Shown: piece by piece, positions 1 to 64,000 of the stretch
How the letters are laid out: the number at the start of each line of letters is the position of its first letter
How positions within the stretch are numbered: the stretch's first letter is position 1
Assembly: GCA_050014695.1 (NCBI GenBank)
Contig: JBEKCV010000010.1
Coordinates: forward strand, 8,619-72,618
Source of the DNA: Thermodesulfovibrionales bacterium
GTDB lineage: Bacteria; Nitrospirota; Thermodesulfovibrionia; Thermodesulfovibrionales; UBA9159
Direction: 5' to 3'
DNA: 64,000 bases
Notes under the pieces: generated by a model
Database searches by the model: none
Seen by the model: the letters and a program-made list of their open reading frames with translations, nothing else
Told to the model about the DNA's origin: nothing
Program-made: the position numbers and the translations under genes

Positions 1-1
1 T

Positions 2-709
2 CCTTTTGACTATCATACTCAGGTTGCGCTCTATGTGCCCAATGACGTCAGAGAGCCGGGCACTGCCGGATTTGAAGACGACCTGGTACAACGCCTGAAG
101 GACATCCTGAGCATTACCCAAGGCAGCACTTTGGTGCTTTTCACCAGCTACACGCTCTTAACAAAGGTATATCATTCTATGAAGCTGCCCTTATTGGAAC
201 TCATCAGGCAGGGTGAAGGGGATAGCTACAGCTTGGTGCAGATGTTCAAAAAAAATAAACATTGTGTCCTTTTTGGTACCTATGCATTCTGGCAGGGAAT
301 CGATATCCCCGGCGATGCTCTCCGATGCGTGGTGATAACAAAACTGCCCTTTGCGGTTCCTGCCGAGCCGGTAATGGAAGCGAGAATGGAGGCACTTACG
401 GTGAGCGGCAAGAACCCGTTCAGCCACTACCAGATACCGCAGGCGATCATTCTCCTCAAACAAGGCTTCGGAAGACTCATACGAACGACAACAGACAGAG
501 GGGCTGTCGTTATACTGGATTCGAGAATCAGGACACGGGGGTATGGTTCCCGGTTCCTAAGATCACTTCCGGCGTGTAAAATAGCTGCCGCCTTGGGCGA
601 TATAGCAGAGTTTGCCGGGAATCAGGGAAACGAAGAGGGGGACGAATATAAAGCGGACGTCGGTGGGGAGGCCTGCAGTGTTTCCTCACGGTCTACAGAA
701 AAAGAATAA
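2..709 (+). CDS. dinG: DinG/Rad3-family ATP-dependent DNA helicase, C-terminal part (5' end lies outside the window)
   Basis: The frame is open from the window edge. Helicase C-terminal motifs are present: 'VLFTSY', 'FGTYAFWQGIDIPG', 'VVITKLPF', 'QGFGRLIRTTTDRGAVVILDSR'. Confidence 0.8.
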   Translation, partial: PFDYHTQVALYVPNDVREPGTAGFEDDLVQRLKDILSITQGSTLVLFTSYTLLTKVYHSMKLPLLELIRQGEGDSYSLVQMFKKNKHCVLFGTYAFWQGIDIPGDALRCVVITKLPFAVPAEPVMEARMEALTVSGKNPFSHYQIPQAIILLKQGFGRLIRTTTDRGAVVILDSRIRTRGYGSRFLRSLPACKIAAALGDIAEFAGNQGNEEGDEYKADVGGEACSVSSRSTEKE

Positions 710-740
710 AAGGTCTTAAGTCCGAAAAGAGGAGGGCGCG

Positions 741-1022
741 ATGTCGGAGAAAGTGAGTCATGAGGAATTTGTGAGGAAGGCGATTATCAGTCTGAGAAAA
801 GAAGGGTATAAGGGCATTCATACGGTTTTTTCCGGATTCAATGAAGCGTTCAAGAAGTATTTCGTGGGTGAAAACCCCGTTGAGGTGACAAACCGATTGG
901 CCCAGGAAGGAAAGGTTGCGATGAGGCCTGTGAAGGGAGGCGTGATGCTCTATCTTCCCGAGGATGCGCCTGCCGTCAAGAAGACAGGAGATGAGGCGTT
1001 AAAAAAGATGGGACTTGAATAG
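741..1022 (+). CDS. small conserved hypothetical protein (93 aa)
   Basis: The ATG is preceded by 'aagaggaggg'. It is compact, sits in an operon-like position, and its stop overlaps the next start. No motif recognised. Confidence 0.5.
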   Translation: MSEKVSHEEFVRKAIISLRKEGYKGIHTVFSGFNEAFKKYFVGENPVEVTNRLAQEGKVAMRPVKGGVMLYLPEDAPAVKKTGDEALKKMGLE

Positions 1023-1978
1023 TGCAAAAGCTTTCTGAGGACGCGAAGGAACTGAGAAAGTTGTGGGGCGGTTTTCAGTCCGCGAGGGTGCTTTTGACCG
1101 CCAACAATTACAGGGTGTTTGATTTCTTGAAGTCTTCCCGGTCGGCAGAAGAGTTGGCAGAGATTCTCAAGGCTGACGCGCGGGCGACGGAGATACTCCT
1201 GGATGCGTTGGCAGGGCTCGGACTCTTGAGAAAAGCGAAGATGAGATATCAAAACACGACGACGGCAAACCGTTTCTTAGTCAGAGGGACCCCCTATTAC
1301 CAGGGCGACATCTTACGGCATGCTGATATTCTTTGGAAAAACTGGTCAGGGCTTGATGCGGTGGTGAGAACTGGCAAGCCCTATCACGTCGGCCGTGACC
1401 ATGATTCCTTCATCAGGGGGATGCATAACGTCGCGTCTTTGAAGGCCGGGGATGTCATGAAGGCCATTGACATGCGGGGCATAAGACACGCCCTTGACCT
1501 TGGAGGCGGGCCCGGGACATATTCGATCGAAATGGCAAGAAAGGGCGTCTCGGTCACCCTCTTTGACAGGCCCGAGACAATACAGATTGCGAGGGACATC
1601 ATTAGAAAATCGGGACAGAAAAATGTGGGTTTTCTCGAGGGGGATTTTTTTTCTGATGATATCGGCAAAGGGTATGACCTCGTATTCGTGAGTCAGGTGC
1701 TTCATTCCTTCTCGGAAACGGATAACAGGCATATCATCGGCAGAACGAAAAAAGCACTGAATCCGAATGGCAGGCTTGTAGTTCAGGAATTCCGTATTAA
1801 TAAGGGCAGAACGAGCCCGCCCCAGAGCAGTCTCTTTTCGGTTAACATGCTGGTGAACACCGCTGCCGGCAGATGCTACTCACCGCGTGAGATGAAACAG
1901 TGGTTTTCTGAGGCAGGGTTTCGGCGTATCACGCAAAAGATCCTTGAGGATACCGTGCTGGTCAGCGGGCAGCAATGA
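1022..1978 (+). CDS. SAM-dependent O-methyltransferase (Methyltransf_2 type with N-terminal winged-helix dimerisation domain)
   Basis: SAM-binding motif 'LDLGGGPGTYSIEMARKG' followed by 'LFDRPE' and 'GDFF'. GTG start overlaps the upstream stop. Confidence 0.8.
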   Translation: MQKLSEDAKELRKLWGGFQSARVLLTANNYRVFDFLKSSRSAEELAEILKADARATEILLDALAGLGLLRKAKMRYQNTTTANRFLVRGTPYYQGDILRHADILWKNWSGLDAVVRTGKPYHVGRDHDSFIRGMHNVASLKAGDVMKAIDMRGIRHALDLGGGPGTYSIEMARKGVSVTLFDRPETIQIARDIIRKSGQKNVGFLEGDFFSDDIGKGYDLVFVSQVLHSFSETDNRHIIGRTKKALNPNGRLVVQEFRINKGRTSPPQSSLFSVNMLVNTAAGRCYSPREMKQWFSEAGFRRITQKILEDTVLVSGQQ

Positions 1979-2652
1979 ACGCTCATAACAAGATCGGCAT
2001 TTTCGGAGGGACCTTTAATCCCGTGCATTACGGACACCTCAGGGCTGCTGAAGAAGTGAGAGAAAAACTGCATTTCGAAAAGGTGCTCTTTATCCCTTCG
2101 CGCAACCCGCCCCTGAAGATGGATGACCTGGCGCCTGCTGAAGAACGCTACGAGATGACCAGGCTTTCCATAGAGGCGAACCCTTTTTTCGAGATATCAC
2201 CCATAGAATGCGAGAAGCAAGGGAAGTCATATACGGTCGAAACCCTTGCGGCACTGCATGAGCTGTATCCCGATAAAGCTTTATATCTGATCGTGGGCAT
2301 CGATTCGTTTCTTGATATCCCTGCGTGGCGCCAGCCGGAGAGGGTTTTGGAGCTCACCCATTTTGTGGTTCTTTCAAGACCCGGCTTCAGTTTCTCAAGC
2401 ATTTCTTCGCTGATACCAACGAACATCGCCATTCTCTCGGAAATGGATGGTGCACGCCGTGAGGTCTATAAGACAAACCTGAAGAATGGGAGAGAGGTCG
2501 TGCTGCTCAATGTCACGCCGTTGCCCATATCTGCCACGACAGTCAGAAGGCTCGTGCGCCATGGCAAAAGCATAAAATACCTGTTGCCAGATAAGATAGA
2601 ATCTTATATAATTTCTCATAGTCTTTATCAGGAAGGTGGTGACGACCTTTAG
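1975..2652 (+). CDS. nadD: nicotinate-nucleotide adenylyltransferase
   Basis: 'GIFGGTFNPVHYGHL' (HxGH nucleotidyltransferase motif) and 'ISATTVRRL' (ISSTxxR-like). Start overlaps the upstream stop by 4 nt. Confidence 0.9.
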   Translation: MNAHNKIGIFGGTFNPVHYGHLRAAEEVREKLHFEKVLFIPSRNPPLKMDDLAPAEERYEMTRLSIEANPFFEISPIECEKQGKSYTVETLAALHELYPDKALYLIVGIDSFLDIPAWRQPERVLELTHFVVLSRPGFSFSSISSLIPTNIAILSEMDGARREVYKTNLKNGREVVLLNVTPLPISATTVRRLVRHGKSIKYLLPDKIESYIISHSLYQEGGDDL

Positions 2653-3052
2653 AAGTAAGGAGAAAGCTGTTCTTGCCGCATACGCAGCTATGGCAAAAAA
2701 AGCAAAGGAGACCGTAATCCTTGAACTGGCGGGATTAACCATCCTTGCTGATTATTTTGTTATCTGCTCTGGTGAAAGCACAACCCAGGTTAGGGCCGTT
2801 GCCGAATATATCGAGGCAGAGTTCCAGAACAAATCCATGAGGCCATTGGCGATTGAGGGGTTAAGTTATGCTCACTGGGTGTTGATAGACTATGGCGATG
2901 TTATTGTCCATGTGTTCGAAGATGAGACTAGGAATTATTACGAGCTCGAAAAGCTGTGGCTGGATGCGCCGAGAGTCATCATTGAAGAACAGGACGGCGC
3001 GCATCGAAAAAGAGACATGACTGCCGTGAAAGGCGAAAGGTATCATCAGTAA
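2636..3052 (+). CDS. rsfS: ribosome silencing factor RsfS (iojap family)
   Basis: 'ILADYFVICSGESTTQVRAVAEYI', 'WVLIDYGDVIVHVF', 'RNYYELEKLW'. The nadD-rsfS order is the conserved one. Confidence 0.9.
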   Translation: MVTTFRSKEKAVLAAYAAMAKKAKETVILELAGLTILADYFVICSGESTTQVRAVAEYIEAEFQNKSMRPLAIEGLSYAHWVLIDYGDVIVHVFEDETRNYYELEKLWLDAPRVIIEEQDGAHRKRDMTAVKGERYHQ

Positions 3053-4365
3053 TGGGTAAGATTGCACTGACGGTTTTTGTGGCGTTCCTTCTGGCACTCG
3101 GGTATCTTGCTGTCCTCAATAAAGAGCCGATTACGTTTACCCTCGCGCCGAAAACGGTTTACGAGATGCCCAAAATAGCCCTCATACTCCTGTCCTCAGC
3201 CGTAGGGGCTGCAATCATGCTCCTTTATTTCTTCATCAGGGATACGCAGCGGTTTATTCACAGCAGGCAGTATCAGCGAAAACAGAAGAGAGATCTGAAG
3301 GTCCAGGAACTCTATTCGAAGGCACTGAACTCGATTCTCGCAGACAACGAGGAAGAGGCAAGGTCCGCGTTGGAGGAAATCCTGCAGGAAGAACCCGGTC
3401 ACTTGGACGCCATGCTGAGGCTCGGCGATATTTCTGCTGGAAACAAAGACTTTGCAAAGGCGTTCAACTATTATAAAAAAGCGAAAGAGATCCAGCCGCA
3501 GAATCCGGAGGTACTTTTTTCCCTGGTGAGGGTGATGGAGAATACGAACCGGGTGTCCGATGCCCTTCTGTATCTGGACGAGATTCTCGACAGGAACCCG
3601 GAGAACCTCACCGCCCTCCATGCGAAACGGTCTCTGCTCGAGAAGAAGGACGAGTGGGATGAAGTCATTTCCCTCCAAAGGACCATTATCAAATCTGAAC
3701 ACAACGAGAAGGACCGCCAGAGAGAACAGGAAAACCTCCTTGGGTATAAGTATGAACAGGGCAGGTATAGTCTTGAGAACGGCCAGAACGAAAAAGCGAA
3801 AAAGGCGTTCAGGACAATTCTTCGGCTTGAGAAGAACTTCATTCCTGCCTATCTCGGTCTCGCTGAGGTGATGCTCAGGGGAGGGGAGACAGAAGAAGCG
3901 ATCGGCTTTCTCGAGAAAGGGTTTGAACAGACATCCTCTGTCATCATCCTGGCACGGATTGAGGATCTTCTCATAAACCTCGGCGAACCGGCTAGACTGA
4001 TCCGACTCTATAAGAACGCCCTCTCGAAATCTCCCCAGGGCCAGTCATTGAGATTTTTCCTAGGGAAGCTCTACTATAGGCTTGAGATGCTGGACGATGC
4101 CTTTGATATCCTCTTGACGGTCGATTCAAGCGGCGTTGCCTATCCTGAATTGCATCAGCTTCTGGGGAACATATACCTCAGGCACCAACAATGGAACAAG
4201 GCGGTCGAGGAATTCAAGAAGGTGATAGACATAAAAAAACCTTTCAACCTTTTGTACTGTTGCGAATCGTGCGGGTACTCTTCTCAAGAGTGGGCGGGAA
4301 GGTGTGCAAATTGCAAATTGTGGAACTCGTATCAGTTCAACTTCTATGGCAGCTGCAAAGCGTAA
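3052..4365 (+). CDS. lapB: LapB/YciM-like TPR protein (N-terminal TM segment, TPR repeats, C-terminal rubredoxin-type zinc ribbon)
   Basis: N-terminal TM helix, multiple TPR-like repeats, and C-terminal 'CCESCGYSSQEWAGRCANCKLWNS'. Confidence 0.7.
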   Translation: MGKIALTVFVAFLLALGYLAVLNKEPITFTLAPKTVYEMPKIALILLSSAVGAAIMLLYFFIRDTQRFIHSRQYQRKQKRDLKVQELYSKALNSILADNEEEARSALEEILQEEPGHLDAMLRLGDISAGNKDFAKAFNYYKKAKEIQPQNPEVLFSLVRVMENTNRVSDALLYLDEILDRNPENLTALHAKRSLLEKKDEWDEVISLQRTIIKSEHNEKDRQREQENLLGYKYEQGRYSLENGQNEKAKKAFRTILRLEKNFIPAYLGLAEVMLRGGETEEAIGFLEKGFEQTSSVIILARIEDLLINLGEPARLIRLYKNALSKSPQGQSLRFFLGKLYYRLEMLDDAFDILLTVDSSGVAYPELHQLLGNIYLRHQQWNKAVEEFKKVIDIKKPFNLLYCCESCGYSSQEWAGRCANCKLWNSYQFNFYGSCKA

Positions 4366-4407
4366 AAGCGTAATAGCGACGATGCTGCGTCAACATCGAG
4401 TGGCGGG

Positions 4408-5079
4408 TTGAACGAGAACGAGAAAAATGCTGAAAGCCGGGAAGGGTGCGTGCCGCTCATCTCGCATCGCTCGACACTGCAGCGAGTCGTTCTGGATACC
4501 AGCCTTTTCGTCAATCCCGATGTGAGAACGAGCTTGGGGAATACCCCCACCGAGGCCCTCGAAACATTCCTTTCCATGGCGGCTCAGATACACGTGCTCG
4601 AATTCTATATGCCTCCGTCGATCTTTGCGGAACTCCTCCATTTTGTCGAAAGAGAGAAGATACCTGGTGACCTTCTTGTCATCCTTCACCAGAAGCCGCC
4701 TAAAAAACATGAGCTGAAGTGTCCCGCGATTTTATTGTACGAGTTAATCGAAGATATGAGGGAACGGGTAAATAAAGGGCTGAGAGTTGCTGAAAATGCT
4801 GTCAGGAGCGCTGAAAAGAAAAAAACCGATGAGATCATTCAGGACTTGAGACGGAAATATAGGGAAGCTCTGAGGGAGGGCATTATAGACAGCAGAGAGG
4901 ATGTTGATCTCCTGCTGCTCGCAATGGAACTGGACGCCCTTCTCATTACCGCAGATCAGGGCCTCATCACCTGGGCGGAAAAATTCGGCATACAATGGCT
5001 GTTTCCTGAAAAGTTCAAGGATTATCTGACAGGGGCGATAAAGCGAACAGAGCTTCTTTCAGCAATGCCAAAGAAGTGA
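4408..5079 (+). CDS. HARP-type protein-only RNase P (PIN-like, Aq_880 / MJ_0950 'RNA ligase partner' family)
   Basis: 'VVLDTSLFVNP', 'EFYMPPSIFAEL', 'ERVNKGLRVAE', 'LRRKYREALREGIIDSREDVDLLLLAMELDALLITADQGLITWAEKFGI'. These are colinear with my recollection of A. aeolicus Aq_880. The start codon is uncertain (TTG at 4408, or an internal GTG). Confidence 0.8.
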   Translation: MNENEKNAESREGCVPLISHRSTLQRVVLDTSLFVNPDVRTSLGNTPTEALETFLSMAAQIHVLEFYMPPSIFAELLHFVEREKIPGDLLVILHQKPPKKHELKCPAILLYELIEDMRERVNKGLRVAENAVRSAEKKKTDEIIQDLRRKYREALREGIIDSREDVDLLLLAMELDALLITADQGLITWAEKFGIQWLFPEKFKDYLTGAIKRTELLSAMPKK

Positions 5080-5120
5080 GCTGGGATTCCCCTCCTGCTG
5101 CCAGACTGAACCCATGGCAG

Positions 5121-6044
5121 TCACAGCAGGAGCTCCCGGGATAGCCGTTGTCCTACCTCCATCAATGCCCTCTTCCCCCTCATTTCTTTGCTCGAAAAAG
5201 GCAGTATCGCGACCGAATGCCCTTTTGTCATCTCCTGCAGTTCCGCAAGATAGGTTTTTTGCATGGCACGCACTTCTTGCAGGGATTCCGAGTCCGGATG
5301 TTCTATCACCCGATTGATCACCATGCCGTGGATAGTGAGAGAGTAGCCGTTGAGCGTTTCCATAACCCTGCGCACCTGCTTCACGACAAGGGCCTCGGGG
5401 GTGGCAACCATAACGAAGGTCGACCGCTCGAAGAGAAAGCGCGATATCCTCTCTGATGCTGAAATCCATTCGTCCATAATATCCGCCACAGACCTTTTTC
5501 CGGTGATCTGTTTCCCTATCCTGTCGAGGCCTTCGAAAACCCTGGCGCCGGCACGGAGGTGTCTTCTTATATATTTGGGCATTGCGATGAGGTTTAACGT
5601 TTCACCGGCAGGTGCGGTGTCCCAGACAATCCGGTCATATCCGCCGGATTCAGCCATATCCACAATAAGATCGAGCATGGTCTCTTCCCTCAGAGAGGGG
5701 GCAGAGCCTATGTAGTCCATCAGCTGATGGCGGGATTCGCTGTCTAGCCCTTCCACATCGATAAGATGAGAAAGGATATCATAGAAATCAGGGCCGAATT
5801 TCTGTTTCCATTTGTGTACGATCGCGTTCTGGCTGATCTCCACGGCATGAAGATTTTTATCGATTTCCCTGGCGGTGTCACCTATTTCTTCATCGAAGAT
5901 GTCGGACAGAGAGGGGGTCATGTCAGAGGTGAGAATAATCGTCTTTAAGCCTGAGGACGCAAAGCGCAATGCCATGGCTGCTGAGCAGGTGGTCTTTCCG
6001 ACTCCACCTTTTCCGCCAAAAAGGATCATAGGCCTCTCTGTCAT
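5121..6044 (-). CDS. ArsA/GET3-family P-loop ATPase
   Basis: Deviant Walker A 'GGKGGVGKTT' and 'DTAPAGETL' (switch region), with the typical ~300-aa single-domain length. Confidence 0.8.
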   Translation of the reverse strand: MTERPMILFGGKGGVGKTTCSAAMALRFASSGLKTIILTSDMTPSLSDIFDEEIGDTAREIDKNLHAVEISQNAIVHKWKQKFGPDFYDILSHLIDVEGLDSESRHQLMDYIGSAPSLREETMLDLIVDMAESGGYDRIVWDTAPAGETLNLIAMPKYIRRHLRAGARVFEGLDRIGKQITGKRSVADIMDEWISASERISRFLFERSTFVMVATPEALVVKQVRRVMETLNGYSLTIHGMVINRVIEHPDSESLQEVRAMQKTYLAELQEMTKGHSVAILPFSSKEMRGKRALMEVGQRLSRELLL

Positions 6045-6788
6045 ATCTTACCGTGCTCCGCTGTCTCCATGGTTAAACAATGGGATGGTGATTTCCCGAG
6101 CGAACTGGGCGCCAGAAGAGGGCTCCCGGCCAACTCTCAGATCCCGTATCGCACAGCTCAAGCGAACCAGCAATGTTGGTAAGCCCAATAAGGAACAAAA
6201 TAAACTCCATAAGTGGCAAGGCGAAGGACATTGTCCGTAGTCTCGCCGTAGTTCAAGCCACCGACGAGGTCGATGGGAGTTAACTATCTTTTCGGAAATA
6301 TGTCTGATGGTCTCAACGTAGGTGGAGGCATTCCAACGATGACCCCTCCATAACCACCATGGGATCATTATAGCAGAGTCTTGGGCTAAGAAAGAAAAGA
6401 GTGCTCCCGTTAACACCGACCTGACAAGACATTTAACATCTTAGGGCAAGAAGTCCCTTCCGTCATCCTTGCATGAAAGATGAAGGATGAATTGCCTGCT
6501 GTACATTTTGCACTTGAGGATAATAGGTTATTCTGCGACAATATGGCATGTAATATAAGTTGGATCAAGGTTTACATTCAGTATATGCTATTCAGTTCTA
6601 CCTCATTGATCTTGATGTACGAAGACTGATTCCAAAAATGATCAAGGGAATAGCTGGCTGTGAACAGGGATGCCCTGCAAATGCTAAAGGTCTTGTCTCT
6701 GACGGCTTTATGAGTTTTGAACTGCAATGCATAGAGGGCGGTATTCTTTCGGCATCTGCATCTATCGGAAACGGTAAGATGTTATGGC

Positions 6789-7706
6789 TCAAAATGTTTC
6801 CTGACTTTTGATGTTACTGCATGCTTTGGGAAGATCATTCCGGGGGGAAGCCTCTTCACGTGTCATCCTTGGATGTGAGCGATAATAGCTGATATAGCGC
6901 TTAGCATAGGGATCATGGCCGCGAAGTAGGTCGGTTGCACGGATAAAAGCAGTGAACTGTATCGGGTCAGTGATCACGCAGTTTGCCCCTGCCGCAACCG
7001 CCAAGGCAAGGAAAGCTTGGTTAATCGTATTTCGCGAAGGGAGACCGAATGAGACGTTGCTCGCTCCTAAAATTATGTTCACTCCCAGTTCCCGTCGTAT
7101 CAGCTCAATCGTCTCCAAAGTGACCTTGCCTGCTTTCTGATCTGCACCCACTGGCATCACCAGTGGATCGATAATCACATCGTCGCTCGGAATGCCGATC
7201 CTGACTGCTTGCTCAAGGATTCTTCCTGCAATGGCTAGGCGTTCATATGGCTTGTTCGGTATGCCTTTATCATCTAACGTGAGGCCGATCACCGCCGCTC
7301 CTCTATCTTTAACAATTGGAAGCATCTCCCGTAACACTGACCCTTGGCCGTTCACCGAGTTAGCCAAGGGTTTGCCAGGAGCTACGGCCAGGGCAGCAGC
7401 CATTGCTTTCGGGTTTGGCGAGTCAATACAGAGTGGTACGCTTACCCTTGAGGCCAGGACTTTCACCACTTCAGGAAGCAACACGGTGTCGTCGAGGCCA
7501 TGGGCGCTCACATTGATATCCAAGACATCCGCACCAGCGGCAACTTGTTCGGCAGCCAAGGTCCTGATATACTCGTAGTTACTTGTCTGAAGCGCCTTAG
7601 CCAATCTCTTGTTCCCTGTTGGATTTATCTTCTCACCGATGATGATGATTGGCGCGTTGCTCTGGATTCTAACTTCAGTTATCTCACTTTGCAAGGTTGT
7701 CTGCAT
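6789..7706 (-). CDS. methyltetrahydrofolate:corrinoid methyltransferase (pterin-binding, DHPS-like TIM barrel; MT2 component)
   Basis: 'IIGEKINPTGNKRL', 'GADVLDINV', 'PLCIDS', 'ANSVNG', 'GASNVSFGLP'. This is the MeTr/MetH pterin-binding pattern. Confidence 0.8.
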   Translation of the reverse strand: MQTTLQSEITEVRIQSNAPIIIIGEKINPTGNKRLAKALQTSNYEYIRTLAAEQVAAGADVLDINVSAHGLDDTVLLPEVVKVLASRVSVPLCIDSPNPKAMAAALAVAPGKPLANSVNGQGSVLREMLPIVKDRGAAVIGLTLDDKGIPNKPYERLAIAGRILEQAVRIGIPSDDVIIDPLVMPVGADQKAGKVTLETIELIRRELGVNIILGASNVSFGLPSRNTINQAFLALAVAAGANCVITDPIQFTAFIRATDLLRGHDPYAKRYISYYRSHPRMTREEASPRNDLPKACSNIKSQETF

Positions 7707-7724
7707 GAGAAAACCGTCTTCCAG

Positions 7725-8468
7725 CTAAAGATATCGTTGCGGTGCAGGAATCCGAGATAAATTTGTACGATCAGTGCTTTCCGATCTGCTCTCTGTTCCT
7801 GACAGTTCGGATAATAGTTTCTTGATCTTGCGCACTGCCATGCTAGCATCTGATGCATATCCGTCGGCTTCTATCAGGTCTGCGTACTCCTGAGTGAGTA
7901 ATGCCCCCCCGACCATCACCTGAACCCGTTCGCGCAGACCTTCGGCCTTGAGCGCATCAATCACGAGTTTCATCCTGGGCATGGTCGTGGGAAGCATAGC
8001 GGACATTCCGATCACTTGAGCGCCGCCGCGAGCAGCTTGAACAAACTTGCTCTGACAGACATCAACGCCCAGATCTGTGACGTCAAAGCCGGATCCTTCC
8101 AGCATCATGATGACCAGGTTCTTGCCGATATCGTGTATGTCACCCTCCACTGATCCTAGGGCTATCCTGCCAGCTGAACGCACACTTGTCGCAGCCAGCA
8201 TCGGACGTAAAATGGATAATCCTGCCTGCATTGCTTCTGCTGAGATCATTATTTCCGGCACATAGTATTCATGTGCCTCGAATAGATGTCCTACTTCTGT
8301 CATTGCTGGAATGAGCGCGTCAGAGAGAATTTGGCCTGCCGGCACCCCTGCTGACAACGCTGCGCGCACTGCTATTTCGACGATCTGATTGTCTCCATTC
8401 ACGACGGCGTGATAAAGTTTTTCTAGCTCTATCGTGCCTTGTAATAGATGTTCTGATTTCTTTACCAT
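7725..8468 (-). CDS. cobalamin-binding corrinoid protein (B12-binding cap plus Rossmann domain)
   Basis: DxHxxG motif 'GDIHDIGKNLV', 'GMSAMLPTT', and a helical cap domain at the N-terminus. It lies 18 nt upstream of the MT2 gene. Confidence 0.85.
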   Translation of the reverse strand: MVKKSEHLLQGTIELEKLYHAVVNGDNQIVEIAVRAALSAGVPAGQILSDALIPAMTEVGHLFEAHEYYVPEIMISAEAMQAGLSILRPMLAATSVRSAGRIALGSVEGDIHDIGKNLVIMMLEGSGFDVTDLGVDVCQSKFVQAARGGAQVIGMSAMLPTTMPRMKLVIDALKAEGLRERVQVMVGGALLTQEYADLIEADGYASDASMAVRKIKKLLSELSGTESRSESTDRTNLSRIPAPQRYL

Positions 8469-8756
8469 GACTGTTTCCTCCCCTAGCTGTTACGGTATCG
8501 TTAATAATTTTTGCAGGTCGCTTCCACTGCTCGAGGACTCTGCCTTCTCGCAACCTGTCCCTTTACCTGTGTTTGCTGTAAATGTGCTCTCCTTTCTCTC
8601 GTCACGTCTTGTTTTTTTTCATTTTTTTTATTCATGGATCGCTTACCCTGTTGCCTCTTGTCGGATTTCTGCCCTGTACTCAGTATTCCCGATAGTTCAT
8701 CGGCATAAGTATCTTTTTAAAGCCTGCTTTTCTTGACGATACCCGGCTTGTCAGGA

Positions 8757-9269
8757 TTATTTTGCAGACCCATATGGTGTAACAATTCCTTGGAAGTCCT
8801 CTATGAACTGCGCCTGTTTGTTGTCTGGCTGATCGGCAATCGCAATTGAAATAAGCGTATCCTTCATCAGCTGATTCTCTTTATCGGACCACCAGTTCTC
8901 GATACTGACGTAAACAGTTGAGTCTTTCTTATCGATGGAGAGAACATAACTGTCCTTGGAAATGCAGCAGGACCTGATAGAATCGTGTCTGATTACAGAG
9001 AATCCCTGAGTTTTATAAAACTCCACTGCCTTAATGACGGAATCTGGAGTGAGATAAGAGTGGTAAAGAACTTTTCTCTCCTCGCAGTCGAAAAAATCGG
9101 CCGATCCTTTCTTGTAATCGACTGCGCCGGGATATGCTTTCACCTGTAACGGCTCGGCCGCCGATGAACAGGTCACGCCCGCTCCCAAAACTGACACCAT
9201 CACGAAGGCGGCGGCCACTCTCGTTACAGCCCTCAGCCTTTTCCATGAAATACTCTGCACTTTTTCCAT
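8757..9269 (-). CDS. secreted hypothetical protein (170 aa)
   Basis: The internal ATG ('MEKVQSISW') is preceded by 'ggaggtgtaaa'. Signal-peptide-like 'AAAFVMVSVLGAGVTCSSAAEP'. The longer track ORF (to 9407) lacks an SD. Confidence 0.55.
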   Translation of the reverse strand: MEKVQSISWKRLRAVTRVAAAFVMVSVLGAGVTCSSAAEPLQVKAYPGAVDYKKGSADFFDCEERKVLYHSYLTPDSVIKAVEFYKTQGFSVIRHDSIRSCCISKDSYVLSIDKKDSTVYVSIENWWSDKENQLMKDTLISIAIADQPDNKQAQFIEDFQGIVTPYGSAK

Positions 9270-9319
9270 TTTACACCTCCGTCCCTGCACACGAAGCGGA
9301 ACGGGATCCGCTTCGGCCA

Positions 9320-9472
9320 TTAGAAGCATATGCCTGCTGCTGCTACTATCATCAGACATCCGAAAAACCCGATGCCAAGGAGCGCATAAGAAAGCAGCAT
9401 GGTGCACATAACGATTGTCCCTATGTTCTGAGAAACTCGTTTTCCAACGCTTGCTCCGTTTACCATGTTCAT
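9320..9472 (-). CDS. small hydrophobic membrane peptide (50 aa)
   Basis: Strong SD 'aggaggaggg' lies immediately before 'MNMVNGA'. One clear TM segment 'IVMCTMLLSYALLGIGFFGCLMIVAAAGI'. Confidence 0.4.
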   Translation of the reverse strand: MNMVNGASVGKRVSQNIGTIVMCTMLLSYALLGIGFFGCLMIVAAAGICF

Positions 9473-10050
9473 CCCTCCTCCTGAATGCATTAGCAAAATA
9501 CTGAGGATTGTACGTGTTGTCTTGCCGTACGTTGATGCATACGTCGTGCCAATCTCTCTGATGAAGAAAAGAGCTTGATTAACAAGCACTATTTGCCCTT
9601 AGTTAGCAAGGAGAGTTTGGATTACTCTGGGAAGAAAGTCGCGCAGGATATGCAGAAAGTTCAGTGAAGATGTGCTCACCGAAATCGAGGTTAAGGCGGA
9701 GAAACGGGTTCAAAACGAAGATAAAACAGAATGTTGTCTTTGGAGGGTTTGGGAGTAACCAGTTGATGACCTGCTGTAACTCTCTTATCATGACAATGAG
9801 GTGGCCGAGGCAGTTTGTTTTCATGAATTTTTAGGAGGCGGACACCCTGCGCTCTTGGCGCTGGGCTGTTGACGAACACTGATTGTATGATTCATGAAAA
9901 AGAAACGGCATCGGGTCGCATGGAAGGAAACTGATTTTCTCGAATCGACAACTGACACGGCCTAATCATTTCGAGCGGTTTATCAGGGGTGATCCTGAGG
10001 TGAACATTTTCAGTGGAATGTACTCAGAGTTGCGAGGGTAAACCATGTTG

Positions 10051-10479
10051 TTACATCTTCCATATGAAACAATGTTCTGGCTGGCAGTTCTCAATCAGCC
10101 TCTTTGAGTTTGCCCTCAAGGCAAACTCATCCATGATCGTATTTTCCATCATTTTAAAACTGAAAGGTTTTTCCAAACATTTGGGCACACCCAGCGCGCG
10201 AAGTCTCTCTTTCGCTTCAGACGTGTAGCTTCCGGTCATCGCAATTGCCGGAATGTCCGGGTAGTTTTTAGTGGTGTATGCCAGGAGTTTATAGCCGTCC
10301 ATCACCGGCATCTGAAGGTCAGTGACAATGAAGTCCACCTGAACGGATTTCAGGATTTCGAGTGCTTCCGATCCATTTTCTGCCGTCAGGATTTTCCAAC
10401 TTGCGGCTGATATACTAAGCCAGTCGGCTAAGGCACGAAGAAAGCTCTCAGCGTCGTCTACAACTAAAATATTCTTCAA
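10051..10479 (-). CDS. single-domain response regulator (receiver only)
   Basis: 'ILVVDDAE', 'DFIVTDLQMPVMDG', 'AMTGS'. I place the start at the TTG preceded by 'ggcggaggttaca'. The track start at 10551 has no SD. Confidence 0.8.
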   Translation of the reverse strand: MKNILVVDDAESFLRALADWLSISAASWKILTAENGSEALEILKSVQVDFIVTDLQMPVMDGYKLLAYTTKNYPDIPAIAMTGSYTSEAKERLRALGVPKCLEKPFSFKMMENTIMDEFALRANSKRLIENCQPEHCFIWKM

Positions 10480-10498
10480 TGTAACCTCCGCCTGTCGG

Positions 10499-10681
10499 TC
10501 AATCTGCTCCGAATTCACTGTCAAGATGCGCACGTTCCGATCTGGATACATTAAGATAGAAAGGACATTGTTCGAAACCCTGGTTTGTGCAATATTTTGT
10601 CACCGGGTAAGAATCGAGGACAAAACCTCCTGAAGAACACCATGTTATAATCCATCGCCTCAAATAGCAGCAGTCCATCAT
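10499..10681 (-). CDS. possible Cys-rich mini-protein (60 aa)
   Basis: 'MMDCCYLRRWIITWCSSGG...YCTNQGFEQCPFY'. It ends 19 nt before the receiver gene. No clear SD, so weak. Confidence 0.3.
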   Translation of the reverse strand: MMDCCYLRRWIITWCSSGGFVLDSYPVTKYCTNQGFEQCPFYLNVSRSERAHLDSEFGAD

Positions 10682-11195
10682 GTCACCCGGGAAAAAGGTA
10701 GATTTACTCGGCTGTTTACTTCCTAATCTGTTAGCAAAGGTAATGCCAAACAGCTTACGCAGAGGGTCGGCATTTCCTCTGATCAAATCCTCCTGGATTA
10801 ATCAAAAGATTGGCCACTCATTGTCGGTCGTTACCACTTGGGCCTACATGGCCCATCTGACCAGTAATTTCGGTATATCAGATCGGGAGACAGGCAAATG
10901 TCTTTGTTAACGGCTGTAAAAAGTTAAACAAGGCATTATCCTTAACAAGTAAGTACTTATATTCATATCTGGTTAGTTTGGTCAGAAATTAGATTTCCTT
11001 TGCTTAGTAACGTGTTTTTTTAACGGAGGAAGAGAGTACTGTGCGGAAAACCGCAGAGAGTATGCAAAAAGTATATAGTCGAACATAGCATGGTTAGATC
11101 ATGCTTAAGATATCGTGGCTCTCGCAAACAAAAGGGTGAGACACAGACAAACATCGATGTAATCCGGCGCGTCAGGTGCGCAGTATTGCTACCTG

Positions 11196-12566
11196 TCAGC
11201 TTCGGTCGATACAGATATCTTGAGAGGTATCGATTCCGTATTCTCTTATCTTTTCGAAAAGGGTTCTGTAACTGATATTGAGGACTTCTGCTGTTTTCGT
11301 CTTGTTGCCCCTGCTTTTTCCAAGGGCGTCAAGGATCATCCTTCTTTCAAGTTCCTTCACTGCGTCCTTGAGGTGCAGAGAGGAAGACGCACGTGTCTCG
11401 GATTGTTCATTCATCAAGAAGTCGATGCATCCTTCATCGATGGTATCCTTATCTGTCATGAGCACGGCTCTTCTCATGACATTCTTCAATTCTCGTATGT
11501 TGCCTGGCCATGAATGCTTCGTCAATCTGGCGATCGCATTTGAAGTCATTTCCTTGATCTGTTTATTCAGCTCTGCGCAGGCCTCAAAGATGAATTTCTG
11601 AGCAAAGAGCTGGATGTCTTCGCCCCGTTCTCGCAGGGGAGGGAGGCTGATAATAAATTCACCGAGGCGGTAAAAAAGGTCTTCCCTGAATTCCTTCTTG
11701 AGCACGCTCTGCTTAATGTCGCTATTCGTTGCAGAAAGAATGCGGACATCTATATCGACGGGGTTCGTATCGCCGAGAGGATAGACCTTTTTTTTCTCGA
11801 TAACCGTAAGGAGCTTGCTCTGTATGAGGGGAGACATATTCTCGAGCTCATCGAGGAAGATGGTACCGAGATGGGCCGTTTCAAAATAGCCGATCTTATC
11901 CTTTTGCGCTCCGGTAAATGATCCTTTCTTATAGCCAAAGAGTTCGCTCTCAATAAGATTATCGGGTATCAAACCAATGTCGACGCTCACGAAAGGCTTT
12001 GACGCCCGTTTGCTCATATTCTGTATTGCAGAGGCGACAACCGATTTTCCTGTGCCTGTTTCACCTTGAATAATCACCGAAAAATCAGTCTCTGCAACCT
12101 GGCGAACCTCTTTTATGACCTTTCTGATGGCGGGGCTTTTCCCCAGCAGGTGCTCAAGGGAGGACTCAAGGGCTGAACTGACCTTTGTGATCTCCGCTTC
12201 CAAGGTTAGCCTTTCAATCGCCCTCTTCAGGGTGATAATGAGTCTTTCAAATTCTGGTGGCTTGACAGAAAAATCATATGCTCCGTTCTTTATCGCCTCA
12301 ACCGCGGTTGGGATGTCCCCATGCGCCGTAAGGATGATAATGGGAACATGACTGTCGATTTTCTTGAGTTCCTTCAACGTCTCCAGACCATTCATCCGCG
12401 GCATCTGCAGATCAAGAAGCACGGCTTGGGGTCGGTCGGCTTTAAAGACTTCTATTGCTCTGATTCCGTCTGAAGCCTCCGCAGGTGAGAAACCTTCATC
12501 ACTCAATACCTCTTTCACGATACCCCTCAAATCTTCATCATCGTCTACGATCAATACCTTTGCCAT
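11196..12566 (-). CDS. sigma54-dependent response regulator (REC + AAA+ + Fis-type HTH; NtrC family)
   Basis: 'VLIVDDDEDL', 'DLQMPRMNG', Walker A 'GETGTGKS', 'ESELFGYKKGSFTGA' (GAFTGA variant), 'FREDLFYRL', C-terminal HTH 'KTKTAEVLNISYRTLFEKI'. Confidence 0.9.
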   Translation of the reverse strand: MAKVLIVDDDEDLRGIVKEVLSDEGFSPAEASDGIRAIEVFKADRPQAVLLDLQMPRMNGLETLKELKKIDSHVPIIILTAHGDIPTAVEAIKNGAYDFSVKPPEFERLIITLKRAIERLTLEAEITKVSSALESSLEHLLGKSPAIRKVIKEVRQVAETDFSVIIQGETGTGKSVVASAIQNMSKRASKPFVSVDIGLIPDNLIESELFGYKKGSFTGAQKDKIGYFETAHLGTIFLDELENMSPLIQSKLLTVIEKKKVYPLGDTNPVDIDVRILSATNSDIKQSVLKKEFREDLFYRLGEFIISLPPLRERGEDIQLFAQKFIFEACAELNKQIKEMTSNAIARLTKHSWPGNIRELKNVMRRAVLMTDKDTIDEGCIDFLMNEQSETRASSSLHLKDAVKELERRMILDALGKSRGNKTKTAEVLNISYRTLFEKIREYGIDTSQDICIDRS

Positions 12567-12591
12567 CTGCTTATTTTCTCCTCTCTGGCTG

Positions 12592-14214
12592 TTAATCTAG
12601 TCCAATAACCTGCTTTTTGTGGTCGCTCAGAAGCAAAGGGAAATAAATCATGAATTCCGTACCCTTGCCTGCCTCTGTTGTAAGATCGATGAACCCTTTG
12701 TGTTGCTCCACTATCCCAAAGACAATGGAAAGCCCGAGCCCAGTGCCTTTACCAGGCTCTTTGGTCGTAAAAAAAGGCTCAAAGATTTTGTCGTGAGTCT
12801 TGTCATCCATACCTGTGCCCGTATCGCTTACAGAAATCCGTACGTATCTGCCTGGTTTTGTGAACAAACTGCCTCCCGGATGTTCTTCATCCATGAAAAC
12901 AAAATCGGTCTTAATCGTAAGGAGCCCTCCTACAGGCATCGCGTCCCGTGCATTTGTGCAGAGGTTCATCAAGACCTGATCTATCTGGAGTGGATCGGCC
13001 AGCACGACAGACGGTTCATCACAGAGCAAGGTCTTTATCTCCACGGCCTCTCCTGCAAGATTCTTGAGCATAGGTATTAATTTCCTAATAACCTTATTAA
13101 TATCTACGGGGCTAAGATGACTGATCTGTGTTCTACTGAACGTGAGGAGTCCGTGAACGAGACCTCTCATCTTGGATAACGACTTCTGCATCTGTTCCGT
13201 ATACTGCATCAGGGAGATGTTCTCTGTCAATTTCTTCTTCAAGACAAAGAGAGAACCCTCGACGGTCGTCAGGATATTGTTAAAATCATGGGCGATGCCT
13301 CTGGCGAGTCTTCCCACCGCCTCCATCTTCTCGGCGCGTCTGAGTTTTTCTTCGATCAGAAGTTTTTCCTCTTCCCTTTTTCTCATGTCTTCTGTCATGG
13401 CATTGAAGGCCTCAGCGAGTTTTCCGATTTCGTCGCTGGACTCAACGGGGATCTTTTCAGAGGATATTCCTTTCCCGAGTAGCCTTACCGTTTCGGTCAG
13501 GCGGACGAGGGGTTTTGTGACCCGCCTCAAAATCGTGTAGATAACAATAACGCCCAAAAAGACAAAGAGGGCCGCAATGAGAACATTTCTGAGAAAGACT
13601 TCTCGTACCTCTTTCCGAATGACTTTTCTGTCCAGGGTAATTTTCACATATCCGATAACCTGTTCCGATTTTTTGGTTTTGCCGACATCAAAATAGAGCG
13701 CTTCTCCCATGGAAGTGGCTGCCTCGATGGTTACGGGTTTATAGACGTTTATGGTGTTCTTATCACTAGTTACTTCCCATGACAAACTGTCACGAAGTTT
13801 CGCAGCGATCTCCTGATCCTTCCGGGTGAGCGCCATCGGCATCACCTCCCGGGAAAGCGTTTTCTGCTCCCCAATGAGCTGCCTGTTGTCAATAGTGCAG
13901 ATCTCCACCGCCTGAACCTCCTCCTGGGCCAGTACCCCGTCTACAGCATCCCTCAGACTGTCCCTGTTCTCCGCGAATACCCCGGTCCTCGAACTGGAAG
14001 CGAGGAGTTTGGCGAGAAGCTCACCCTTCCTGAGCAGGTTTTGCTCGACCTCTCTGGACTGAGAGTAAACGGAGAAGAACGTAAATGCTGATGAGACCAG
14101 GACGATGAAGGACACAAAGGCCCGAAAGATCCTCGTGCGGAAGCTCTCTCGAGCAGTCATAAAAAACACAAATTTATTGGAAAATCTCTTACTGAACCAC
14201 ATATGCCTTCTCAA
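12592..14214 (-). CDS. sensor histidine kinase (2 TM, periplasmic domain, HAMP, HisKA, HATPase_c)
   Basis: HAMP 'ITKPLVRLTETV...EIGKLAEAFNAM', H-box 'ARGIAHDFNNIL', N-box 'NLCTNARDAM', G-boxes 'DTGTGM' and 'GTGLGLS'. Start uncertain (14214, 14202 or 14160). Confidence 0.9.
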   Translation of the reverse strand: MRRHMWFSKRFSNKFVFFMTARESFRTRIFRAFVSFIVLVSSAFTFFSVYSQSREVEQNLLRKGELLAKLLASSSRTGVFAENRDSLRDAVDGVLAQEEVQAVEICTIDNRQLIGEQKTLSREVMPMALTRKDQEIAAKLRDSLSWEVTSDKNTINVYKPVTIEAATSMGEALYFDVGKTKKSEQVIGYVKITLDRKVIRKEVREVFLRNVLIAALFVFLGVIVIYTILRRVTKPLVRLTETVRLLGKGISSEKIPVESSDEIGKLAEAFNAMTEDMRKREEEKLLIEEKLRRAEKMEAVGRLARGIAHDFNNILTTVEGSLFVLKKKLTENISLMQYTEQMQKSLSKMRGLVHGLLTFSRTQISHLSPVDINKVIRKLIPMLKNLAGEAVEIKTLLCDEPSVVLADPLQIDQVLMNLCTNARDAMPVGGLLTIKTDFVFMDEEHPGGSLFTKPGRYVRISVSDTGTGMDDKTHDKIFEPFFTTKEPGKGTGLGLSIVFGIVEQHKGFIDLTTEAGKGTEFMIYFPLLLSDHKKQVIGLD

Positions 14215-15127
14215 GGATGGTTTTGCTAATGTCTATTCCGAGTTTCCGAGCTATTTTCCTGTTAATGGTCAGCACTGTTTTCCGTGGAGCGACCGGTGCG
14301 GCAATGCCTCCCTTTTTTTGGTCGAGGAGCCTCTTCATGATCTCTCCAGCCTGAACTCCAAGATCCACGGGATCGATGTTCAGTGCAGCGAGCGCTCCCA
14401 TTTCTACATATTTAGTCGCAAAAGCAAAGATCGGTATTTTATTTTGGAACGAAAAAAGGAGAAGGGAATTGACCGTTTCGGCGTTTATGACTGTCGTATC
14501 AGGGAGCATCCAGAACACATCGATCTTGTCCTGCATGCTCTCTATGAGCGACGGCACGTCGCCAGGCTTGCTGGCCTTCTTCGGGATAAGGATAATTCCC
14601 TTGGCTAGAGCACTCTGGCTTGCTTCCCTGACAAATGATTCAGCGTTTTGGGGGTCATAGATGATGCCGATTCGTTTTGCAGTGGGTACGAGTTGGAGGA
14701 TTGTGTCGAGTTGTTTCTCCGGCGAAACAGTCATGCTCACGCCGTAGATGTTTTGCCTGCCTGTCACGGAAGATGGCAAGTGCGGCACCATTGTGAATAC
14801 AACGGGGATGTCCTTGATCGACTGAGCACCCTGGAAGGCATCCATCCCGATGGCGAGGACGGCGTCAGGATGTAACTGAGCGATACTCTTGGGCAGAGCA
14901 GCGGGATCCGATTCCTGGTAGGGTATCTCTGTGATCGAGCAACCGCACGAACTTTTGAATCCCGACAGTGCATCATTGTAAGGCTTGATATCGGCGCTCT
15001 TTATCACCGCAACATCATGGCCCTCTGAGATGATGGGGTGCAATACGGATATGAAAACGGCTATTAAGGCAAAAATAGAGCGCAACACGATCTTGCCCCC
15101 TTCGACTGGAGTGGAAACGTTTCCCAT
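14189..15127 (-). CDS. periplasmic substrate-binding protein, PF04392 (ABC_sub_bind) type, with no cognate permease or ATPase
   Basis: Signal or TM segment, then 'RIGIIYDPQNAES', 'IDVFWMLPDTTV', 'KIPIFAFATKYVEMGALAAL', 'TINRKIARKLGIDI'. Overlaps the kinase start by 26 nt. Confidence 0.8.
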   Translation of the reverse strand: MGNVSTPVEGGKIVLRSIFALIAVFISVLHPIISEGHDVAVIKSADIKPYNDALSGFKSSCGCSITEIPYQESDPAALPKSIAQLHPDAVLAIGMDAFQGAQSIKDIPVVFTMVPHLPSSVTGRQNIYGVSMTVSPEKQLDTILQLVPTAKRIGIIYDPQNAESFVREASQSALAKGIILIPKKASKPGDVPSLIESMQDKIDVFWMLPDTTVINAETVNSLLLFSFQNKIPIFAFATKYVEMGALAALNIDPVDLGVQAGEIMKRLLDQKKGGIAAPVAPRKTVLTINRKIARKLGIDISKTILEKAYVVQ

Positions 15128-15147
15128 CGAAGAAAGGTAAGCAAGAT

Positions 15148-16464
15148 CTATGCCTGCCCCTTTGTGTTATATTTGATGTCCTGCAGGACGAAGGCTTCAA
15201 AGGTGGCATCAAAGAGGGGCTTACGACAGTCAACCCCTTCCATAGTCCCGTCACTGATGATTTTCATGTATCTGCAGCCGCCGAAGCAAAGAGGAAGGTA
15301 ACTGCAGTCGAGACACTTTTTGTTTTTATAGCTGTCCAGGTTATGGGTCTGCCTGTAATCCTTTATTCCCATCTTGAGATCCCCGATGCAGAAGCCTTTC
15401 CTGCCGATGAGCCCGGGGCACTTGTAAAGGGTGCCGTCATGGTTAACGATTACATTTTCGGTTTGCTGCACACCGCATGCCTGAGGCATGACCTTCTGCG
15501 CTCGATAACCTCTCTTAAGGACCTCTTCCCTCAGAAAGATCCCTGCCTTAGAAATCCAGCGCTCGTTCATCGATGCGCAACCATCATGACAATGAGGAGG
15601 CCGGAACTCAGAGCTTTCCAAAAATACAGGATCAAATGATACATCAGCGATCTTCTCAGGTGTCAGGCCGTTCTGCATCATATGGTCGAGGAGAGAGGGA
15701 AATTCTGCATAGTTTTTCCGCGTGAAGTTCCCTCCCATATGGACTTCCACCAACTCACAGACTTGCCTAACATTCTTAAAGATTGCGTCAAAGCTTCCCT
15801 TGCCCGATTTGAAAGGCCTGGACCGATCATGAACATCCTGAGGCCCGTCTAAGGTGATGCTTGCGCTCTTTAGTCCGAGAGGCTTCAGTTGTTCTACTGT
15901 CTTAGGAGTGAGGAGCGTACCATTCGTTGTTAAGGAAAAACTGTAGCTCACGCTATTTTCTTGAGCAAATTTCTTCAGTTTCCCCGATAAATAAAGGATA
16001 AGCTCTTTGCTCAGAAGAGGCTCTCCGCCATAAAAGCGGACGCTAATTGCTTTGAAGGAATCTCCTTTGATCCCTCTTGCTATTTTTTTCTTCACAAACT
16101 CATAAAAAGAATCCGCCGTCTCCCGGGTCATGTAAAACCTGCCTTTTCTCTTTCCCTCAAAACAGTAACTACATGCAAGATTACAGTCAAGGTTCATAAC
16201 GACTGTAGCATTGAAGACCCTATTGCGAGCGCCGAGTTTCCGCAAGAAATTACGCATCCTGTTTTTCTCATGCTCGATACTTGTCACCAGGAAGCCGAGT
16301 TTTCGTAATGTCCTCTCTTCGTTGACTGTTATGTCGCCTCTCTCGATCTCTTTGATAACAGACTTCGGGATTTGGATTATGGAGGCGCGCTTCGTCGAAA
16401 AGACAATGAGAGAGTCAGAGTCTTCCGGGAGGGGAAACACCTTTGTGTATTGGGAGAGAATCAT
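15148..16464 (-). CDS. radical SAM / SPASM-domain enzyme with ~90-aa N-terminal extension (peptide-maturase architecture)
   Basis: CX3CX2C 'CNLACSYC' near residue 93, 'GGEPLL', and SPASM cysteines 'ACGV...YKCPG...CLDCSYLPLCFGGCRY...DCRK'. SD 'gaaaggagatct' precedes the ATG. Confidence 0.9.
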   Translation of the reverse strand: MILSQYTKVFPLPEDSDSLIVFSTKRASIIQIPKSVIKEIERGDITVNEERTLRKLGFLVTSIEHEKNRMRNFLRKLGARNRVFNATVVMNLDCNLACSYCFEGKRKGRFYMTRETADSFYEFVKKKIARGIKGDSFKAISVRFYGGEPLLSKELILYLSGKLKKFAQENSVSYSFSLTTNGTLLTPKTVEQLKPLGLKSASITLDGPQDVHDRSRPFKSGKGSFDAIFKNVRQVCELVEVHMGGNFTRKNYAEFPSLLDHMMQNGLTPEKIADVSFDPVFLESSEFRPPHCHDGCASMNERWISKAGIFLREEVLKRGYRAQKVMPQACGVQQTENVIVNHDGTLYKCPGLIGRKGFCIGDLKMGIKDYRQTHNLDSYKNKKCLDCSYLPLCFGGCRYMKIISDGTMEGVDCRKPLFDATFEAFVLQDIKYNTKGQA

Positions 16465-16688
16465 AGATCTCCTTTCGATAGATATTATGAGACGGGCGCT
16501 CTTTTATTTTTTCCTAAAAGATTCCCACCGCGAGAGGGCTGAGCACGAGAGAACGCGAATTATCTGGTCCTCGTCGTGCTCATTAGCTCATGTACTTCTT
16601 GATGGGGGCTGGTATTCTCAAACTCCCTTTTAGCAAAGGCGACCACGGCCCCTTCTCAGCATTCTTGAGATTACCTATACCAATTTCA

Positions 16689-16946
16689 TCACTTCAGCGG
16701 ACCAGCCGGCCAATTGAAGCAATGCGCCATCACCTGCATGCTTTTTTCACTAATACCTGGTGCGATTATGGTGATACTGTTTTTCCCTAGTTTCACCTGG
16801 TGTTTACCGGTCCCCTGGATAGAAATTGCGATATGGCTGTGCTCAGTAGTAATACCCGTGACTCCTATCTCTGGGTTGCATGCGCCTTTGTCCTTGAGTG
16901 CCTTCGTTTTTCCCCCCCCACTGCTGAGATCTGTGCGTTTCGGCAT
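16689..16946 (-). CDS. hypothetical 85-aa protein (candidate substrate/precursor or gene remnant)
   Basis: The ATG is preceded by 'ggggagggaaat'. It lies between the TonB receptor and the rSAM gene on the same strand. No recognisable family. The longer form starting at 17012 lacks an SD. Confidence 0.35.
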   Translation of the reverse strand: MPKRTDLSSGGGKTKALKDKGACNPEIGVTGITTEHSHIAISIQGTGKHQVKLGKNSITIIAPGISEKSMQVMAHCFNWPAGPLK

Positions 16947-16970
16947 ATTTCCCTCCCCACTGCTGAGATC
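16916..16970 (-). repeat. perfect 16-bp direct repeat (minus-strand GATCTCAGCAGTGGGG) at 39-bp periodicity spanning the SD and start of the 85-aa ORF
   Basis: The plus strand reads 'ccccactgctgagatc' at 16916-16931 and again at 16955-16970. The similarity extends to about 27 nt (GATCTCAGCAGTGGGGAGGGAAATATG versus GATCTCAGCAGTGGGGGGGGAAAAACG). Confidence 0.8.
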
Positions 16971-17026
16971 GTCCCTCTGAAAGAGGTTGACAAAATCTTC
17001 TCCATATAACATTTTTCATAGAAGAC

Positions 17027-18910
17027 TCAAAACTTCACCCGTATCCCTCCCTCGAACCATCTATTGGGGGTCTGGGATATATCTTCCGCCCGCTGTGTCC
17101 CATTGAATAGATTGTGGCCGGAAAGAAAGAGCTCCAGGGCTCGTCTGCCTTGTTTCTGCTTCAAAAGATTCTTTATGAGGGTAATATCAACCAGCCATGC
17201 GTTATACGTGCCAAAATAGTCGCCCTCGGAATTCCACCAGATGTAGTGGCCTGTGAGCAGGGCCTTAAAGGACTGTTCATCGTCGTACTTGAGGCCGAAG
17301 TCATAGGAATATCTAGGGACATCTTGCTCTGTTTGACCGGTGGTGCGATCTGTCGTATCAATAAACGTCGTGCCTCCATAAAGAGTGAAATGATAGACGG
17401 GGACCGTCTTGAAGTCTATCTCGAATCCCTGACGCCTCTGCCTTTCGCTGTTGACAACTGTGTAGAGTTGGTCCGATATTTGAGTAAACTCTATAGCGTT
17501 ACTTACCTCATGTCTGAAGACGGTGGCCTTGAGCCAGAGGTATTTCAGCGCGGTCGTTTCTGCTCCTAACTGGTAGGACCATATCTTTTCGACCTGCAGG
17601 TTAGGATTTGCCACATAACCAGAAAGTGGGTTACTGATGAATTCGTCAAGGCCTGCATTGCTGAAGCCCCGTGCGACCGAGGCCCTTAATAACGTATTGT
17701 CAAAGAGTGCATAGGTTATCCCAATGCTTGGGCTGGTGAAATTACCCCAGGGCTTTTGATTGTCATAGCGCAAGCCTGGAGTAATAGACAGTTTATTCAA
17801 TACGATAGTATCGTTAGCGAATACTGCCCATTTCTGCGATGACACCTGGGAGGTTGTCATCTCTGTTTGAGTATACGTGGCAGCATCGTAATCAGAACCT
17901 ATGACTACGGTATGCGCACCATTGCTGTAAGTGAGCTTGACTCTGTCTCCGTATGTGCTATCCTTGGTAGGCTCTTCAGATGACATCCCGGTGCTCAATG
18001 TTGTCAGAGAACCCGTACTCCTCAGCATGGTGGAATAAAGAGAAGCGCTTAATCCCAATTCCTGGGTGAAAACGGTCTTGAAAGAGAGGCTTGATAAGAA
18101 TTCCTCGGAGCTATCCCGGGCAGAGTAATCAGATGCTGGAAACTCCCCCTCCCCTTTTGAACTTTTCACGTAAAGTAAAGTGAAGAGAAGGCTACTGTCT
18201 TTTGACAGATCGTACGATAGCTTTGAATAAAAGTTCCTTTGCGAAACATCGCTGTTGTTGGGCAGGCCATGCAGGCCATCGGACTGCAGATCCCCGCCCT
18301 GGAGATAATACCCGAAGTCATTTTTTTTGCCGAAAAGTTCGGCTCTGAAATCTCCGGTATCATCGTCTCCATATGATGTCGAAAAAGTCCCACTCACCTT
18401 TTCGTTATTTCCGGGGGATTTTGTGATGATATTCACCACTCCCCCGAGAGACGAACCCCATGAAGAAGATGCGGGCCCCTTGATGATCTCAATCTTTTCG
18501 ATAAATTGTACCGGTATGAGACCGAAGTCAAAAGCATCAAGATTAGTCAGGGGAATCCCATCGAGGAATACGCTGACCTGCCAGCTTTGCGATCCCTGGA
18601 TGTATACTACACTAGCGCTTCCCGGGCCTCCTTGCATATCCACCTCCACACCGTTTACCCTATAAAGGACATCCGCTACGGTATGGGCGTTCATCAATTC
18701 GATGTCTTCTGCGGTGATGACCGTAATATTTTCAGCAACCCGCGTGATGGATGAGAGGTTCCTCGTGGCGGAAATTACGGCGAGTTCTTCGTCTGAAAAG
18801 TACATGGAGAGGAATGTTTGTTCTTCCACCGAAGTGGCAAAGGCGTTCAAAGAAAAGAAGATGGATAGGAGAAAGCAAAATAAACAAACTGCTGTTTTCC
18901 GAACAAACAA
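17027..18910 (-). CDS. TonB-dependent outer-membrane receptor
   Basis: Signal peptide 'LFCFLLSIFFSLNAFA'; plug 'ITVITAEDIELMNAHTVADVLYRVNGVEV'; 'IEKIEIIKGPASSSWGSSLGGVVNIITK'; terminal 'RWFEGGIRVKF'. I place the start at the TTG after 'ccggggg'. Confidence 0.9.
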   Translation of the reverse strand: MFVRKTAVCLFCFLLSIFFSLNAFATSVEEQTFLSMYFSDEELAVISATRNLSSITRVAENITVITAEDIELMNAHTVADVLYRVNGVEVDMQGGPGSASVVYIQGSQSWQVSVFLDGIPLTNLDAFDFGLIPVQFIEKIEIIKGPASSSWGSSLGGVVNIITKSPGNNEKVSGTFSTSYGDDDTGDFRAELFGKKNDFGYYLQGGDLQSDGLHGLPNNSDVSQRNFYSKLSYDLSKDSSLLFTLLYVKSSKGEGEFPASDYSARDSSEEFLSSLSFKTVFTQELGLSASLYSTMLRSTGSLTTLSTGMSSEEPTKDSTYGDRVKLTYSNGAHTVVIGSDYDAATYTQTEMTTSQVSSQKWAVFANDTIVLNKLSITPGLRYDNQKPWGNFTSPSIGITYALFDNTLLRASVARGFSNAGLDEFISNPLSGYVANPNLQVEKIWSYQLGAETTALKYLWLKATVFRHEVSNAIEFTQISDQLYTVVNSERQRRQGFEIDFKTVPVYHFTLYGGTTFIDTTDRTTGQTEQDVPRYSYDFGLKYDDEQSFKALLTGHYIWWNSEGDYFGTYNAWLVDITLIKNLLKQKQGRRALELFLSGHNLFNGTQRAEDISQTPNRWFEGGIRVKF

Positions 18911-18968
18911 ATTACCCCCGGCACTTTCTTCTCTTGGTCGGTTACGTATATGTTTTATTCTTATAATG

Positions 18969-18997
18969 TGTATACAGTAAAACAATATTCTTGTCAA
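18969..18997 (-). promoter_or_regulatory. sigma70-like promoter upstream of the TonB receptor
   Basis: The minus strand reads TTGACA, a 17-nt spacer, then TATACA, about 60 nt upstream of the proposed start. Confidence 0.35.
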
Positions 18998-19128
18998 GTA
19001 AATTCCTCTACTATCCGTTATCCGTGGCAGTTCCGCTAACGCTTATTGAAGCTACTTCCCAAGCAGTTCACATGGCAGATCACAAGATGCGGAACATCCC
19101 GATGTCACTTGCCTTGCCCACTTCGAGC

Positions 19129-19162
19129 TATATATACGGGAAGGACAAGTTCCTCCTTCCCG
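19129..19162 (-). terminator. hairpin terminator after the small membrane protein gene
   Basis: 9-bp stem CGGGAAGGA/TCCTTCCCG with an 8-nt loop, followed on the minus strand by TATATATA (an imperfect U tract). Confidence 0.4.
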
Positions 19163-19206
19163 TATAAGCCCTTTTCAATGGCGCATTTCTGCATGGCTGT
19201 CGACAA

Positions 19207-19515
19207 TTATGCTTCTGGGTACGACAGCGCGGGGCTTTGAGAGGTATTCAAATTATACTTAGGTTCGAACTGTCTGCGGCACTCGGAGCAGAGAATCATC
19301 GCCTCCTCTTCGGCTTTTTCTTCTTTTGGGGCCCGCCCGCCGTTGAGACAGGCACTCCGGAAGACCGAGACAAAAACGAGCGCTATGGCGAAGCCAATTA
19401 CATAGCTTACGGCTTCTGATTCAAATGCGTCGGCAAGGCCGGTATAGATATATGCGGCTAATCCCCACCCTGCACTCATCAGCATTCCCACTACGAATAA
19501 GATCTTTCTTTTCAT
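19207..19515 (-). CDS. small membrane protein (102 aa, 2 TM, C-terminal CxxC)
   Basis: The ATG ('MKRKILFVVG') is preceded by 'taaggaggatacc'. Two hydrophobic segments, then 'ILCSECRRQF'. Confidence 0.5.
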   Translation of the reverse strand: MKRKILFVVGMLMSAGWGLAAYIYTGLADAFESEAVSYVIGFAIALVFVSVFRSACLNGGRAPKEEKAEEEAMILCSECRRQFEPKYNLNTSQSPALSYPEA

Positions 19516-20238
19516 GGTATCCTCCTTACTGGAAAAATTTAAGTTAGCATCGTTTTTGCTGCTCAAGAGCTATCCTTGCCTCACCTCCCTCTTCTCATTT
19601 TTTTCTTAGCCTCTGTGCTCTGGGATAAAAACCCTCTCATATTGTATGTTGCTGTCTCCACTTCTTCTATCCTCCCCTCAATTCGATACCTGACTATAGA
19701 AAAGCAAAGAATGTGCCACACGATGATCTATGGAAAGCCCTTTGATTTAATAGCCCTTGTCAGTTGTCCTGTCAGTTATAAGGAGTGAACCTAAGCAGAA
19801 ATTCGCATGCGGTGCGCGGAAAGTTTCAACTCATACAAGCCGGGACGGAGTCCCGTTGGCAAACGCTGGTTTTTTTTGTAGCTTCGGGAGACAAGAGCGA
19901 GGAGGGCGAGTAGATAAATCGATTTGACATACTCCCGTATCGCTCCTCTGCTCATTCTGTCACCCTCTTTCCTGACTCATCATCAGGGTTACATGGTAAA
20001 TGGCGCAATGATTCTCCATACGGTTACATTTTAGACCGCGCAATGCGGGGGGATTTTAAAATTATTTGGTTTTTTGGTATCATCATTAACGGGTTCGTAA
20101 AAAAAAGCTTCTCTGGTCCCTCTTTGCTAAAGAAAGGCATAGCGTGAACTTCTTCTTGTCCGGGAATTGCGTGGTGCGAAAGAGGAAGGAGACGGAGGGG
20201 AGTGTGACGGCACAAGAGACCCCGATCACGAATGAGAG

Positions 20239-20997
20239 GTGAACAGCATGCATAAAGTTGTTTTACTCAGACACGGAGAAAGCATATGGAACAGAGAAAA
20301 CCTTTTTACCGGGTGGACTGATGTTGATCTGTCCGAAAGAGGCATCGAGGAAGCCAGAGACGCGGGCCATGTGCTGAAACAACAGGGATATGTGTTTGAT
20401 GTCGCTTTCACTTCAGTTTTAAAACGCGCGATACGAACTCTTTGGATCGTGCTCGATGAGATGGATCTTATGTGGATTCCCGTCTACCGCGACTGGCGAC
20501 TGAATGAACGCCATTACGGTGCGCTGCAGGGTCTCGACAAAGCGGAGACTGCTCGGAAATTCGGAGAGCAGCAGGTGAAAATCTGGAGGCGGAGCTATGA
20601 CGTTCGTCCTCCGGCTCTGGAAGAAGACGATCCGCGGAATCCACGGAATGACCCTCGCTACAAGGAACTCACCGGCGGTCAGCTTCCGCTCTCGGAGTGT
20701 TTAAAGGATACGGTAGAGCGGTTTTTGCCCTGCTGGCATGATCGTATTGCGCCTGCGGTCAGGTCAGGGCAGCGGGTGCTCATCGCTGCCCACGGGAACA
20801 GTCTTCGTGCCCTCCTAAAATACCTAGATGGAATCTCTGAAGAGGAGATCGTGGGACTGAACATACCCACGGGAATGCCGCTGGTCTACGAGCTCGATGG
20901 CCAGTTGAAACCGATACGAAACTACTATCTCGGTGATCCTGACAAAGTAAAGAAGGCCATGGCGGCGGTGGCAAACCAGGGCAAGGTCAGGAAATAG
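20239..20997 (+). CDS. gpmA: 2,3-bisphosphoglycerate-dependent phosphoglycerate mutase
   Basis: '[27 protein letters not shown]', 'ERHYGALQG', '[10 protein letters not shown]'. Confidence 0.95.
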
Positions 20998-21031
20998 CTG
21001 ATTGATTTACTCTTGAGAGGCAGAAAACGTT

Positions 21032-22462
21032 GTGACTCTTCCCGCTAACAAAACCAAGCTTGTCTGCACCGTCGGACCAGCATCCGATTCGCCTGAGATC
21101 CTAAAACAGATGATAGGGGCCGGCATGAATGTGGCGCGGCTCAACTTCTCCCACGGCGATTTCAGATGGCACAAAAGGGTGATCGATGAAATACGTGCTG
21201 CGGCTATTTCAGCCGGACAGCGTGTCGCGATTATGGCCGATCTGCCTGGACCCAAAATGCGCATCGGTCAACTGGCCCAAGAGCCAGCGGAGTTGAGGCC
21301 GGGTGCCGTTTTCACCCTGACGACAGAAGGCATAGTCGGTGACAGCTCCAGGGTCTCTGTTACCTTTTCCGGTCTGCCGAAGGCCGTGAAGCCGGGAGAT
21401 ACGTTGTTTCTCAATGACGGCCTCATTCAACTCGAAGTGGAAGAAGTGCGGCGCAATGAAATTCGCTGCCGCGTTCTGGTCGGCGGTGAACTATGGTCAC
21501 GCAAAGGGATCAACGTGCCAGGCATCAATCTCGGTATCGGGGCATTTACTGACCGTGACCGCGAGTGCCTTAAATTTGCTCTGGACCAGGGGGTGGACGC
21601 AGTCAGCCAATCTTTTGTTGAGACCGCAGCAGACATTACCGCTGTCCGTGGAGCCAGTGCAGCTCTCGGCCACAATCCGTTTCTCATCGCGAAGATCGAA
21701 CGATCAAGGGCGCTTGACCATCTGCAGGACATCCTTGAGGTTGCCGACGGTCTCATGATCGCCCGCGGCGATCTGGGAGTCGAAATACCGATTGAGCAGA
21801 TAGCCGTTGTTCAAAAGCAGATAATGCGCCTTGCAAATCTGCGCGGGAAACCGGTGATCACGGCTACGCAGATGCTTGAGTCCATGACCGATAACCGACG
21901 CCCCACCCGTGCGGAGGCGACTGATGTCGCGAATGCCATCCTTGACGGCACAGACTGCGTCATGCTTTCCGGAGAGTCTGCAATGGGGAAGTATCCGGTG
22001 GAGGCAGTGGCTATGCTGGCCAAAATCGCAGCAGCAATCGAACCGCACCGTGTTGGCAATCAGGCGCGAGACGCAATGAAAGTCGTTGACCCCGAAAGCG
22101 CAATCAACATCACTGACGTAATAGCCTTCAGTGTTGAGGCAACGCTGGATCATATCTCTCCTGCTGCTGTCTTTGTCCCTACCCGCACCGGGACGACCGC
22201 GAGGAGTCTTTGCCGTTTCAGGCTGCCGGTCTGGATAACGGCTGTGAGTTCCCAAGAAACAACCTGCCAGCACCTCCAGTTCTCCTACGGGGTCTATCCG
22301 GTTCATGAGCCTGACCACCCCGAGGACTGGCGTCTCTATGCGAGAGAATGGCTTGCTTCGCACGGGGTGAGCGGGAAACTCGTCGTGCTGACCGAGGGGC
22401 CGTCTTCTCGGCACCCGGAGGCAAACAACCGCATGGAAATCATTGACCTCGAGCGAGCGTGA
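21032..22462 (+). CDS. pyk: pyruvate kinase
   Basis: 'KLVCTVGPAS', 'GMNVARLNFSHGD', 'IAKIE', 'MIARGDLGVEIP', 'VITATQMLESM', 'DGTDCVMLSGESA'. GTG start. Confidence 0.95.
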   Translation: MTLPANKTKLVCTVGPASDSPEILKQMIGAGMNVARLNFSHGDFRWHKRVIDEIRAAAISAGQRVAIMADLPGPKMRIGQLAQEPAELRPGAVFTLTTEGIVGDSSRVSVTFSGLPKAVKPGDTLFLNDGLIQLEVEEVRRNEIRCRVLVGGELWSRKGINVPGINLGIGAFTDRDRECLKFALDQGVDAVSQSFVETAADITAVRGASAALGHNPFLIAKIERSRALDHLQDILEVADGLMIARGDLGVEIPIEQIAVVQKQIMRLANLRGKPVITATQMLESMTDNRRPTRAEATDVANAILDGTDCVMLSGESAMGKYPVEAVAMLAKIAAAIEPHRVGNQARDAMKVVDPESAINITDVIAFSVEATLDHISPAAVFVPTRTGTTARSLCRFRLPVWITAVSSQETTCQHLQFSYGVYPVHEPDHPEDWRLYAREWLASHGVSGKLVVLTEGPSSRHPEANNRMEIIDLERA

Positions 22463-22725
22463 CGCTGCGCTGTCGTATCGGCATGTTTTTTCCTTCTCCA
22501 ATTGCATCTCCTTTTTTTCTCCTCATGATGCGGAATCTGTCTCTTGCAATAGCGCTCGTTGCTATGCTAGTATCCTTTTGACCACACTGCAACGAAAGGC
22601 GGAGGTTGCGCAGGCACTGAGAGAATGAGCATCGATAATATAAAGGGGACTGACCTCTGGGCTTGCTGCAAAGGTTCCCGCCAGACACCAGACACCAAGC
22701 AACAACATACAACCGCGTGTCATCC

Positions 22726-24591
22726 ATGCGCTGGATTTTCCGAGTCGCACCACTTCTAATCATCGCCGCGATCGTGGCGGCAATTGTTCACTGGGGTGGC
22801 CCAAGGAACGTCGTCTACATATTTCCGGGCGTTACCGGACCATCGCAACCTACTCCGCCGCCAGACGGGGCTGTTCCGACCCCCTGGAAGAACTTCGTCA
22901 AAGGGGGCCCCAGCCGGCTCGCTGTGCTCCTCACCGATGAGGATTCAGACTGGCTCGGCGTTGCTCATGGGTTAAAGTCTATAGGCGTTCCCTTTGTTAT
23001 AACCCGAGATGTCAGCAACGCCCTCACGCACCATGTGGTTCTCGTCTACCCAGTGATCTCGGGGAAGGTGTTACAGTCCGACGAGATGAAAGCTCTTGCC
23101 CGCTACCCCCAGCAGGGTGGCACCCTGATCGGGGTGAACGTTCTCGGAGGATTGAACGAGGTATTCGGCTTCGATGAGGCAGTGGCGACGCACAACCACT
23201 ATGAGATCCGGTTTGATACCACCCAGCGGATAGCATCAGCGTTTACGGATCCGAAGGAGTCGACAATCCGAATTGCAAGCCCGACCAATACTGCAGTAGC
23301 CGGTGGAGCCTATAGCTACTCGAATCCGCGCACTGCGCTGATAGCCCGCTACGAGGACGGTACCGCTGCGATAACGATGAAGTCCTATGGCACCGGGCGG
23401 GCTTACGCCATCGGCATGGACATCGGCCATCTGCTTCTCAAGGGTTACAACAACCGCGAGGAGGATATCGCCCGCTCCTACGTCAATGACTTCGAGCCGT
23501 CTCTGGATGTACTGCTTCGTCTGATCCGGAATATTTACCTCGACGGTGAGGATTCCGCTGTCACGCTTGGCACAGTTCCCTTCGGGAAGTCTCTCGCTGT
23601 GGTGCTCAGTCATGATATCGACTACACGAGGTCGATGGTAAACTCTCTTGTCTATGCGGAATTAGAAAAAAGCCAGGGCGTCCCCGCGACCTACTTTGTC
23701 CAGACCAAGTACGTACGCGACTGGAACGATGATGTTTTCTTCAACGCACGCGGCGTGGAGTTGATGAGGGCCCTTGACGCATCGGGCTTCGAAGTTGCAA
23801 GCCACTCGGTGTCCCATTCCCGCGTGTTCAGCAAGTTTCCTCTCGGCAAGGGTGACGAGACTTATCCCAGCTATGTGCCCTTTGTTAAAAGCGCTAAGGT
23901 GACCAAAGATGGAACGGTGCTGGGCGAATTGCGGGTGAGCAAGTTCCTGATCGAGCATTTCCTGCCAGGCCGCACCGTCGACACCTTCCGCCCCGGTCAC
24001 CTGCAGAATCCCTATTCCCTGCCAAGCGCGCTTGCGGCCATTGGCTATCGTTACAGTTCGTCGGTGACCGCGAACAATTCGCTCACCCATCTGCCATTTC
24101 GGCTGAACAACAACCGCGACACCCGCTCCGAATCAAAAGTGTACGAGTTCCCGCTCACCGTTGAGGACGAGGCGCCGCCGAAGATGATCCAGAGGCTCCC
24201 TGAGGCTGTTGATCTCGCGCGGAAGATCAGCAGCTATGGAGGGTCCTTCGTCGTTCTGATTCATCCCGACGTTCTGGCCGAAAAATTTGAATTTGAGCGC
24301 AAGTTCATCCCCGCGGTCAAAGACTTCTCGTGGTTCGGGTCCCTCCGGGATTTAGGCGGCTGGTGGAGTGCCAGGGATCAGATCGGAGTCGACGTCACCT
24401 CGTCTGGTAATGAGCGGATAGTTCTGCTGACAGTGCCTGAGCACATAAGCGGTCTTGCTCTTCAGGTTCCTCGCGGCTTTCGATTTGTTTCGGCCGATCC
24501 ATCTACAGTCCGGGTTTTAGCGAAGGAGGGAATCGTAGTCATCAAGGATGCGCTAGGCGATCTCACGCTGAAGTTTAGAGTGAAGAACTGA
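22726..24591 (+). CDS. membrane-anchored polysaccharide deacetylase (NodB/CE4)-family protein with a large N-terminal domain
   Basis: TM 'VAPLLIIAAIVAAIV', 'VVLSHDIDY' (Asp-Asp motif) and 'ASHSVSHS' (His-His motif). I prefer the start at the ATG ('MRWIF') over the track TTG at 22663. Confidence 0.7.
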   Translation: MRWIFRVAPLLIIAAIVAAIVHWGGPRNVVYIFPGVTGPSQPTPPPDGAVPTPWKNFVKGGPSRLAVLLTDEDSDWLGVAHGLKSIGVPFVITRDVSNALTHHVVLVYPVISGKVLQSDEMKALARYPQQGGTLIGVNVLGGLNEVFGFDEAVATHNHYEIRFDTTQRIASAFTDPKESTIRIASPTNTAVAGGAYSYSNPRTALIARYEDGTAAITMKSYGTGRAYAIGMDIGHLLLKGYNNREEDIARSYVNDFEPSLDVLLRLIRNIYLDGEDSAVTLGTVPFGKSLAVVLSHDIDYTRSMVNSLVYAELEKSQGVPATYFVQTKYVRDWNDDVFFNARGVELMRALDASGFEVASHSVSHSRVFSKFPLGKGDETYPSYVPFVKSAKVTKDGTVLGELRVSKFLIEHFLPGRTVDTFRPGHLQNPYSLPSALAAIGYRYSSSVTANNSLTHLPFRLNNNRDTRSESKVYEFPLTVEDEAPPKMIQRLPEAVDLARKISSYGGSFVVLIHPDVLAEKFEFERKFIPAVKDFSWFGSLRDLGGWWSARDQIGVDVTSSGNERIVLLTVPEHISGLALQVPRGFRFVSADPSTVRVLAKEGIVVIKDALGDLTLKFRVKN

Positions 24592-25141
24592 TTTTCTCCG
24601 TGACCGTCACTTCGTGATGTCTTTGGATATTATTCCCTCGCCCTCGTCGCTGTCTGACCTACCGTAAAAATTGAGGCATATGACTTACAGTATGGAGGCT
24701 GCGCTCATAGGTGATTCTAAAAAAATCACCTATTTTAAGGGAGGGTGAATGGTCTCTTAGAGCGCTCTCCGAGAGAGCCGTCATGACAGGCCCTTGCTCG
24801 TTTTGAGCACTTGGAGTATGCTAAGAAGAAACCAGGTAATAATATTGTTATACGTTAATTAAGAAGAGCCAAATGCAAGCCGCAATTAAGTTCCATGGTT
24901 CTGATTTAGCCTGACGATTGTCCCCGTGGAAATATGCGACGGCGAAATATCTGGTGGGAATGTGGTATTTGATAATCTGATACCCGGTTCCATTGAAAAT
25001 GAATGGTCGGTCAATGCTTCAACTTTCAGCCATTCTGTCTAATCGGTTTTTATTCCCACTACGGAAGAAGAGTCGGAATACGTCCGCGAGATAGCTTTCC
25101 GCAAGGTTCTGGGGAATTAAAGGTCTATCACAAGTAACGGC

Positions 25142-26386
25142 ATGATTTCCTCTGTCGATCAAGAAGAACCGAAAGCGATCCTGCAGCACCGCCCGTTCGT
25201 CCTGTTCTGGTTCTCCCGAGTGGCGACCATGATCGCCTTCCAGATGCAGGCTGTTGCCGTGGGTTGGCAGATCTACGCCCTCACCGGCAGTGCATTGTAT
25301 CTCGGCCTCGTCGGCCTTGCCCAGTTCCTGCCCATGTTCCTGCTGACGCTCGCCGTGGGTCATGTTGCAGACCGCTACGACCGCCGCATCATTGCGCGAC
25401 TCTGTCAGATCGTTGAAGGCCTTGCCGCCTTCGCACTGGCCTGGGGGAGCGCCGCCGGCTGGCAGAGCAAGGAGACCATACTCGTCATCATGGTTATTGT
25501 CGGCGCCACACACGCATTCGAAGGGCCGACCATGCAGTCGCTCCTGCCAAGCCTGGTCACCGGCCCGCTCCTTCCGCGAGCACTTGCCTGGTCTGCGTCG
25601 GCAATGCAGACCGCAACCATTATCGGGCCGGCGCTCGGTGGTCTCCTGTACACTGTGAGCCCGACCGATGTCTATGCAGCAGCAGGGGGCCTGTTCCTGT
25701 CTGCAAGCGTATTGCTCGGTCTTATCCGCTCCGGCCGCGCTCCCGTTATCCGCGAACCTGCGAGCATTAAGTCGACGTTTGCCGGCATCGCCTTTATCCA
25801 TAGCCGTCCGGATGTCTTGGGCGCCATATCCCTCGACCTCTTTGCCGTTCTCCTGGGTGGCGCTACAGCCCTCTTGCCAATCTATGCGCGCGACATTCTG
25901 ATGACTGGACCGTGGGGGTTGGGCTTGCTCCGCTCGGCGCCTGCTGTGGGCGCCCTTGCTATGTCGCTTTTCCTGGCGCGCCGCCCGCTCAAGCGCCGCG
26001 TGGGCAGGACTATGTTCATTGCCGTGGCGATCTTCGGTCTAGCAACTATCGTGTTCGCTCTTTCGACATCCTTCCTCCTGTCGCTGGCCACCCTTGCCGT
26101 GCTCGGAGCCGCCGACGTGATCAGCGTCGTCATCAGGCATTCGCTGGTCCAGATCGAGACGCCTGATGAGATGCGGGGTCGGGTAAGCGCCGTCAACTCC
26201 CTGTTCATCGGAACATCGAACCAACTGGGAGAGTTCGAGTCAGGGATCACGGCAGCCTGGTTCGGCGCGGTTTTTGCCGTCCTGATCGGCGGCATCGGCA
26301 CAATCATTGTCGTTGCGCTCTGGATGCGATTTTTTCCGCAGCTGTTGCAGACCGATGCCTTGGATTCGAGGAAAGAATCGGGATGA
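25142..26386 (+). CDS. MFS transporter (EntS / MFS_3-like)
   Basis: About 12 hydrophobic segments, 'FVLFWFSRVATMIAFQMQAVAVGW', 'VADRYDRRII', 'GPALGGLL'. A hand-counted 60-nt line gives about 63% G+C. Confidence 0.85.
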   Translation: MISSVDQEEPKAILQHRPFVLFWFSRVATMIAFQMQAVAVGWQIYALTGSALYLGLVGLAQFLPMFLLTLAVGHVADRYDRRIIARLCQIVEGLAAFALAWGSAAGWQSKETILVIMVIVGATHAFEGPTMQSLLPSLVTGPLLPRALAWSASAMQTATIIGPALGGLLYTVSPTDVYAAAGGLFLSASVLLGLIRSGRAPVIREPASIKSTFAGIAFIHSRPDVLGAISLDLFAVLLGGATALLPIYARDILMTGPWGLGLLRSAPAVGALAMSLFLARRPLKRRVGRTMFIAVAIFGLATIVFALSTSFLLSLATLAVLGAADVISVVIRHSLVQIETPDEMRGRVSAVNSLFIGTSNQLGEFESGITAAWFGAVFAVLIGGIGTIIVVALWMRFFPQLLQTDALDSRKESG

Positions 26387-26756
26387 AGGCTATTCGTCCT
26401 GTCCCATATGCAGATGCTACATAAGAGGCGTTGTTACCGAACTATCATTGCTATCGGCGACCGCTGCTCGGCCTCCTTCTTTGCCATGCGGAACGTATTC
26501 AAGTACAACGAGTGATTGCCGGTTTTTCGTCAGTTCGGTAACCTTATCATGCGAAGGGTTTTACAGAATAAAAAAACGAGGTTAGTCACTGCGTATCATG
26601 ACTATTGGGATGGTAACCAGCAGCTCGATAGCACCCTCTTATATATTGATGAGTTCACAAATACCAAGAAAAACATACACAACTGAGTGCTGGCAAAGGG
26701 GCACGGACTTCAGGAAATACTTCTCACTCCCCTGTAGAGGCTCCGGATTGATTAAA

Positions 26757-26797
26757 GGAAGGCAGGGCATAGATGATATGCCCTGCCTTCCTTTTTT
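26757..26797. terminator. strong, probably bidirectional, rho-independent terminator
   Basis: Perfect 15-bp stem GGAAGGCAGGGCATA/TATGCCCTGCCTTCC with a 5-nt loop. TTTTTT follows on the plus strand and TTTAAT follows on the minus strand, downstream of tRNA-Leu. Confidence 0.6.
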
Positions 26798-26874
26798 GAT
26801 TCTCGTGACGGTTTGGTGACGGTATTTTTGTTCGCAAATCAGGGTTCAACCCATTGAAATAAAATAAAAAGAGT

Positions 26875-26961
26875 TGGTGCCGAAGGCGGGATTTGAACCC
26901 GCACGGCCTTTCGACCACTAGACCCTGAACCTAGCGCGTCTGCCAGTTCCGCCACTTCGGC
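26875..26961 (-). tRNA. tRNA-Leu (anticodon CAG), class II with long variable arm, CCA encoded
   Basis: The reverse complement GCCGAAGTGGCGGAACTGGCAGACGCGCTAGGTTCAGGGTCTAGTGGTCGAAAGGCCGTGCGGGTTCAAATCCCGCCTTCGGCACCA folds as a cloverleaf with anticodon loop TTCAGGG. It is near-colinear with E. coli tRNA-Leu(CAG) as I recall it. Confidence 0.92.
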
Positions 26962-27031
26962 AATTACAAAGCGAAGGAGTTCAGCGCTAATCTCTTGCCA
27001 CGAATACGATAACTCCAGCGTACGCTCTCTG

Positions 27032-27802
27032 TCAGTTTCCTACAAGCTCGATGAGATCTTTGGCGTCTCTGTAACCCGAGAGTAACCTTCCGTCAGGCAT
27101 GACGAGGGCGGGTGTGCCTGAAATCCCGAGTTTCTCCGCTAGCTTGATGTTCTCGTCAATCACGGAAGTCTCACATGTTGGTTTAGGCAATTCTTTTTTC
27201 GCATAGGCGTCTTCGAGGAGCGCAAGTGATTTTTCGCACTCAATGGCCTTTGCCTTCTCATATGATCCCTTATGCATCGCAAGCGGATACAGCTTTATGT
27301 AGAAAGCGATATCTTTTCTCTGTTCAATGACCTTCTTCATCTCCTGATGAAGTTTTTCGCAGAATGGTCATTCAGGGTCGCTAAACACGATCACCTTATA
27401 TTTGGCATCTTTAGCCCCCATGACAAGGGCGTCATCAAGAGGAATCTTTGATGCGTCGACCTTATTGATTTGGTCGAACCTCTCTTTGGTGAGATTCTTT
27501 TTCTCGTTGATTGCGAAGATCGAACCCGATATGATGTGCGTCTTCGAAAAATCAATATAGGTCAGACCTTTTTTCCCTCCGGTTTCGATATCCACTTCCC
27601 ACATACTTTTCAAAGGACTTGCTGTAACCTCCAGGACCTGGATGTTTGGGTCCAACTTTTTCAGCAGTGCAGAGGCCTCTTCTTTGCTTAACGTATGGCA
27701 TTTTGAACAGTCCTGGCCTTTTTCGCTGAAGCCATGGGAATATGACACTGGCAGGAGAAAAAACGCCACTGCCACAAACAGAACAATTTTTCGCATGTTC
27801 AC
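27032..27802 (-). CDS. periplasmic DsbC/DsbG-like thiol:disulfide oxidoreductase, probable selenoprotein (in-frame UGA at 27368-27370 read as Sec, redox motif U-P-F-C)
   Basis: Two same-frame track ORFs are separated only by TGA. The joined sequence is 'KVIVFSDPE-U-PFCEKLHQEMKK', with U at the first Cys of the thioredoxin-fold CxxC. A signal peptide is present, and a hairpin lies 15 nt downstream of the UGA. Confidence 0.72.
27335..27352 (-). promoter_or_regulatory. candidate bacterial SECIS hairpin
   Basis: The minus strand reads CUUCAUC-AGGA-GAUGAAG: a perfect 7-bp stem with a G-containing 4-nt loop. The loop starts 22 nt after the UGA. Confidence 0.5.
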
Positions 27803-27898
27803 CTCCGAAATGTTTTCTCATACTACCATAAGCGGGGTGAAAGGAGCAAGAAAATATACCTATTCGCTCTCTGGTAAAATGAGGTATACTAACATCCT

Positions 27899-28417
27899 AT
27901 GCCGTTATATGGTGCATTGTTCCTCAGTGAGTTAGTCAAGAAGCCGGTTTTTGACCCCGAAGGTGAGGTTTTGGGAAGGGTCAAAGACATCATTGTCGTG
28001 AAGGGCGACCCCCTTCCACAAATATCAACCACTATTACCGAAAGAAAAAAGGAACTGTTCCAGATTAAGTGGAAGGACGTTGATATTTTCAACAAGAGGA
28101 TCATATCGTCAGAATTCGCTGGATGGACGGCAAGCAATGAATTATTCGGTATCAAGGAATACCCGGCGGTCCCGATCAGCCGTGGGCTCTCTCATCGTAC
28201 TGATTCCGAACGCTCCCCTCATCGCTATCGTGTGGATTTTGCAGGTGGTAAACGGTGTGATGTTGCCTTTCGTGCTGATCTTCATGCTGTTTTTGATAAC
28301 AAGAAGGAATTGCTGGAAGACCTTACAAATTCAAAAACGTTTAAGAGAATCGCATGGACAACGGGCGTAGTGATGATCGCGTTGACCGGGATGTCTGTTG
28401 TTATCATGTTTGTTTAG
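27899..28417 (+). pseudogene. mosaic remnant: PRC-barrel domain N-terminus joined to a frameshifted Nramp (MntH) C-terminal fragment
   Basis: Frame 2 reads 'LSELVKKPVFDPEGEVLGRVKDIIV...WKDVDIF' (PRC-barrel-like). Nramp-like text then switches frames: 'EFAGW' (frame 2), 'GSLIVLIPNAPLIAIVWILQVVNGVMLPFVLIFMLFLI' (frame 0), and 'DNKKELLEDLTNSKTFKRIAWTTGVVMIAL' (frame 2). Confidence 0.5.
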
Positions 28418-28436
28418 AATGTATGGACAGGTGAAA

Positions 28437-29510
28437 ATGATGGTAAAAGCGATCGAATGGAACAATGGCGAGGTCATCATGCTCGATCAGAGCAGGCTTC
28501 CTGCAGAGGTAACATATATCGAATGCCGGGATTGTCAAGCGGTCGCGGAAGGCATCAAGAAGCTTCGGATACGGGGGGCTCCGGCCATCGGCATTGCGGC
28601 GGCGATGGGCATCGCCCTCGGTGCTCGGGATATAGAGGCTGACGATTTTAAAGAGTTCATGGCAAAGCTTGAGCCGGTCTGTAATCTGCTTCTTTCCACG
28701 AGGCCGACGGCGGTAAACATTCGATGGGCGGTCGACAGGCTGAAGGGGTTTTTATCGGACAAAGAAGGCCTGCCCGTTGTGCGGTTGAAAGAGATGCTCA
28801 TCGAGGAGTCAACGAGGATCCTTGACGAGGATCGACAAGTCAATAGGGCAATCGGAAGGCACGGAGCGGGGCTCATCAGAGACGGCGATACCATCCTGAC
28901 CCACTGCAATGCAGGGGCCTTGGCAACCGGCGGATACGGTACGGCAACAGCACCGATGTTCATTGCGAAAGAGCAGGGAAAGACAATACAGGTGTTTGCT
29001 GATGAGACGAGACCGGTGCTGCAGGGGGCGCGCCTTACCGCCTGGGAACTGATGGAGGAAGGCATCCCTGTCACTTTGATCACTGATAGTTCGGCGGGGT
29101 CACTCATGAAAAAGGGTCTGATCGACCTCGTGATCGTTGGAACCGACAGGACGGTAAAAAATGGGGACGTGGCAAATAAGATCGGTACGTATCCTCTTGC
29201 TGTTCTCGCTAAAGAGCACGGGATACCCTTTTATGTTGCAGCTCCTACGAGCAGCATTGACCTCTCCATCTCCACGGGAGATGAGATACCCATCGAGGAG
29301 CGAGACCCTTCAGAGGTTACTCATCTGTTCGGAAAAGTTTCGGTGGAGGGATGCGAGTCCTTCTGGGGCTCTGTCCAGATAGCTCCCGAGGGCGTCGCGG
29401 TGAGGAACATCGCTTTCGATGTGACGCCTCATCGGTACGTTACTGCAATAATTACAGAAAAGGGTATATTCAAGCCAGGCGATATCAGGCATATAATGGA
29501 CCGGCCATGA
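28437..29510 (+). CDS. mtnA: S-methyl-5-thioribose-1-phosphate isomerase (eIF-2B alpha/beta/delta family)
   Basis: 'MLDQSRLP', 'IRGAPAIGIAAAMG', 'RPTAVN', 'ILTHCNAGALAT', 'ADETRPVLQGARLTAWEL', 'VGTDR', 'NKIGTY', 'FDVTP'. Confidence 0.9.
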   Translation: MMVKAIEWNNGEVIMLDQSRLPAEVTYIECRDCQAVAEGIKKLRIRGAPAIGIAAAMGIALGARDIEADDFKEFMAKLEPVCNLLLSTRPTAVNIRWAVDRLKGFLSDKEGLPVVRLKEMLIEESTRILDEDRQVNRAIGRHGAGLIRDGDTILTHCNAGALATGGYGTATAPMFIAKEQGKTIQVFADETRPVLQGARLTAWELMEEGIPVTLITDSSAGSLMKKGLIDLVIVGTDRTVKNGDVANKIGTYPLAVLAKEHGIPFYVAAPTSSIDLSISTGDEIPIEERDPSEVTHLFGKVSVEGCESFWGSVQIAPEGVAVRNIAFDVTPHRYVTAIITEKGIFKPGDIRHIMDRP

Positions 29511-30481
29511 AGTGCGACAATATCTTTTCATTCTATGCAGAGGACTTGGACCGTGTAGAGAAGAGCCTCAGAACCATCTTTGCGAGCGATGCCTTCATTA
29601 TCCCGATGGTCGGGGAGCACATTATACGCAGTGGCGGCAAAAGGCTGAGACCGCTTTTTTTAATCCTGAGCGCTGAGCTTGCCAATTACAGGGGTGAAAA
29701 CAGGATCATCCTCGCGGGTATCATTGAAGCGATCCACACAGCCTCCCTTCTCCATGATGACGTTGTGGATGGTGCCGAGGTCAGGAGGGGGAAGGCCGCC
29801 TCTCATGTCGTTTGGGGAAATCAGGTAGTCATCTTAGTGGGAGACTACATTTATGCCAATGCCCTGAGAATCTCTGTCCTTCAGGAAGACCTGAGGATCA
29901 TCGAGGCGCTGTCAGCGGCGATAGCGGCCATGACCGAGGGCGAGATTATCCAACTGAACAGGGTGGCGGACCCGGAGATAACCCTCGATGAGTACTACCG
30001 GATAATCTCTTCAAAGACTGGCGCTCTGATCTCGGCGGCATGCAGGATCGGCGGTATCCTGGGTCGGCTTCCGCTGGAACAGGTGGATGCGCTCGGCAGA
30101 TTCGGTATGAAGACGGGCATAGCGTTCCAGATAGCTGACGATATACTGGATTACATGGCAGAGGAGAGGGATCTCGGGAAGAAACTGGGGAAAGACCTTG
30201 AGGAAGGCAAAATAACCCTTCCCCTCATTTATCTGCTCGGGGAGGCATCCGGTGAAGAAAAGGAGGAGGTGAAGCGTATTATCAAGAATGACCTCTTCGC
30301 AGTGGATGACTTGATGAGGATTACGAAGCTGTTCAGAAAGTATCATGCGATAGAAGAAGCTCTCAGGATTGCGCAAAGGCTGCTCAATGAAGCCAAGGAA
30401 GAGCTTGCGGTATTTGGGGACATACCGGAAAGGCAGGCCCTGTTGATGCTTGCGGAATACGCCCTTGCAAGGGAGAGATGA
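29507..30481 (+). CDS. trans-polyprenyl diphosphate synthase (long-chain, IspB/HepT-like)
   Basis: FARM 'LLHDDVVD', SARM 'DDILD', 'GKRLRP'. The ATG overlaps the mtnA stop (ATGA). Confidence 0.9.
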
Positions 30482-30987
30482 TGCATCCGCTGGCTGAACT
30501 GGCAAAGAAGGTGGTGGAGGAGTTTGCGGCAACGGGTAGGATTCTTCCTCCGCCTCAAGAACTTACCCCCGAGATGCAGGGGCAGGCAGGCGTTTTTGTC
30601 TGTTTGAAAAAAAACGGAGAATTGAGGGGATGCATCGGTACCTTTCTTCCCTGCAGCCAGAACGTTGCTGAAGAGGTCATCAATAATGCAGTGGCCGCTT
30701 CAACGGAAGACCCAAGGTTTCTCCCCGTAGAAGTTGATGAACTATCAGCTCTCGTGTACTCCGTTGATGTGCTTTCTCCCCCGGAAAAGGTGACGAGTGT
30801 CAGGGAGCTTGATCCCAGACGATACGGTGTGATTGTCGAGTTCGGAGGAATGAAGGGCCTTCTCCTGCCGGATCTCGAAGGCGTGGACACCGCGGAGGAG
30901 CAGCTCAGGATTGCAAAGATGAAAGCCGGAATATCCGTGGCCGAGGACTGTGCAATCTATAGGTTTGAAGTCAGGAGATACCATTGA
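30478..30987 (+). CDS. AMMECR1-domain protein
   Basis: '[19 protein letters not shown]', 'DPRFLPV', 'GLLLPD'. Confidence 0.85.
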
Positions 30988-32496
30988 ATGAACATGTCTC
31001 TCAAGGGAAACCTCAGAGATCATAGTCTGCCGCGAATACTCCTTGACATCAAGAGGAAAGGAGTGACCGGCACCCTTTCTCTCATGTCTTCGTCTGTTGA
31101 AAGAACTATCTATTTCCGGAACGGGGAAGCGATTTTCGCTTCTTCCACGTCGGATGCTGACAGGCTCGGGGAGATGCTCCTGAAGGCCGGCAAGATTACC
31201 GTGCAGGGGTACGAGAAATCCATTGAACTGCTGAAGAGAACGGGGCAACGATATGGTGCGATACTGGTGGAACTCGGCTGCCTCACACCGAAAGACCTCT
31301 TATGGGGCGTCAAATACCAGGTCGCGGAGATCCTGTACAGCTGCTTCAGGCTTGACGAGGGCGCTACCTATGAGTTGCAGGAGGCAGTCTCGCCTTCCCT
31401 CGATATAACCCTCACGCTGAGCACGGAAGCTCTTGTCTACGAGGGCATAAAGAGGCTTCGGGAACAGGGGGAAATGGGGAAAGATATGCCGGACCTGGAT
31501 ATGGTATTTAAACTCGATGATGATCGCGCACATCTTCTCCGGGGCGAGGGCGCCGTTGTTGACCTCGATGCCGAGGATAGAAGGATATTTTCCCTCGTGG
31601 ACGGAGAAAGAACGGTAAGGCAGGTGATAGAGGAAGCGCATGCGAGTCCGTTTGAGACCATGAAGACCCTGTATGGGTTGGCGGTTGTCGGAGTCATTGT
31701 GAAGAGGGAAGCCCCGCGGGGGGAAAACGGTGAGACCAGAGATTCCAGAGCGACGGCCGGGGACGAGCCGCGAGGTCAAGGCGATAAAAATCCGTCCACT
31801 TCCGAAGTCGATAGCGCCCTGGCGCGAAGGGTTGACGATTTTTATCAGCGGGCGAAGGATATGGGCCCAGATGAAATACTCCAGGTTGATGAGAAGACAG
31901 GACCGGAGGAGATAAAGAGAAATTACTATCGACTGGTACGAGAGTTTCATCCTGACAGGGTTTATCATACAGACGATAAGGAACTGAAAGGTAAGGTCAC
32001 CGTCCTTTTTGATACCATCACGAAGGCATATAGACTGTTCCAGGATGAGGAAAAGCGGAGGGAGTATTTTGATTCCCTTCTCAGGCCGTCAAAGCCTCCG
32101 TCATGGAAACAATCCCAACAGTCACCTGACAACGCGACGCGGGAAACACTCTTGACAGAAATGTTTCAGAGAGGGGTCCAGGAATTTAAAAAGGGCAATT
32201 TCTGGGGTGCTGCTGATCTGTTTAAACGGGTGACCAAGGAGGACCCTCGAAATACTAAGGCGTGGAGTTATCTTTCTCTTGCCCTGAGCAAGGTCCCCAA
32301 CAGACTGAAAGAGTCTGAAGAAGCGCTCCTCAAGGCTGTTGCCCTTGACCCGCTGAACAGTGAGCATCTCACGAACCTGGGGCTCATATACCTCAAGGCG
32401 GGTCTTAATATGCGGGCAAGAAAACAGTTCGAGAAGGCCCTGAAATTAGACCCTGCGAATAAACAGGCAAAACAGGGACTTGAACAGATAGGATGA
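30988..32496 (+). CDS. DUF4388 (PatA-N-like) + J-domain + TPR protein
   Basis: 'LKGNLRDHSLPRILLDIKRKGVTGTLSL'; J-domain 'ILQVDEKTGPEEIKRNYYRLVREFHPDR'; C-terminal TPR repeats. Confidence 0.8.
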   Translation: MNMSLKGNLRDHSLPRILLDIKRKGVTGTLSLMSSSVERTIYFRNGEAIFASSTSDADRLGEMLLKAGKITVQGYEKSIELLKRTGQRYGAILVELGCLTPKDLLWGVKYQVAEILYSCFRLDEGATYELQEAVSPSLDITLTLSTEALVYEGIKRLREQGEMGKDMPDLDMVFKLDDDRAHLLRGEGAVVDLDAEDRRIFSLVDGERTVRQVIEEAHASPFETMKTLYGLAVVGVIVKREAPRGENGETRDSRATAGDEPRGQGDKNPSTSEVDSALARRVDDFYQRAKDMGPDEILQVDEKTGPEEIKRNYYRLVREFHPDRVYHTDDKELKGKVTVLFDTITKAYRLFQDEEKRREYFDSLLRPSKPPSWKQSQQSPDNATRETLLTEMFQRGVQEFKKGNFWGAADLFKRVTKEDPRNTKAWSYLSLALSKVPNRLKESEEALLKAVALDPLNSEHLTNLGLIYLKAGLNMRARKQFEKALKLDPANKQAKQGLEQIG

Positions 32497-32554
32497 CTAT
32501 CGAGTTTGGGGCAGGAGTCTCAGACCCGATGGAACGCTCGAAGGCGTATTGATA

Positions 32555-32965
32555 ATGGATGCGATCGCCGAACGGCTAAAAGAACTCTTTGCGGAAATCT
32601 CACCCATGATTGAATCATACACCCGGGAGGTCTGTCCTCAATGTGCGCAGGTCTGCTGCAAGCAGAGGCATGCCTTGCCGGATGCGAAAGACCGTGTTTT
32701 CCTGCGTGCTCTCGGGCTTGAGAGTCCGCCGTACGACAACCGTCGGTCGCCCGACGAACAGTGCCAGTTTCTCGGCAGCACGGGCTGTGTGAACCCGCGG
32801 TGGATGAGACCTTTTCGGTGTACATGGTTTTTCTGTGAACCCTTGTTGAGGGCCATGGATGAAGGAGCTGGAAAGAGATGCCGGAAATTGACGGCACTGC
32901 TGGGGGAGATCGTCAAAATGAGCAACGACTTACAGGGAAGATCCCTGTATGGGACATCCCCGTAG
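32555..32965 (+). CDS. YkgJ/UPF0153-type Cys-rich putative Fe-S or zinc protein
   Basis: 'CPQCAQVCC' (the CxxCxxCC signature), then 'CQFLGSTGC' and 'RCTWFFC'. Confidence 0.6.
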   Translation: MDAIAERLKELFAEISPMIESYTREVCPQCAQVCCKQRHALPDAKDRVFLRALGLESPPYDNRRSPDEQCQFLGSTGCVNPRWMRPFRCTWFFCEPLLRAMDEGAGKRCRKLTALLGEIVKMSNDLQGRSLYGTSP

Positions 32966-33055
32966 ATTTGTTGCAGGAGATCAGCTGTCTGTTGCCGTTT
33001 GGCGTGAACAGCGCCGAAGAGATGGCATTATCGTACGCCGTACAGAACACGTGCT

Positions 33056-34048
33056 ATGAATATTTCATATTTGATGAGTTCGTATCCAGGGATGTACATC
33101 GTCCAATCGTTTTGGCATTCTCTCATAGCGACTGTTTTGGTGGACAGCGCCATCCGTATATGGAGGATCAACAATTCATCCGCAAGGCAGAGGTTTCGAT
33201 TCCTCGTTCTCATATGCCCGCTCGTCTTATTCCCCATTTATCAGGCAATAAATCCTGACCGGGGCTCCGTTTTTTTCAGACTTGAGGCGCTCTTCGATAG
33301 TAATCGATTGATGAACCTGGAGTTATGGGGAGGGATCCCCTTGAGTGCCGGCGTCGCTCTTGTCGTCTGTATTACGACAATCATCTTCATCATGCAGGAG
33401 ATAATCCCGATCATGAGGCACGCCATTGAATCGAGACAATCCGGACCTGAAGGGGACATGCTCGCTGAGGATTCTCCTGTGCAGAGGGCTTTAGAGGACT
33501 TGCCCGGAGAAAAGCCCGACATTATCGTACTGGATGATGACGAACTCGTGTTGTTTTCCAGGACAGGGAAAAAAACGGCAATCTTCTTATCCTCCGGCGT
33601 GTTGAAGGAACTGAGCGTTGAACAGTTGCAGGCTGCGATCGCCCATGAGATTGCTCATATCATCAGAAATAGACAACCGGTCCTCATTATTATATTTCTC
33701 CTGCGGCTCCTGATGTTTTATAATCCCGTTGTCCTCCTTGAGTTCAGAAGGATTGTCCAGGAAGAAGAAAACATCTGTGATGATGTGGCGGTTTCCCTGA
33801 CGCGCAAACCCCATGCATTGATTGAAACACTGAAGAAACTGTATTATGAGCCTGAAGAGAGGAATCCCCTGAACCTGCGTGAGCTATCGAAGTTGAAAGA
33901 CTCCATCGAGGAGTACGGCCACAATATGCATATCGAGGGCAGGATTATGAGGCTCGAACAAGGGGGTGGCCCGAAAACCGACAGCGCATGGTTTGCTTTC
34001 GTGCTGACACTTTCGGCGATCATCGTAATGAATTATTTCATCGTGTGA
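33056..34048 (+). CDS. M56 (BlaR1-type) / M48-like membrane zinc metalloprotease
   Basis: Several N-terminal TM segments and HExxH 'AIAHEIAHI' followed by another TM. No BlaI/MecI-type repressor is adjacent. Confidence 0.7.
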   Translation: MNISYLMSSYPGMYIVQSFWHSLIATVLVDSAIRIWRINNSSARQRFRFLVLICPLVLFPIYQAINPDRGSVFFRLEALFDSNRLMNLELWGGIPLSAGVALVVCITTIIFIMQEIIPIMRHAIESRQSGPEGDMLAEDSPVQRALEDLPGEKPDIIVLDDDELVLFSRTGKKTAIFLSSGVLKELSVEQLQAAIAHEIAHIIRNRQPVLIIIFLLRLLMFYNPVVLLEFRRIVQEEENICDDVAVSLTRKPHALIETLKKLYYEPEERNPLNLRELSKLKDSIEEYGHNMHIEGRIMRLEQGGGPKTDSAWFAFVLTLSAIIVMNYFIV

Positions 34049-34055
34049 GGGCAAG

Positions 34056-34589
34056 GTGAGTGTAGGTAAGAAAATCCTTGGTGCGTTTTCCTTTGCAATA
34101 CTGATCGCAGGCGTCATCATCGCCTTAAAGATCCTGAATTGGCTGCCTCTTGCTGTCCAGGAGGGCTCCATGAAACGGTATGACAGCATAGAGGAGGTGA
34201 GGGCGGCGTTGAATGTCAGAGAGATATATGTCCCGGCATATTTCCCCCAGAGTCTCACCTGGCCGCCGTCATTGATCTTGGCGCAGAGTAAACCGTTTGA
34301 AGCGATCATTATGGTGTTTACTTCGGCGGCCAAGGGCGGTGTCACACTCGTGACTTCGCAGTCGACCGCCGCTGATTTTGTCCCCGATGACACAATAAAG
34401 ATCCTCCGCACAAAGGAAACGGTCAAATACTCTTTAAGAGGCAGAGATGCCCTGATCGAGGTGGGAACCGGCAAAAACGAAGAGCAGTGCAGCCGGATTT
34501 CATGGACTGAGGGGAAATTCAAGATACGTGTCGCGATGAAGTCAAATCCATTTGATTTAATAAGGATTGCAGAGAGTATGGTGCGTTGA
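34056..34589 (+). CDS. membrane-anchored hypothetical protein (DUF4367-like C-terminus)
   Basis: GTG start 7 nt after the protease stop; N-terminal TM 'AFSFAILIAGVIIAL'; C-terminal 'ISWTEGKFKIRVAMKSNPFDLIRIAESM'. Confidence 0.5.
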   Translation: MSVGKKILGAFSFAILIAGVIIALKILNWLPLAVQEGSMKRYDSIEEVRAALNVREIYVPAYFPQSLTWPPSLILAQSKPFEAIIMVFTSAAKGGVTLVTSQSTAADFVPDDTIKILRTKETVKYSLRGRDALIEVGTGKNEEQCSRISWTEGKFKIRVAMKSNPFDLIRIAESMVR

Positions 34590-34852
34590 GCCTTCCCCTG
34601 CGAACGCCCTGTCATCATGTTCCGATATGAAATAGCCGCTCGGCCAGCATGTCGAGAAAGGCAGTCGTAGCACCGTCCGGCAGTGCCCGGTAGGCATATC
34701 TTCTCCCTCGTCCAAATTATCCCCCTGACGTAGGAACAAATTCCTATAAGAAATAGGAGTTTGTTCCAATTTTCTTCGCCTTCTCCTTCTGTTATAGTGG
34801 ATTCAGAAAGCACGGGATACAACATTTCAGGCAGGAAAGGAGGTGAATAAAG

Positions 34853-35173
34853 ATGACACGGTATAAGGGAGGAGATAGGGTCCGCAAGGGAACTTACTGG
34901 GATTTCAAGAGCGGAAACAGGGTTGATATGGCCGGCGAAGGTATTCTTCCGGGGGATGAGAGATCGAAATACGTAAGATGTCCCCCCGTTCTCGTGCTGC
35001 TTTCAGGCCCTGTAGTGGGGCTGTTCTACGTCGTAGCACTCCCCTTTATCGCCTTGGGAACAATCCTGACGCTCGCGGCGGGGAAACTCCTAACCGGTAT
35101 AGTAAGCATTGTGCCTTTTGGATGGAGACCGGGAGAAGCGCATTTAGGAGGGAAACGGAAGAAACAGAAATAA
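34853..35173 (+). CDS. small membrane protein, paralogue A (106 aa)
   Basis: SD 'aaaggaggtgaataaag' before the ATG. C-terminal module 'PVVGLFYVVALPF-x23-FGWRPGEAHLGGKRKKQK'. Confidence 0.55.
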   Translation: MTRYKGGDRVRKGTYWDFKSGNRVDMAGEGILPGDERSKYVRCPPVLVLLSGPVVGLFYVVALPFIALGTILTLAAGKLLTGIVSIVPFGWRPGEAHLGGKRKKQK

Positions 35174-35226
35174 CGGTGATTACGGCGGGCCGACATGAAG
35201 AAGGTCCGGAAAGGAAGGAGGAAAAA

Positions 35227-35619
35227 ATGAATACGCTCTATGATTTCATTACCCATGTCAAGGGAGTGGAGTACCTATTAGCAATCCTGTTCATTGCGGG
35301 ATACATTCTCTACGCCGAAGCGTTAAAACCGAAGCCCTTCAAGACCCTGGTAGAGTCGGGCAAGGAGGACCTCGAGTTCATAAAAGAAAGGGGCCTTGCA
35401 AACACCCTGAAGAGCATTGGTAAGATCGCCGCCGCTCCGTTCATTGGGCTCGCGTACGTGATTATGCTTCCCTTCACCTTTGTATATGCCCTGGGAACAG
35501 CGGCGCTCAACGGTATCTTCGCACTGGCAGGAAGGAGTGCATCATTTGGGTGGAGGCCTACCGAGGCTTATCTGGCGGGCAAGAAGAAGGATAAGAAGAA
35601 AAAGGTCGAAGAGGAATAA
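35227..35619 (+). CDS. small membrane protein, paralogue B (130 aa)
   Basis: SD 'ggaaggaggaaaaa' before the ATG ('MNTLYDF'). C-terminal module 'PFIGLAYVIMLPF-x23-FGWRPTEAYLAGKKKDKKKK'. The longer track ORF from 34978 has no SD and a non-protein-like N-terminus. Confidence 0.6.
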   Translation: MNTLYDFITHVKGVEYLLAILFIAGYILYAEALKPKPFKTLVESGKEDLEFIKERGLANTLKSIGKIAAAPFIGLAYVIMLPFTFVYALGTAALNGIFALAGRSASFGWRPTEAYLAGKKKDKKKKVEEE

Positions 35620-35710
35620 TTCCGAGGAGCAGGAAAGCACCCACGACAACTCAGCAATCCCCCGTAGTGTTAGCCCTCTCCGGGGGTTGTTGAAAAGGAG
35701 GCAACAATAG

Positions 35711-36172
35711 ATGAAAAAGATAATCATGATCTGCTTTGTATTCAGCATCTGCATATTCTTCGGTACGTCCCTCTTTGCGGGGAATGGTGCCAAAAACCCT
35801 GAGTTTGTGACCCTTGACAGCATAGCAGACAAGTATGAGTCAGTCATCTTCACGCATGCAAGGCACGCCACTCTGGCGGGGAATTGCGGGTCGTGCCATC
35901 ACCAGCACGCCGACAGTGGAACGCTTCCCTGTAAGGGATGCCATTCCCTTACGCCCGCTGATTTTAAAAAGTCGGTTACGCAGAGTTTCATGGCCTGCAA
36001 GAACTGCCACGCCGGCAATGACCGCGCGAATCCAGCGGTTCCGGGACTCAAGGTTGCCTACCATCAGATGTGCTTCCAATGCCACAAGGGGATGGGCAAC
36101 ATCGGTCTGGACCCGAAGGGCTGCACGGAGATATGCCATGCGAAGAAAGAACAGGTAATAAGCCAGAAGTGA
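35711..36172 (+). CDS. periplasmic class III (c3-type) multihaem cytochrome, 4 CxxCH plus one CX3CH
   Basis: Signal peptide, 'VIFTHARHA', then 'CGSCHH', 'CKGCH', 'CKNCH', 'CFQCH', 'CTEICH'. Confidence 0.85.
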   Translation: MKKIIMICFVFSICIFFGTSLFAGNGAKNPEFVTLDSIADKYESVIFTHARHATLAGNCGSCHHQHADSGTLPCKGCHSLTPADFKKSVTQSFMACKNCHAGNDRANPAVPGLKVAYHQMCFQCHKGMGNIGLDPKGCTEICHAKKEQVISQK

Positions 36173-36195
36173 CGAAGCCACGGAAAGGAGGAATC

Positions 36196-37209
36196 ATGGA
36201 CAACGAACACAGAACAGATAAAGAACACGAAGCCGTAAAAAACGGCGGTGGAAATTCCGACTGCAAGAAACGTCTTACCCTGACCAGGAGAGGTTTCTTA
36301 GGGACCGTGGCTTCGGTAGGGGGGGCAGCCCTCATCAGCAACGCGAAAGAGGCTTGCGGGTATAAGGAATTTGCCGGCTACCCTGACAGCTTCGGCTGCC
36401 TGACGGATTTTACCCGGTGCGTGGGATGTCGGAGCTGCGAAAAGGCCTGTAACGAGGCGAACAACCTTGAGAAGCCACAGGTCCCCTTTGACGATAAGTC
36501 TGTTTTTGAGGAAACAAGAAGACCGAATGCACATGCATATACGGTGGTCAATAGATATGAAAATCCGAAAGATAAGAGCAATCCTATCTACCGGAAAATG
36601 CAGTGCAACCACTGCAAAGAGCCAGGGTGCGCCACTGCATGCCCCATCCATGCCTATTCGAAGACTCCGGAAGGGGCGGTTTTTTACGATGAGAGTCTCT
36701 GTTTCGGCTGCAGATATTGTATGACGGCCTGCCCGTTTTATGTACCGTCCTTTGATTATTGGAGTGCCCTGGAGCCGAAAATCGTAAAATGCACTATGTG
36801 CCGCGACAGGATCAAGAAGGGCGGCATCACCGCCTGCGCAGAGGCCTGTCCTACGGGCGCTATCACCTTTGGCAAGAGGGAAGACCTGATCAAAGTGGCG
36901 AGGGAGAGGATCGGGAAAAACCCGGACAAGTATGTCGACCATATCTACGGGGAACATGAGGTCGGAGGGACGAACTGGATGTATGTCTCCGGAGTTCCCT
37001 TTGAGCAGCTCGGCTTTCCTTCGCACCTGCCGACAACACCACTCGTTGAACAGACAAAAGGCTTTCTCGCCGCGGTACCGGTCGTGCTGACCGTCTGGCC
37101 AGCGCTCTTCGGAATGTGCTATGCAGCCCTTCGTCACAGGAACGAGCAGGATAAACAGGATAAAGAGAAAGAAGCGAGTCAAGGAAAGGAGGAGATGAAA
37201 AATGGGTAA
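36196..37209 (+). CDS. Tat-exported 4x[4Fe-4S] ferredoxin-type subunit (NrfC/HybA/DmsB-like) with C-terminal TM anchor
   Basis: Tat motif 'TRRGFLGTV'; clusters 'CVGCRSCEKAC', 'CNHCKEPGCATACP', 'CFGCRYCMTACP', 'CTMCRDRI...CAEACP'. SD 'ggaaaggaggaatc'. Confidence 0.9.
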   Translation: MDNEHRTDKEHEAVKNGGGNSDCKKRLTLTRRGFLGTVASVGGAALISNAKEACGYKEFAGYPDSFGCLTDFTRCVGCRSCEKACNEANNLEKPQVPFDDKSVFEETRRPNAHAYTVVNRYENPKDKSNPIYRKMQCNHCKEPGCATACPIHAYSKTPEGAVFYDESLCFGCRYCMTACPFYVPSFDYWSALEPKIVKCTMCRDRIKKGGITACAEACPTGAITFGKREDLIKVARERIGKNPDKYVDHIYGEHEVGGTNWMYVSGVPFEQLGFPSHLPTTPLVEQTKGFLAAVPVVLTVWPALFGMCYAALRHRNEQDKQDKEKEASQGKEEMKNG

Positions 37210-38437
37210 CGGATATGCAGTGAAGAACGAAAACTTCAGATCTTGGTTCATGGATAAGTTACTCATGGGACTGAGTTGGCCGGAGTACTCGAGAAAACTC
37301 CTGACTCCTTTCAATGTGATCGCAGCGATCATCCTGTCCATCGGACTCCCCCTGATCGTCCTGCGGTTCGTCGATGGTCTCTATCTTGTCACCCATGCTT
37401 CAGACGATTACCCGTGGGGCTTGTACCTCGGGTGGGGACTTTTTGGAGGAGTTCCGCTGTCGGCAACGGGATTTGTGATGGCCACAGCCTATTACATCTT
37501 CGGGTTTAAAGGCTTTCGACCGATTGTGAGGCTTGCAGTCCTGACAGGATTCCTGGGCTATCTCTTTGCGGTCATTTATCTCCTCGTGGACCTCGGCAGA
37601 CCGTGGAGAATCTACTACCCCATGATTATCGGGTTCGGTACGGCCTCAGTGCTGTTTCTTGTGGCGTGGCATGTGGCAACATACCTGACGGTCCAACTTC
37701 TTGAATTCAGCCCCGCTATCTTAGAATGGCTTAAATCGAGAAGGGTCAGGAGATGGGCAACAATGATCACCATTGGCATGACCATTGCCGGTATCATCCT
37801 GTCCACGCTCCATCAGTCCGCCCTCGGCGCAATGTATTTGCTCGCGCCCGGGAAACTCCACCCGCTCTGGTTCTCATCGTATATCCCAACCTTCTTCCTG
37901 AGCTCGGCGGTCTATGCGGCTCTTGCCATGGTAATCGTCGTGAGCACCCTTGCCGTCCGTTTTCTCAGAGACAAGGCCGGCCCGACTTTTCTCGGAAGTA
38001 TAGACAGAATAACTCTCGGCCTCGGCAAGGGCGCCTGTATCGGCATGTACGTCTACTTTGTACTGAAGGTGATCGGGATAGCGCATGACGACAACTGGGG
38101 GCTCCTGAGCACTCCGTATGGCTACTGGTTCCTTGTGGAGATCCTCGGCTTTGTCCTGCTGCCCGCACTCATCTTCACGTTGGGAGTGAAGATGAGCAGT
38201 GTGAGGACGGTCCGCTTCGGTGCCTTCCTTGCCGTCATCGGGATTATCGTGAATCGCCTCAACGTATCGATCGTGGCGCTGAACTGGAATCTCCCGCATC
38301 ACCTCCATCACATCATTCCACCCTGGCGGGAAGTGGCCGTCGTCCTAAGCATCGCTACGATACACATTCTCATATTCCGTTGGATCCTGAACCGCATGCC
38401 CGTCATGAGGGAAGAACCGGGTTATGAGGATCACTAG
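37202..38437 (+). CDS. NrfD/PsrC-family integral membrane quinone-interacting subunit
   Basis: 411 aa with about 10 hydrophobic helices. It overlaps the FeS gene by 8 nt, which is the canonical FeS-NrfD pairing. Confidence 0.9.
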   Translation: MGNGYAVKNENFRSWFMDKLLMGLSWPEYSRKLLTPFNVIAAIILSIGLPLIVLRFVDGLYLVTHASDDYPWGLYLGWGLFGGVPLSATGFVMATAYYIFGFKGFRPIVRLAVLTGFLGYLFAVIYLLVDLGRPWRIYYPMIIGFGTASVLFLVAWHVATYLTVQLLEFSPAILEWLKSRRVRRWATMITIGMTIAGIILSTLHQSALGAMYLLAPGKLHPLWFSSYIPTFFLSSAVYAALAMVIVVSTLAVRFLRDKAGPTFLGSIDRITLGLGKGACIGMYVYFVLKVIGIAHDDNWGLLSTPYGYWFLVEILGFVLLPALIFTLGVKMSSVRTVRFGAFLAVIGIIVNRLNVSIVALNWNLPHHLHHIIPPWREVAVVLSIATIHILIFRWILNRMPVMREEPGYEDH

Positions 38438-38516
38438 ACGTGAGCTCTTGAAGGGATATAAGGGGGATACCTCGCTGCGGGGTGTCCCCCTCCGGGACAA
38501 CGGGGGGGGTGAGACA

Positions 38517-40007
38517 ATGAGGGCTCCTCAACGAAATACCTTTATGACGGAGGCGGTGAGCATAAAGGGGAGAAAGGACATAATTTACCTGGTGCTTTCT
38601 CTTTCGCTCATCTTTCTTATTCCGGCAGACTTTGCTTATGCAAAAGGGAACGGCCAGCAGGAAGCGGTTCAACAGTGTCTGAAGTGCCATGGGAAACGGG
38701 GCATCACAAAAAAATTCGAGAACGGTGAATCGGTAGCGGCCTATGTGGACAGCGAAAGCTTCAAGAATTCTGTTCACAAATCCCTGACCTGTTTCGATTG
38801 TCACCCCGATTTTTCCGGAGAGAACCATCCCGACAGGAGATTCCGGAGCGCGGAGCAGTTCAGAATAAAATCCTCGCGGGCATGCAGAAAGTGCCACACC
38901 GTTGAACAAATAAAAAGGGAATCCATTCACGCCACATTATTGAGGGAGGAAGATGAGGGCAGAGCACATCCCTGCACAAACTGTCATGGTTCCCACGCAA
39001 TAGTGCCGATAGGCGTCGAACGGATGACAAATGAAGAGCAATATTGCATGGAGTGTCATGCTCACGAGGTGAGCATGGAATGCAGAAATGGTGAAAGGGC
39101 GTTACTGAAAATGGACAGCACTGCGTTGAAGGCCTCTGTGCATAACAAGCTCGGGTGCTCGGACTGCCATTTCGGATTTTCCCCGTCTCATCACCCTCAG
39201 AGAAACTTCAGGAGCATCCGTGATTTTTCGATCGCCAATGCAGAGATGTGCCGACGCTGTCACTTCGATAAATATACGAAGGAGATGGAGAACGTCCATT
39301 ATGTGAAGCGCAGTCAGGGCAACCTCAGTACGCCGGTATGTACCGATTGCCACGGCTCTCACGCCGTGGTGAGTTTTGAGAAAGAGAGAACGGCGATAGC
39401 CTGGAGATGCCAGAAATGTCATCCGCAGGTATTTGCCCTGTATGCACAAAGCGTACACGGAAGAGGGCTTTTTGAAGAACAGAGCCAGGACGTCCCGGTC
39501 TGCACGGATTGCCATACGGCACACGATATCAAAGACCCGCTGACCCTGGAGTTCCGCGAGCACATACCGGAGAGGTGCAGCAACTGCCATGCAAATAAAG
39601 CCGTGATGGCGAAATATGGACTTTCGACGGATGTCGTAAAAACCTATTTGTCGAGCTTCCATGGGGTCACCTTGGCCTTTTACAGAAAGCAGAGGGAGGA
39701 GATGAGCAAGCCCGCCAGACAGATAGCCGTATGTACGGATTGCCACGGCACCCATAATATCATGAGCACCAGAGCCGCGAATCCGGCCGTCGTAAGAGCC
39801 AACCTCGTGAAGAGGTGCCAGCAGTGTCATGCGCAGGCAACTCGGAATTTTCCGGACGCATGGCTCTCTCACTACGAGCCGAGCCTGAAACAAGCCCCTC
39901 TCGTTTTCATGATCAACCTGCTCTATACGGTTTTCCTGCCTATTCTGGTGGTAGGGCTTATCCTCCAAATCCTCTTGCATGCCTGGCGTTATGCGGTCAA
40001 CAGATGA
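38517..40007 (+). CDS. 13-haem c-type cytochrome with doubled-CXXCH repeats and C-terminal TM anchor
   Basis: I counted 13 CxxCH motifs (CLKCH, CFDCH, CRKCH, CTNCH, CMECH, CSDCH, CRRCH, CTDCH, CQKCH, CTDCH, CSNCH, CTDCH, CQQCH). C-terminal TM 'LVFMINLLYTVFLPILVVGLIL'. Start uncertain (38424 or 38517). Confidence 0.85.
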   Translation: MRAPQRNTFMTEAVSIKGRKDIIYLVLSLSLIFLIPADFAYAKGNGQQEAVQQCLKCHGKRGITKKFENGESVAAYVDSESFKNSVHKSLTCFDCHPDFSGENHPDRRFRSAEQFRIKSSRACRKCHTVEQIKRESIHATLLREEDEGRAHPCTNCHGSHAIVPIGVERMTNEEQYCMECHAHEVSMECRNGERALLKMDSTALKASVHNKLGCSDCHFGFSPSHHPQRNFRSIRDFSIANAEMCRRCHFDKYTKEMENVHYVKRSQGNLSTPVCTDCHGSHAVVSFEKERTAIAWRCQKCHPQVFALYAQSVHGRGLFEEQSQDVPVCTDCHTAHDIKDPLTLEFREHIPERCSNCHANKAVMAKYGLSTDVVKTYLSSFHGVTLAFYRKQREEMSKPARQIAVCTDCHGTHNIMSTRAANPAVVRANLVKRCQQCHAQATRNFPDAWLSHYEPSLKQAPLVFMINLLYTVFLPILVVGLILQILLHAWRYAVNR

Positions 40008-40019
40008 AAGGAGACAACG

Positions 40020-40757
40020 ATGGAAGGTGACCAGATAAAAGAGGGGTACGTGAGGAGATTCAGCTTCTATCGAATAATCGAGCATTGGCTGCATGCCGTC
40101 ATTTTTGCGATCCTGGTTGTGACCGGCCTTTCCCAACGGTTCTATAGCCTTGATGTCTCGCAGCTGCTGGTGATGTATCTCGGCGGAATCGATTCCGTCA
40201 GGATGATCCACAGGGTCACCGGGTTGTTCCTAGCTTTCCTCCTGATCGAGCATGTCTTTGTTGCCTCATACGGCATTCTTTTCAGAAAATGGAAACCCTT
40301 GATCATGATCACCAAAAAGGATTTCAGCGACGCCATCGACAACCTGAAATACTATCTCAACATGAAAGACCATCAGGCATACTGCGACCGATACGGATAT
40401 AAACAAAAATTCGAATATTGGGGAATCCTTTCCGGCCTGCTCGTGATGATGGGAACAGGGGTCATCCTGTGGTTCCCTGCGACGGTCAGCCGATTCCTCC
40501 CCGGAGAACTCATCCCCGCGGCAAAAGTGATGCACTCAAATGAGGCATTCCTCATATTCCTCATCATAGCCCTTTGGCATATCTATAATGCGATATTCAA
40601 TCCGGAGATATTCCCCCTTGATACCAGTATACTTACCGGTTACATATCATGGGAACGGATGGTGCGTGAACACCCAGCTGAGCTCGCAAGGATTGAGGGT
40701 AAAACGCTCCAGGAGATTGTTCATCCGGAGCACCGCGAAAAGTTCAGACGCGATTAG
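40020..40757 (+). CDS. membrane dihaem cytochrome b (FdnI / Ni-hydrogenase b-type cytochrome family)
   Basis: 'RFSFYRIIEHWLHAVIFAILVVTG', 'HRVTG', 'MHSNEAFLIFLIIALWHIYNA'. Four TM segments with conserved His pairs. It starts 12 nt after the cytochrome c gene. Confidence 0.85.
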   Translation: MEGDQIKEGYVRRFSFYRIIEHWLHAVIFAILVVTGLSQRFYSLDVSQLLVMYLGGIDSVRMIHRVTGLFLAFLLIEHVFVASYGILFRKWKPLIMITKKDFSDAIDNLKYYLNMKDHQAYCDRYGYKQKFEYWGILSGLLVMMGTGVILWFPATVSRFLPGELIPAAKVMHSNEAFLIFLIIALWHIYNAIFNPEIFPLDTSILTGYISWERMVREHPAELARIEGKTLQEIVHPEHREKFRRD

Positions 40758-40829
40758 AGGAGCTTACACGCAAGACCATCATCCCTATTCGTCCCTTTCC
40801 ATTTTTTGAATGTTCATTTATAATGCTTT

Positions 40830-42680
40830 ATGAGGATTACAAAAGGTGGGCTGCAAAGAAGGATCACGCTCGCGGCGACGCTCGGCTTATCCCTGATAGT
40901 GTTATGCTTTGGAATCGTAAGCTATTATCTTATCGAGAGGAACATCGAAGACACCCTGAACAAGAGAATTGCCCTTGCTCATCTTATCCGGAATAATGTC
41001 GATACCGTCATAAAAGAAAATATTAATCGCCTCTATGACATATCGCTCTCCGGAAGCATCGACCTGCATGGCAGCGATGTCAGACTGGCAAAGGAAGCCC
41101 TTGCCACCGCATATCGGTATTCCATATTTACCGACGGTATTTTTCTCATGGACACGGGAGGGAATGTCCTTCTCAACTATCCTGAAAGAATGAAGGACGT
41201 CTCCCTTAATTTGCTGAGTATCGAGCCAATAAGCAGGATGATTGCCATGGGAAAGCCGGTTGTATCGAATATCTATACGGTGGAGCCCGTAAAGAAGAAG
41301 CTTCTCTATATCCTCGTGCCGTTTCGTGATAAGAATGGCAACTACGCTGGAGTTGCCGGGGGGGAGATTGACCCGACAAATCCGCTCTTGACCAGCATGC
41401 TTAGGTTACGCGACGCGGGGGGAAATACGTTTGTCGATATCATCGATTCCAACGGTGTGGTTGTTGCGTCGTCAACTCCGTCGCGGGCACTGACCTATTG
41501 CGACTATAATAACATTTTCAGCGCGCTGATCAGTTCAAAGAAAGAACGGGTGACTACCTGCCATCAATGTCATATCAAGGGCACCGGGAGAGAGAAGATC
41601 ACGAATATGATGGCTTTCGTCCCCCTCGAGACAGCACCGTGGGGGGTATCGATCCAGGAACCCGAGAAAGACGTTTTTGCGCCTGTCGTTAAGTTGAAGT
41701 GGACCCTGTCGGCGCTGGGCATCATTTTTATCGGTACTGCTTTTATGCTGACCTGGGGCGTCAGTCGGAGTATTGTCAATCCTATTCGAGAGTTAACCTA
41801 TGCAACCGAGCGAATCGCAGAGGGTAAGCTCTCGACTCCCCTTTTTCCCCAGGGAGGCGATGAAATAGGTGTTCTCGGCAGGAGCTTTGAGAGCATGAGG
41901 CTAAAATTGGTCGAATCCATGGAAAACACGAAGCGGTACAACATCGAACTCGAAACTCGGGTGAAGGAAAGGACTCGGCAGATAAAAGAGAGCGGGAGGA
42001 GAATCCAAAACCTTTTGAAAAAGATCATATCGAGTCAGGAGGAGGAGCGAAAGCGGATCGCCAGGGAATTGCATGACATCACCCTTCAGGAACTCTCAGC
42101 TATCCTCATGAGGCTCGATATTTGTAAATTGTTCCCGGAGAGCATCTCTCAGGAGAAGATCGAAGAGGTGCGGAACATCACCCTGAATGCGCTTGATGGG
42201 GTACATACGATTACCCAGAACCTGAGGCCATCCGTTCTCGATGATCTGGGGCTTGAGTCGGCAATAAAATGGCTCCTTGATACCCATCTCAAGGAACGGG
42301 GTGTAACCTATTTCTTCAAGATGTTCGGAGCCACTGATATGAGGTTCAGTCCCGAGGTCGAAATAAGCCTTTTCAGGACCATACAGGAGGCAATTGTGAA
42401 TATCGCCCGTCACGCAAAAGCGAAACACGTCCTTATCAGCATGGAGATAGTTGGCAGGATGGTGTCTGTCCTGATAGAAGATGATGGCCAGGGTTTTGAC
42501 CTTGACCTTCTGTTGCAGAATACGCTCAATTATAAAGACGGCAGGGGGTTAGGCATCCTTGGCATGAGAGAGAGGGCCTATTTCATTGGAGGCACATTGC
42601 ATTTAAGTTCATCTCTGGGCAGCGGCACGAAAATAACGCTGAAGGTGCCTCTGGATGCTCAGGAGTTTCATGATGTCTAG
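40830..42680 (+). CDS. sensor histidine kinase (NarX-type HisKA_3) with periplasmic Cache-like domain carrying a CxxCH motif
   Basis: TM1, a ~250-aa periplasmic region containing 'TTCHQCHIKG', TM2, HAMP, 'RIARELHDITLQ' (H-box), 'NIARHAKA', 'DDGQGF', 'GLGILGMRERA'. Confidence 0.9.
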   Translation: MRITKGGLQRRITLAATLGLSLIVLCFGIVSYYLIERNIEDTLNKRIALAHLIRNNVDTVIKENINRLYDISLSGSIDLHGSDVRLAKEALATAYRYSIFTDGIFLMDTGGNVLLNYPERMKDVSLNLLSIEPISRMIAMGKPVVSNIYTVEPVKKKLLYILVPFRDKNGNYAGVAGGEIDPTNPLLTSMLRLRDAGGNTFVDIIDSNGVVVASSTPSRALTYCDYNNIFSALISSKKERVTTCHQCHIKGTGREKITNMMAFVPLETAPWGVSIQEPEKDVFAPVVKLKWTLSALGIIFIGTAFMLTWGVSRSIVNPIRELTYATERIAEGKLSTPLFPQGGDEIGVLGRSFESMRLKLVESMENTKRYNIELETRVKERTRQIKESGRRIQNLLKKIISSQEEERKRIARELHDITLQELSAILMRLDICKLFPESISQEKIEEVRNITLNALDGVHTITQNLRPSVLDDLGLESAIKWLLDTHLKERGVTYFFKMFGATDMRFSPEVEISLFRTIQEAIVNIARHAKAKHVLISMEIVGRMVSVLIEDDGQGFDLDLLLQNTLNYKDGRGLGILGMRERAYFIGGTLHLSSSLGSGTKITLKVPLDAQEFHDV

Positions 42681-43332
42681 GATAACGGTTCTCATTGCAG
42701 ATGACCATACGCTGGTGAGGGAGGGTATCGCGGCATTCCTTAAGTTGTCTGATGACATCGAGGTGATTGCTGAAGCCTCGGACGGCCTCGAAGCAATCGA
42801 AAAAGCCAAGAAATTTGATCCTGATGTGGTCTTGATGGATATCTCGATGCCCAAGCTTGGGGGGCTGGAAGCGACGATTGAGCTGAAGAAAATAAAACCA
42901 GCGATAAAGATACTTGTCCTCACCCAGTATGATGACAAAGAATATATCTCACGTTTTTTGAAAGCAGGGGTTTCCGGATACTTGTTAAAACGGGCGGTGG
43001 GGAGCGATCTCATCTCCGCCATACGGGCGGTAAGCAGGGGAGAGACGTATCTCTTTTCCTCCATTGCCGCAGAGGTGGTCGCGGGCTATCTCGGCAAAGA
43101 TAAGAATGAATCGATGGTGGATCCCTATGAAAAACTGACGGACCGGGAAAAGCAGGTTTTAAAGCTTGTTGCTGAGGGATATACGCACAAAGAAATAGCG
43201 GATATGCTTGATATTAGCGCCAAGACGGTCATAGCCCACCAAACCAATATCAGTGAAAAGCTTGATATTCATACCCGTGCGGGCTTGATTAAATTTGCCA
43301 TCCACCGGGGAATCATAAAGATAGACTCATGA
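42670..43332 (+). CDS. NarL/LuxR-family response regulator
   Basis: 'ITVLIADDH', 'DVVLMDISMPKLGG', 'VLTQYDD', and the HTH 'LTDREKQVLKLVAEGYTHKEIADMLDISAKTVIAHQTNI'. Confidence 0.9.
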   Translation: MMSRITVLIADDHTLVREGIAAFLKLSDDIEVIAEASDGLEAIEKAKKFDPDVVLMDISMPKLGGLEATIELKKIKPAIKILVLTQYDDKEYISRFLKAGVSGYLLKRAVGSDLISAIRAVSRGETYLFSSIAAEVVAGYLGKDKNESMVDPYEKLTDREKQVLKLVAEGYTHKEIADMLDISAKTVIAHQTNISEKLDIHTRAGLIKFAIHRGIIKIDS

Positions 43333-43423
43333 ACGAACTGCTGACATCCTCCGACCACCAAACCGCCACGCGTTTCCTGATATAAATCATACCCGGTCAC
43401 CAGTAAAAATTGTAATATGCATT

Positions 43424-44422
43424 ATGAGGAGTGATCGTTCGTATATCAGAAAGGTACGTTACGCTGTCCAGGGGATTATCTCTCTTCTCGTGCTTTATGT
43501 CGGGTTCACTTTTTATCTTTTTGCCGAGGATCTCATGCAGGGGAGAGTTCCCTCTTTGCCCCGTCCTCCATCGGTGGAAGGATTCATGCCCATAGGCGCG
43601 CTCATGTCATTGAAACTCTTGGTTACTGAGGGGATCTTTGATCCGGTGCACCCTGCGGCCCTAGTTCTTTTTTGCGGTGCAGCACTGTCGTCAGTTTTGC
43701 TGAAAAAGTCATTCTGCGGATGGATATGCCCGGTGGGCACGCTGTCGGAGGCTGTCTGGAAGGTGGGACAAAGAATATTCGGGAAAAATGTCACCCTGCC
43801 GCGATTCATCGACTATCCCCTGAGGTCTCTAAAATATATTCTCATGGCGTTTTTCCTTTTTATCATACTCGTGAAGATGTCATCCCAAGAAGTCATAGGA
43901 TTCCTCTCGACGCCTTACTGGAAGGTCACGGATATCAAACTCTTGCAATTCTTTATGGAAATGTCATTGATGACGCAGATAGCGATCGGCGTTCTCATAG
44001 CATTGTCCCTCATCGTTAAGAATTTCTGGTGCAGGTATCTTTGCCCTTACGGCGGATTGCTCGGACTGGTGAGCCTGCTCAGTCCCGTAAAGATAAAGCG
44101 GACTGACCTGGCATGCATTCACTGCGGCCTCTGTTCCAGGCATTGCCCATCACTCCTGCCTGTCGACCGGAAAAGGGTCATCCGCTCTCCGGAGTGCATG
44201 GGCTGTCTCACCTGCGTGAGCCACTGCCCTGCACAGGGCGCTCTTGATGCGATGGTCACGGGCAGAAAGCGGATGAGCCCGCTGGCCTTCGTTCTTATGG
44301 TTATGAGTGTTTACTTTGGTCTGATTCTCGTGGCGAAATTAACCGGGAGATGGCATTCATCTGTTTCTTACGAGGAACTCCGCAGCCTTGTGCCGATTCT
44401 CGACGGGCTCATCCACCCCTGA
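43424..44422 (+). CDS. NapH/MauN-like polytopic membrane 4Fe-4S protein
   Basis: 'FCGWICPVG', 'WCRYLCPYG', then ferredoxin motifs 'CIHCGLCSRHCP' and 'CMGCLTCVSHCP'. Confidence 0.8.
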   Translation: MRSDRSYIRKVRYAVQGIISLLVLYVGFTFYLFAEDLMQGRVPSLPRPPSVEGFMPIGALMSLKLLVTEGIFDPVHPAALVLFCGAALSSVLLKKSFCGWICPVGTLSEAVWKVGQRIFGKNVTLPRFIDYPLRSLKYILMAFFLFIILVKMSSQEVIGFLSTPYWKVTDIKLLQFFMEMSLMTQIAIGVLIALSLIVKNFWCRYLCPYGGLLGLVSLLSPVKIKRTDLACIHCGLCSRHCPSLLPVDRKRVIRSPECMGCLTCVSHCPAQGALDAMVTGRKRMSPLAFVLMVMSVYFGLILVAKLTGRWHSSVSYEELRSLVPILDGLIHP

Positions 44423-44734
44423 GATACAACGACCGCCTAATATCACGTACGAGACGGGACAGGGATGCAAAGGGGAAAATGGGTACCCTTTCCAGGGCCG
44501 GTGCCAGAAAGCCCACGTGATTCATCCGTCAGTGAATGGCACGCCGTCAAGCTCCTGTGCGCTGCTGCTCTCTGTGCTTCCTGATGGTTTCCGAACAGTT
44601 ATCGAAAGTGTCAAGAGCAACAGCATACCGGCAGTTTTTTTCTGTCAAGACCGGAAATCGATGGCAAGGTCATCTCATTGTCTTTTACGGTGAAGAGTTT
44701 GACGATAAGAATGAGTATAATAGAGGGTGAGGCT

Positions 44735-45763
44735 ATGGAGATGAATGCTCAGGACAAAGCGAATCCAGGCAGCTATGACATTGTCTCGTGGCTGATCATG
44801 GGAGTCCTGCTCCTCCTGACGCTTGAGTTGCACCTCCTGCCTGCGTTGCTCGCCGGGTTACTCGTGTACGAACTCGTCCATCTCTTGGCCCCGTTGCTCC
44901 GAATTACCAGATTGGCGGGCAATCGCGCCAAGGTCGTGGTGGTCATGGTCCTATCCATTACGGTCGTGGTGTTGCTAGCTCTGCTGACGGGGGAGACAGT
45001 CTCCTTGCTCCGGAGCGAGTCGGGTAGTATTCCGGAGGCGATGAAGAAAATGGCGGAGATTCTTGAGGGATCGCGCGACAGGCTCCCTGCTTGGTTGGTG
45101 GATTATCTGCCGGCTGATGCTGAGGGGTTTAAGAACTGGGCGGTGCACTGGTTACGGACGCATGCGGGTGAGCTACAGGCGGCGGGGAAAGAGGTGGGCC
45201 GCGTGGTTGTGCATATCGTAATTGGCATGGTGATCGGCGTGCTGATTTCCCTGAGGGAGGTGATGCCCATCCAGGAATATCGTCCCCTTGGGCGGGCGCT
45301 GGTTGAGCGCGTTACACGCTTCAGTGAAGCTTTCAGTTCTATCATTTTCGCACAAGTGCGCATTGCGGCGCTGAACACCTTTTTTGCATGGCTTTATCTG
45401 GGCGTTGTGTTACCGGTACTCGGCATTCACCTGCCACTCGTGAAGACCATGGTGGCTATTACCTTTCTCTCAGGCTTGCTACCGGTTGCCGGCAATCTGA
45501 TCTCGAACTCGGTGATCGTGGTAGTCAGCTTGAGCCAGTCGCTGTCCGTTGTGGCAGCTTCTTTCGTTTTTCTTGTGGTCATTCATAAGCTTGAGTATTT
45601 CCTGAACGCCACCATTGTGGGAAGCCGGATCCATGCTCGGGCCTGGGAGTTGCTGGTGGCGATGCTCGTGATGGAGGCGGCTTTCGGGCTTGCAGGCCTT
45701 ATTGCGGCTCCAATCTACTATGCATACGTAAAGAATGAGTTGGCGGACTGGGGCCTAGTCTGA
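44735..45763 (+). CDS. AI-2E/PerM (UPF0118) family transporter
   Basis: 8 TM-like segments; C-terminal 'LSGLLPVAGNLISNSVIVVVS...HKLEYFLNATIVGSR'. The start is set at the ATG after 'gagggtgaggct'. Confidence 0.8.
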   Translation: MEMNAQDKANPGSYDIVSWLIMGVLLLLTLELHLLPALLAGLLVYELVHLLAPLLRITRLAGNRAKVVVVMVLSITVVVLLALLTGETVSLLRSESGSIPEAMKKMAEILEGSRDRLPAWLVDYLPADAEGFKNWAVHWLRTHAGELQAAGKEVGRVVVHIVIGMVIGVLISLREVMPIQEYRPLGRALVERVTRFSEAFSSIIFAQVRIAALNTFFAWLYLGVVLPVLGIHLPLVKTMVAITFLSGLLPVAGNLISNSVIVVVSLSQSLSVVAASFVFLVVIHKLEYFLNATIVGSRIHARAWELLVAMLVMEAAFGLAGLIAAPIYYAYVKNELADWGLV

Positions 45764-45770
45764 ACAAGAA

Positions 45771-46610
45771 TCAAGAATGAGGTCGTCCGATGTCTGCTGA
45801 TTCGTAGCCATAGCGCGAGAGAAAAAGACGTAAACCGTTTATATATGCCGTTCCGGAGAGCAGAAATCCCTCATTGTGCCCACCGATGATCTGGAGAAAC
45901 TCTTTCGGCTCACATGCCTTTTCAAAAAGCTTTAACCCTTGCTCATAAGGCACGATCTCGTCCGCCGGACTATGGATGAAAAGTTTCGGTATCTTTATTT
46001 TGTCGACTTTGCTGATCGATGCGTAGTGGTATCGCGCTATAAGTCTCACGGGCAAGTGTGGAAAAAACTTTTCACCCAGGTCAGGCACGGAGGTAAATCC
46101 TGACTCCATGATGAGTGCACCAGCCTGTTTCCGCAACGCGATTTCGGCGGCGACGGCGCTTCCGAGAGAACGTCCGAAGAAGATAATTCGGTCAGGTTTC
46201 ACGCGGAGACTGTTCACCAAATAATCCCATGCAGCCTCTGCGTCTTCATATGTCCCTTTTTCATCCGGTGAACCCTGGCTCTTGCCATAGCCTCGATAAT
46301 CGAAGATGAGTACCGCGAGGCCGAGGCTGTGGAATATACGGATCGAGTCCAGACGGTGCGAAATATTTCCAGCGTTCCCATGGCAAAAGAGGACGACACT
46401 CCTCAAGTCCTCAGCAGGGACATACCATGCTGAGATATTCAGGCCGTCCGCCGTCCTCAATGTGAGATCCTCATAAGGAAGTCCGATATCAAGAGGGGTG
46501 GCCTCTATCTCCCCCGAGGGGAAATAGAGCATGGAGCCTTGTCTTGCATAAAAATAAGCGACAAGGAGTATGTAGCCAAGGGCAAGGCCGATTGCGACTG
46601 CCAACAACAT
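45771..46610 (-). CDS. alpha/beta hydrolase (membrane-anchored, BEM46/lysophospholipase-like)
   Basis: N-terminal TM, 'LFCHGNAGN', nucleophile elbow 'GRSLGS', 'HSPADEIVP', 'GGHN'. Confidence 0.85.
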   Translation of the reverse strand: MLLAVAIGLALGYILLVAYFYARQGSMLYFPSGEIEATPLDIGLPYEDLTLRTADGLNISAWYVPAEDLRSVVLFCHGNAGNISHRLDSIRIFHSLGLAVLIFDYRGYGKSQGSPDEKGTYEDAEAAWDYLVNSLRVKPDRIIFFGRSLGSAVAAEIALRKQAGALIMESGFTSVPDLGEKFFPHLPVRLIARYHYASISKVDKIKIPKLFIHSPADEIVPYEQGLKLFEKACEPKEFLQIIGGHNEGFLLSGTAYINGLRLFLSRYGYESADIGRPHS

Positions 46611-47176
46611 TCTCTTGATTCTACGGAACGTGGCGTTAGTAATATCGTTCCTTAAAACATGGACAAATAAGCCATGGCATCATTCGAACGGTACTCATGA
46701 CGATTAGCAAACCGCAATTTCGCCGGCAACAAGCGGTATGATCGCAGGACGTGCCGTGCCCTTCGGTCGGTGACAACCCGGATCGGGACGCGCCCGCCCG
46801 CCCGTGCGCTGCTTGGCCTTGCAGCAGACAACTGCCCACCTGCTCCACCCATGCCTACCTCGATTTGGAGGAACTGCAGGGGGAACCGGAATATCAAGGA
46901 GGTGGCATGGCCGTTACTCGGCGAAAACAGTAGTGTGTGCTTGCATTGACTCATCGTCATCTTAGAATCCTCTTATGAGTCTGTCATCTTTGCTCAAAGG
47001 TCTATATCTCATCGCTCACGTATTACGTTCTCTCGTCCTGGATCTCCTCAGTCGGCCTTCGCAATCTCAACGCAGGCATTTTTTCAGGAAGAGATGTCAC
47101 TGTTTCAGCAGTCAGCATAGCAGAAATGAACCGGAAATAACGGGGGGGGAGAGATGACATCCGCGGCCGCAGAGGG

Positions 47177-47653
47177 TTATCTTCTTTTGAATTCCCCGCT
47201 CTTTCCGCCGCGCTTCTTCATGAGCATAATGCCGGATATAACCATTTCCTTATCAACCGCTTTGCACATATCGTATACCGTCAATGCGGCTACGGACACG
47301 GCGGTCAATGCCTCCATCTCGACCCCGGTTTGACCGATGGTCTTTGCCGTTGCCTCCACGTCCACCAGACTCCTTGCTTCATCGACCGTGATCTCAACAG
47401 CAATCGACGTGACGTTGAGGGGATGACACAGGGGGATGAGCTCACTCGTTTTTTTTGCTCCCATGATGCCTGCAACCCTAGCCACCGAAATCACATCACC
47501 CTTTTCAATGGCGTTATCCATGATCAGTTGTAGCGTCTCCGGTTTCATATGCACTGAACCTCTTGCAACGGCTTCCCTTTTCGTTGGAGACTTCTCAGAC
47601 ACATCCACCATTGTTGCCTTTCCCTCTTTATCCAGATGGCTGAGTTTTCTCAT
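47177..47653 (-). CDS. moaC: cyclic pyranopterin monophosphate synthase accessory protein
   Basis: '[16 protein letters not shown]', '[29 protein letters not shown]', '[23 protein letters not shown]'. Confidence 0.95.
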
Positions 47654-48633
47654 CCCCCGATCCTCGACATAGCTCGTAAGGACAAGAGATCTGTGCGCTG
47701 ATGGATATTGTGTCCTTCGGGCTTGATCTCGATGGAGAGCCTGAGGATGCGCTTTATCTCCTCATCAGAGGAGTATTCCCTCAATGCTGGTTTCAGGTCA
47801 ATTTCCGTCTCTGAGAAAAGACATGGTCTCAGCTTCCCATCGGCGGTAATGCGGAGACGGTTGCAGTCAGCGCAGAAGTGGTGGGTTAATGCGCTGATGA
47901 ATCCGATGATGCCACAGGCACCGTCGAATCTGAAGTACCGCGCCGGTCCTGTTTTCCTCAGCCGCACAGGAACGAGGGGGCCGATTTTTTCGACCACGGC
48001 CTTGAGAGAATCGGATGAGATATACCGCTCGCTATTCCATAGTTCCTGACCTCCTATGGGCATGAATTCGATAAATCTCACGTGGTATGGGGTCCGGAGG
48101 GTCAAGCGGGCAAAATCCTCAACCTCATCGTCATTCAGAGACCGTATGGGCACCATGTTTATCTTTATCGGCATTAACCCTGCGTCCTCAGCAGCCCGAA
48201 TGCCCTTCATCACCTGATTGATGTCTCCTCCGCGGGTCATTTCCCTGTATCTGTCAGGCTTGAAGGAATCGAGGCTGACGTTAACCCTGCTGAGACCCGC
48301 GTCTGCGAGGTCTTTCGCATACTGCTCAAGGAGTGTCCCGTTCGTGGTCAGGCTGATATCCTCTATGCCGTTGATGACCCTGAGGGATTTGATGAGATAG
48401 AGGATATTTTTTCGTACGAGGGGCTCACCGCCGGTAACGCGTATTTTTCTCACCCCAAGGGCCGCAGCGACCCTCGCGACCCTTACAATCTCTTCGTACG
48501 TCAGTATCTCCTTATGTTTAAAGGGTCTTACGCCGTGCTGTGGCATACAGTAAACGCATCTCAGATTACATCTGTCGGTGACAGAGATGCGGAGGTAGTC
48601 TATGGTCCGGTCATAAGTGTCTTTGAGCTCCAT
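47650..48633 (-). CDS. moaA: GTP 3',8-cyclase
   Basis: '[19 protein letters not shown]', 'VTGGEPLVR', 'LTTNG', '[21 protein letters not shown]'. Confidence 0.95.
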
Positions 48634-48649
48634 ACCACCTCGGGCGCGG

Positions 48650-49573
48650 CTACCGTTTAGGCTTGGCCTTTGCCCCTTTCTTATCTAGCTCGGCTATCTT
48701 TTCCTTGGCAAGTTTGGCCTGTTTTGAATCTGGATATTTCTCTATCAGTGTCTGGAATATGACCTTCGCAGTCTTTTTATCGCCCAACTCCATGAAGGAC
48801 AGTCCTTGCTTATAGAATGCGGAGGGTACCTTTTCGCTGTTCGGATATGTTTTTATAACCGTCTCATATGCCAGGATGGCCCCTTCATAGTCCTTCTCCG
48901 CGTAGTGGGTCTCAGCAATCCAGAACTGTGCGCTGCTCACCCGACTATTTTTCGGAAATCTCTTTACGAAGGCATTGAACTTTTCTCGTGACTCTTTGTA
49001 CTGTTTATCCTCAAACAGCATGTAAGCGGCCTCATAGGCCTTCGCCGGGTCATCCTCGATGCCTTTTTCCTCGGTGGTCTTCACGCTCTCTGAGGGAGCT
49101 TCACTTTTCAACTCGGGCTCTTCTTTCTTCTCCGGGCTTTCTGTCGCCGGTTTAGCGGGAGACGACGCCTCAAGGAGTTTCGCTAACTTATCATTCAGTT
49201 CTTTCAGACGAGTCTCAAGGCTGCCGATCTGGGAGCGGAAAAGCTCTCGCTCAGTGGAGTCGTCTTTCAATGTCTTGTCGATGAAAAACTTGTTTTCGTC
49301 AAATCGGCCGCGGAGGACCTGGAGATCCTTCGAGAGATCCGAGACCTGGGAATAAAGGGACGCCTGGCTCTCTCTGATGGCGTTGAAGGTTTCTTCCTTT
49401 GCGGCACCGGCCACCAGCAGCTTCGTCGCGCTCATATCTTTCTTGAGATCAGATGTCTCGGTTTTCAACTGATCGACGTCTGCTCTCATCGAGTCGAAAT
49501 CGCCCGAGGATACGCATCCGGCGAAGAGAAGAAGACAGAGCAGTGGGAGTATGATCGTTGGACGGAACGTCAT
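48650..49573 (-). CDS. cpoB: Tol-Pal system protein CpoB/YbgF (coiled coil + TPR)
   Basis: Lipoprotein-like signal, coiled coil, C-terminal TPR 'AQFWIAETHYAEKDYEGAILAYETVIKTYPNSEKVPSAFYKQGLSF'. It sits after pal. Confidence 0.85.
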   Translation of the reverse strand: MTFRPTIILPLLCLLLFAGCVSSGDFDSMRADVDQLKTETSDLKKDMSATKLLVAGAAKEETFNAIRESQASLYSQVSDLSKDLQVLRGRFDENKFFIDKTLKDDSTERELFRSQIGSLETRLKELNDKLAKLLEASSPAKPATESPEKKEEPELKSEAPSESVKTTEEKGIEDDPAKAYEAAYMLFEDKQYKESREKFNAFVKRFPKNSRVSSAQFWIAETHYAEKDYEGAILAYETVIKTYPNSEKVPSAFYKQGLSFMELGDKKTAKVIFQTLIEKYPDSKQAKLAKEKIAELDKKGAKAKPKR

Positions 49574-49574
49574 T

Positions 49575-50123
49575 TTACTTCTTTCCTTTCATGATGACAA
49601 AGTGCGCCCTTCTGTTCTTCGCCCAGCAATCCTCCGTGTGTTCGTCGCAAAGGGGCTTCTCTTTGCCGTAACTGATGGTGTCCAGGCGGGATGAAGGAAC
49701 GCCAAGGGAAATGAGATAGTCCTTTGCAGCCTTAGCCCTTCTGTCCCCGAGACCGAGGTTATATTCTGCTGTTCCTCTCTCATCGCAATGGCCTTCAATG
49801 AGCAACCTCTGCCCGGCATTCTTAATGAGATAATCCGACACCGATTTGAGAATGGGTTTTACATCGTCCCTTATGTCGTATTTATCAAAATCGAAATGGA
49901 TGTCTTCAAACATTCCTGAGACTTCTTCAACCGAAGACGGGAGTTCTTTTGATTGGATCGGTGGGACTTTCTCCTCTGTCACCTTTTCGGACGGCTTTAC
50001 TGTCTCCTTTGACGGTTGCGGGGCTGTCGGCTGCTGAGCCTCCGGAGCTACCACTTTTTTCTGGGCACAACCGAAACTGACTACGAATCCCAAGATTACT
50101 GCCAAGACAAAAAACTTCTTCAT
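49575..50123 (-). CDS. pal: peptidoglycan-associated lipoprotein
   Basis: Lipobox 'VVSFGCAQ'; OmpA-like 'IHFDFDKYDIR', 'IEGHCDERGTAEYNLGLGDRRA', 'ISYGKEKP'. Confidence 0.9.
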   Translation of the reverse strand: MKKFFVLAVILGFVVSFGCAQKKVVAPEAQQPTAPQPSKETVKPSEKVTEEKVPPIQSKELPSSVEEVSGMFEDIHFDFDKYDIRDDVKPILKSVSDYLIKNAGQRLLIEGHCDERGTAEYNLGLGDRRAKAAKDYLISLGVPSSRLDTISYGKEKPLCDEHTEDCWAKNRRAHFVIMKGKK

Positions 50124-50144
50124 GGAAAACCTCCTTTGAGTAAT

Positions 50145-51440
50145 TTAATTAGGTGACCAGCGGGGACCAAAGGCCCGCTCACCTTTTGGTGTTATCCTTT
50201 TTTGCGCCTCTCCATTTGCCCTCATAATGTAGATGGATCTCCCTCCATCCCTGTCTGAAATAAATACTATATACCTTCCGTCAGGGGAAAAGGAAGGGTC
50301 TTCATTATTCCCCCTGTCGGTAAGCTGTGTTATCCCTGAACCGTCAGTGTTGATGGTGAATATCTGATTTCTGCCACTGTACCTTCCTGAGAAAACGATC
50401 TTATCTCCCTTTGGAGACCATGACGGAGCGGTGTTGTAAGGACCGCTGAATGTCAGCCTCCTGACATCGTACCCCTCTTTATCCATGATGAATATCTGAG
50501 GACTTCCCTGGCGGTCAGAGACGAAGGCTATGTACTTTCCGTCAGGGGAAACGGTGGGGGTAACTTCTACAGACCGGGATGCAGTCAATCGCACGAGTTT
50601 CGATTCGGAGATGCGGTAGAGATATATGTTCGATGTACCGCCCATGGAGGAAGAGAGGGCAAACTCATCGGCATTGGGGAAGAAATCACCGGCAAGGTTT
50701 GTCCCCTTGGCTGAAAAGACCTTTTTTTCCGACTGTTTTTTGAAATCGAGGAGGTATATGCCCCATTGTCTGTTCCTCTCGGCAGAGTAGATCAGTTTTG
50801 ATCCATCCTTTGCCCAGCGCGGACTGAGTAAAAGTGAGCTCTTTATCCCCGTTCTGTATGAGCGCTGGCCGTCCCAGTCCATGATTGAGAGTTCGTCATG
50901 ACCGCTGAACCGTGTAATATATGCTATCCGTGTTCTGAAGATACCGGCTTCATTGGTTATCTGGTTATAGATGTCATTCGCAATGCTATGAGCAAGAGGA
51001 CGCGTAAGTCCGGCTTCGGCCCGGTATTCCTTTTTGAAGATCTCCTTGCCTTCACCCACATCGTATAGCGAGACGATTGAAACACTATTGTTATCACTTC
51101 TCACCGTCCCTTTCACAACAACTTCAACACCGAGCACTGTCCAGTTGTTGGGATTGAAGGGCTGGGTAGGGGCCTCAAGAAACGCATTCCTATCGAGGAC
51201 GAGGAAAATGCCCGTAAAATCAAGATCATCCCTGATGATATCAGAGATCTCCCTGCCGGATGGCCCCGGAAACTCGGAAATGGCAATAGGGAGTTTCTTG
51301 ACTGCTGGCGATGTGACGTCAATGTACACCTTCGCATCGGCAACAGAGAAGTGGGAATGAAGGGTGCACAACAGACACAACGCAATAAAAAAGGCGGTGC
51401 GGTATTTCGTGTTCGATATGTGCGATGCAATCGCTATCAT
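50145..51440 (-). CDS. tolB: Tol-Pal system beta-propeller protein TolB
   Basis: Repeated 'P.WSPDG..I.F.S.R.G...I' blades (for example 'SPDGKYIAFVSDRQGSPQIFIM' and 'SPDGRYIVFISDRDGGRSIYIM'). Confidence 0.9.
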   Translation of the reverse strand: MIAIASHISNTKYRTAFFIALCLLCTLHSHFSVADAKVYIDVTSPAVKKLPIAISEFPGPSGREISDIIRDDLDFTGIFLVLDRNAFLEAPTQPFNPNNWTVLGVEVVVKGTVRSDNNSVSIVSLYDVGEGKEIFKKEYRAEAGLTRPLAHSIANDIYNQITNEAGIFRTRIAYITRFSGHDELSIMDWDGQRSYRTGIKSSLLLSPRWAKDGSKLIYSAERNRQWGIYLLDFKKQSEKKVFSAKGTNLAGDFFPNADEFALSSSMGGTSNIYLYRISESKLVRLTASRSVEVTPTVSPDGKYIAFVSDRQGSPQIFIMDKEGYDVRRLTFSGPYNTAPSWSPKGDKIVFSGRYSGRNQIFTINTDGSGITQLTDRGNNEDPSFSPDGRYIVFISDRDGGRSIYIMRANGEAQKRITPKGERAFGPRWSPN

Positions 51441-52219
51441 GGATAGAATCTCACTCCGATCTCCATCTCATAGGGAGGGGATGTAACAGGGCTTGCCTTG
51501 GTTATCGCCCTCAAGGCAGAGCGATCGAAGAGGGGATTGCCGGAACTCTTTTCTATGTGGAGTATCTGAACGGAACCGTTCTTCTGTACCCGTATCAAAA
51601 CAATCGCCTCGATGTTCCTGTTGTCTAATAAGTCTGTTGGAAATTGCCATTGCCGCCGAATTTCCTCTCCCACCAGCCTGCCGTAGTCATCGATCACGGA
51701 GCCTTTCCCCTGACCTGCGGCTCCTGTAGCAGGGCCGATTTTCGCCTCAGTATTCTCCTTCTTCACGGAGATGATCTCTCCCAATTTCAGATTCCTCTTA
51801 ATGTTTTCTATCTCTTTTAACGTAGACAGCCTTTTTTCGACGATCTTTTCGTTCTTTTCTGTTTGTTTAAGCGCTTCAATCCTTTTTTCGACGATCGTTT
51901 TGTCCTTTTCTGTTTGCTTGAGCGCTTCGATCCTTTCTTCGATCAACTTTTCATCGCTCCTGCGCAGTGTCTTTGGAGCAGACATATCCGCTTTCCGTTC
52001 AAGCCGGCTTTTTTCCGCGGGCAGACTTTCTTTGCTCTCAGGCAGACTTTTCTCCGCTGTCTTGTTTGCGAAGGCTTCGGGACTGACGAGATCCACCATA
52101 TAAGGCGACGGCATGACGAAATGGGTTGAGTGTCTCACTGCCAGCAGTGTTGCAGCGAAAAGCGAGATATGGAGGAGCAGGGAGAGAGCTGCCGTGCGTT
52201 GCAGAGACACCGCACTCAT
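51437..52219 (-). CDS. tolA: TolA/TonB-family energy-transducer (N-terminal TM, repeat-containing linker, TonB_C-like domain)
   Basis: It occupies the position between tolR and tolB. TM 'AALSLLLHISLFAATLL', a charged repeat linker, and C-terminal 'VLIRVQKNGSVQILHIEKSSGNPLFDRSALRAI'. Confidence 0.75.
   Translation of the reverse strand: MSAVSLQRTAALSLLLHISLFAATLLAVRHSTHFVMPSPYMVDLVSPEAFANKTAEKSLPESKESLPAEKSRLERKADMSAPKTLRRSDEKLIEERIEALKQTEKDKTIVEKRIEALKQTEKNEKIVEKRLSTLKEIENIKRNLKLGEIISVKKENTEAKIGPATGAAGQGKGSVIDDYGRLVGEEIRRQWQFPTDLLDNRNIEAIVLIRVQKNGSVQILHIEKSSGNPLFDRSALRAITKASPVTSPPYEMEIGVRFYP
51832..51950 (-). repeat. 51-bp tandem repeat (2.3 copies) inside tolA encoding 17-aa units
   Basis: Units at 51832-51882 and 51883-51933 differ at a few positions. 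They encode 'IVEKRIEALKQTEKxxx' twice, plus a partial third copy. Confidence 0.8.
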
Positions 52220-52617
52220 TTCATCTGAATGGCCGGCTCGGTTATCATGCCGAGTTTTTCTATCCCGGCATCCTTTATCTCGCCCATAACCTCAACGACG
52301 AGGCCGTAAGGCACGGACTGGTCAGCCTTTAAAAACACGTTGGGATTCAGCCTGCTTATGGACTCGAGCTTTTTCTTCATTTCCGGGATGGACACGAGAT
52401 CGTTATTCATGTAAAGCGTCCCGCCCTTTTTGATGATGAGGGTTATCCGTTCCTCGGAGGGGAGCTCTTTACCTTTTGCCTTCGGAAGATTGACGTCGAT
52501 CCCTTGTTGCAGAAGCGGCGCGGTCACCATAAAGATGATGAGCAGAACCAGCATGACATCTACAAACGGCGTCACATTTATTTCGGACATCGCTGACCTG
52601 TTTCTCTCTACCCTCAT
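52216..52617 (-). CDS. tolR: TolR/ExbD biopolymer transport protein
   Basis: 'EINVTPFVDVMLVLLIIFMVTAPLL', 'VFLKADQSVPYGLVVEVMGEIKDAG'. Confidence 0.9.
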   Translation of the reverse strand: MRVERNRSAMSEINVTPFVDVMLVLLIIFMVTAPLLQQGIDVNLPKAKGKELPSEERITLIIKKGGTLYMNNDLVSIPEMKKKLESISRLNPNVFLKADQSVPYGLVVEVMGEIKDAGIEKLGMITEPAIQMK

Positions 52618-53243
52618 AGAGTCTCTCTAGAAAAGAAATCGAGGAGTTCTTCGGAGAAGTCCTCCATATCTATGCTCATTATTCTGGCACGACTGAGATA
52701 ATAGTTGAAAGCCACGACCGCCGGGATAGCTGCGCCGAGTCCCGCCGCGGTCGTTATGAGTGCCTCCGCAATCCCGGGCGCTACGACCGCAAGGGATGCC
52801 GAGCCTGCTGAGCCTATCCCCCTGAATGCATTCATGATCCCCCAGACAGTACCGAAGAGCCCGATGAAAGGGGTCGTTGAGCCAGTTGTTGCAAGGAAGT
52901 TCAGATATTGCTCCATTTTTGCTATCTCCAGTGCTTCGTATCTCCTGAGGAGTCTCTTTATCTCATCGCGGTTCACGCGCCCCTCTTCGGTATACACAGA
53001 CCTGAAGACGTTTGCGAGAGGGCTGACGGTAAGGTTTTTTGCCGTGGTAAAAAGCCCTCGGGTCTCGCTACCCGCCCTGAACACTCGCAGGAAAGCATCG
53101 GACTCCTTCGTCGCCTTTGAGAAATACCGGTATTTATAGAAGATTATCGCCCATGAAAAAACGGAGAAGAATAAGAGAATCAGGAGGACACCTTTCACAA
53201 CATAACTTGCCTGAAGAATCAATTGAATTGCCGTATCTTGCAT
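52614..53243 (-). CDS. tolQ: TolQ/ExbB (MotA/TolQ/ExbB proton channel)
   Basis: 'LATTGSTTPFIGLFGTVWGIMNAF', 'VAPGIAEALITTAAGL'. Confidence 0.9.
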   Translation of the reverse strand: MQDTAIQLILQASYVVKGVLLILLFFSVFSWAIIFYKYRYFSKATKESDAFLRVFRAGSETRGLFTTAKNLTVSPLANVFRSVYTEEGRVNRDEIKRLLRRYEALEIAKMEQYLNFLATTGSTTPFIGLFGTVWGIMNAFRGIGSAGSASLAVVAPGIAEALITTAAGLGAAIPAVVAFNYYLSRARIMSIDMEDFSEELLDFFSRETL

Positions 53244-53490
53244 TTATACCTCTCTCGTGGCCTTGTATTTCTTGATATTTTAAATCAGATTAAAAAAAAA
53301 TGCACGGAAAGTCAAATCGGTTCCGACGCGTTGTCAAGGTTCCGACGTGAACCAATCTTATTCTTCGTCAATGAAACACATATGAGATTACCCTATTATC
53401 CCTCTTTTTTCATCCGCAGCCGCCGAAGAAGTGGTATCTACCGTCAGACAATTTGCCTGTTTCACGCGTATAATAAAGAGGAGGCAGACC

Positions 53491-54276
53491 ATGGTGAACG
53501 CGTTGAGGCGGATAAAGATAGAGCTTCAGTATGACGGCACTTCTTACCGGGGGTGGCAGGTGCAGCCCTCCGGTGTGACCATTCAGGGCATGCTGCAGGA
53601 GAGTATCCGGGGCATCACCGGCCAGCCCGTGACTATTGTCGGTGCGGGCAGGACGGATGCCGGTGTCCATGCCATTGCGCAGGTTGCATCGTTCGATTCG
53701 TCGTCCCGACTTGATGAGACGGTTCTAAAGCGGGCGCTCAATGCCCAGCTCCCGCCGGATGTGAAGATCATGGCTATAGAAAACTGTCCAGGTGATTTCC
53801 ACCCGCGATACAGCGCACTTCGCAAGCGATACTTTTACCTGATAGCGAACGCGGGGGACGTGCCTGTTTTTTTTGAACGGTATATGTGGTGGATAAGGGC
53901 ACCCCTCGACGTGGGGGGCATGAAGGCCGCATCAGAGTTTCTCCTGGGCAGGCATGATTTTTCTTCTTTTCGAGGAGCAGGGTGTGACGTGAAGAGCCCT
54001 GTTCGAGAGGTCTACTGCATCCAGGCAGAGAGATTCGGGGAACTGACGTTCCTCTCGGCGCGATTCAGTGGCAACTTCATCAAGATTTCTCTTGAGGCCA
54101 ACGGATTTCTGAGACATATGGCGAGAAACATTGTGGGAACGCTCGTTGAGGTTGGCAGGGGAAGGATACGTCCGGAAACGCTAAGGGATATCCTCCTGGC
54201 ACGGGATAGAAGGCGTGCCGGTCAGACCGCGCCAGCAAAAGGGCTTTTCCTTGACAGGGTCATCTACAGCCTATAG
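53491..54276 (+). CDS. truA: tRNA pseudouridine(38-40) synthase
   Basis: 'IELQYDGTSYRGWQVQ', 'GAGRTDAGVHA', 'GRHDFSSF', 'FLRHMARNIVGTL'. SD 'aagaggagg'. Confidence 0.95.
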   Translation: MVNALRRIKIELQYDGTSYRGWQVQPSGVTIQGMLQESIRGITGQPVTIVGAGRTDAGVHAIAQVASFDSSSRLDETVLKRALNAQLPPDVKIMAIENCPGDFHPRYSALRKRYFYLIANAGDVPVFFERYMWWIRAPLDVGGMKAASEFLLGRHDFSSFRGAGCDVKSPVREVYCIQAERFGELTFLSARFSGNFIKISLEANGFLRHMARNIVGTLVEVGRGRIRPETLRDILLARDRRRAGQTAPAKGLFLDRVIYSL

Positions 54277-54855
54277 CTCTTCGGTTTCTATCTTTTCGAT
54301 CTCTTCCCTTTTTTCCTGGCAGTCTCGGCAATAAATGGCAAAAGGAAGGACCTTTAACCGTTCGATATTTATCTCTTCTCCGCAATCTTCGCATGTCCCG
54401 TAGGTGCCTTCTCTCAATTTCCGCAATGCCTCGTCTATCTTGAGGAGGACGTCCCGGTGGGTGGCGAGTCGCCGGAAATTGATATCCTCCGAAAGATCGA
54501 TGACCGACCAATCACCATCGTCCAGGACGGACTCGACGATCTGCCGCGTTTCCCCCTTGATATATTTCCCAATCTCGGCCTTCGCTTCCCGTACGATCTC
54601 TTCCCGGTTGAGAATCAGCCGCTTTTTCAATATCGCCTCCCTGTTCGGGGTGGCGGTTTTGAGCTTCGGTTCCTTGGCTTTTGGCAGCGCGGTTATTTTT
54701 TTTGCCGGTTTGATCACGGCCGACTGGCTTGCCGAGCGTGATTTCTTTGCTTTCTGGGGAGCTTTTGTCCGCGGCGGTGTTTTTTTTGCTTTGTCTTTGG
54801 CAGACTTCTTCTGCGGCTGTGGTTTTTTTCTTAACGGAGTCGCTTTTTTTGCCAT
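54271..54855 (-). CDS. DksA/TraR-family C4 zinc-finger protein with a ~75-aa Lys/Pro/Ala-rich N-terminal tail
   Basis: 'LREGTYGTCEDCGEEINIERLKVLPFAIYCRDCQ'. The N-terminus reads 'MAKKATPLRKKPQPQKKSAKDKAKKTPPRTKAPQKAKK...'. Confidence 0.8.
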   Translation of the reverse strand: MAKKATPLRKKPQPQKKSAKDKAKKTPPRTKAPQKAKKSRSASQSAVIKPAKKITALPKAKEPKLKTATPNREAILKKRLILNREEIVREAKAEIGKYIKGETRQIVESVLDDGDWSVIDLSEDINFRRLATHRDVLLKIDEALRKLREGTYGTCEDCGEEINIERLKVLPFAIYCRDCQEKREEIEKIETEEL

Positions 54856-54938
54856 AAGTACCTCTTTATGCTTTATTTCCGATCAGTTATCAGGCTGTTA
54901 ACAAAATGTTCTCTTTTCATGACGACCGATGAAAAGCC

Positions 54939-55091
54939 CTATTGCTTCTGAGATGCCGCGGGTTCCGGGCTCTTCTCCTCTTCCTTAAAGATCTCGATGA
55001 TGCTCCCCACTTCTATGCCTGCCTGCTGCAGCGCCTTCTGGAGGTCAACGAGCTTTGCATCCTTCACCTTCACGATATAATTGATATTCAT
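54939..55091 (-). CDS. possible 50-aa protein immediately after frr
   Basis: The ATG lies 1 nt after the frr stop and is preceded by 'ggaggtttagc' (a good SD at 6 nt). No family recognised. Confidence 0.35.
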   Translation of the reverse strand: MNINYIVKVKDAKLVDLQKALQQAGIEVGSIIEIFKEEEKSPEPAASQKQ

Positions 55092-55092
55092 G

Positions 55093-55650
55093 CTAAACCT
55101 CCATGATCTCATTCTCTTTATGGCTGAGCACCTCGTCGACCTTCTCGATGGAGGAGTCGGTGAGTTTCTGTATTTCAGCGTGAAATTTTTTGACATCGTC
55201 CTCGCTTATGTGTTCTTCCTTCTCGAGTTTCTTCAGTTCCTCGTTTGTGTCTCGCCTGATGTTCCTTACCGATACCTTCGCCTCTTCAGCACGCTTTTTT
55301 ACCACCTTGACAAGTTGTTTTCTCCGCTCCTCGGTGAGCGCCGGAATCATGATCCGTATCATCTTCCCGTCATTTGAGGGGGTAAGGCCGAGATCGGATT
55401 TCATGATCGCTTTCTCGATTTCAGGGATGATTCGCGGTTCCCACGGCTGAATTGCTATCTGCCGCGGGTCAGGGATGCTCAGGCTTGCCACCTGTTGAAG
55501 AGGGGTGGGTGTCCCGTAGTAGTCCACCGTTATGCTATCGAGCAGCGCAAGGGAGGCCCTTCCTGTCCGTATCGAAGCGAAGTCCTTCTTGAGCGCTTCG
55601 AGGGTCCCGTCCATTTTTTCAACGGTCTTTCTTCTGAGTTCCTTCTGCAT
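55093..55650 (-). CDS. frr: ribosome recycling factor
   Basis: '[12 protein letters not shown]', '[22 protein letters not shown]', 'IRNIRRD'. Confidence 0.95.
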
Positions 55651-56368
55651 TGTTACCCCCTACTAAGGTGCCTATCCTTTTTCCCTGAACGATTTTCTTG
55701 ATGTTCCCTTTTGCCCTTACGTTAAATACCATGATGGGCAGGTTGTTGTCCATACAGAGGGATATTGCTGTCGAATCCATTACCGACAAGCCTTTCCTAA
55801 GGACATCGATATAGGAAATGAAGCTGTATTTCTTGGCGGTTGGATCCTTCATGGGATCAGAGGTATATACCCCGTCGACCTTTGTTGCCTTGAGTATGAT
55901 TTCGGCCCCGATCTCCATTGCCCTCAAGGCAGCTGCAGTATCGGTGGTGAAGTAAGGGTTCCCTGTCCCCGCAGCGAAGATAACGACGCGGCCTTTTTCG
56001 AGGTGCCTCATTGCCCTGCGCCTGATATAGGGCTCGGCCAGCTCCTGCATCTCTATCGCAGACTGGACTCGCGTATGAACTCCAATCTTCTCGAGGGAGT
56101 TCTGAAGGGCGAGAGCATTGATGACCGTGGCAAGCATTCCCATGTAATCGGCAGACGCTCGTTCCATTCCTTTGACGCTCGCTTCCACGCCTCTGAAAAT
56201 ATTCCCGCCACCAATCACCACTGCAATTTCGACCCCCATGGCAACAATTCCCCTGATTTCAGATGCCATGAAATGAACCGTCGTCGAATCGATCCCATAG
56301 CTCTTTTCGCCCATGAGGGCTTCGCCGCTGAGTTTCAACAGTATCCGTTTATAGGTGAAGCCTTTCAT
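55619..56368 (-). CDS. pyrH: UMP kinase
   Basis: '[13 protein letters not shown]', '[11 protein letters not shown]', '[15 protein letters not shown]', '[17 protein letters not shown]', 'KATKVDGVY'. The start is set at 'MKGFTYKR'; the longer track form has a non-protein-like N-terminus. Confidence 0.95.
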
Positions 56369-56779
56369 CTTAAGTCCTGGCGGCTGAGACCCAGCCCACG
56401 AGGGCGGTGAGAAGCCGCTTGTGTGGGCTGCCCCACTTTCGCCTTCCCGTGGTAACGCACTCGCCTTGTGAGAGAGTGTCTCCACTCGCCACTGTTGTAC
56501 GGCCGCTGTATGTCTCGGTCCGTTTCGCGGTCATCCAGACCGTGTCAGCAGGCAGAGGTTCGAGTGGTCCGAACTGAGGAAGCATTCGGACGTTGGTCTT
56601 AACCTCCCGCACGACGTACTGCCTTGTCGGCCGATGATCCGGCTTATGAGTATGAGGACTCCGTCTGGTCACTCCCGGGCTACGCATCAACTGCTTGCGC
56701 ACCCCGTCCGTCAGGGAGGGGGGGCGGCTCGTGTATAGGAAGTCCTCAGGATAGGAATGAAGATCCCCCGTCCCTGAGA
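56369..56779. other. GC-rich, highly self-complementary non-coding insert between tsf and pyrH (candidate structured RNA or remnant of a mobile element)
   Basis: A 411-nt gap sits inside the otherwise tight rpsB-tsf-pyrH-frr cluster. Nested helices can be read directly: 56392-99/56423-30, 56404-07/56415-18, 56551-60/56601-06 and 56619-23, 56567-73/56585-91, and 56712-23/56765-76. Confidence 0.3.
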
Positions 56780-57379
56780 TTATGACCGCTCTCCCAGCTG
56801 GAACCTGACAAAACGCCTCACGACGATGTTTTCCCCGAGCTTTGCGATCTTCTCGGTCACCAGGTCCTTTATCGTGCGCTTCTGATCGGGGTCCTTAATG
56901 AACACTTGATCGAGGAGACAGGTATCGCCGAAAAATTTCTCCAGCTTGCCTTCCACTATCTTTTCGACAACCTGTGCCGCTTTGCCTGCGACCTGCGCCC
57001 GGTAAATCGCTTTCTCATTTTCAATAACATCGGGGGGAACATCTTCCCTCGCTGTATAGGACGGATTTGCTGCGGCTATGTGCATCGAGATGTCCTTCAC
57101 AAGATTCTTGAAATCATCGGTCCTGGCCACGAAATCGGTCTCACAGTTGACCTCCACAAGAACGCCGATTCTGTCCATGTGTATGTATGAGCCGACAGAG
57201 CCCTCGGACGCGCTTCGCCCTGCCTTTTTCGATGCGGTTGCAAGGCCCTTTTGCCTAAGCACAACTACTGCTTTTTCAGAATCTCCATTGGCTTCGGTGA
57301 GGGCTTTTTTACATTCCATCATGCCTGCACCGGTCTTCTCCCTGAGTTCTTTCACCTTGTCAGCTGAAATAGTTGTCAT
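56780..57379 (-). CDS. tsf: elongation factor Ts (short form)
   Basis: '[25 protein letters not shown]', '[18 protein letters not shown]', 'LLDQVFIKD'. Confidence 0.95.
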
Positions 57380-58200
57380 CCTAAAACCTCCGATGTCTTT
57401 GTCGCAAAGCCTTGTGGAGGCAGTGGCACTGTGCTTTCCGCAGGGGCCTCAGCAGCTTCTTCCTGTCCGATCTTCTCCTGTATCGCCGCCTTTTCCGCTT
57501 CAAGGGAAGCGGCTTTTGCAGCGGTCTCTTTTCCCGTAAGAATGGCTTCAGCCATCTTTGCTGTTATCAACTTTATTGCCCGTATGGCGTCATCATTTCC
57601 GGGTATTACGTAATCCACCTCGTCCGGATCGCAATTGGTATCAACAACAGCAACTATCGGTATGGAGAGCTTTTTTGCCTCCGCAATGGCGATCCTCTCC
57701 TTCTTCGGGTCTACAATAAAAACAGCGCCGGGAATCCCGGGCATATCTTTTATCCCGGTGAGATTCTTTTCCAGCTTCATCCGCTCTTTTTCGAGGCCAG
57801 CAACTTCTTTTTTTGAGAGGGCCTCGTAGGTGCCGTCCTCCTTCATCTTTTCAATACTCTTCAGGCGCTCGATGCTTTTCTTAATGGTAGAAAAGTTGGT
57901 CAGCATTCCTCCGAGCCACCTCTGGTTCACAAAGAAGGCTCCGGCCTTCTGGGATTCCTCCTGGATAGCGTCCTGTGCCTGTTTCTTGGTTCCTACAAAA
58001 AGTATCGAATCACCCTTCAGTGACGTCTTCTTGACGAAGTGGTATGCCTCTTCAAGCCCCCTCAATGTCTTCTGAAGGTCGATGATATAGATACCATTTC
58101 TCTCTCCGAAGATGTACCGTTTCATCTTCGGGTTCCACCTCTTTACCTGATGACCGAAATGAACGCCGGCCTCAAGTAATTCCTTCATTGTTGCTACCAT
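57376..58200 (-). CDS. rpsB: 30S ribosomal protein S2 (with acidic/Ala-rich C-terminal extension)
   Basis: '[22 protein letters not shown]', '[10 protein letters not shown]', '[10 protein letters not shown]', 'VVDTNCDPD'. SD 'aaaggaggacacc' precedes 'MVATMKEL'. Confidence 0.95.
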
Positions 58201-58897
58201 GGTGTCCTCCTTTGGTTGTTCCTCCGCCATTTCTCCCTTCACCCTGGTATAGGGACCGAGAAGGGAAAGCATTACGGCGTGTGTTTTTCAGGGTAAAAGC
58301 TTAGCACAGGGAGAGAGCTTTTTGCAAGACGCTTCCCCCCCGACTCGCCGATCCCCGTGCAAGGGTATGCAGATCGCGGCAATCAGGGGAGATGCGAGGT
58401 GGAAGAACAGTGCCGGAAAGCTCGCCGAGAGAACTCCCGTCGATATTAGTTGCATTTTTTGTGTAAAAACTGATAAATATATAGAATCTTTTGGGGGGCA
58501 GTTGCCTTGTCCGGCTCCCGGAACAGATTTATTGAGAACACGACAGGAACATGCGAGGAAGGTGACAAAGGCTCCATATGATTGTCTTTAGAGGCATCTT
58601 GTGTTGTTTTGAGGTCTCAGCGGTGGCGCTGTTAGCGCGTAAGTCCCTCGAGTCCTATCTCCATCAAAAGAGTGTGAAAAGGTAATAGTGGGAAGGCTTG
58701 GACTCTGCTGTTAAGATACGGCAAGCTGTCTCGTCGGCCTCCGGCGTATATCGGTTCAACAACGGGTTTGCCTTACGCCTCAAAGACGCATCGAGTTCTC
58801 TGAACGACGTCCGGAAAGACCCCTTCAATGCTGTGGAGAATAAGACGGACATATGACTGCGACAATGTTTTTCGGAGCGCTGGCAGGGAGGGTGACG

Positions 58898-59869
58898 GTG
58901 AGGGTCTCAGGGAAAGCGGTTCGTCGTACGAAAAAGAGGCTCGCGCGAGGTCTCTTGCTCATCCTACTGTCCGCACTCTGTGTGGGTTTTTTTTCCTTTC
59001 CCGCTGCTGCCGCAGATAAGACCATCGGTGTGATTCTGCCGGGCGACGTCCCTTATTTCCTTGATGTCCAGAGCGTTTTCCTCTCGAATCTGAATAAGGA
59101 AGGGTATGCCGGAAAGGTTGGGATAGTCATTCAGAAACCGTTCCCCGACCCTGTCTCCCTGAGCAATGCCGCACGGAAGCTCATCGCCCTTGATGTCGAT
59201 GTCATCGTCACCTATGGAGCGCCTGCCACGCTTGCCGCCGCAAGAGAAAAATCGAGGATTCCCATTGTATACGCGGGGGTATATGATCCCATGGTTCCTA
59301 AAATCAGGACAAGAAATATTATCGGTATAAGCTCAAGACTATCCGTTACCAGCCTCTTGCGTTATCTCAGGGGGTTGAATGACATCTCAACCCTCGAGGT
59401 TATCTATAGCGCAGGTGAGGAGGATTCCGTAATGCAGTTGCGAGAGTTGCTGAAACTTTCCCAGCAGCATGGATTTCGCGTTGAGGCGATAGATCTGAAA
59501 AGGCCCCAGGACGTAAGAACGGCACTTTCCGGCAGGAAACTCGATGCGATCTTTATTACCGGAAGTTCGATAGCGAATCTGGCTGGTCCAGCGATCATGG
59601 ATTTCGCGAGGGAGCAGAAGATCCCAACAGCTACCCTCATTCCTCTGAAAACCTCCCCTGCCACCGTTACCCTGGCTGCCAGTTCGAAGGAACAGGGAGA
59701 GAGGATTGCCGAGATGGTGACAAAGATTCTGAATGGCACCCCCCCTTACCGGATGAAAGCGGATTCCTCCAGCGAGATAGAATTAATCTTTAACTTCAAG
59801 GAGGCTGCGGCTATGGGTTTCAGGATACCCATGGATCTCGTCACAGAAGCGACGAGGCTCATTCAATGA
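58898..59869 (+). CDS. periplasmic substrate-binding protein, PF04392 (ABC_sub_bind) type, second copy, no transporter partners
   Basis: Signal peptide 'LLLILLSALCVGFFSFPAAAA', 'KTIGVILPG', 'IPIVYAGVYDP', 'LDAIFITGSS', 'KIPTATL', 'NFKEAAAMGFRIP'. GTG start after 'gggagggtgacg'; the alternative ATG is at 58853. Confidence 0.8.
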   Translation: MRVSGKAVRRTKKRLARGLLLILLSALCVGFFSFPAAAADKTIGVILPGDVPYFLDVQSVFLSNLNKEGYAGKVGIVIQKPFPDPVSLSNAARKLIALDVDVIVTYGAPATLAAAREKSRIPIVYAGVYDPMVPKIRTRNIIGISSRLSVTSLLRYLRGLNDISTLEVIYSAGEEDSVMQLRELLKLSQQHGFRVEAIDLKRPQDVRTALSGRKLDAIFITGSSIANLAGPAIMDFAREQKIPTATLIPLKTSPATVTLAASSKEQGERIAEMVTKILNGTPPYRMKADSSSEIELIFNFKEAAAMGFRIPMDLVTEATRLIQ

Positions 59870-60750
59870 AGATGAAGGGCACACTGGTGAAATGCGTCGT
59901 TGTCTTTCTTCTCCTCTTGCTGCCTTTGAAGGGATACGGTCAGCAGGAGCTGCTCATCGGGCTTATCCCAGAAGAGAATATCTTCAATCAGATGGACAGG
60001 TACAGGCCCCTTGCGGCCTACTTATCGAGTAAACTCGGCATGAAAATCAGGCTCACCATCTTGAGCAGATACGGAGATGTCATCGACAAGTTTGACTCGC
60101 GTAAGATGGATGGTGCTTTTTTTGAGGTCTTTACTGCTGTACTCGCCATGGAAAAACTCTCCGTCGAGCCGATAGTTACCAAGGTGAACCTTGACGGAAC
60201 ATCGACCAGCCGGGGGTATATCTTTGTGAGACAAGACAGCGGCATAAGAACCGTCAAGGATATGAAGGGCAAGCGAATGGCCTTTGTCGACAAAGCGACG
60301 GTCACCGGCTATCTCTTCGCGGTTTCATTCCTTCGGGAGAACGGCGTCAAGAGCATTGAGAGATATTTCAAGGAATACTATTTCACCGGAAGCCACGATT
60401 CCGCCATCTATTCCGTACTCGATAACCGTGCTGATATCGGTGCTGCCGATGGGGAGGTCTATCTGCGGATGGTCGAGAAGGACCCTTCGATAAAGAATGA
60501 ACTTTTCTTTGTCGCGCAATCACCACCGGTTCCTGACACCACGCTCTGCCTTAGGAAGGATTTGCCGGGAGAGGTTAAATCAAAGATCAAGGAGATACTC
60601 TTGAACATGGACAAGGACCCTGAGAGCAAGGAGGTTCTGAGAAATCTTAGGGTAATAAAGTTCCGCGGAGCAAGTAAAGACGATTTTCTCCCCGTTTTTG
60701 AAATAGCAAAGAAGGCAGGTGTCGACATAAAGTCCTACAGGTATAAATGA
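59866..60750 (+). CDS. PhnD-like (phosphonate/phosphite-type) periplasmic substrate-binding protein
   Basis: 'LLIGLIPEENIFNQMDRYRPLAAYL', 'GDVIDKFDSRKMDGAFF', 'GKRMAFVDKATVTGY', 'GSHDSAIYSVLDNRADIGA'. Overlaps both neighbours by 4 nt. Confidence 0.8.
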   Translation: MKMKGTLVKCVVVFLLLLLPLKGYGQQELLIGLIPEENIFNQMDRYRPLAAYLSSKLGMKIRLTILSRYGDVIDKFDSRKMDGAFFEVFTAVLAMEKLSVEPIVTKVNLDGTSTSRGYIFVRQDSGIRTVKDMKGKRMAFVDKATVTGYLFAVSFLRENGVKSIERYFKEYYFTGSHDSAIYSVLDNRADIGAADGEVYLRMVEKDPSIKNELFFVAQSPPVPDTTLCLRKDLPGEVKSKIKEILLNMDKDPESKEVLRNLRVIKFRGASKDDFLPVFEIAKKAGVDIKSYRYK

Positions 60751-62717
60751 AGAAAAGGCTCATATATGCTCTTGTCCTCTTGTTCCTCCTCTTTTCTTTG
60801 GGAGCAGGGGTGACCATGGTGTATATCTATCGGGTAACATCCGATCTCCAGTCGGTCATCAATCTTCACCGGATAGAGATTATCCGCCAGAATCTCGTTA
60901 TCAACACGCAGACCGTCCAATCGAATCTCTACACGACAGGAACCATCTTCGGCAAGGAACTGGATGTGATCGTGGAGAACGTCACTGCCCTGGACGACTC
61001 CATCCACGGCTGTAAGAAGTGTCATCATAGCAGAGAGATGACGGCGAGGCTGAAAGACGTCGAAAGAAACGTGGAGCAGTATAAGGAGGCGATCAGTTAT
61101 CTGATTACCACCACAGCCAATCCGGAGAGGGTCGGACGGTTGAAAATGGTGGCGGTTGGTATCGGGGACAGGCTCCTGTCCCAGACGCAGGAGATGGCCT
61201 TTATCGCCGACAAGAGCCTCAGCATGAGGACAATATCGGCGATTAAGGAGATCAACAATTCCAAGAATATCCTGCTTGCGACTCTCCTCCTCACTCTCGT
61301 CATAGCCCTTATCATCGCTATTACGTTAACAAAACAAATAACCAGACCGGTATACGCGCTTGTCGCTGCTACCCGGATGATCGCCTCCGGGCATCTTGGA
61401 TATAAAGCATCCTATGACGACAAGACCGAATTCGGAGAACTCGCGAAAAACTTCAACGCCATGAGTGAACGACTGAAGGAGGAACGTGAGCATATCACCC
61501 AGTATATTGAGCAACTCGCCGGCCTTTACGACATAACCCTCTCCCTGTACAAGATCACCGAGCTGGAAGATGCCTATAGCGGAATTTGCCGAGAACTCGC
61601 CAACCTCTTAAAGGTGGAGCAGTGTACCCTGATCCTGTACAGTGACGAACAGCGTATGTTTGTCGCTCATCCCTCAGCCTATGGCCTGAGTGACGAGCAG
61701 ACACCGCTTCTGAAATTTTCCCGCGAGAAGGGGGAAGAACTCTTTCGCCAGGCGCAGGGCCTTCCTGTCGTCTCGAATGACGTTCTCAACGATGAGCGCT
61801 TCGACCCTGCTGTCACACACGTCTTGAATGAGCGCTCTGTCCTGATGGCATGGCTGCATCGGAAAGAAAAACTGCTCGGTGTCCTGAGAGTCGCGAACAA
61901 GAACGGGATTTTTACTGAGGAGGATGCGAAGCTCTTGACCATCCTCGCAAGCCATATAGCCGTCGCCAGAGAAAATGCGCTCCTGTATGAATACTTGCAG
62001 GATCAGATGTTCGAGTTGCGGGACACCCAGGAACAGCTCATCCAGTCTGCGAAGCTGGTTGCAATAGGAGAACTGGCCTCTAATGTCGCCCATGAGATCA
62101 ACAATCCCCTGACCAGCATTATCGGTTTTACCGAGCTGCTGAAAAGCGAGGGAGACATCCACCGTATCCGAATCCGCCTCGACATTATCGAGAAAGAGTC
62201 TTTGAGGGCGAGGGACATTGTGAGGCAGTTACTCCGGTTTGCGAGAAAAAGCCCCCTGCAGCTTATGGAAATCGATGTCAACGAAGTGTTGAGAGAAGTG
62301 TTGCAGCTCATTGATGTGCAGGTAAAGGGCAATCATGTCGAAGTGCGAGAAGAGTTTGGCCAATTTCCCCAGACGGTAGGGGATCTCAACCAACTGAAAC
62401 AGGTCTTTATCAACATCATCAACAACGCTATTTCCGCGATGCCCGACGGCGGGAGGCTCACAATAAGAACAGCTCGCCTCGGGGAATATATCCTCATTGA
62501 TGTTGAGGATACGGGCGTTGGCATCCCAAAAGAGATTCTCACGCGAATTTTTGAACCCTTTTTCACCACCAAAAAGGAGAAAGGGACGGGGCTGGGGTTA
62601 TCTATCAGTTACCGCATCATTCAGGACCACGGTGGGCGGATCGATGTCGAGAGCTACGACGGTGAGGGTACCAGGTTCACGGTAAGACTCCCCCTAAGAA
62701 CGCAGAAGACCTCGTAA
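60747..62717 (+). CDS. sensor histidine kinase (helical periplasmic domain with CxxCH, HAMP, GAF, HisKA, HATPase_c)
   Basis: TM1, periplasmic '[10 protein letters not shown]', TM2, HAMP '[12 protein letters not shown]...[12 protein letters not shown]', a GAF-like region, H-box '[12 protein letters not shown]', '[10 protein letters not shown]', 'DTGVGI', 'GTGLGLS'. Confidence 0.9.
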
Positions 62718-62812
62718 GTCCACAACGCGAAATGGTCGACTTCGGAGGTTGCACCATAACGGTGGCATCCATGAAGGCTGGCCTTATTGTAATATAGCAG
62801 GAGGGTTATCGC

Positions 62813-63628
62813 ATGGAAGAAGCCTACAGCATAAAGATTCCTGTTTTTGAAGGACCTCTGGATCTCCTCTTGCACCTTATCAGGGAGAACAAGATAGACG
62901 TTTATGATATCCCCATAGCCCTTATCACGCACCAGTACCTTGAGTATATAGAGATGATGAAGGAACTCAATCTCGACGTGGCAGGTGAGTTTCTTCTTAT
63001 GGCAGCGACGCTCATCCATATCAAGTCGAGGATGCTCCTTCCGGTGGATGAAGAGGTGAAGGATGAAGAGCAGGAAGATCCGAGATTCGAACTCGTTCAG
63101 AGGCTCCTTGAATACCAGACATTTAAAGAGGTATCCTTGGCGTTGCAGGAAAAGGAAGACGAATGGAGTAATGTGTTTTATCGGCAGTTCTTCGAGGGAG
63201 ACGAAAAGGGGAAGAGACGTTCTGACGACGACGTGCTTTTCTCGCCGGAGAATGATTCCGATGGGTATCTGCTTGAAACCGGCGAATCCGGATCTGAAAC
63301 CCTCCATCTTTTTGACCTCAACATCTTCGATCTTCTCTCTGCATTCAGGAAATTCTTGGACAAGGCGCCGCCCGAGGTCGTTGCGATCACGAGGGAAACG
63401 TTAACCGTGAAAGACAGGATATCGTTTATCATGGAGAAGCTTGAAAATGAGAATGCCGTTCGATTTGAGGACCTGCTTGGGGGGAACGTAACGCGATCGT
63501 ATCTCATTGTTACCTTTATTGCTTTCCTTGAAATCTTGAGATTGGGGCTCGCAAGGGCATATCAGGAAAGGGATTTCGGAAATATCTGGATTATCAGGAG
63601 ACAGGACCCCTCACACGAAGCGGAATGA
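62813..63628 (+). CDS. scpA: segregation and condensation protein A
   Basis: 'FEGPLDLLLHLIRENKIDVYDIPIALITHQYLEYI', 'AGEFLLMAATLIHIKSRMLLP', 'IVTFIAFLEILR'. Confidence 0.9.
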   Translation: MEEAYSIKIPVFEGPLDLLLHLIRENKIDVYDIPIALITHQYLEYIEMMKELNLDVAGEFLLMAATLIHIKSRMLLPVDEEVKDEEQEDPRFELVQRLLEYQTFKEVSLALQEKEDEWSNVFYRQFFEGDEKGKRRSDDDVLFSPENDSDGYLLETGESGSETLHLFDLNIFDLLSAFRKFLDKAPPEVVAITRETLTVKDRISFIMEKLENENAVRFEDLLGGNVTRSYLIVTFIAFLEILRLGLARAYQERDFGNIWIIRRQDPSHEAE

Positions 63629-63886
63629 TATAGAGATTTCCCCAGTAGCCCGAGCTGTTAGCGCACGTTTCTGCCTGCCGGAGAACGTCCTTCGCTGGAG
63701 GGGTTTTGGCGAGTGCGGGCCGCATGTCGGTTTTTATCGGCAACGGTTACATGGCAAAGGCCCCGCTCTATCCAGCGGCGTCTCTCCGCGGCCCAAAGCA
63801 AGGATAGGTTTATGGTATAATTTTTTAAAACAACGTTCAGACAAAGACGGTCCGGTACTGCTGTACGGCCGAAGGAGGTTGACGAA

Positions 63887-64000
63887 ATGAAAGTGATTCT
63901 GAAAGAAGAGGTAAAAAGTCTTGGAGCCATCGGCACCGTGGTGAATGTTGCTGACGGGTATGCGCGGAATTATCTGATACCCAAAAATCTTGCCGTGGAA
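63887..64000 (+). CDS. rplI: 50S ribosomal protein L9, N-terminal part (runs off the window)
   Basis: '[38 protein letters not shown]'. SD 'gaaggagg' lies 8 nt upstream. Confidence 0.9.

What the first reader, a model, noticed from the sequence alone, without database searches (positions are those of the whole stretch)
4408..5079. Protein-only RNase P of the HARP type (Aq_880-like PIN-domain protein)
The 223-aa ORF matches, block for block, what I recall of Aquifex aeolicus Aq_880, the ~23-kDa RNA-free RNase P described in 2017 and earlier annotated as 'RNA ligase partner, MJ_0950 family'.
- The N-terminal PIN acidic motif is 'VVLDTSLFVNP'.
- 'EFYMPPSIFAEL' and 'ERVNKGLRVAE' follow.
- The long C-terminal block is 'LRRKYREALREGIIDSREDVDLLLLAMELDALLITADQGLITWAEKFGI'.

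Most bacteria rely on the rnpB ribozyme plus RnpA. HARPs are patchily distributed, in Aquificaceae, some Nitrospirota and others, and archaea. Whether this HARP is the sole RNase P here or a redundant one is biologically interesting. The gene follows lapB in the same orientation but has an uncertain start codon.
Basis: partly seen in the sequence, partly recalled or inferred. Interest (0 to 1): 0.6.

Follow-up and report, generated by a model that had tools for sequence, protein, structure and literature searches.

The report
HARP protein-only RNase P gene

Summary
The ORF at 4408..5079 (+) exists exactly as described, and all four quoted motifs are in its translation. It is a clear HARP:
- Pfam PIN_5 scores 207 bits over the full profile, and TIGR03875 scores 208 bits (cutoff 95).
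- It is 54% identical, without gaps, to the crystallised Planctomycetes HARP (PDB 7E8K, E 6e-65).
- All four catalytic aspartates and the tRNA-binding Arg/Lys cluster are conserved.

The host is an uncultured Thermodesulfovibrionales bacterium. The gene ends a conserved rsfS–LapB-like–HARP array found in most related genomes, and it is better conserved than its neighbours.

Two local peculiarities:
- The ancestral ATG start is mutated, leaving TTG-4408 or, more likely, GTG-4450.
- The Rnl3 RNA ligase that usually abuts HARP is absent from the ~84 kb of this contig I examined.

No rnpB or rnpA lies in that DNA, but most of the genome was out of reach. Published work reports that Thermodesulfovibrio yellowstonii lacks both RNase P RNP components and that some Nitrospirae are HARP-only. 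HARP is therefore plausibly the sole RNase P here; that is inferred, not shown.

Verdict: interpretation supported; a new member of a known kind in an order already listed as HARP-positive; modest interest.

The parts
4408..5079 (+). HARP gene, longest reading (TTG start, 223 aa; the JGI call)
   Evidence: ORF. PIN_5 206.8 bits, TIGR03875 208.4 bits, PDB HARP chains at E 6e-65. The identical protein is on 6 JGI contigs.
4450..5079 (+). HARP gene, alternative and somewhat better supported start (GTG, 209 aa; the NCBI call)
   Evidence: P0003/P0004 are the 209-aa form. The Shine-Dalgarno duplex is -8.6 kcal/mol upstream of GTG-4450 and -5.3 upstream of TTG-4408, against a random mean of -4.7. 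The ancestral ATG of relatives is TCG here.
4483..5034 (+). PIN_5 metallonuclease domain (aa 26-209), including the inserted helical domain
   Evidence: Pfam envelope 26-209 matches profile positions 1-202 of 205. Gap-free alignment to PDB 7e8k residues 20-206.
4726..4875 (+). Spike-helix / protruding-helix insertion (approx. aa 107-156). It carries the basic residues R118, R120, K123, R126, R133, R148, R152 and R156, which bind the tRNA elbow and acceptor stem in characterised HARPs.
   Evidence: All these residues are invariant in alignment A1. They correspond to Aq880 R94/R96/K99/R102/R125/R129/R133 and PbHARP R108/R116/R123/R138/R142/R146. Two long helices, 107-136 and 140-156, appear in the low-confidence AF2 model.
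4495..4497 (+). Catalytic Asp30 codon (GAT) = Aq880 Asp7
   Evidence: Invariant in A1 and A2.
4888..4902 (+). Catalytic Asp161 (GAC, 4888-4890) and Asp165 (GAT, 4900-4902) = Aq880 Asp138/Asp142 = PbHARP D151/D155
   Evidence: Invariant in A1 and A2.
4954..4956 (+). Catalytic Asp183 codon (GAT) = Aq880 Asp160 = PbHARP D173
   Evidence: Invariant in A1 and A2. Position 160 was confirmed by counting the Aq880 sequence.
2636..4365 (+). Co-oriented upstream genes rsfS (2636-3052) and the LapB-like TPR gene (3052-4365), which form a conserved array with HARP and are probably co-transcribed with it
   Evidence: The TPR gene lies directly upstream of HARP in 43 of 63 Nitrospirota loci, and rsfS is present in 46 of 62. 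rsfS and the TPR gene share base 3052; the gap from the TPR gene to HARP is 42 bp from TTG-4408 or 84 bp from GTG-4450. No promoter- or terminator-like site lies in that gap.

Best explanation

By homology to the solved HARPs, the mechanism is as follows. Two monomers pair through the inserted two-helix 'spike' domain, and dimers stack into tetramers and up to dodecamers. The Arg/Lys patch on one dimer's spike holds the tRNA elbow. The four-aspartate active site of the neighbouring dimer then cuts the 5' leader at position -1/+1.

The gene is the last member of a vertically inherited housekeeping array (nadD-rsfS-lapB-like-HARP) in an uncultured Thermodesulfovibrionales bacterium.

Shown here: family membership, conservation of the catalytic and substrate-binding residues, synteny, and the lack of an adjacent RNA ligase.

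Inferred: enzymatic activity (about 0.8), and that HARP is the main or only RNase P of this organism (about 0.55). The second inference rests on published absence of rnpA and rnpB in a related genus, not on this genome.
For: - Profile matches: PIN_5 206.8 bits against a cutoff of 27, covering 202 of 205 profile positions. TIGR03875 208.4 bits against a cutoff of 95.3.
- Solved structures: PDB 'RNA-free ribonuclease P' chains 7e8k (E 5.9e-65), 7e8j, 7f3e, 8kd9, 8ssf and 7og5.
- Residues: D30/D161/D165/D183 and R118/R120/K123/R126/R133/R148/R152/R156 are invariant against Aq880, PbHARP and TcHARP. Their roles are established by mutagenesis and structures.
- Distribution: about 70 species-level Nitrospirota genomes carry orthologues at 63-88% identity.
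- Synteny and selection: the rsfS-TPR-HARP array is conserved, and HARP (median 80% identity) beats RsfS (62%) in 46 of 46 loci and TPR (54%) in 43 of 44.
- Composition: gene GC of 0.50 equals that of the flanks, so there is no sign of recent transfer.
- Literature for the HARP-only state: T. yellowstonii lacks both RNase P RNP components and is listed as HARP-positive. 'A few genera' of Nitrospirae encode only HARP. [quoted passage not shown]
Against: - No biochemistry was done here. Four of the five bacterial HARPs tested from dual-RNase-P organisms were weak or inactive in vitro and failed to complement E. coli.
- Only about 84 kb of the genome was inspected for rnpB and rnpA, so their absence there says almost nothing.
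- High sequence conservation is typical of HARPs even in archaea where the gene is dispensable. It therefore does not prove an essential role.
- This organism (about 50% GC) belongs to a different lineage from Thermodesulfovibrio (about 34% GC).
- The AF2 model was too poor to add structural support.
Confidence: 0.85

Rival explanations
1. It is a genuine HARP, but an auxiliary or specialised nuclease. A classical rnpB/rnpA RNase P elsewhere in the genome would do the bulk of tRNA 5' maturation, as in HARP-encoding archaea and gammaproteobacteria.
For: Most HARP-encoding bacteria also have rnpA and rnpB. Archaeal HARP knockouts show no phenotype. Four of five bacterial HARPs from dual organisms were weak. 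More than 95% of this genome was not inspected.
Against: The complete T. yellowstonii genome lacks both RNP components. Nitrospirae are named as lacking RNA-based RNase P. The gene sits in a conserved housekeeping array across the class and is under stronger constraint than its neighbours.
Confidence: 0.35
2. It works mainly as the partner of an Rnl3 RNA ligase (the old 'RNA ligase partner' annotation). It would trim RNAs that the ligase then circularises or repairs, rather than acting as a general RNase P.
For: 89% of HARP-positive genomes encode Rnl3, and the two genes are co-localised in 80% of the bacterial cases. I found a convergent, abutting Rnl3 (PF09414 + PF18330) in 30 of the 80 related loci. 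Among the Nitrospirota loci with at least 1.3 kb of downstream sequence, 19 of 60 carry a full-length copy.
Against: No ligase or ligase remnant (tblastn, E<=10) exists in the window or in the contig extensions. 39 of 60 Nitrospirota loci with enough downstream sequence lack it. All eight Thermodesulfovibrio isolates are ligase-negative genome-wide.
Confidence: 0.07
3. It is a VapC-like PIN-domain toxin of a toxin-antitoxin module.
For: HARPs belong to the VapC structural group of PIN domains, and a toxin-antitoxin origin has been proposed for the family.
Against: There is no small antitoxin ORF. The gene upstream is a 437-aa LapB-like protein 42 bp away. The protein matches PIN_5 end to end, including the spike-helix insertion that VapC toxins lack. 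The chromosomal position is stable in about 70 species, and no mobile-element context was seen next to the gene.
Confidence: 0.02

Closest known systems
PbHARP, Planctomycetes bacterium GWF2_40_8 (PDB 7E8K / 7E8O; Li et al. 2022, PMC9051087)
   Same: 54% identity over 187 residues with no gaps. It has the same catalytic Asp triad plus the N-terminal Asp. The same Arg residues were shown by mutagenesis to be needed for pre-tRNA binding and cleavage. Both proteins have a short N-terminal extension ahead of the PIN core.
   Different: The window protein's N-terminal extension (11 or 25 residues, depending on the start) is unrelated in sequence. Its activity and oligomeric state are untested.
Aq_880, Aquifex aeolicus RNase P (PDB 7F3E; Nickel et al. 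2017; Teramoto et al. 2021, PMC8405995)
   Same: Same family and architecture. D7/D138/D142/D160 and R94/R96/K99/R102/R125/R129/R133 are all conserved.
   Different: Only 43% identical. In the Aquificaceae MAG loci I retrieved, HARP has a convergent Rnl3 ligase next to it, which this locus lacks. Aquifex is a hyperthermophile with a reduced genome. This organism has about 50% GC, and record titles of its relatives point to peat, groundwater and soil.
Thermodesulfovibrio spp. HARPs (Seshadri & Gopalan 2025, Table S1, PMC12153264)
   Same: Same order. These genomes are HARP-positive and Rnl3-negative. The T. yellowstonii MAG locus L064 shares the rsfS-TPR-HARP arrangement and 71% identity. T. 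yellowstonii is reported to lack rnpB and rnpA.
   Different: A different family-level lineage (50% versus about 34% GC). Absence of the RNP enzyme and of Rnl3 has not been verified genome-wide for this organism.
Thermodesulfatator indicus HARP (Goessringer et al. 2023, PMC9945441)
   Same: A bacterial HARP outside the Aquificaceae with robust RNase P activity in vitro and in E. coli complementation. It is a model for what this protein may do.
   Different: T. indicus retains a functional rnpB and rnpA. It was not aligned here.

Membership tests
HARP (PIN_5 / TIGR03875 / COG1458) | Full-length match to Pfam PIN_5 (PF08745) above the gathering score | tested here: met
   206.8 bits against a cutoff of 27. 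Residues 26-209 match profile positions 1-202 of 205.
HARP (PIN_5 / TIGR03875 / COG1458) | Match to TIGR03875 (RNA_lig_partner) above the curated cutoff | tested here: met
   208.4 bits against a cutoff of 95.3. The narrower PRK04358 equivalog models NF003342 and NF003344 score 237.7 and 236.4, below their cutoffs of 353 and 241, so the protein belongs to neither curated sub-clade.
HARP (PIN_5 / TIGR03875 / COG1458) | Four catalytic aspartates (Aq880 D7, D138, D142, D160) | tested here: met
   D30, D161, D165 and D183 are invariant in A1 and A2.
HARP (PIN_5 / TIGR03875 / COG1458) | Two-helix spike/protruding-helix insertion carrying the conserved Arg/Lys tRNA-binding patch | tested here: met
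   Met at the sequence level. The alignment to PbHARP is gap-free across the insertion, and R118, R120, K123, R126, R133, R148, R152 and R156 are conserved. The AF2 model (pLDDT 46.7) shows helices 107-136 and 140-156 but is too weak to count.
HARP (PIN_5 / TIGR03875 / COG1458) | Homo-oligomerisation (dimer to tetramer to dodecamer), required for activity | not testable with these tools
   Needs size-exclusion chromatography, mass photometry or EM on recombinant protein.
HARP (PIN_5 / TIGR03875 / COG1458) | Mg2+-dependent endonucleolytic removal of pre-tRNA 5' leaders | not testable with these tools
   Needs an in vitro cleavage assay or complementation of E. coli strain BW.
HARP-only bacteria (RNP RNase P lost, as in Aquificaceae) | No rnpB (RF00010/RF00011) anywhere in the genome | tested here: inconclusive
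   No hit in the window at the gathering threshold or at E<=1, nor in about 20 kb of contig extensions. That is only about 84 kb of the genome. Absence is published for T. yellowstonii.
HARP-only bacteria (RNP RNase P lost, as in Aquificaceae) | No rnpA (PF00825) anywhere in the genome | tested here: inconclusive
   No Ribonuclease_P domain appears among the called genes of the window and its flanks. tblastn with three RnpA sequences, two RpmH and one YidD found nothing in 1.38 Mb of held DNA. The rpmH-yidC region was never sampled.
HARP-Rnl3 gene pair (Seshadri & Gopalan 2025) | Rnl3 ligase (PF09414 + PF18330) within 5 kb of HARP, typically convergent | tested here: not met
   The convergent neighbour is an ArsA_ATPase protein (189.9 bits). 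There is no ligase hit at E<=10 in the window or in L001-L007, whereas 30 related loci have one.
VapC-type toxin-antitoxin module | A small antitoxin gene immediately upstream in the same operon | tested here: not met
   The gene upstream is the 437-aa LapB-like TPR protein. The gap is 42 bp from TTG-4408 (84 bp from GTG-4450) and holds no ORF.

The most novel reading that the evidence does not exclude
This lineage has no RNA-based RNase P and no Rnl3 partner at all. Judging by the record titles of its relatives (peat, groundwater, soil, deep mine), it is non-thermophilic. The rsfS-lapB-like-HARP array across about 70 species would then mark a whole class of Nitrospirota (Thermodesulfovibrionia) that runs tRNA 5' maturation on HARP alone. 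That would be a second, class-wide replacement of the ribozyme by a protein. The only evidence here that it is independent of the Aquificaceae case is that these HARPs are 43-47% identical to the Aquificaceae ones. Unlike in Aquificaceae, heat or genome reduction could not explain the replacement.
Probability: 0.45. Interest if true: 0.55.

Novelty: new member of a known kind. Interest (0 to 1): 0.3.

Why it matters
On its own the gene adds one more orthologue to a well-described family, in an order already tabulated as HARP-positive. Its value is comparative. Thermodesulfovibrionia offer many genomes in which HARP is vertically inherited inside a housekeeping array, some with and some without the Rnl3 ligase. 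They also seem to come from habitats that are not extreme.

If these genomes lack rnpB and rnpA, they would be a natural test of two questions: why a protein replaced the RNase P ribozyme, and whether HARP needs the ligase. The Aquificaceae alone cannot answer either.

The annotation also needs updating. Public records still name this protein 'RNA ligase partner protein', although no ligase lies next to it at this locus.

Tried and rejected
1. AlphaFold2 on a 15-sequence alignment gave mean pLDDT 46.7 and pTM 0.25. The alignment was too shallow and too closely related, so I did not use the model for a fold search. The 54% gap-free identity to crystal structures makes a fold search unnecessary.
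2. Direct search for the rnpA neighbourhood and for rnpB. tblastn with RpmH, RnpA, YidD, YidC, DnaA and MnmE queries, plus rnpB core-motif regexes, over all 1.38 Mb of held DNA gave nothing usable. The only hit was a generic GTPase segment in L029. This is uninformative, because none of the loci samples that part of a genome.
3. I could not reach the rest of this genome or the megabase contigs of relatives such as CP070632.1 and CAVTNL010000002.1.
4. A metagenome-wide rnpB pattern scan was considered and rejected. Its hits could not be assigned to this organism.
5. Nickel et al. 2017 (PMC5651759) is not held, so its content is cited only through later papers.
6. Toxin-antitoxin reading: rejected for lack of an antitoxin and because of the full PIN_5 architecture.
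7. Recent horizontal transfer: no compositional signal, and the synteny is conserved.
8. Promoter and terminator scans found no more sites than shuffled sequence gives, and none between the TPR gene and HARP.

Full report
**Observation.** The window holds an ORF at 4408..5079 on the + strand: 223 aa, starting at TTG (sequence). The gene lies 42 bp downstream of a co-oriented 437-aa TPR protein (3052..4365).

**Family assignment.**
- Pfam PIN_5 (PF08745) scores 206.8 bits (E 3e-61, cutoff 27). Residues 26-209 cover profile positions 1-202 of 205.
- NCBIfam TIGR03875 'RNA ligase partner protein' scores 208.4 bits against a cutoff of 95.3.
- The narrower PRK04358 equivalog models are not reached (237.7 against 353; 236.4 against 241). 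This is therefore not one of NCBI's curated sub-clades.
- Against PDB sequences, the seven best hits are all chains named 'RNA-free ribonuclease P'. They are 7e8k/7e8o (E 5.9e-65), 7e8j (1.8e-63), 7f3e and 8kd9 (2.3e-46), and 8ssf, 8kda and 7og5 (about 1e-41).
- The alignment to 7e8k (the Planctomycetes HARP) is gap-free over 187 residues.

**Defining residues.** The literature gives these:
- Aq880 needs Asp7, Asp138, Asp142 and Asp160 for activity. It also has a conserved basic patch, R94/R96/K99/R102/R125/R129/R133, proposed to bind the tRNA elbow (PMC8405995).
- PbHARP uses D151/D155/D173. It loses activity when R108, R116, R123, R138, R142 or R146 is mutated (PMC9051087).
- In a MAFFT alignment with PbHARP, TcHARP and Aq880 (54, 53 and 43% identity), the window protein keeps all of them: D30, D161, D165, D183, R118, R120, K123, R126, R133, R148, R152 and R156.
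- They remain invariant across 14 close homologues.
- I checked the Aq880 numbering by counting its sequence.

**Organism and distribution.**
- The identical 223-aa protein is on six JGI metagenome contigs. The window is part of Ga0439230_0000103 (139,925 bp).
- An identical 209-aa form is deposited at NCBI as 'RNA ligase partner protein [Thermodesulfovibrionales bacterium]'.
- A scan of one genome per GTDB species returned 80 loci. About 70 are Nitrospirota/Thermodesulfovibrionia at 63-88% identity, including a T. yellowstonii MAG at 71%.
- Identity then drops to WOR-3 (51-54%), Myxococcales, Aquificaceae (45-47%) and Chromatiaceae (43%).
- Record titles (SPRUCE peat, groundwater, MFD soil bins, DeMMO mine) hint that many hosts are not thermophiles. 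I could not verify the habitats.

**Genomic context.**
- The local order is methyltransferase, nadD, rsfS, LapB-like TPR, HARP. It is identical on four independent contigs.
- Across the Nitrospirota loci, the TPR gene lies directly upstream of HARP in 43 of 63. rsfS is present in 46 of 62.
- No promoter- or terminator-like site separates the TPR gene from HARP.
- The gene's GC content (0.50) equals that of its flanks.
- In the same loci, HARP is more conserved than its neighbours. Median identity is 80%, against 62% for RsfS (higher in 46 of 46 loci), 54% for TPR (43 of 44) and 59% for NadD (14 of 14).
- This points to vertical inheritance under strong constraint. HARPs are highly conserved even where they are dispensable, so it is not proof of essentiality.

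**Start codon.**
- Relatives begin with an ATG followed by a poorly conserved extension of 25-30 residues.
- The closest relative reads 'GGA ATG AGC AAC GGG TTG'. The window reads 'ACA TCG AGT GGC GGG TTG'. The ancestral ATG is therefore lost.
- This is not an assembly error: four independent contigs are identical over 4300-5120.
- The remaining in-frame starts are TTG-4408 and GTG-4450. The anti-Shine-Dalgarno duplex is -8.6 kcal/mol before GTG-4450 and -5.3 before TTG-4408. The random-position mean is -4.7, and 28% of random positions reach -6 or lower.
- This favours the 209-aa form mildly. Either way the PIN core, which starts at residue 26, is intact.

**RNA ligase partner.**
- Seshadri & Gopalan 2025 report that 89% of HARP-positive genomes encode an Rnl3 ligase. 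It is co-localised with HARP in 80% of the bacterial cases, usually convergently.
- Their table lists Dissulfurispira thermophila as HARP-positive with a convergent ligase. It lists all eight Thermodesulfovibrio isolates as HARP-positive and ligase-negative.
- I recovered the same picture. A roughly 370-aa protein with RNA_ligase plus Lig_C domains abuts HARP convergently in 30 of the 80 loci, including Aquificaceae and Chromatiaceae.
- Among Nitrospirota loci with enough downstream sequence, 19 of 60 have a full-length copy, 2 have fragments and 39 have none.
- The window has none. The convergent neighbour is an ArsA-type ATPase. tblastn at E<=10 finds no ligase remnant in the window or the contig extensions.

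**Sole or redundant RNase P?**
- Rfam finds only tRNA-Leu in the window at gathering thresholds, and no RNase P RNA even at E<=1. It finds nothing in the roughly 20 kb of extensions.
- No RnpA domain occurs among the called genes.
- This covers about 84 kb of a genome that I expect, from my own knowledge of related genomes and not from any measurement here, to be 2-3 Mb. It is therefore uninformative. The tools did not let me reach the rest (see Tried and rejected).
- The literature supplies lineage-level evidence. Matelska et al. 2016 found both RNase P components missing from the complete T. yellowstonii genome.
- Daniels et al. 2019 found that a few Nitrospirae genera encode only HARP, using RnpA as a proxy on mostly draft genomes.
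- Feyh et al. 2021 name Aquificae and Nitrospirae as the HARP-encoders that lack RNA-based RNase P.
- Against this, most HARP-encoding bacteria keep both enzymes, and four of five tested HARPs from such bacteria were weak.
- I put the probability that HARP is the sole RNase P in this organism at about 0.55.

**Mechanism (inferred by homology).** The PIN-like metallonuclease domain coordinates Mg2+ through the four aspartates. The inserted helices (approx. residues 107-156) dimerise into a four-helix spike. Dimers then assemble into higher oligomers. The basic spike of one dimer binds the tRNA elbow, while the neighbouring dimer's active site cleaves the 5' leader. The AlphaFold2 model was of low confidence (pLDDT 46.7), so I did not use it.

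**Novelty and verdict.** The family, its occurrence in Thermodesulfovibrionales, the ligase-negative state in that order and the HARP-only state in Nitrospirae are all published.

The locus adds three modest points:
- a conserved rsfS-lapB-like-HARP array across about 70 species;
- loss of the ancestral start codon in this strain;
- a variable junction downstream of HARP.

It is a new member of a known kind, of modest interest (0.3). The interesting reading that remains open is a class-wide, non-thermophilic, ligase-independent HARP-only lineage. A straightforward whole-genome search, which I could not run here, would test it.

Noticed in passing
window ~5108..~20105: A block of about 15 kb and 13 genes lies between HARP and the His_Phos_1/pyruvate kinase genes (20239-22462). 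It holds an ArsA-like ATPase, a pterin-binding/B12-binding methyltransferase pair, a response regulator, a sigma-54 activator with a histidine kinase, an ABC substrate-binding protein, a radical SAM protein and a TonB-dependent receptor. The block is absent from the closest relative (L008, UBA9159 MAG), which has only about 130 bp there. No flanking repeats or IS features were found. In other relatives HARP, with or without the ligase, is followed by the block at window ~27005-32490. The DNA downstream of HARP is therefore a variable junction.
   Followed up: partly
window 56474..56728 (-): A sub-threshold but full-length match to HEARO RNA (RF02033, the IscB-associated omega RNA): 38.7 bits against a gathering score of 83, E 1.9e-4. 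It lies in the ~295-bp gap between pyrH and tsf, with no IscB/HNH ORF beside it.
   Followed up: no
L001 1626-2045 and L007 19170-19885 (same contig, just outside the window at either end): Short ORFs with Cas12f1-like_TNB / OrfB_IS605 (TnpB) domains, probably decayed IS605-family elements.
   Followed up: no
window 26875..26961 (-): The only tRNA in the window, tRNA-Leu(CAG), has a genomically encoded 3' CCA and a U at position -1. One cited study found that a HARP cleaves CCA-bearing precursors about 10-fold more slowly. A single tRNA does not allow a conclusion.
   Followed up: partly
L029 ~11105-11566 and L044 ~3898-4050: Two related Nitrospirota loci carry only fragments of the Rnl3 ligase next to HARP (154 and 51 aligned residues). 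This suggests ligase decay in progress in some lineages.
   Followed up: no
L060 (JBLMXV010000165.1): A contig labelled 'Chloroflexota bacterium' carries a HARP 73% identical to the window's, with the Nitrospirota-type rsfS-TPR-HARP synteny. A mis-binned Nitrospirota contig is more likely than a Chloroflexota HARP.
   Followed up: no

What the first reader, a model, noticed from the sequence alone, without database searches (positions are those of the whole stretch)
27032..27802. DsbC-like periplasmic oxidoreductase with in-frame UGA at the redox-active Cys position (U-P-F-C) plus a downstream hairpin: probable selenoprotein, split in the ORF track
**The join.** Track ORFs 27368..27802 and 27032..27340 are in the same frame and are separated only by TGA at 27368-27370. 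Reading through gives '...KYKVIVFSDPE-[UGA]-PFCEKLHQEMKKVIEQ...'. This is the thioredoxin-fold active site of DsbC/DsbG-type proteins ('DP.CP.C..'), with the UGA exactly replacing the N-terminal, nucleophilic Cys. That is the classic Sec/Cys position in redox selenoproteins.

**The hairpin.** Fifteen nt after the UGA the mRNA can form CUUCAUC-AGGA-GAUGAAG, a 7-bp perfect stem with a G-containing loop. The loop begins 22 nt from the UGA, which fits the spacing generally described for bacterial SECIS elements. Sec-containing Dsb-like proteins have been reported in deltaproteobacterial selenoproteomes, so the family is plausible. Automated annotation would miss it or call a pseudogene.

**Extra oddity.** The mature N-terminus carries a CxxCH motif ('QDCSKCHTL'), which could be a haem c attachment site in this periplasmic protein.
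Basis: partly seen in the sequence, partly recalled or inferred. Interest (0 to 1): 0.65.

Follow-up and report, generated by a model that had tools for sequence, protein, structure and literature searches.

The report
Selenocysteine-containing DsbC disulfide isomerase gene
What looks like a disulfide-isomerase gene broken by a stop codon is very probably one intact gene in which that UGA is read as selenocysteine, directed by a small RNA hairpin that more than 100 related species conserve; it belongs to a selenoprotein family that has already been predicted.

Summary
The minus-strand gene 27032-27796 has a single in-frame TGA (27370-27368) at the first Cys of the DsbC active site (U-P-F-C). 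A perfect 7-bp hairpin lies 15 nt downstream (27352-27335).

About 116 of these are DsbC-like genes with TGA at this codon and an open frame downstream. Nearly all come from Nitrospirota/Thermodesulfovibrionales MAGs.

In 115 of 115 usable sequences all seven stem pairs form. Two pairs show compensatory U-A to C-G changes. Loop position 2 is always G. Synonymous sites are frozen only across the hairpin. In Cys-containing homologues the same codons vary freely, and only 2 of 117 pair fully.

The element meets all four published bacterial SECIS criteria. TGA is otherwise the commonest stop codon in the window, and it is also this gene's true stop.

The gene is a new member of the predicted "thiol:disulfide interchange protein" selenoprotein family (PF13098, UxxC).

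Two points are not verified. The Sec machinery (selA/B/C/D) is not in the window. The conserved N-terminal CxxCH has not been shown to bind haem.

The parts
27032..27796 (-). Complete selenoprotein gene: 254 codons plus a TGA stop. It encodes a DsbC-family periplasmic thiol:disulfide isomerase/reductase with Sec at residue 143.
   Evidence: Translation. Pfam DsbC_N (34.6 bits) and Thioredoxin_2 (74.3 bits). DsbC structures match at E = 5e-18. Full-length homologues reach up to 70% identity.
27802..27806 (-). Shine-Dalgarno-like GGAGG, 5 nt upstream of the ATG at 27796.
   Evidence: Read directly from the sequence.
27731..27796 (-). Predicted Sec-type signal peptide (MRKIVLFVAVAFFLLPVSYSHG, cleavage before F23).
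   Evidence: Inferred from the n/h/c-region pattern. The AF2 model of the orthologue shows an N-terminal helix followed by a disordered stretch.
27695..27709 (-). CxxCH motif (C30-S-K-C33-H34) in a flexible tail just after the signal peptide. Its role is unknown; a candidate haem c attachment site.
   Evidence: Present in 175 of 205 full-length family members. No co-varying ligand was found elsewhere in the protein. Model confidence is low in this stretch.
27488..27682 (-). DsbC N-terminal dimerisation domain (residues 39-103).
   Evidence: PF10411, E = 1.4e-8, above the gathering score. Foldseek alignments to DsbC cover 217-230 columns, close to the full length of the DsbC chains.
27359..27370 (-). 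Active site U143-P-F-C146. The UGA (27370-27368) is the Sec codon.
   Evidence: Aligns with C-G-Y-C of Salmonella DsbC. Cys at this column in 145 homologues. TGA at this column in about 116 genes from other species.
27335..27352 (-). Bacterial SECIS hairpin: 5' arm 27352-27346, loop AGGA 27345-27342, 3' arm 27341-27335. It lies inside codons L-H-Q-E-M-K.
   Evidence: 100% pairing in 115 sequences, two pairs with compensatory changes and none broken. Synonymous sites are frozen only here. The structure is absent in Cys forms.
27047..27412 (-). Thioredoxin-fold catalytic domain (residues 129-250). It includes the invariant pair C187/C208 and the G-T-P (cis-Pro) loop.
   Evidence: PF13098. The alignment to DsbC matches IWCAK/ASCD and SGTPA. 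The invariant columns are listed.
27032..27034 (-). True stop codon, also TGA, 71 nt (start to start) upstream of tRNA-Leu.
   Evidence: TGA is the stop of 29 of 54 long ORFs in the window.

Best explanation
The gene at 27032-27796 (minus strand) encodes one 254-residue periplasmic DsbC-family thiol:disulfide isomerase/reductase. Its nucleophilic active-site residue is selenocysteine (U143-P-F-C146).

**Shown.** There is a single in-frame UGA at the CxxC N-terminal position. A 7-bp, 4-nt-loop hairpin sits 15 nt downstream and is conserved with covariation in more than 100 species. Cys-containing orthologues exist.

**Inferred, translation.** SelB carrying Sec-tRNA(Sec) binds the hairpin loop, in which the G at position 2 is invariant, while the ribosome has the UGA in its A site. 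Sec is inserted and translation runs on for 111 more codons to the real TGA stop. I saw no such hairpin after that stop: the motif occurs only once in the window.

**Inferred, function.** The precursor is exported through the Sec translocon and cleaved after SHG22. It dimerises through its N-terminal domain. The selenolate attacks wrong disulfides in periplasmic proteins, forming a Se-S intermediate. That intermediate is resolved by a substrate thiol (isomerisation) or by C146 (reduction). The enzyme is then re-reduced by a DsbD/CcdA-type membrane protein, which was not found among the window ORFs I scanned. Likely substrates in this multihaem-cytochrome-rich anaerobe are periplasmic proteins, possibly including apocytochromes.
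For: **Fold and active site.**
- Pfam finds DsbC_N and Thioredoxin_2.
- DsbC structures match at E = 5e-18, with UPFC aligned on CGYC. The second Cys pair and the GTP loop also align.
- The AF2 model of the 70%-identical orthologue (pLDDT 89.5) matches DsbC best, at E = 3e-15.

**Sec/Cys pair.**
- 145 full-length homologues have Cys at this column.
- One is a syntenic orthologue.

**Conservation of the TGA.**
- About 116 hits are true homologues, 44-70% identical to the window protein. Those not cut by a locus end have at least 108 open codons after the TGA.

**SECIS.**
- 115 of 115 sequences pair at all 7 positions.
- The compensatory changes are CAU/AUG to CAC/GUG (4 sequences) and CUU/AAG to CUC/GAG (2 sequences). 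Both also change the amino acid.
- No pair is broken, and the G at loop position 2 is invariant.
- Codons +5 to +12 have frozen synonymous sites (AAA 97/97, CTT 113/115, CAT 111/115, AAG 113/113 Lys codons). The flanking codons vary freely.
- In Cys forms the same positions vary freely, and only 2 of 117 pair fully. Among Cys forms with the peptide LH..MK, 2 of 20 use the Sec-form codons, against 83 of 83 Sec forms with LHQEMK.
- All four criteria of the published bacterial SECIS model are met (PMC13188914).

**No decay.**
- The part after the UGA is more conserved than the part before it (0.68-0.77 against 0.55-0.68 identity).
- TGA is the commonest ordinary stop in the window.
- The same TGA is present in all six contigs fetched, each from a different sample.

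**Literature.**
- Complete selABCD sets are reported for the selC*-carrying genomes, which include Thermodesulfovibrio (PMC5389517).
Against: - No tRNA-Sec, selA, selB or selD was found in the 64-kb window or in any fetched locus. The rest of the genome could not be reached, so the machinery is inferred from the lineage.
- No Rfam family matched the hairpin at gathering threshold.
- There are no protein-level data (75Se labelling or mass spectrometry) for any member of this family. The reviews list it only as "predicted with high confidence".
- All Sec-form relatives found are MAGs, not isolates.
- The family's reference sequence (WP_011366075.1) could not be compared directly.
Confidence: 0.88

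Rival explanations
1. The UGA is decoded, always or under selenium limitation, as cysteine. The agent would be a tRNA(Sec)-like tRNA(Cys) (selC*), delivered by SelB or a SelB paralogue to the same hairpin. The product would then be an ordinary CxxC DsbC.
For: - selC* tRNA(Cys) genes are reported in Thermodesulfovibrio, in contigs probably from Nitrospirae, and in delta-proteobacteria. A UCA-anticodon form suppressed UGA as Cys in E. coli (PMC5389517).
- Cys is evidently tolerated at this site. Sec and Cys forms are interleaved on the family tree, with at least 18 switches.
Against: - No selC* or any other tRNA apart from tRNA-Leu is in the window.
- In that paper the opal anticodon is tied to genomes with cysS*, which are Desulfobacterales, not to Nitrospirae.
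- The same paper finds complete Sec machinery in all selC*-carrying genomes.
- If Cys were the intended residue, a TGA-to-TGC/TGT change would be simpler. Keeping a TGA plus an 18-nt frozen element in more than 100 species points to an advantage of Sec.
Confidence: 0.06
2. The gene is a pseudogene or a genuinely split gene. The TGA terminates translation and the downstream 102-codon ORF is dead or is translated on its own.
For: - Gene callers split the gene into a 142-aa and a 102-aa ORF in every assembly.
- No Sec machinery is visible in the window.
Against: - The same single-codon "lesion" recurs in about 116 genes that are 44-70% identical to this one, and I saw no other disruption.
- The downstream half is better conserved than the upstream half.
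- Starting at M153 would remove the UxxC active site, including C146.
- The hairpin shows covariation and frozen synonymous sites that a dead gene would not keep.
Confidence: 0.02
3. The hairpin serves another purpose, such as ribosome pausing, mRNA stability or SECIS-independent near-cognate read-through. It would not be a SelB-binding SECIS.
For: - The stem is short (7 bp, -8 kcal/mol).
- No bacterial SECIS family matched in Rfam.
- Bacterial SECIS elements share little sequence, so the assignment rests on a loose consensus.
Against: - Intact hairpins are nearly confined to TGA-bearing genes: 115 of 115 TGA forms, against 2 of 117 Cys forms in the control. The only other case seen is the closest Cys orthologue, which looks like a relic.
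- Spacing, loop size and the invariant loop G match the SelB-binding model.
Confidence: 0.04

Closest known systems
"Thiol:disulfide interchange protein" selenoprotein family. It is listed in PMC13188914 and PMC9312934 as PF13098, UxxC, example WP_011366075.1, and is reported in Geobacter metallireducens, G. uraniumreducens and Syntrophus aciditrophicus (PMC1794560).
   Same: - The Pfam domain is the same (Thioredoxin_2 is the top hit).
- The UxxC motif has Sec at the N-terminal position.
- Cys homologues exist.
- The host is an anaerobe.
- Sec forms closely related to the window gene (57-63% identity) occur in Thermodesulfobacteriota, Syntrophaceae and "delta proteobacterium" MAGs with the identical SECIS.
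   Different: - The host lineage is Nitrospirota/Thermodesulfovibrionales, not delta-proteobacteria.
- I could not compare directly with the reference sequence.
- In the papers read here I found no mention, for that family, of the DsbC_N domain, the CxxCH tail or the near-invariant 18-nt SECIS.
E. coli / Salmonella DsbC (PDB 1eej, 4i5q)
   Same: - The two-domain architecture is shared: an N-terminal dimerisation domain plus a thioredoxin fold.
- The active site is in the same position.
- The second Cys pair, the GTP cis-Pro loop and the KLH after the motif are all present.
   Different: - Identity is only 26-28%.
- The NCBIfam DsbC equivalog score is 81 bits, against a cut-off of 215.
- Sec replaces Cys98.
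- The dipeptide is P-F rather than G-Y.
- There is an extra N-terminal CxxCH tail.
Bacterial SECIS of E. coli fdhF, and the bSECISearch consensus model (described in PMC13188914)
   Same: - It is a stem-loop inside the coding sequence just after the UGA.
- The small apical loop follows the N-G-[G/U]-N pattern.
- The spacing of 22 nt is within the 16-37 nt range.
- The MFE is at or below -7.5 kcal/mol.
   Different: - It is shorter and simpler than the fdhF element as I recall it. This rests on my own knowledge and was not compared here.
- I saw no bulged base in the stem.
- No lower stem appeared in the RNAalifold consensus.
- Its sequence is almost invariant across two phyla.
"DsbG-like" (NF041057 / PF13462) and "DsbA-like" (PF01323) selenoproteins
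   Same: These are periplasmic-type thioredoxin-fold proteins with UxxC.
   Different: - NF041057 was not matched at E <= 0.01.
- The PF13462 and PF01323 hits are weaker, partial overlaps of the same domain.
- DsbA lacks the dimerisation domain.

Membership tests
Thiol:disulfide interchange protein selenoprotein family (PF13098, UxxC) | Thioredoxin_2 (PF13098) domain | tested here: met
   74.3 bits against a cut-off of 27, residues 129-250.
Thiol:disulfide interchange protein selenoprotein family (PF13098, UxxC) | In-frame TGA at the first position of the CxxC redox motif (UxxC) | tested here: met
   U143-P-F-C146 aligns with the CGYC of DsbC and with the Cys column of 145 homologues.
Thiol:disulfide interchange protein selenoprotein family (PF13098, UxxC) | Cys-containing homologues and other Sec-containing homologues at the same column (a Sec/Cys pair) | tested here: met
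   About 116 TGA forms. Cys forms include a syntenic orthologue.
Thiol:disulfide interchange protein selenoprotein family (PF13098, UxxC) | Direct homology to the family's reference sequence WP_011366075.1 (Geobacter metallireducens) | not tested
   The sequence cannot be retrieved with these tools. A second homologue search with a delta-proteobacterial Sec form returned no named Geobacter protein among the best 120.
Bacterial selenoprotein gene (general) | SECIS stem-loop meeting the bSECIS model: 3-9 nt loop, 4-16 bp stem, G in the first two loop positions, 16-37 nt from the UGA, MFE <= -7.5 kcal/mol | tested here: met
   4-nt loop AGGA, 7-bp stem, 22-nt spacing. MFE is -8.0 kcal/mol and the consensus is -8.16 kcal/mol. 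The criteria are taken from PMC13188914.
Bacterial selenoprotein gene (general) | Evolutionary support for the RNA structure (covariation, constrained synonymous sites) | tested here: met
   100% of cells paired, 2 pairs with double changes, none broken. Codons are frozen only in Sec forms.
Bacterial selenoprotein gene (general) | selA, selB, selC (tRNA-Sec) and selD present in the same genome | not testable with these tools
   None is in the window or in any fetched locus (ARAGORN; tblastn with E. coli SelA/B/D). The only lineage-level support is from the literature.
Bacterial selenoprotein gene (general) | Selenium shown in the protein (75Se labelling or mass spectrometry) | not testable with these tools
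   This needs an experiment.
DsbC family (disulfide isomerase) | N-terminal dimerisation domain (PF10411) | tested here: met
   34.6 bits against a cut-off of 25, residues 39-103. Foldseek alignments to DsbC cover 217-230 columns, nearly the whole DsbC chain.
DsbC family (disulfide isomerase) | Thioredoxin fold with a CxxC-type site, a cis-Pro loop and a second Cys pair | tested here: met
   The alignment to 4ilf/4i5q matches SGTPA, IWCAK/IECEK and ASCD/PTCE. C187, C208 and P229 are invariant.
DsbC family (disulfide isomerase) | Equivalence to E. coli DsbC (NCBIfam NF008129 equivalog cut-off) | tested here: not met
   81.2 bits against a cut-off of 215. The protein is therefore a DsbC-family member and not an equivalog of E. 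coli DsbC.
c-type cytochrome (haem c protein) | CxxCH motif in an exported protein | tested here: met
   C30-S-K-C-H34 follows a predicted signal peptide and is conserved in 175 of 205 members.
c-type cytochrome (haem c protein) | Covalently bound haem, a recognisable cytochrome fold or a distal ligand | tested here: inconclusive
   No cytochrome Pfam domain was found. The tail has low model confidence. No co-varying His or Met was found. Haem attachment needs an experiment.

The most novel reading that the evidence does not exclude
The conserved N-terminal CxxCH tail may really carry a covalently bound c-type haem. The protein would then be a periplasmic disulfide isomerase with both a selenocysteine and a haem. 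The haem tail could pass electrons between the periplasmic cytochrome pool and the Se-S active site, in place of or alongside a DsbD-type reductant. Alternatively it could act as a built-in mimic of the apocytochrome substrate. A weaker version is facultative Sec/Cys decoding of the same UGA by a selC*-type tRNA.
Probability: 0.25. Interest if true: 0.7.

Novelty: new member of a known kind. Interest (0 to 1): 0.4.

Why it matters
**Annotation.** This gene and at least 116 relatives carry the same in-frame TGA. The window gene is split into two ORFs (142 and 102 aa) in every assembly looked up. Recognising the Sec codon restores a complete periplasmic redox enzyme. It also marks these uncultured Nitrospirota as selenium users.

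**Biology.**
- It extends a predicted Dsb-type selenoprotein family, previously reported from delta-proteobacteria, to a second phylum.
- It provides an unusually clean natural SECIS dataset. The 18-nt element is almost invariant, shows compensatory changes that override the amino-acid sequence, and survives as a relic in a Cys orthologue.
- It shows repeated Sec/Cys exchange, which is useful for studying why selenium is kept at a disulfide-exchange site.

**Open question.** The conserved CxxCH tail has no explanation yet and is cheap to test.

Tried and rejected
- **Rfam.** The scan of the window at gathering thresholds found only tRNA-Leu and no SECIS family.
- **tRNA-Sec.** ARAGORN on the window and all loci found none.
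- **Sec machinery.** tblastn with E. coli SelA, SelB and SelD against the window and about 1.6 Mb of fetched loci gave no hit.
- **Other split genes.** A scan of the window for other same-frame ORF pairs split only by TGA found no other candidate with a redox-type motif or an obvious single-gene reading. The other 22 pairs were judged from their peptide context only.
- **Source genome.** Exact-protein look-ups at the gene and near the window end returned only metagenome contigs of up to about 54 kb. No named assembly was found, so the machinery could not be searched for.
- **Structure of the window protein.** The 70%-identical Cys orthologue was modelled instead.
- **Reference family member.** A second homologue search, meant to reach the Geobacter reference protein, returned only Nitrospirota, Dissulfurispiraceae or unnamed proteins.
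- **Operon partners.** Clustering neighbours of 116 Sec-form loci found no conserved partner and no DsbD/CcdA. The best family was present in only 12 loci.
- **Lower stem.** The MFE fold of the window sequence pairs the UGA itself with downstream bases. RNAalifold did not support this across species.
- **Terminator-like hit.** The plus-strand site at 27335-27352 is simply the reverse complement of the SECIS hairpin plus the A-run.
- **Literature on CxxCH in DsbC.** Two searches found nothing relevant.
Full report
**1. The observation**

On the minus strand, 27802-27032 is one reading frame with a single internal stop. That stop is the TGA at 27370-27368, in the context ...KYKVIVFSDPE-TGA-PFCEKLHQEMKK.... 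The two ORFs of the track share this frame, and only the TGA and nine sense codons lie between them. The probable start is the ATG at 27796, which has a GGAGG 5 nt upstream (read). This gives 254 codons plus a TGA stop at 27034-27032.

Fifteen nt after the internal TGA lies CUUCAUC-AGGA-GAUGAAG (27352-27335), a perfect 7-bp stem with a 4-nt loop. With three flanking nt on each side it folds at -8.0 kcal/mol, and 0 of 200 shuffles fold as well. TGA followed by this hairpin occurs once in the window, against 0.00 expected.

The TGA is not a sequencing error. The same 142-aa N-terminal ORF is on 17 contigs read. The six fetched come from six samples of three data sources and are identical over the whole 765-nt gene.

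**2. What the protein is**

With Cys written at the TGA, Pfam finds DsbC_N (residues 39-103) and Thioredoxin_2 (129-250), both above their gathering scores. The best solved relatives are the DsbC proteins of Salmonella, Yersinia and E. coli, down to E = 5e-18. In that alignment U-P-F-C lies on C-G-Y-C. The second Cys pair (C187/C208) and the SGTPA cis-Pro loop are matched as well.

The NCBIfam DsbC equivalog scores 81 bits against a cut-off of 215. The protein is therefore a DsbC-family member and not an equivalog of E. coli DsbC. The model NF041057, which the 2026 review cites for the "DsbG-like" selenoprotein, does not match.

An AlphaFold model of the closest Cys orthologue (P0001, 70% identical) has pLDDT 89.5. 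Foldseek ranks DsbC structures first, with alignments of 217-230 columns.

The N-terminus (MRKIVLFVAVAFFLLPVSYSHG|F) has the pattern of a Sec-type signal peptide. This is an inference.

**3. Homologues**

The protein database holds about 950 homologues at E <= 1e-10. The best 120 are about 254-residue single proteins from Nitrospirota/Thermodesulfovibrionales, named "DsbC family protein" where a name is given. In the 152 sequences retrieved, all 145 in which the motif was found have Cys at the TGA column.

P0001 lies in the same gene neighbourhood as the window gene: MtnA-like IF-2B, polyprenyl synthase, AMMECR1 and PatA_N. The two halves are therefore one gene.

**4. Is the TGA conserved elsewhere?**

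I scanned one genome for each of 185,579 species for TTY NNN GAY CCN GAN TGA CCN TWY TGY. This pattern stops before the hairpin. By my own estimate about ten matches were expected by chance.

About 116 hits are DsbC-like genes with the TGA at this codon. Those not cut by a locus end have at least 108 open codons downstream. Only three hits are chance matches or fragments. The genes are 44-70% identical to the window protein.

Nearly all come from Nitrospirota/Thermodesulfovibrionales MAGs, and about a dozen come from Thermodesulfobacteriota, Syntrophaceae or "delta proteobacterium" MAGs. Several genomes carry two such genes. A disruptive mutation would not recur at one codon, with no other damage, across this divergence.

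**5. The hairpin across species**

In 115 sequences (111 of them distinct) all seven stem pairs form in every sequence. Pair 3 changes from U-A to C-G in two sequences (CUU to CUC together with AAG to GAG). Pair 6 changes from U-A to C-G in four sequences (CAU to CAC together with AUG to GUG). In both cases the 3' change alters the amino acid (K to E, M to V). No sequence has a one-sided change.

RNAalifold predicts exactly this helix and nothing else, at -8.16 kcal/mol. The loop is N-G-N-N, with G invariant at position 2 and G at position 3 in 112 of 115 sequences.

Synonymous sites are frozen in codons +5 to +12: AAA 97/97, CTT 113/115, CAT 111/115, CNG, NNG, and AAG 113/113 Lys codons. The codons on either side use all their synonyms.

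**6. Control with Cys forms**

I scanned metagenomes for the same peptide with TGY in place of TGA and with K-L-H required but in any codon. In the 117 distinct Cys forms the codons vary freely:

| Residue | Codon counts |
|---|---|
| Leu | CTG 37, CTC 36, CTT 28 |
| His | CAT 72, CAC 45 |
| Glu | GAG 57, GAA 50 |
| Lys | AAG 55, AAA 42 |

Only 2 of 117 pair at all seven positions. Among Cys forms with the peptide LH..MK, 2 of 20 use CTTCAT..ATGAAG. All 83 Sec forms with LHQEMK use one identical 18-mer. The RNA constraint therefore goes with the TGA and not with the peptide.

**7. Fit to the known element**

The published bacterial SECIS model asks for four things: a 3-9 nt loop on a 4-16 bp stem, a G in the first two loop positions (mostly N-G-[G/U]-N), 16-37 nt between the UGA and the loop, and MFE <= -7.5 kcal/mol (PMC13188914). 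The window element has a 4-nt loop, a 7-bp stem, loop AGGA, 22-nt spacing and -8.0 kcal/mol, so all four are met.

**8. Alternatives**

TGA has not been reassigned. It ends 29 of 54 long ORFs in the window, and it ends this gene too.

The gene is not decaying. The part after the UGA is 68-77% identical to its nearest relatives, against 55-68% for the part before it.

One alternative cannot be excluded. tRNA(Sec)-like tRNA(Cys) genes (selC*) occur in Thermodesulfovibrio, in contigs probably from Nitrospirae, and in delta-proteobacteria. A UCA-anticodon form reads UGA as Cys in E. coli (PMC5389517). Cys is clearly tolerated at this site, so decoding could be facultative. The same paper reports complete selABCD sets in those genomes, which is the only lineage-level support for the machinery that I could find.

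In the window itself there is only tRNA-Leu(CAG), and no SelA, SelB or SelD homologue. None of the ORFs I scanned with Pfam is a Sec-pathway gene. The rest of the genome could not be reached.

**9. Comparison with what is known**

[quoted passage not shown] They list "DsbG-like" and "DsbA-like" as separate families. The 2006 survey places the family in Geobacter metallireducens, G. uraniumreducens and Syntrophus aciditrophicus.

The window gene shares the domain, the motif, the Sec/Cys pairing and the anaerobic setting. Close Sec-form relatives with the same SECIS occur in Syntrophaceae and Thermodesulfobacteriota MAGs. I therefore file it as a new member of that kind. One caveat applies: I could not align it with the reference protein.

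**10. Evolution**

On a rough NJ tree of 205 full-length sequences, Sec and Cys forms are interleaved. Parsimony needs at least 18 switches. The closest Cys orthologue has TGC but still carries the intact hairpin, CTTCATCAGGAGATGAAG. Only the preceding AAA has changed, to AAG. This looks like a relic SECIS left by a recent Sec-to-Cys replacement.

**11. The CxxCH motif**

C30-S-K-C-H34 lies eight residues after the predicted signal-peptide cleavage site. It is present in 175 of 205 full-length family members (63 of 89 Sec forms). It has decayed or been lost in several sublineages. It sits in a tail with low model confidence. No residue elsewhere in the protein co-varies with it.

The window also encodes a 527-residue multihaem cytochrome with FeS, NrfD and cytochrome b partners. 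Cytochrome c maturation is therefore presumably active in this organism. Haem attachment is plausible but untested. The literature searches found no precedent for a haem-bearing DsbC.

**12. Verdict**

This is an ordinary-looking but mis-split selenoprotein gene of a predicted family. Comparative support for its SECIS is very strong. Two things remain unverified: the Sec machinery of this particular genome and the role of the CxxCH tail.

Noticed in passing
window 27695-27709 (-): A CxxCH motif sits in a flexible tail just after the signal peptide. It is conserved in 175 of 205 family members but has decayed (C..GH, C..YH) or is absent in several sublineages. Some genomes with two Sec paralogues carry one with the motif and one without (for example L108 and L013).
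   Followed up: partly
L249:6001-6765 (GCA_023485285.1, Cys orthologue P0001): This syntenic orthologue has TGC in place of TGA but keeps the complete hairpin CTTCATCAGGAGATGAAG. It appears to be a relic SECIS left after a Sec-to-Cys replacement.
   Followed up: partly
loci L013+L108, L079+L114, L050+L102, L010+L122, L036+L104, L091+L095, L025+L061, L030+L057, L039+L069, L048+L053: In these cases two separate Sec-containing DsbC genes come from one MAG.
   Followed up: no
window 26875-26961 (-): tRNA-Leu(CAG) lies 70 nt downstream of the gene's stop codon. ARAGORN called 31 tRNA-Leu genes across the fetched loci and the window, so the adjacency may be conserved. I did not check their positions relative to the gene.
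   Followed up: partly
window 26754-26794: A perfect 18-bp hairpin flanked by T-runs lies between the MFS transporter gene (25142-26386, +) and tRNA-Leu (-). It is probably a bidirectional terminator.
   Followed up: no
window 36070-40757 (+): A membrane redox module is encoded here: a 4Fe-4S protein (Fer4_11), an NrfD-type membrane subunit, a 527-aa multihaem cytochrome c and a cytochrome b (Ni_hydr_CYTB). The two upstream ORFs have no Pfam match.
   Followed up: partly
L098 (Chloroflexota MAG), L124 (Bacteroidales MAG): Sec-DsbC genes with the same SECIS sit on short contigs binned into unrelated phyla. This could be mis-binning or horizontal transfer.
   Followed up: no
L049:4042-4068: In a Nitrospira-labelled MAG the motif and SECIS context are present, but only 14 codons are open upstream and 32 downstream. 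This may be a genuine pseudogene fragment of the family.
   Followed up: no
window 20001-26000: G+C content is higher here (0.54-0.56) than in the neighbouring sequence (0.45-0.49). The stretch includes the pyruvate kinase, polysaccharide deacetylase-like and MFS_3 genes.
   Followed up: no

Follow-up and report, generated by a model that had tools for sequence, protein, structure and literature searches.

A compact run of redox genes in a Thermodesulfovibrionales bacterium raises the question of how many respiratory complexes it encodes and whether any of these has an enzyme of its own. An earlier note had described five genes in the window (the whole stretch of 64,000 nt of contig JBEKCV010000010.1 that was analysed) as one Cbc-like respiratory module that combines two different quinone-interacting membrane subunits, NrfD and cytochrome b, with 17-18 c-type haems and has no catalytic subunit. 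These genes are real and tightly packed, with the cofactor motifs claimed, according to ORF and motif checks; all five family assignments hold in profile, motif and structure comparisons; and the general reading, in which electrons are conducted between quinone pool and periplasm by a system with Hmc/Nhc-like and Cbc-like features, stands as well. The extent of the unit and its unity have to be revised: it comprises seven genes plus flanking regulators and, on balance, appears best explained as two juxtaposed modules, each a link between the menaquinone pool and haem wires in the periplasm and neither with a catalytic subunit.

Extent of the gene cluster

The five genes originally described (g1 to g5) are preceded by two genes for small membrane proteins, sm1 and sm2, and all seven lie tightly packed on the plus strand between 34853 and 40757 (Table 1). 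The spacing between them takes the form of an 8-nt overlap, shared by the g2 and g3 reading frames, and of gaps of 12 nt (from the g4 stop at 40007 to the g5 start at 40020), 23 nt and ~80-90 nt; the overlap and the 12-nt gap agree in size with those reported before. A terminator scan gave no terminator-like match in the intergenic gaps of this interval, the matches within it have stems of 5-6 pairs, and the total for the scanned region is about the same as in shuffles. Given the short gaps, the lack of an intergenic terminator-like match and the strong hairpin just upstream, sm1 through g5 can be read as one transcription unit, and a single operon is part of the best explanation, in which, taken as a whole, we have moderate confidence.

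Table 1. Features of the locus, with positions numbered from the first letter of the window
Feature	Coordinates	Strand	Characteristics
Membrane metalloprotease, M56/M48 (BlaR1/HtpX-like) type	33056..34048	+	Pfam Peptidase_M56 38.3 bits, M48 30.4 bits
177-aa protein	34056..34589	+	one N-terminal hydrophobic helix (segment 3-35); always follows the M56 gene
Terminator-like hairpin	34733..34767	+	15-bp stem, T-rich tail; between the protease pair and the putative cytochrome operon
sm1, small membrane protein	34853..35173	+	C-terminal motif FGWRPxEAxLxGK; paralogue of sm2
sm2, small membrane protein	35224..35619	+	N-terminus weakly HmcD-like; C-terminus paralogous to sm1
g1, periplasmic pentahaem c3-type cytochrome	35711..36172	+	4 CxxCH, one CX3CH (CTEICH), 5 distal His
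g2, Tat-exported 4x[4Fe-4S] protein, HmcB/HybA/FdnH type	36196..37209	+	C-terminal anchor helix
g3, NrfD-family membrane subunit, HmcC/HybB type	37202..38437	+	Pfam NrfD 55.4 bits
g4, 13-haem c-type cytochrome	38517..40007	+	signal peptide, duplicated four-haem module, C-terminal membrane helix
g5, four-helix dihaem cytochrome b, FdnI fold	40020..40757	+	Pfam PF01292 48 bits, cut-off 30.1
Sensor histidine kinase	40830..42680	+	dCache, HAMP, HisKA_3 and HATPase domains; conserved downstream neighbour
NarL/LuxR-type response regulator	42655..43332	+	Pfam Response_reg, GerE; partner of the kinase

The flanks of this unit are conserved too. The M56 metalloprotease gene is its upstream neighbour in most loci with sufficient upstream DNA and probably forms a separate transcription unit with the gene behind it, whose product has no match in Pfam or NCBIfam. 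Downstream, the response regulator is syntenic in nearly all loci, and the kinase carries a CHQCH motif at residue 244, between hydrophobic helices at ~11-36 and 289-312; the aligned residues read CHxCH in the majority of orthologues and CHRCK in one group. This two-component system, with a haem c motif in what would be its periplasmic sensor domain, probably switches the operon on.

The cytochrome, iron-sulfur and membrane subunits

The motif count gives 18 c-type haems, matching the upper value of the original estimate, with 5 in g1 and 13 in g4. The g1 protein begins with a signal-like helix, and its Cys and His residues (10/10 each), including those of the CX3CH site that had been singled out beside the four CxxCH, are invariant across 55 orthologues. 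Its best solved relatives are the C-terminal domains of the nine-haem cytochrome c (NhcA; E 1.3e-13) and of HmcA; matches to the NCBIfam models (HmcA C-terminus, 9Hc, TmcA) are all far below cut-off. The longest ORF of g2 (36070) starts too early, the likely true start being the ATG at 36196, preceded by GGAGG. Export by the Tat route and a separate membrane anchor, both proposed for g2 from the outset, are borne out by the motif RRGFL (RRxFL in the orthologue alignment) and by a single, C-terminal hydrophobic helix (residues 289-312); of its 16 Cys, 15 are invariant and one is present in 98% (65 orthologues). This protein scores 414.3 bits against NCBIfam HmcB (cut-off 420) and 221 bits against HybA, and matches FdnH (1kqf_B) with E 1.5e-36. 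The most conserved gene in the block is g3, with homologues 74-84% identical; it matches NCBIfam HmcC at 426 bits across the full profile (cut-off 550), HybB at 181, QrcD at 69 and DsrP at 29 bits, so that g2 and g3 both stay below the equivalog cut-offs for HmcB and HmcC.

The longest ORF of g4 (38424), which corresponds to the 527-aa start of a public-collection protein (P0001), likewise begins too early; the orthologues measure 479-497 aa, and the closest one begins like the ATG at 38517. Invariant across 82 homologues are 13/13 CxxCH motifs, 13 distal His and an additional His within the anchor helix. This C-terminal hydrophobic helix, already described in the earlier note, ends in a sequence that proves to be conserved, LQILLHxWRYAVNR. 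Neither sequence nor fold searches found a close solved relative of g4, and a profile search gave no match to HmcA. In g5, His22, His64, His172 and His187 correspond to the haem ligands His18, 57, 155 and 169 of FdnI in the alignment to 1kqf_C, and all four are invariant in 76 orthologues; the model (pLDDT 83) matches the same chain with E 1.1e-7 and TM 0.69/0.78. With all four canonical ligands supplied by g5 itself, the anchor-helix His of g4 is left without an assigned role. In hhalign, sm1 matches the sm2 orthologues with 99.6% and E 1.6e-23. Compared with NCBIfam HmcD (NF045712), sm2 gives E 0.0047 and its orthologue in locus L001 gives 1.2e-4, both below cut-off, and a weak PF28260 (DVU_0533) match is recorded for an sm2 orthologue.

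Separability of the two proposed modules

The block is syntenic in ~70 species-level metagenome-assembled genomes (MAGs), mostly of Nitrospirota/Thermodesulfovibrionales, with the addition of MBNT15/Deferrimicrobia; the order of the recognised genes is identical in ~70 of the 86 loci examined, and all relatives are MAGs. Five distinct relatives (L003/L039, L048, L076, L084 and L086), four of which group together at the base of a neighbour-joining tree, have the g4/g5 pair, sm1, the protease pair and the two-component system without the g1-g2-g3 trio. At such loci sm1 stays beside the 13-haem/cytochrome b pair, and sm2 travels with the trio. Since g4 and g5 occur without the trio in these relatives, the single five-gene module initially proposed is unsupported, and the literature also separates 'cytochrome b + multihaem cytochrome' from 'NrfD + FeS + multihaem cytochrome' as two classes of menaquinone:cytochrome c oxidoreductases (PMC7327174).

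Judged by its sequences, module A (sm2, g1, g2 and g3) looks like a reduced Nhc/Hmc-type complex, and module B (g4, g5 and probably sm1) looks like an FdnH/FdnI-like architecture. In module A, the pentahaem cytochrome would exchange electrons, in one direction or the other, with the four-cluster protein g2, which would sit on the HmcC-like g3; by analogy with solved NrfD-type subunits, the quinone site of g3 would lie near the periplasmic face. In module B, g4 would be a periplasmic redox protein anchored by a single C-terminal helix that packs against g5, and g5 would conduct electrons through the membrane between g4 and a quinone site close to the cytoplasmic face, as in the scheme proposed for Geobacter CbcBA. 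The two would be separable and would most likely act as parallel menaquinone:cytochrome c oxidoreductases; a precedent is Shewanella SirCD (FeS + NrfD), a stand-alone quinol dehydrogenase (PMC11434368). Precedents exist for either direction of flow: quinone reduction is the presumed role of the Nhc, Qrc and HybB-type modules (PMC6303296, PMC8076601), whereas CbcBA oxidises quinol (10.1101/2021.04.15.440034).

The invariant order of all seven genes in ~70 species and the apparent single transcription unit could also be taken to mean that the seven gene products make up a single Hmc/Dsr-like supercomplex, in which g3 and g5 would share menaquinone cycling between sites on the periplasmic and cytoplasmic sides, with electrons entering by one haem wire and leaving by the other, coupled to the proton motive force in a conserving or an uphill sense. 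The cytoplasmic C-terminal motif common to sm1 and sm2 could then bridge the two halves. In the Hmc operon, the NrfD-type HmcC is found together with the cytochrome b HmcE. DsrMKJOP likewise contains both an NrfD subunit and a cytochrome b, and quinone has been suggested to cycle between its DsrP and DsrM subunits (PMC8076601); such a pairing is, therefore, not new in itself. We nevertheless consider a supercomplex rather unlikely: apart from the relatives that have module B alone, the g3-g4 gap varies from ~20 to ~300 nt among loci, with a fragment of a kinase inserted there in L013, and a loop spanning the two modules would be near energy-neutral if HmcC-type subunits take cytoplasmic protons like QrcD (PMC6303296).

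The absence of a catalytic subunit, asserted at the start for this cluster, applies to the entire 64,000-nt window and extends to the relatives, where no catalytic gene adjoins the cluster within ~10 kb in the 86 loci (order of the recognised genes conserved in ~70; no catalytic subunit in the four largest extra gaps). This result weighs against the proposition that either module, or both, provides membrane anchorage and electron transfer for an enzyme with its catalytic subunit encoded elsewhere, be it a periplasmic haem reductase or a periplasmic hydrogenase or formate dehydrogenase that has no membrane subunit of its own. In cultured Thermodesulfovibrio, the periplasmic hydrogenase and formate dehydrogenase do lack membrane subunits and are thought to feed membrane complexes via cytochromes (PMC5165239), g2 and g5 have FdnH and FdnI, respectively, among their relatives, and homologues of g5 are labelled 'formate dehydrogenase gamma subunit' in the sources. 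However, g5 reaches 44.6 bits against an FdnI equivalog cut-off of 115.85, and the 13-haem cytochrome occupies the place of its FdnH-type partner, which makes this proposition improbable; indirect coupling via soluble cytochromes would amount to the same thing as two parallel modules.

Relation to known quinone-linked systems

NhcABCD of Desulfovibrio, a simplified Hmc, resembles the operon in having a c3-type multihaem cytochrome, a 4x[4Fe-4S] protein, an NrfD-type subunit and a small membrane subunit, and neither a cytoplasmic subunit nor a catalytic enzyme (PMC8076601, PMC4215793). Its cytochrome has 9 haems, whereas g1 has 5, including the conserved CX3CH site; here, moreover, the gene for the small subunit comes before that for the cytochrome and adjoins a paralogue, and the module shares an operon with the cytochrome b/13-haem pair. 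HmcABCDEF of Desulfovibrio and Thermodesulfovibrio, with its 16-haem HmcA and FeS protein HmcB, has in common with the operon an NrfD-type subunit together with a cytochrome b, many c haems and an HmcB-type FeS protein. It differs in its HmcF-type cytoplasmic CCG protein, which has no counterpart here, whereas g5 is of the FdnI type (PF01292) with, by FdnH/FdnI analogy, a periplasmic partner, and the haems are spread over two proteins.

The likeness to Geobacter cbcEDCBA (Cbc5), drawn in the earlier note, survives in part: that cluster consists of three c-type cytochromes, one cytochrome b and a membrane protein, without an FeS or NrfD subunit (PMC11434368), so that its overall composition differs, and CbcA/CbcB alone is an architectural analogue, of g4/g5. 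In CbcBA of Geobacter sulfurreducens, a multihaem cytochrome with a C-terminal helix directly precedes a four-helix dihaem cytochrome b, and an anchor-helix His and an adjoining regulator are present as they are here (10.1101/2021.04.15.440034). The likeness is one of architecture: CbcA has 7 haems compared with 13 in g4, three of the ligand His reportedly lie in CbcB and the fourth in CbcA, whereas all four lie in g5, and the Geobacter regulator depends on sigma-54 and is not NarL-type. Geobacter Cbc4 (CbcSTU) and Shewanella SirCD combine a four-cluster FeS protein with an integral membrane subunit (NrfD/PsrC-type in SirD), lack a catalytic subunit as the operon does, and act, or are proposed to act, as quinol dehydrogenases. 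Cbc4 includes a small multihaem cytochrome, but CbcS is a NapC/NirT-type membrane-anchored tetrahaem protein and g1 is c3-type; neither system has a linked cytochrome b/multihaem pair. With E. coli formate dehydrogenase-N, g5 shares the FdnI fold, the four ligands and, probably, a periplasmic partner with a single C-terminal helix, and FdnH is the closest sequence relative of g2 among solved structures. The molybdopterin subunit of that enzyme is absent here, however, the likely partner of g5 is the 13-haem cytochrome, and the FdnH-like g2 overlaps an NrfD gene, as in HybA/HybB.

Among the menaquinone:cytochrome c oxidoreductases of Methanoperedenaceae and metal reducers, both classes form separate clusters, whereas here one of each lies in one operon, in two phyla (PMC7327174). 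The side-by-side pairing of both kinds of module seems undescribed, yet it is built from familiar parts. The block is also present in PowLak16_MAG18 (L061), a genome of MBNT15, a group in which no genome encodes dissimilatory sulfate reduction (PMC9386147), and hence is not tied to sulfate respiration; the two modules would most likely serve periplasmic or extracellular partners encoded elsewhere.

Gene models and extent of the block

All five genes of the respiratory block that the earlier note had located, here g1 (c3-type cytochrome), g2 (iron-sulfur protein), g3 (NrfD-family membrane subunit), g4 (multihaem cytochrome) and g5 (cytochrome b), are borne out, position by position, by ORF calling and a scan for motifs. 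The longest ORF of g2 opens at GTG 36070, a less likely start than the ATG at 36196 with its upstream GGAGG. The public version of g4, P0001, which is 100% identical (as are P0121 to g3 and P0241 to g5), is 527 aa long and begins 93 nt before the likely start, at 38424, so that the stretch 38424-38516 adds a Tat-like MRITRRELLKG. Orthologues of g4 are 479-497 aa long, and the start of the closest one resembles ATG 38517, which we therefore adopt; the longer form was rejected because the extension is absent from the orthologues and Sec is the normal export route of c-type cytochromes. The annotated start of g4, then, is probably wrong.

Features of the cytochrome block and its surroundings (nucleotide positions in the window; block genes on the forward strand)
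Feature	Position	Description
Polyprenyl synthetase	29510-30481	about 4 kb upstream of the block
Protease pair	33056-34589	BlaR1/HtpX-like M56/M48 membrane protease and 177-aa single-helix protein
Terminator-like hairpin	34733-34767	strong; between the 177-aa gene and sm1
sm1	34853-35173	small membrane protein, paralogue of sm2
sm2	35224-35619	small membrane protein, paralogue of sm1
g1	35711-36172	153 aa; four CxxCH and one CTEICH after a signal-like helix (ORF list, motif scan)
g2	likely start ATG 36196	preceded by GGAGG; RRGFL Tat motif, cysteine clusters, one C-terminal hydrophobic helix
g3	37202-38437	8-nt overlap with g2
g4	38517 (adopted start)-40007	13 CxxCH motifs; hydrophobic helix at the C-terminus
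g5	start 40020	12 nt after the end of g4
Sensor kinase	40830-42680	CHQCH at residues 244-248 (about nt 41559-41573)
NapH/MauN-family membrane ferredoxin	43424-44422	Fer4_5 and dicluster domain; directly after the response regulator
Second sensor kinase	60747-62717	HAMP, GAF, HisKA, HATPase; one CxxCH

The paralogy of the two small membrane proteins sm1 and sm2 is evident from hhalign (99.6%, E 1.6e-23), their common part consisting of a membrane helix and a C-terminal FGWRPxEAYLxGKK motif. A family search with both recovered no match beyond a weak resemblance of the sm2 N-terminus to HmcD (E 0.0047 to 1e-4, under the cut-off); for an sm2 orthologue, a stored Pfam match to DVU_0533, which is HmcD, is on record. 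Given the strong hairpin ahead of sm1 and the lack of terminators in the intergenic gaps from sm1 to g5, where the only terminator-like matches are weak and lie outside the gaps (stems of 5-6 pairs), the stretch can be read as a single seven-gene operon, larger than the five genes originally proposed. In a promoter scan, sites were no more frequent than in shuffled sequence, leaving the hairpin as the only feature that stands out, and an Rfam search of 32000-45000 gave no family matches.

Several flanking genes deserve mention. The protease pair is conserved directly upstream in two phyla, with no BlaI-type repressor gene adjoining it. In the four relatives with neighbours listed, the polyprenyl synthetase, possibly serving quinone side-chain synthesis, is not among the genes preceding the block. 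In the kinase that follows g5, the CHQCH motif is flanked by two hydrophobic helices and lies in the dCache region; at the aligned position, CHxCH is present in most orthologues, CHRCK in an MBNT15-like group and neither of these in a third. The motif suggests a covalently bound haem c, which might sense redox state or a ligand in the periplasm. The membrane ferredoxin is probably outside the unit because it occurs near the block in the closest relatives only (loci L005-L008). The second sensor kinase, which follows two genes for periplasmic substrate-binding proteins, appears unrelated to the cytochrome block, and no other cytochromes are encoded in the rest of the window, the remaining genes being housekeeping ones.

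Cofactor motifs and family placement

Across 55 orthologues of g1, all ten cysteines and all ten histidines are invariant, the latter comprising those of the five haem motifs and five more, and the fifth site is always CxxxCH. Hence g1 is best read as a pentahaem protein, bringing the predicted c-type haems to 18 (five in g1, 13 in g4), in line with the 17-18 claimed in the earlier note. The closest affinities of g1 are to the C-terminal tetrahaem domain of the Desulfovibrio nine-haem cytochrome c (E 1.3e-13), in which a CxxCH aligns with the CX3CH of g1, the first g1 motif being an extra haem site, and to the C-terminal domain of the solved HmcA (E 9e-9). The profile scores are 24.2 bits for Pfam Cytochrome_C7 (marginally below the cut-off of 24.8), 50 bits for HmcA (cut-off 400; last HmcA domain alone) and 37.5 bits for 9HemeCytC NF045784 (cut-off 640; C-terminal domain alone). 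Judged by its matches to the solved c3-type domains, its five haem motifs and the five additional invariant histidines, g1 belongs to the cytochrome c3 superfamily.

The best match of g2 is HmcB (NCBIfam NF045715), over the full length and at 414.3 bits, just short of the cut-off of 420; HybA scores 221 bits, and the closest solved relative is FdnH (E 1.5e-36). Sixteen cysteines, sufficient for four [4Fe-4S] clusters, are invariant or nearly so (one in 98%) among 65 g2 orthologues. For g3, HmcC (NCBIfam NF045714) is the best match, with 426 bits over profile positions 2-376 of 376 and a cut-off of 550 that is not reached, followed by HybB (181 bits), QrcD (69) and DsrP (29); g3 passes the NrfD/PsrC Pfam model PF03916 (55.4 bits versus a gathering threshold of 25.8) and has no solved relatives at E <= 1.

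The cytochrome b g5 passes PF01292 (FdnI/Ni_hydr_CYTB) with 48 bits versus 30.1; His22, His64, His172 and His187, invariant in 76 orthologues, align on His18, 57, 155 and 169 of E. coli FdnI; and its AlphaFold model (pLDDT 83) is matched by Foldseek to 1kqf_C (E 1.1e-7, TM 0.69/0.78), with hydrogenase-1 cytochrome b as the second fold match. By score, ligands and modelled fold alike, g5 qualifies as an FdnI-type four-helix dihaem cytochrome b. The label 'formate dehydrogenase gamma subunit' was rejected, as the score against TIGR01583 (44.6 bits) is far under the cut-off of 115.85 and an adjacent FdnG/FdnH is lacking, with no molybdopterin subunit in the block or in those loci of relatives with neighbours listed or gaps opened.

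No close characterised relative of g4 was found by sequence or fold: it has a weak DmsE-family profile match, and its sole, weak match of known structure is to one four-haem module of PDB 28pb_A 'Cytochrome c' (E 3e-5). A Foldseek search with its AlphaFold model (pLDDT 72.9) returned nothing significant, the best hit being hydroxylamine oxidoreductase (E 0.03, TM 0.26). In 82 homologues of g4, all 13 CxxCH motifs are invariant, and so are exactly 13 further histidines, enough for 13 bis-His haems. The membrane helix, with the consensus tail GLxLQILLHIWRYAVNR, contains one invariant histidine eight residues from the C-terminus, which has no obvious role because g5 already supplies four ligands.

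Conservation of the block and relation to known complexes

We collected 86 loci from the gene neighbourhoods of homologues and from a genome scan with each species represented once, in which g4 relatives were detected in 197 genomes and the best 80 of the 197 were kept. By tblastn with the window proteins, gene order is fixed in about 70 of the 86: M56/M48 protease, 177-aa protein, sm1, sm2, g1 to g5, Cache/HAMP/HisKA_3 kinase and NarL-type regulator. The window itself stems from a Thermodesulfovibrionales MAG. The hosts of the other loci are mostly Nitrospirota of the Thermodesulfovibrionales, including Ca. Sulfobium and Dissulfurispiraceae, along with 'Deltaproteobacteria'/Deferrimicrobia MAGs, among them PowLak16_MAG18, which has been assigned to MBNT15, a phylum without dissimilatory sulfate reduction (PMC9386147). 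The g5 family numbers about 1,500 protein clusters. The closest hits, those listed in the genome scan and the protein searches, are all orthologues. The block is among the most conserved cytochrome loci of uncultured Thermodesulfovibrionales and MBNT15/Deferrimicrobia.

The lack of a catalytic subunit, pointed out previously, extends to the relatives' loci that were inspected. In the block, in the loci with neighbours listed and in the gaps opened, there is neither a molybdopterin subunit nor a gene of the CCG-domain or HdrD-like kind. Of the unusually large gaps, two contain tandem duplicates of the sm1/sm2 pair (locus L050, 5440-7017; L057, 2040-6298), that of L013 contains a kinase fragment and that of L022 nothing convincing as a gene; molybdopterin, NiFe and other catalytic genes are absent from all of them. 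Some relatives encode additional multihaem cytochromes, divergently oriented, immediately downstream (L001, 12967-14163; L003, 12938-17021); those of L003 include a second cluster of multihaem cytochrome, cytochrome b and multihaem cytochrome.

Hmc already couples an NrfD subunit to a cytochrome b. DsrMKJOP likewise combines the two (PMC8076601). In both of these complexes, however, the partner of the cytochrome b is a CCG protein in the cytoplasm. Of the earlier interpretation, the family assignments hold, as does the likeness of g1-g3 to Hmc/Nhc, strengthened by the HmcD-like sm2 that it had not included; the five-gene extent and the comparison with cbcEDCBA do not, given that Cbc5 consists of the c-type CbcA, CbcC and CbcD, the b-type CbcB and the membrane protein CbcE, with no FeS or NrfD subunit (PMC11434368). 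HmcA carries 16 haems, whereas g1 has five haem motifs; in place of HmcE and the cytoplasmic CCG protein HmcF, there is a PF01292 cytochrome b and no CCG protein; and g2 and g3, although best matched by HmcB and HmcC, stay under the equivalog cut-offs. The FeS and NrfD parts of Nhc are present here, with a small subunit weakly HmcD-like, under the cut-off, and no cytoplasmic subunit, but NhcA has nine haems and g1 matches its C-terminal domain alone. In Cbc4 (CbcSTU), the FeS protein and the membrane subunit are accompanied by a tetrahaem protein of the NapC type. In architecture, g4/g5 resemble CbcBA as published, a multihaem cytochrome with a C-terminal helix adjoining a four-helix dihaem cytochrome b; however, CbcA has seven haems and g4 13, and CbcB is reported to have three ligand histidines, the fourth coming from the CbcA helix, whereas g5 has all four of the FdnI type. 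The g4 membrane helix, too, contains an invariant histidine.

Two probable quinone modules, their putative mechanism and significance

Five distinct relatives (L003/L039, L048, L076, L084 and L086) lack sm2 and the trio g1-g3 and retain the protease pair, g4, g5 and the two-component system, with sm1 in three of the five. In a neighbour-joining tree of g4, the basal clade is made up of four of these, and the fifth branches within loci that carry the trio. The g4/g5 pair is therefore separable from the trio, with sm1 tracking the pair and sm2 the trio. The g3-g4 gap is, moreover, the most variable junction of the block. Menaquinone:cytochrome c oxidoreductases fall into two classes, 'cytochrome b + multihaem cytochrome' and 'NrfD + FeS + multihaem cytochrome' (PMC7327174), and SirCD, an FeS/NrfD pair, can serve alone as a quinol dehydrogenase (PMC11434368). 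For all these reasons, we favour two juxtaposed modules under common regulation: module A (sm2 and the trio) and module B (g4, g5 and probably sm1).

Strict co-linearity in about 70 species is also compatible with another possible arrangement, in which all seven proteins form one supercomplex. It would unite 24 redox centres (18 haems c, two haems b and four [4Fe-4S] clusters), with one quinone site, that of NrfD, close to the periplasmic face and another, of FdnI type, close to the cytoplasmic one. That these sites swap menaquinone internally, resulting in PMF-coupled electron transfer from periplasm to periplasm, with the small paralogous subunits bridging the halves, seems to us improbable. 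If true, the complex could serve as a self-contained redox loop or push electrons uphill to low-potential periplasmic or extracellular partners.

Under the favoured reading of two modules, module A would resemble Nhc, Qrc or Hyd-2, with electrons passing between periplasmic haems, four FeS clusters and the quinone site of NrfD, close to the periplasmic face. Module B would resemble FdnH/FdnI or the CbcBA proposal, with two transmembrane haems b linking the periplasmic haems to a site for quinone close to the cytoplasmic face. In both, electrons might flow in either direction: Nhc, Qrc and Fdn usually reduce quinone, and CbcBA, CbcL and SirCD oxidise quinol. QrcD draws protons from the cytoplasm by a path conserved in HmcC and HybB (PMC6303296). 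If proton uptake or release is cytoplasmic in both modules, a loop running through the two would be nearly energy-neutral and gain little, one more ground for preferring parallel operation.

All parts of the block belong to known families. Our literature search found no description of the block, of its fixed combination, of the pentahaem cytochrome form or of a 13-haem partner of an FdnI-type cytochrome b. The block is widespread in uncultured lineages that are common in groundwater, sediments and peat, where its proteins carry generic public labels: 'cytochrome c3 family', 'NrfD/PsrC molybdoenzyme anchor', 'formate dehydrogenase gamma'. In place of these labels, the block should, in our analysis, be read as a putative pair of menaquinone:cytochrome c oxidoreductases, a reading that would improve metabolic reconstructions, for example, of extracellular electron transfer and of periplasmic hydrogen or formate use. 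Whether quinone modules of the NrfD and the cytochrome b type work together is a question shared with Hmc and DsrMKJOP, and the block also offers a clean natural test case for it.
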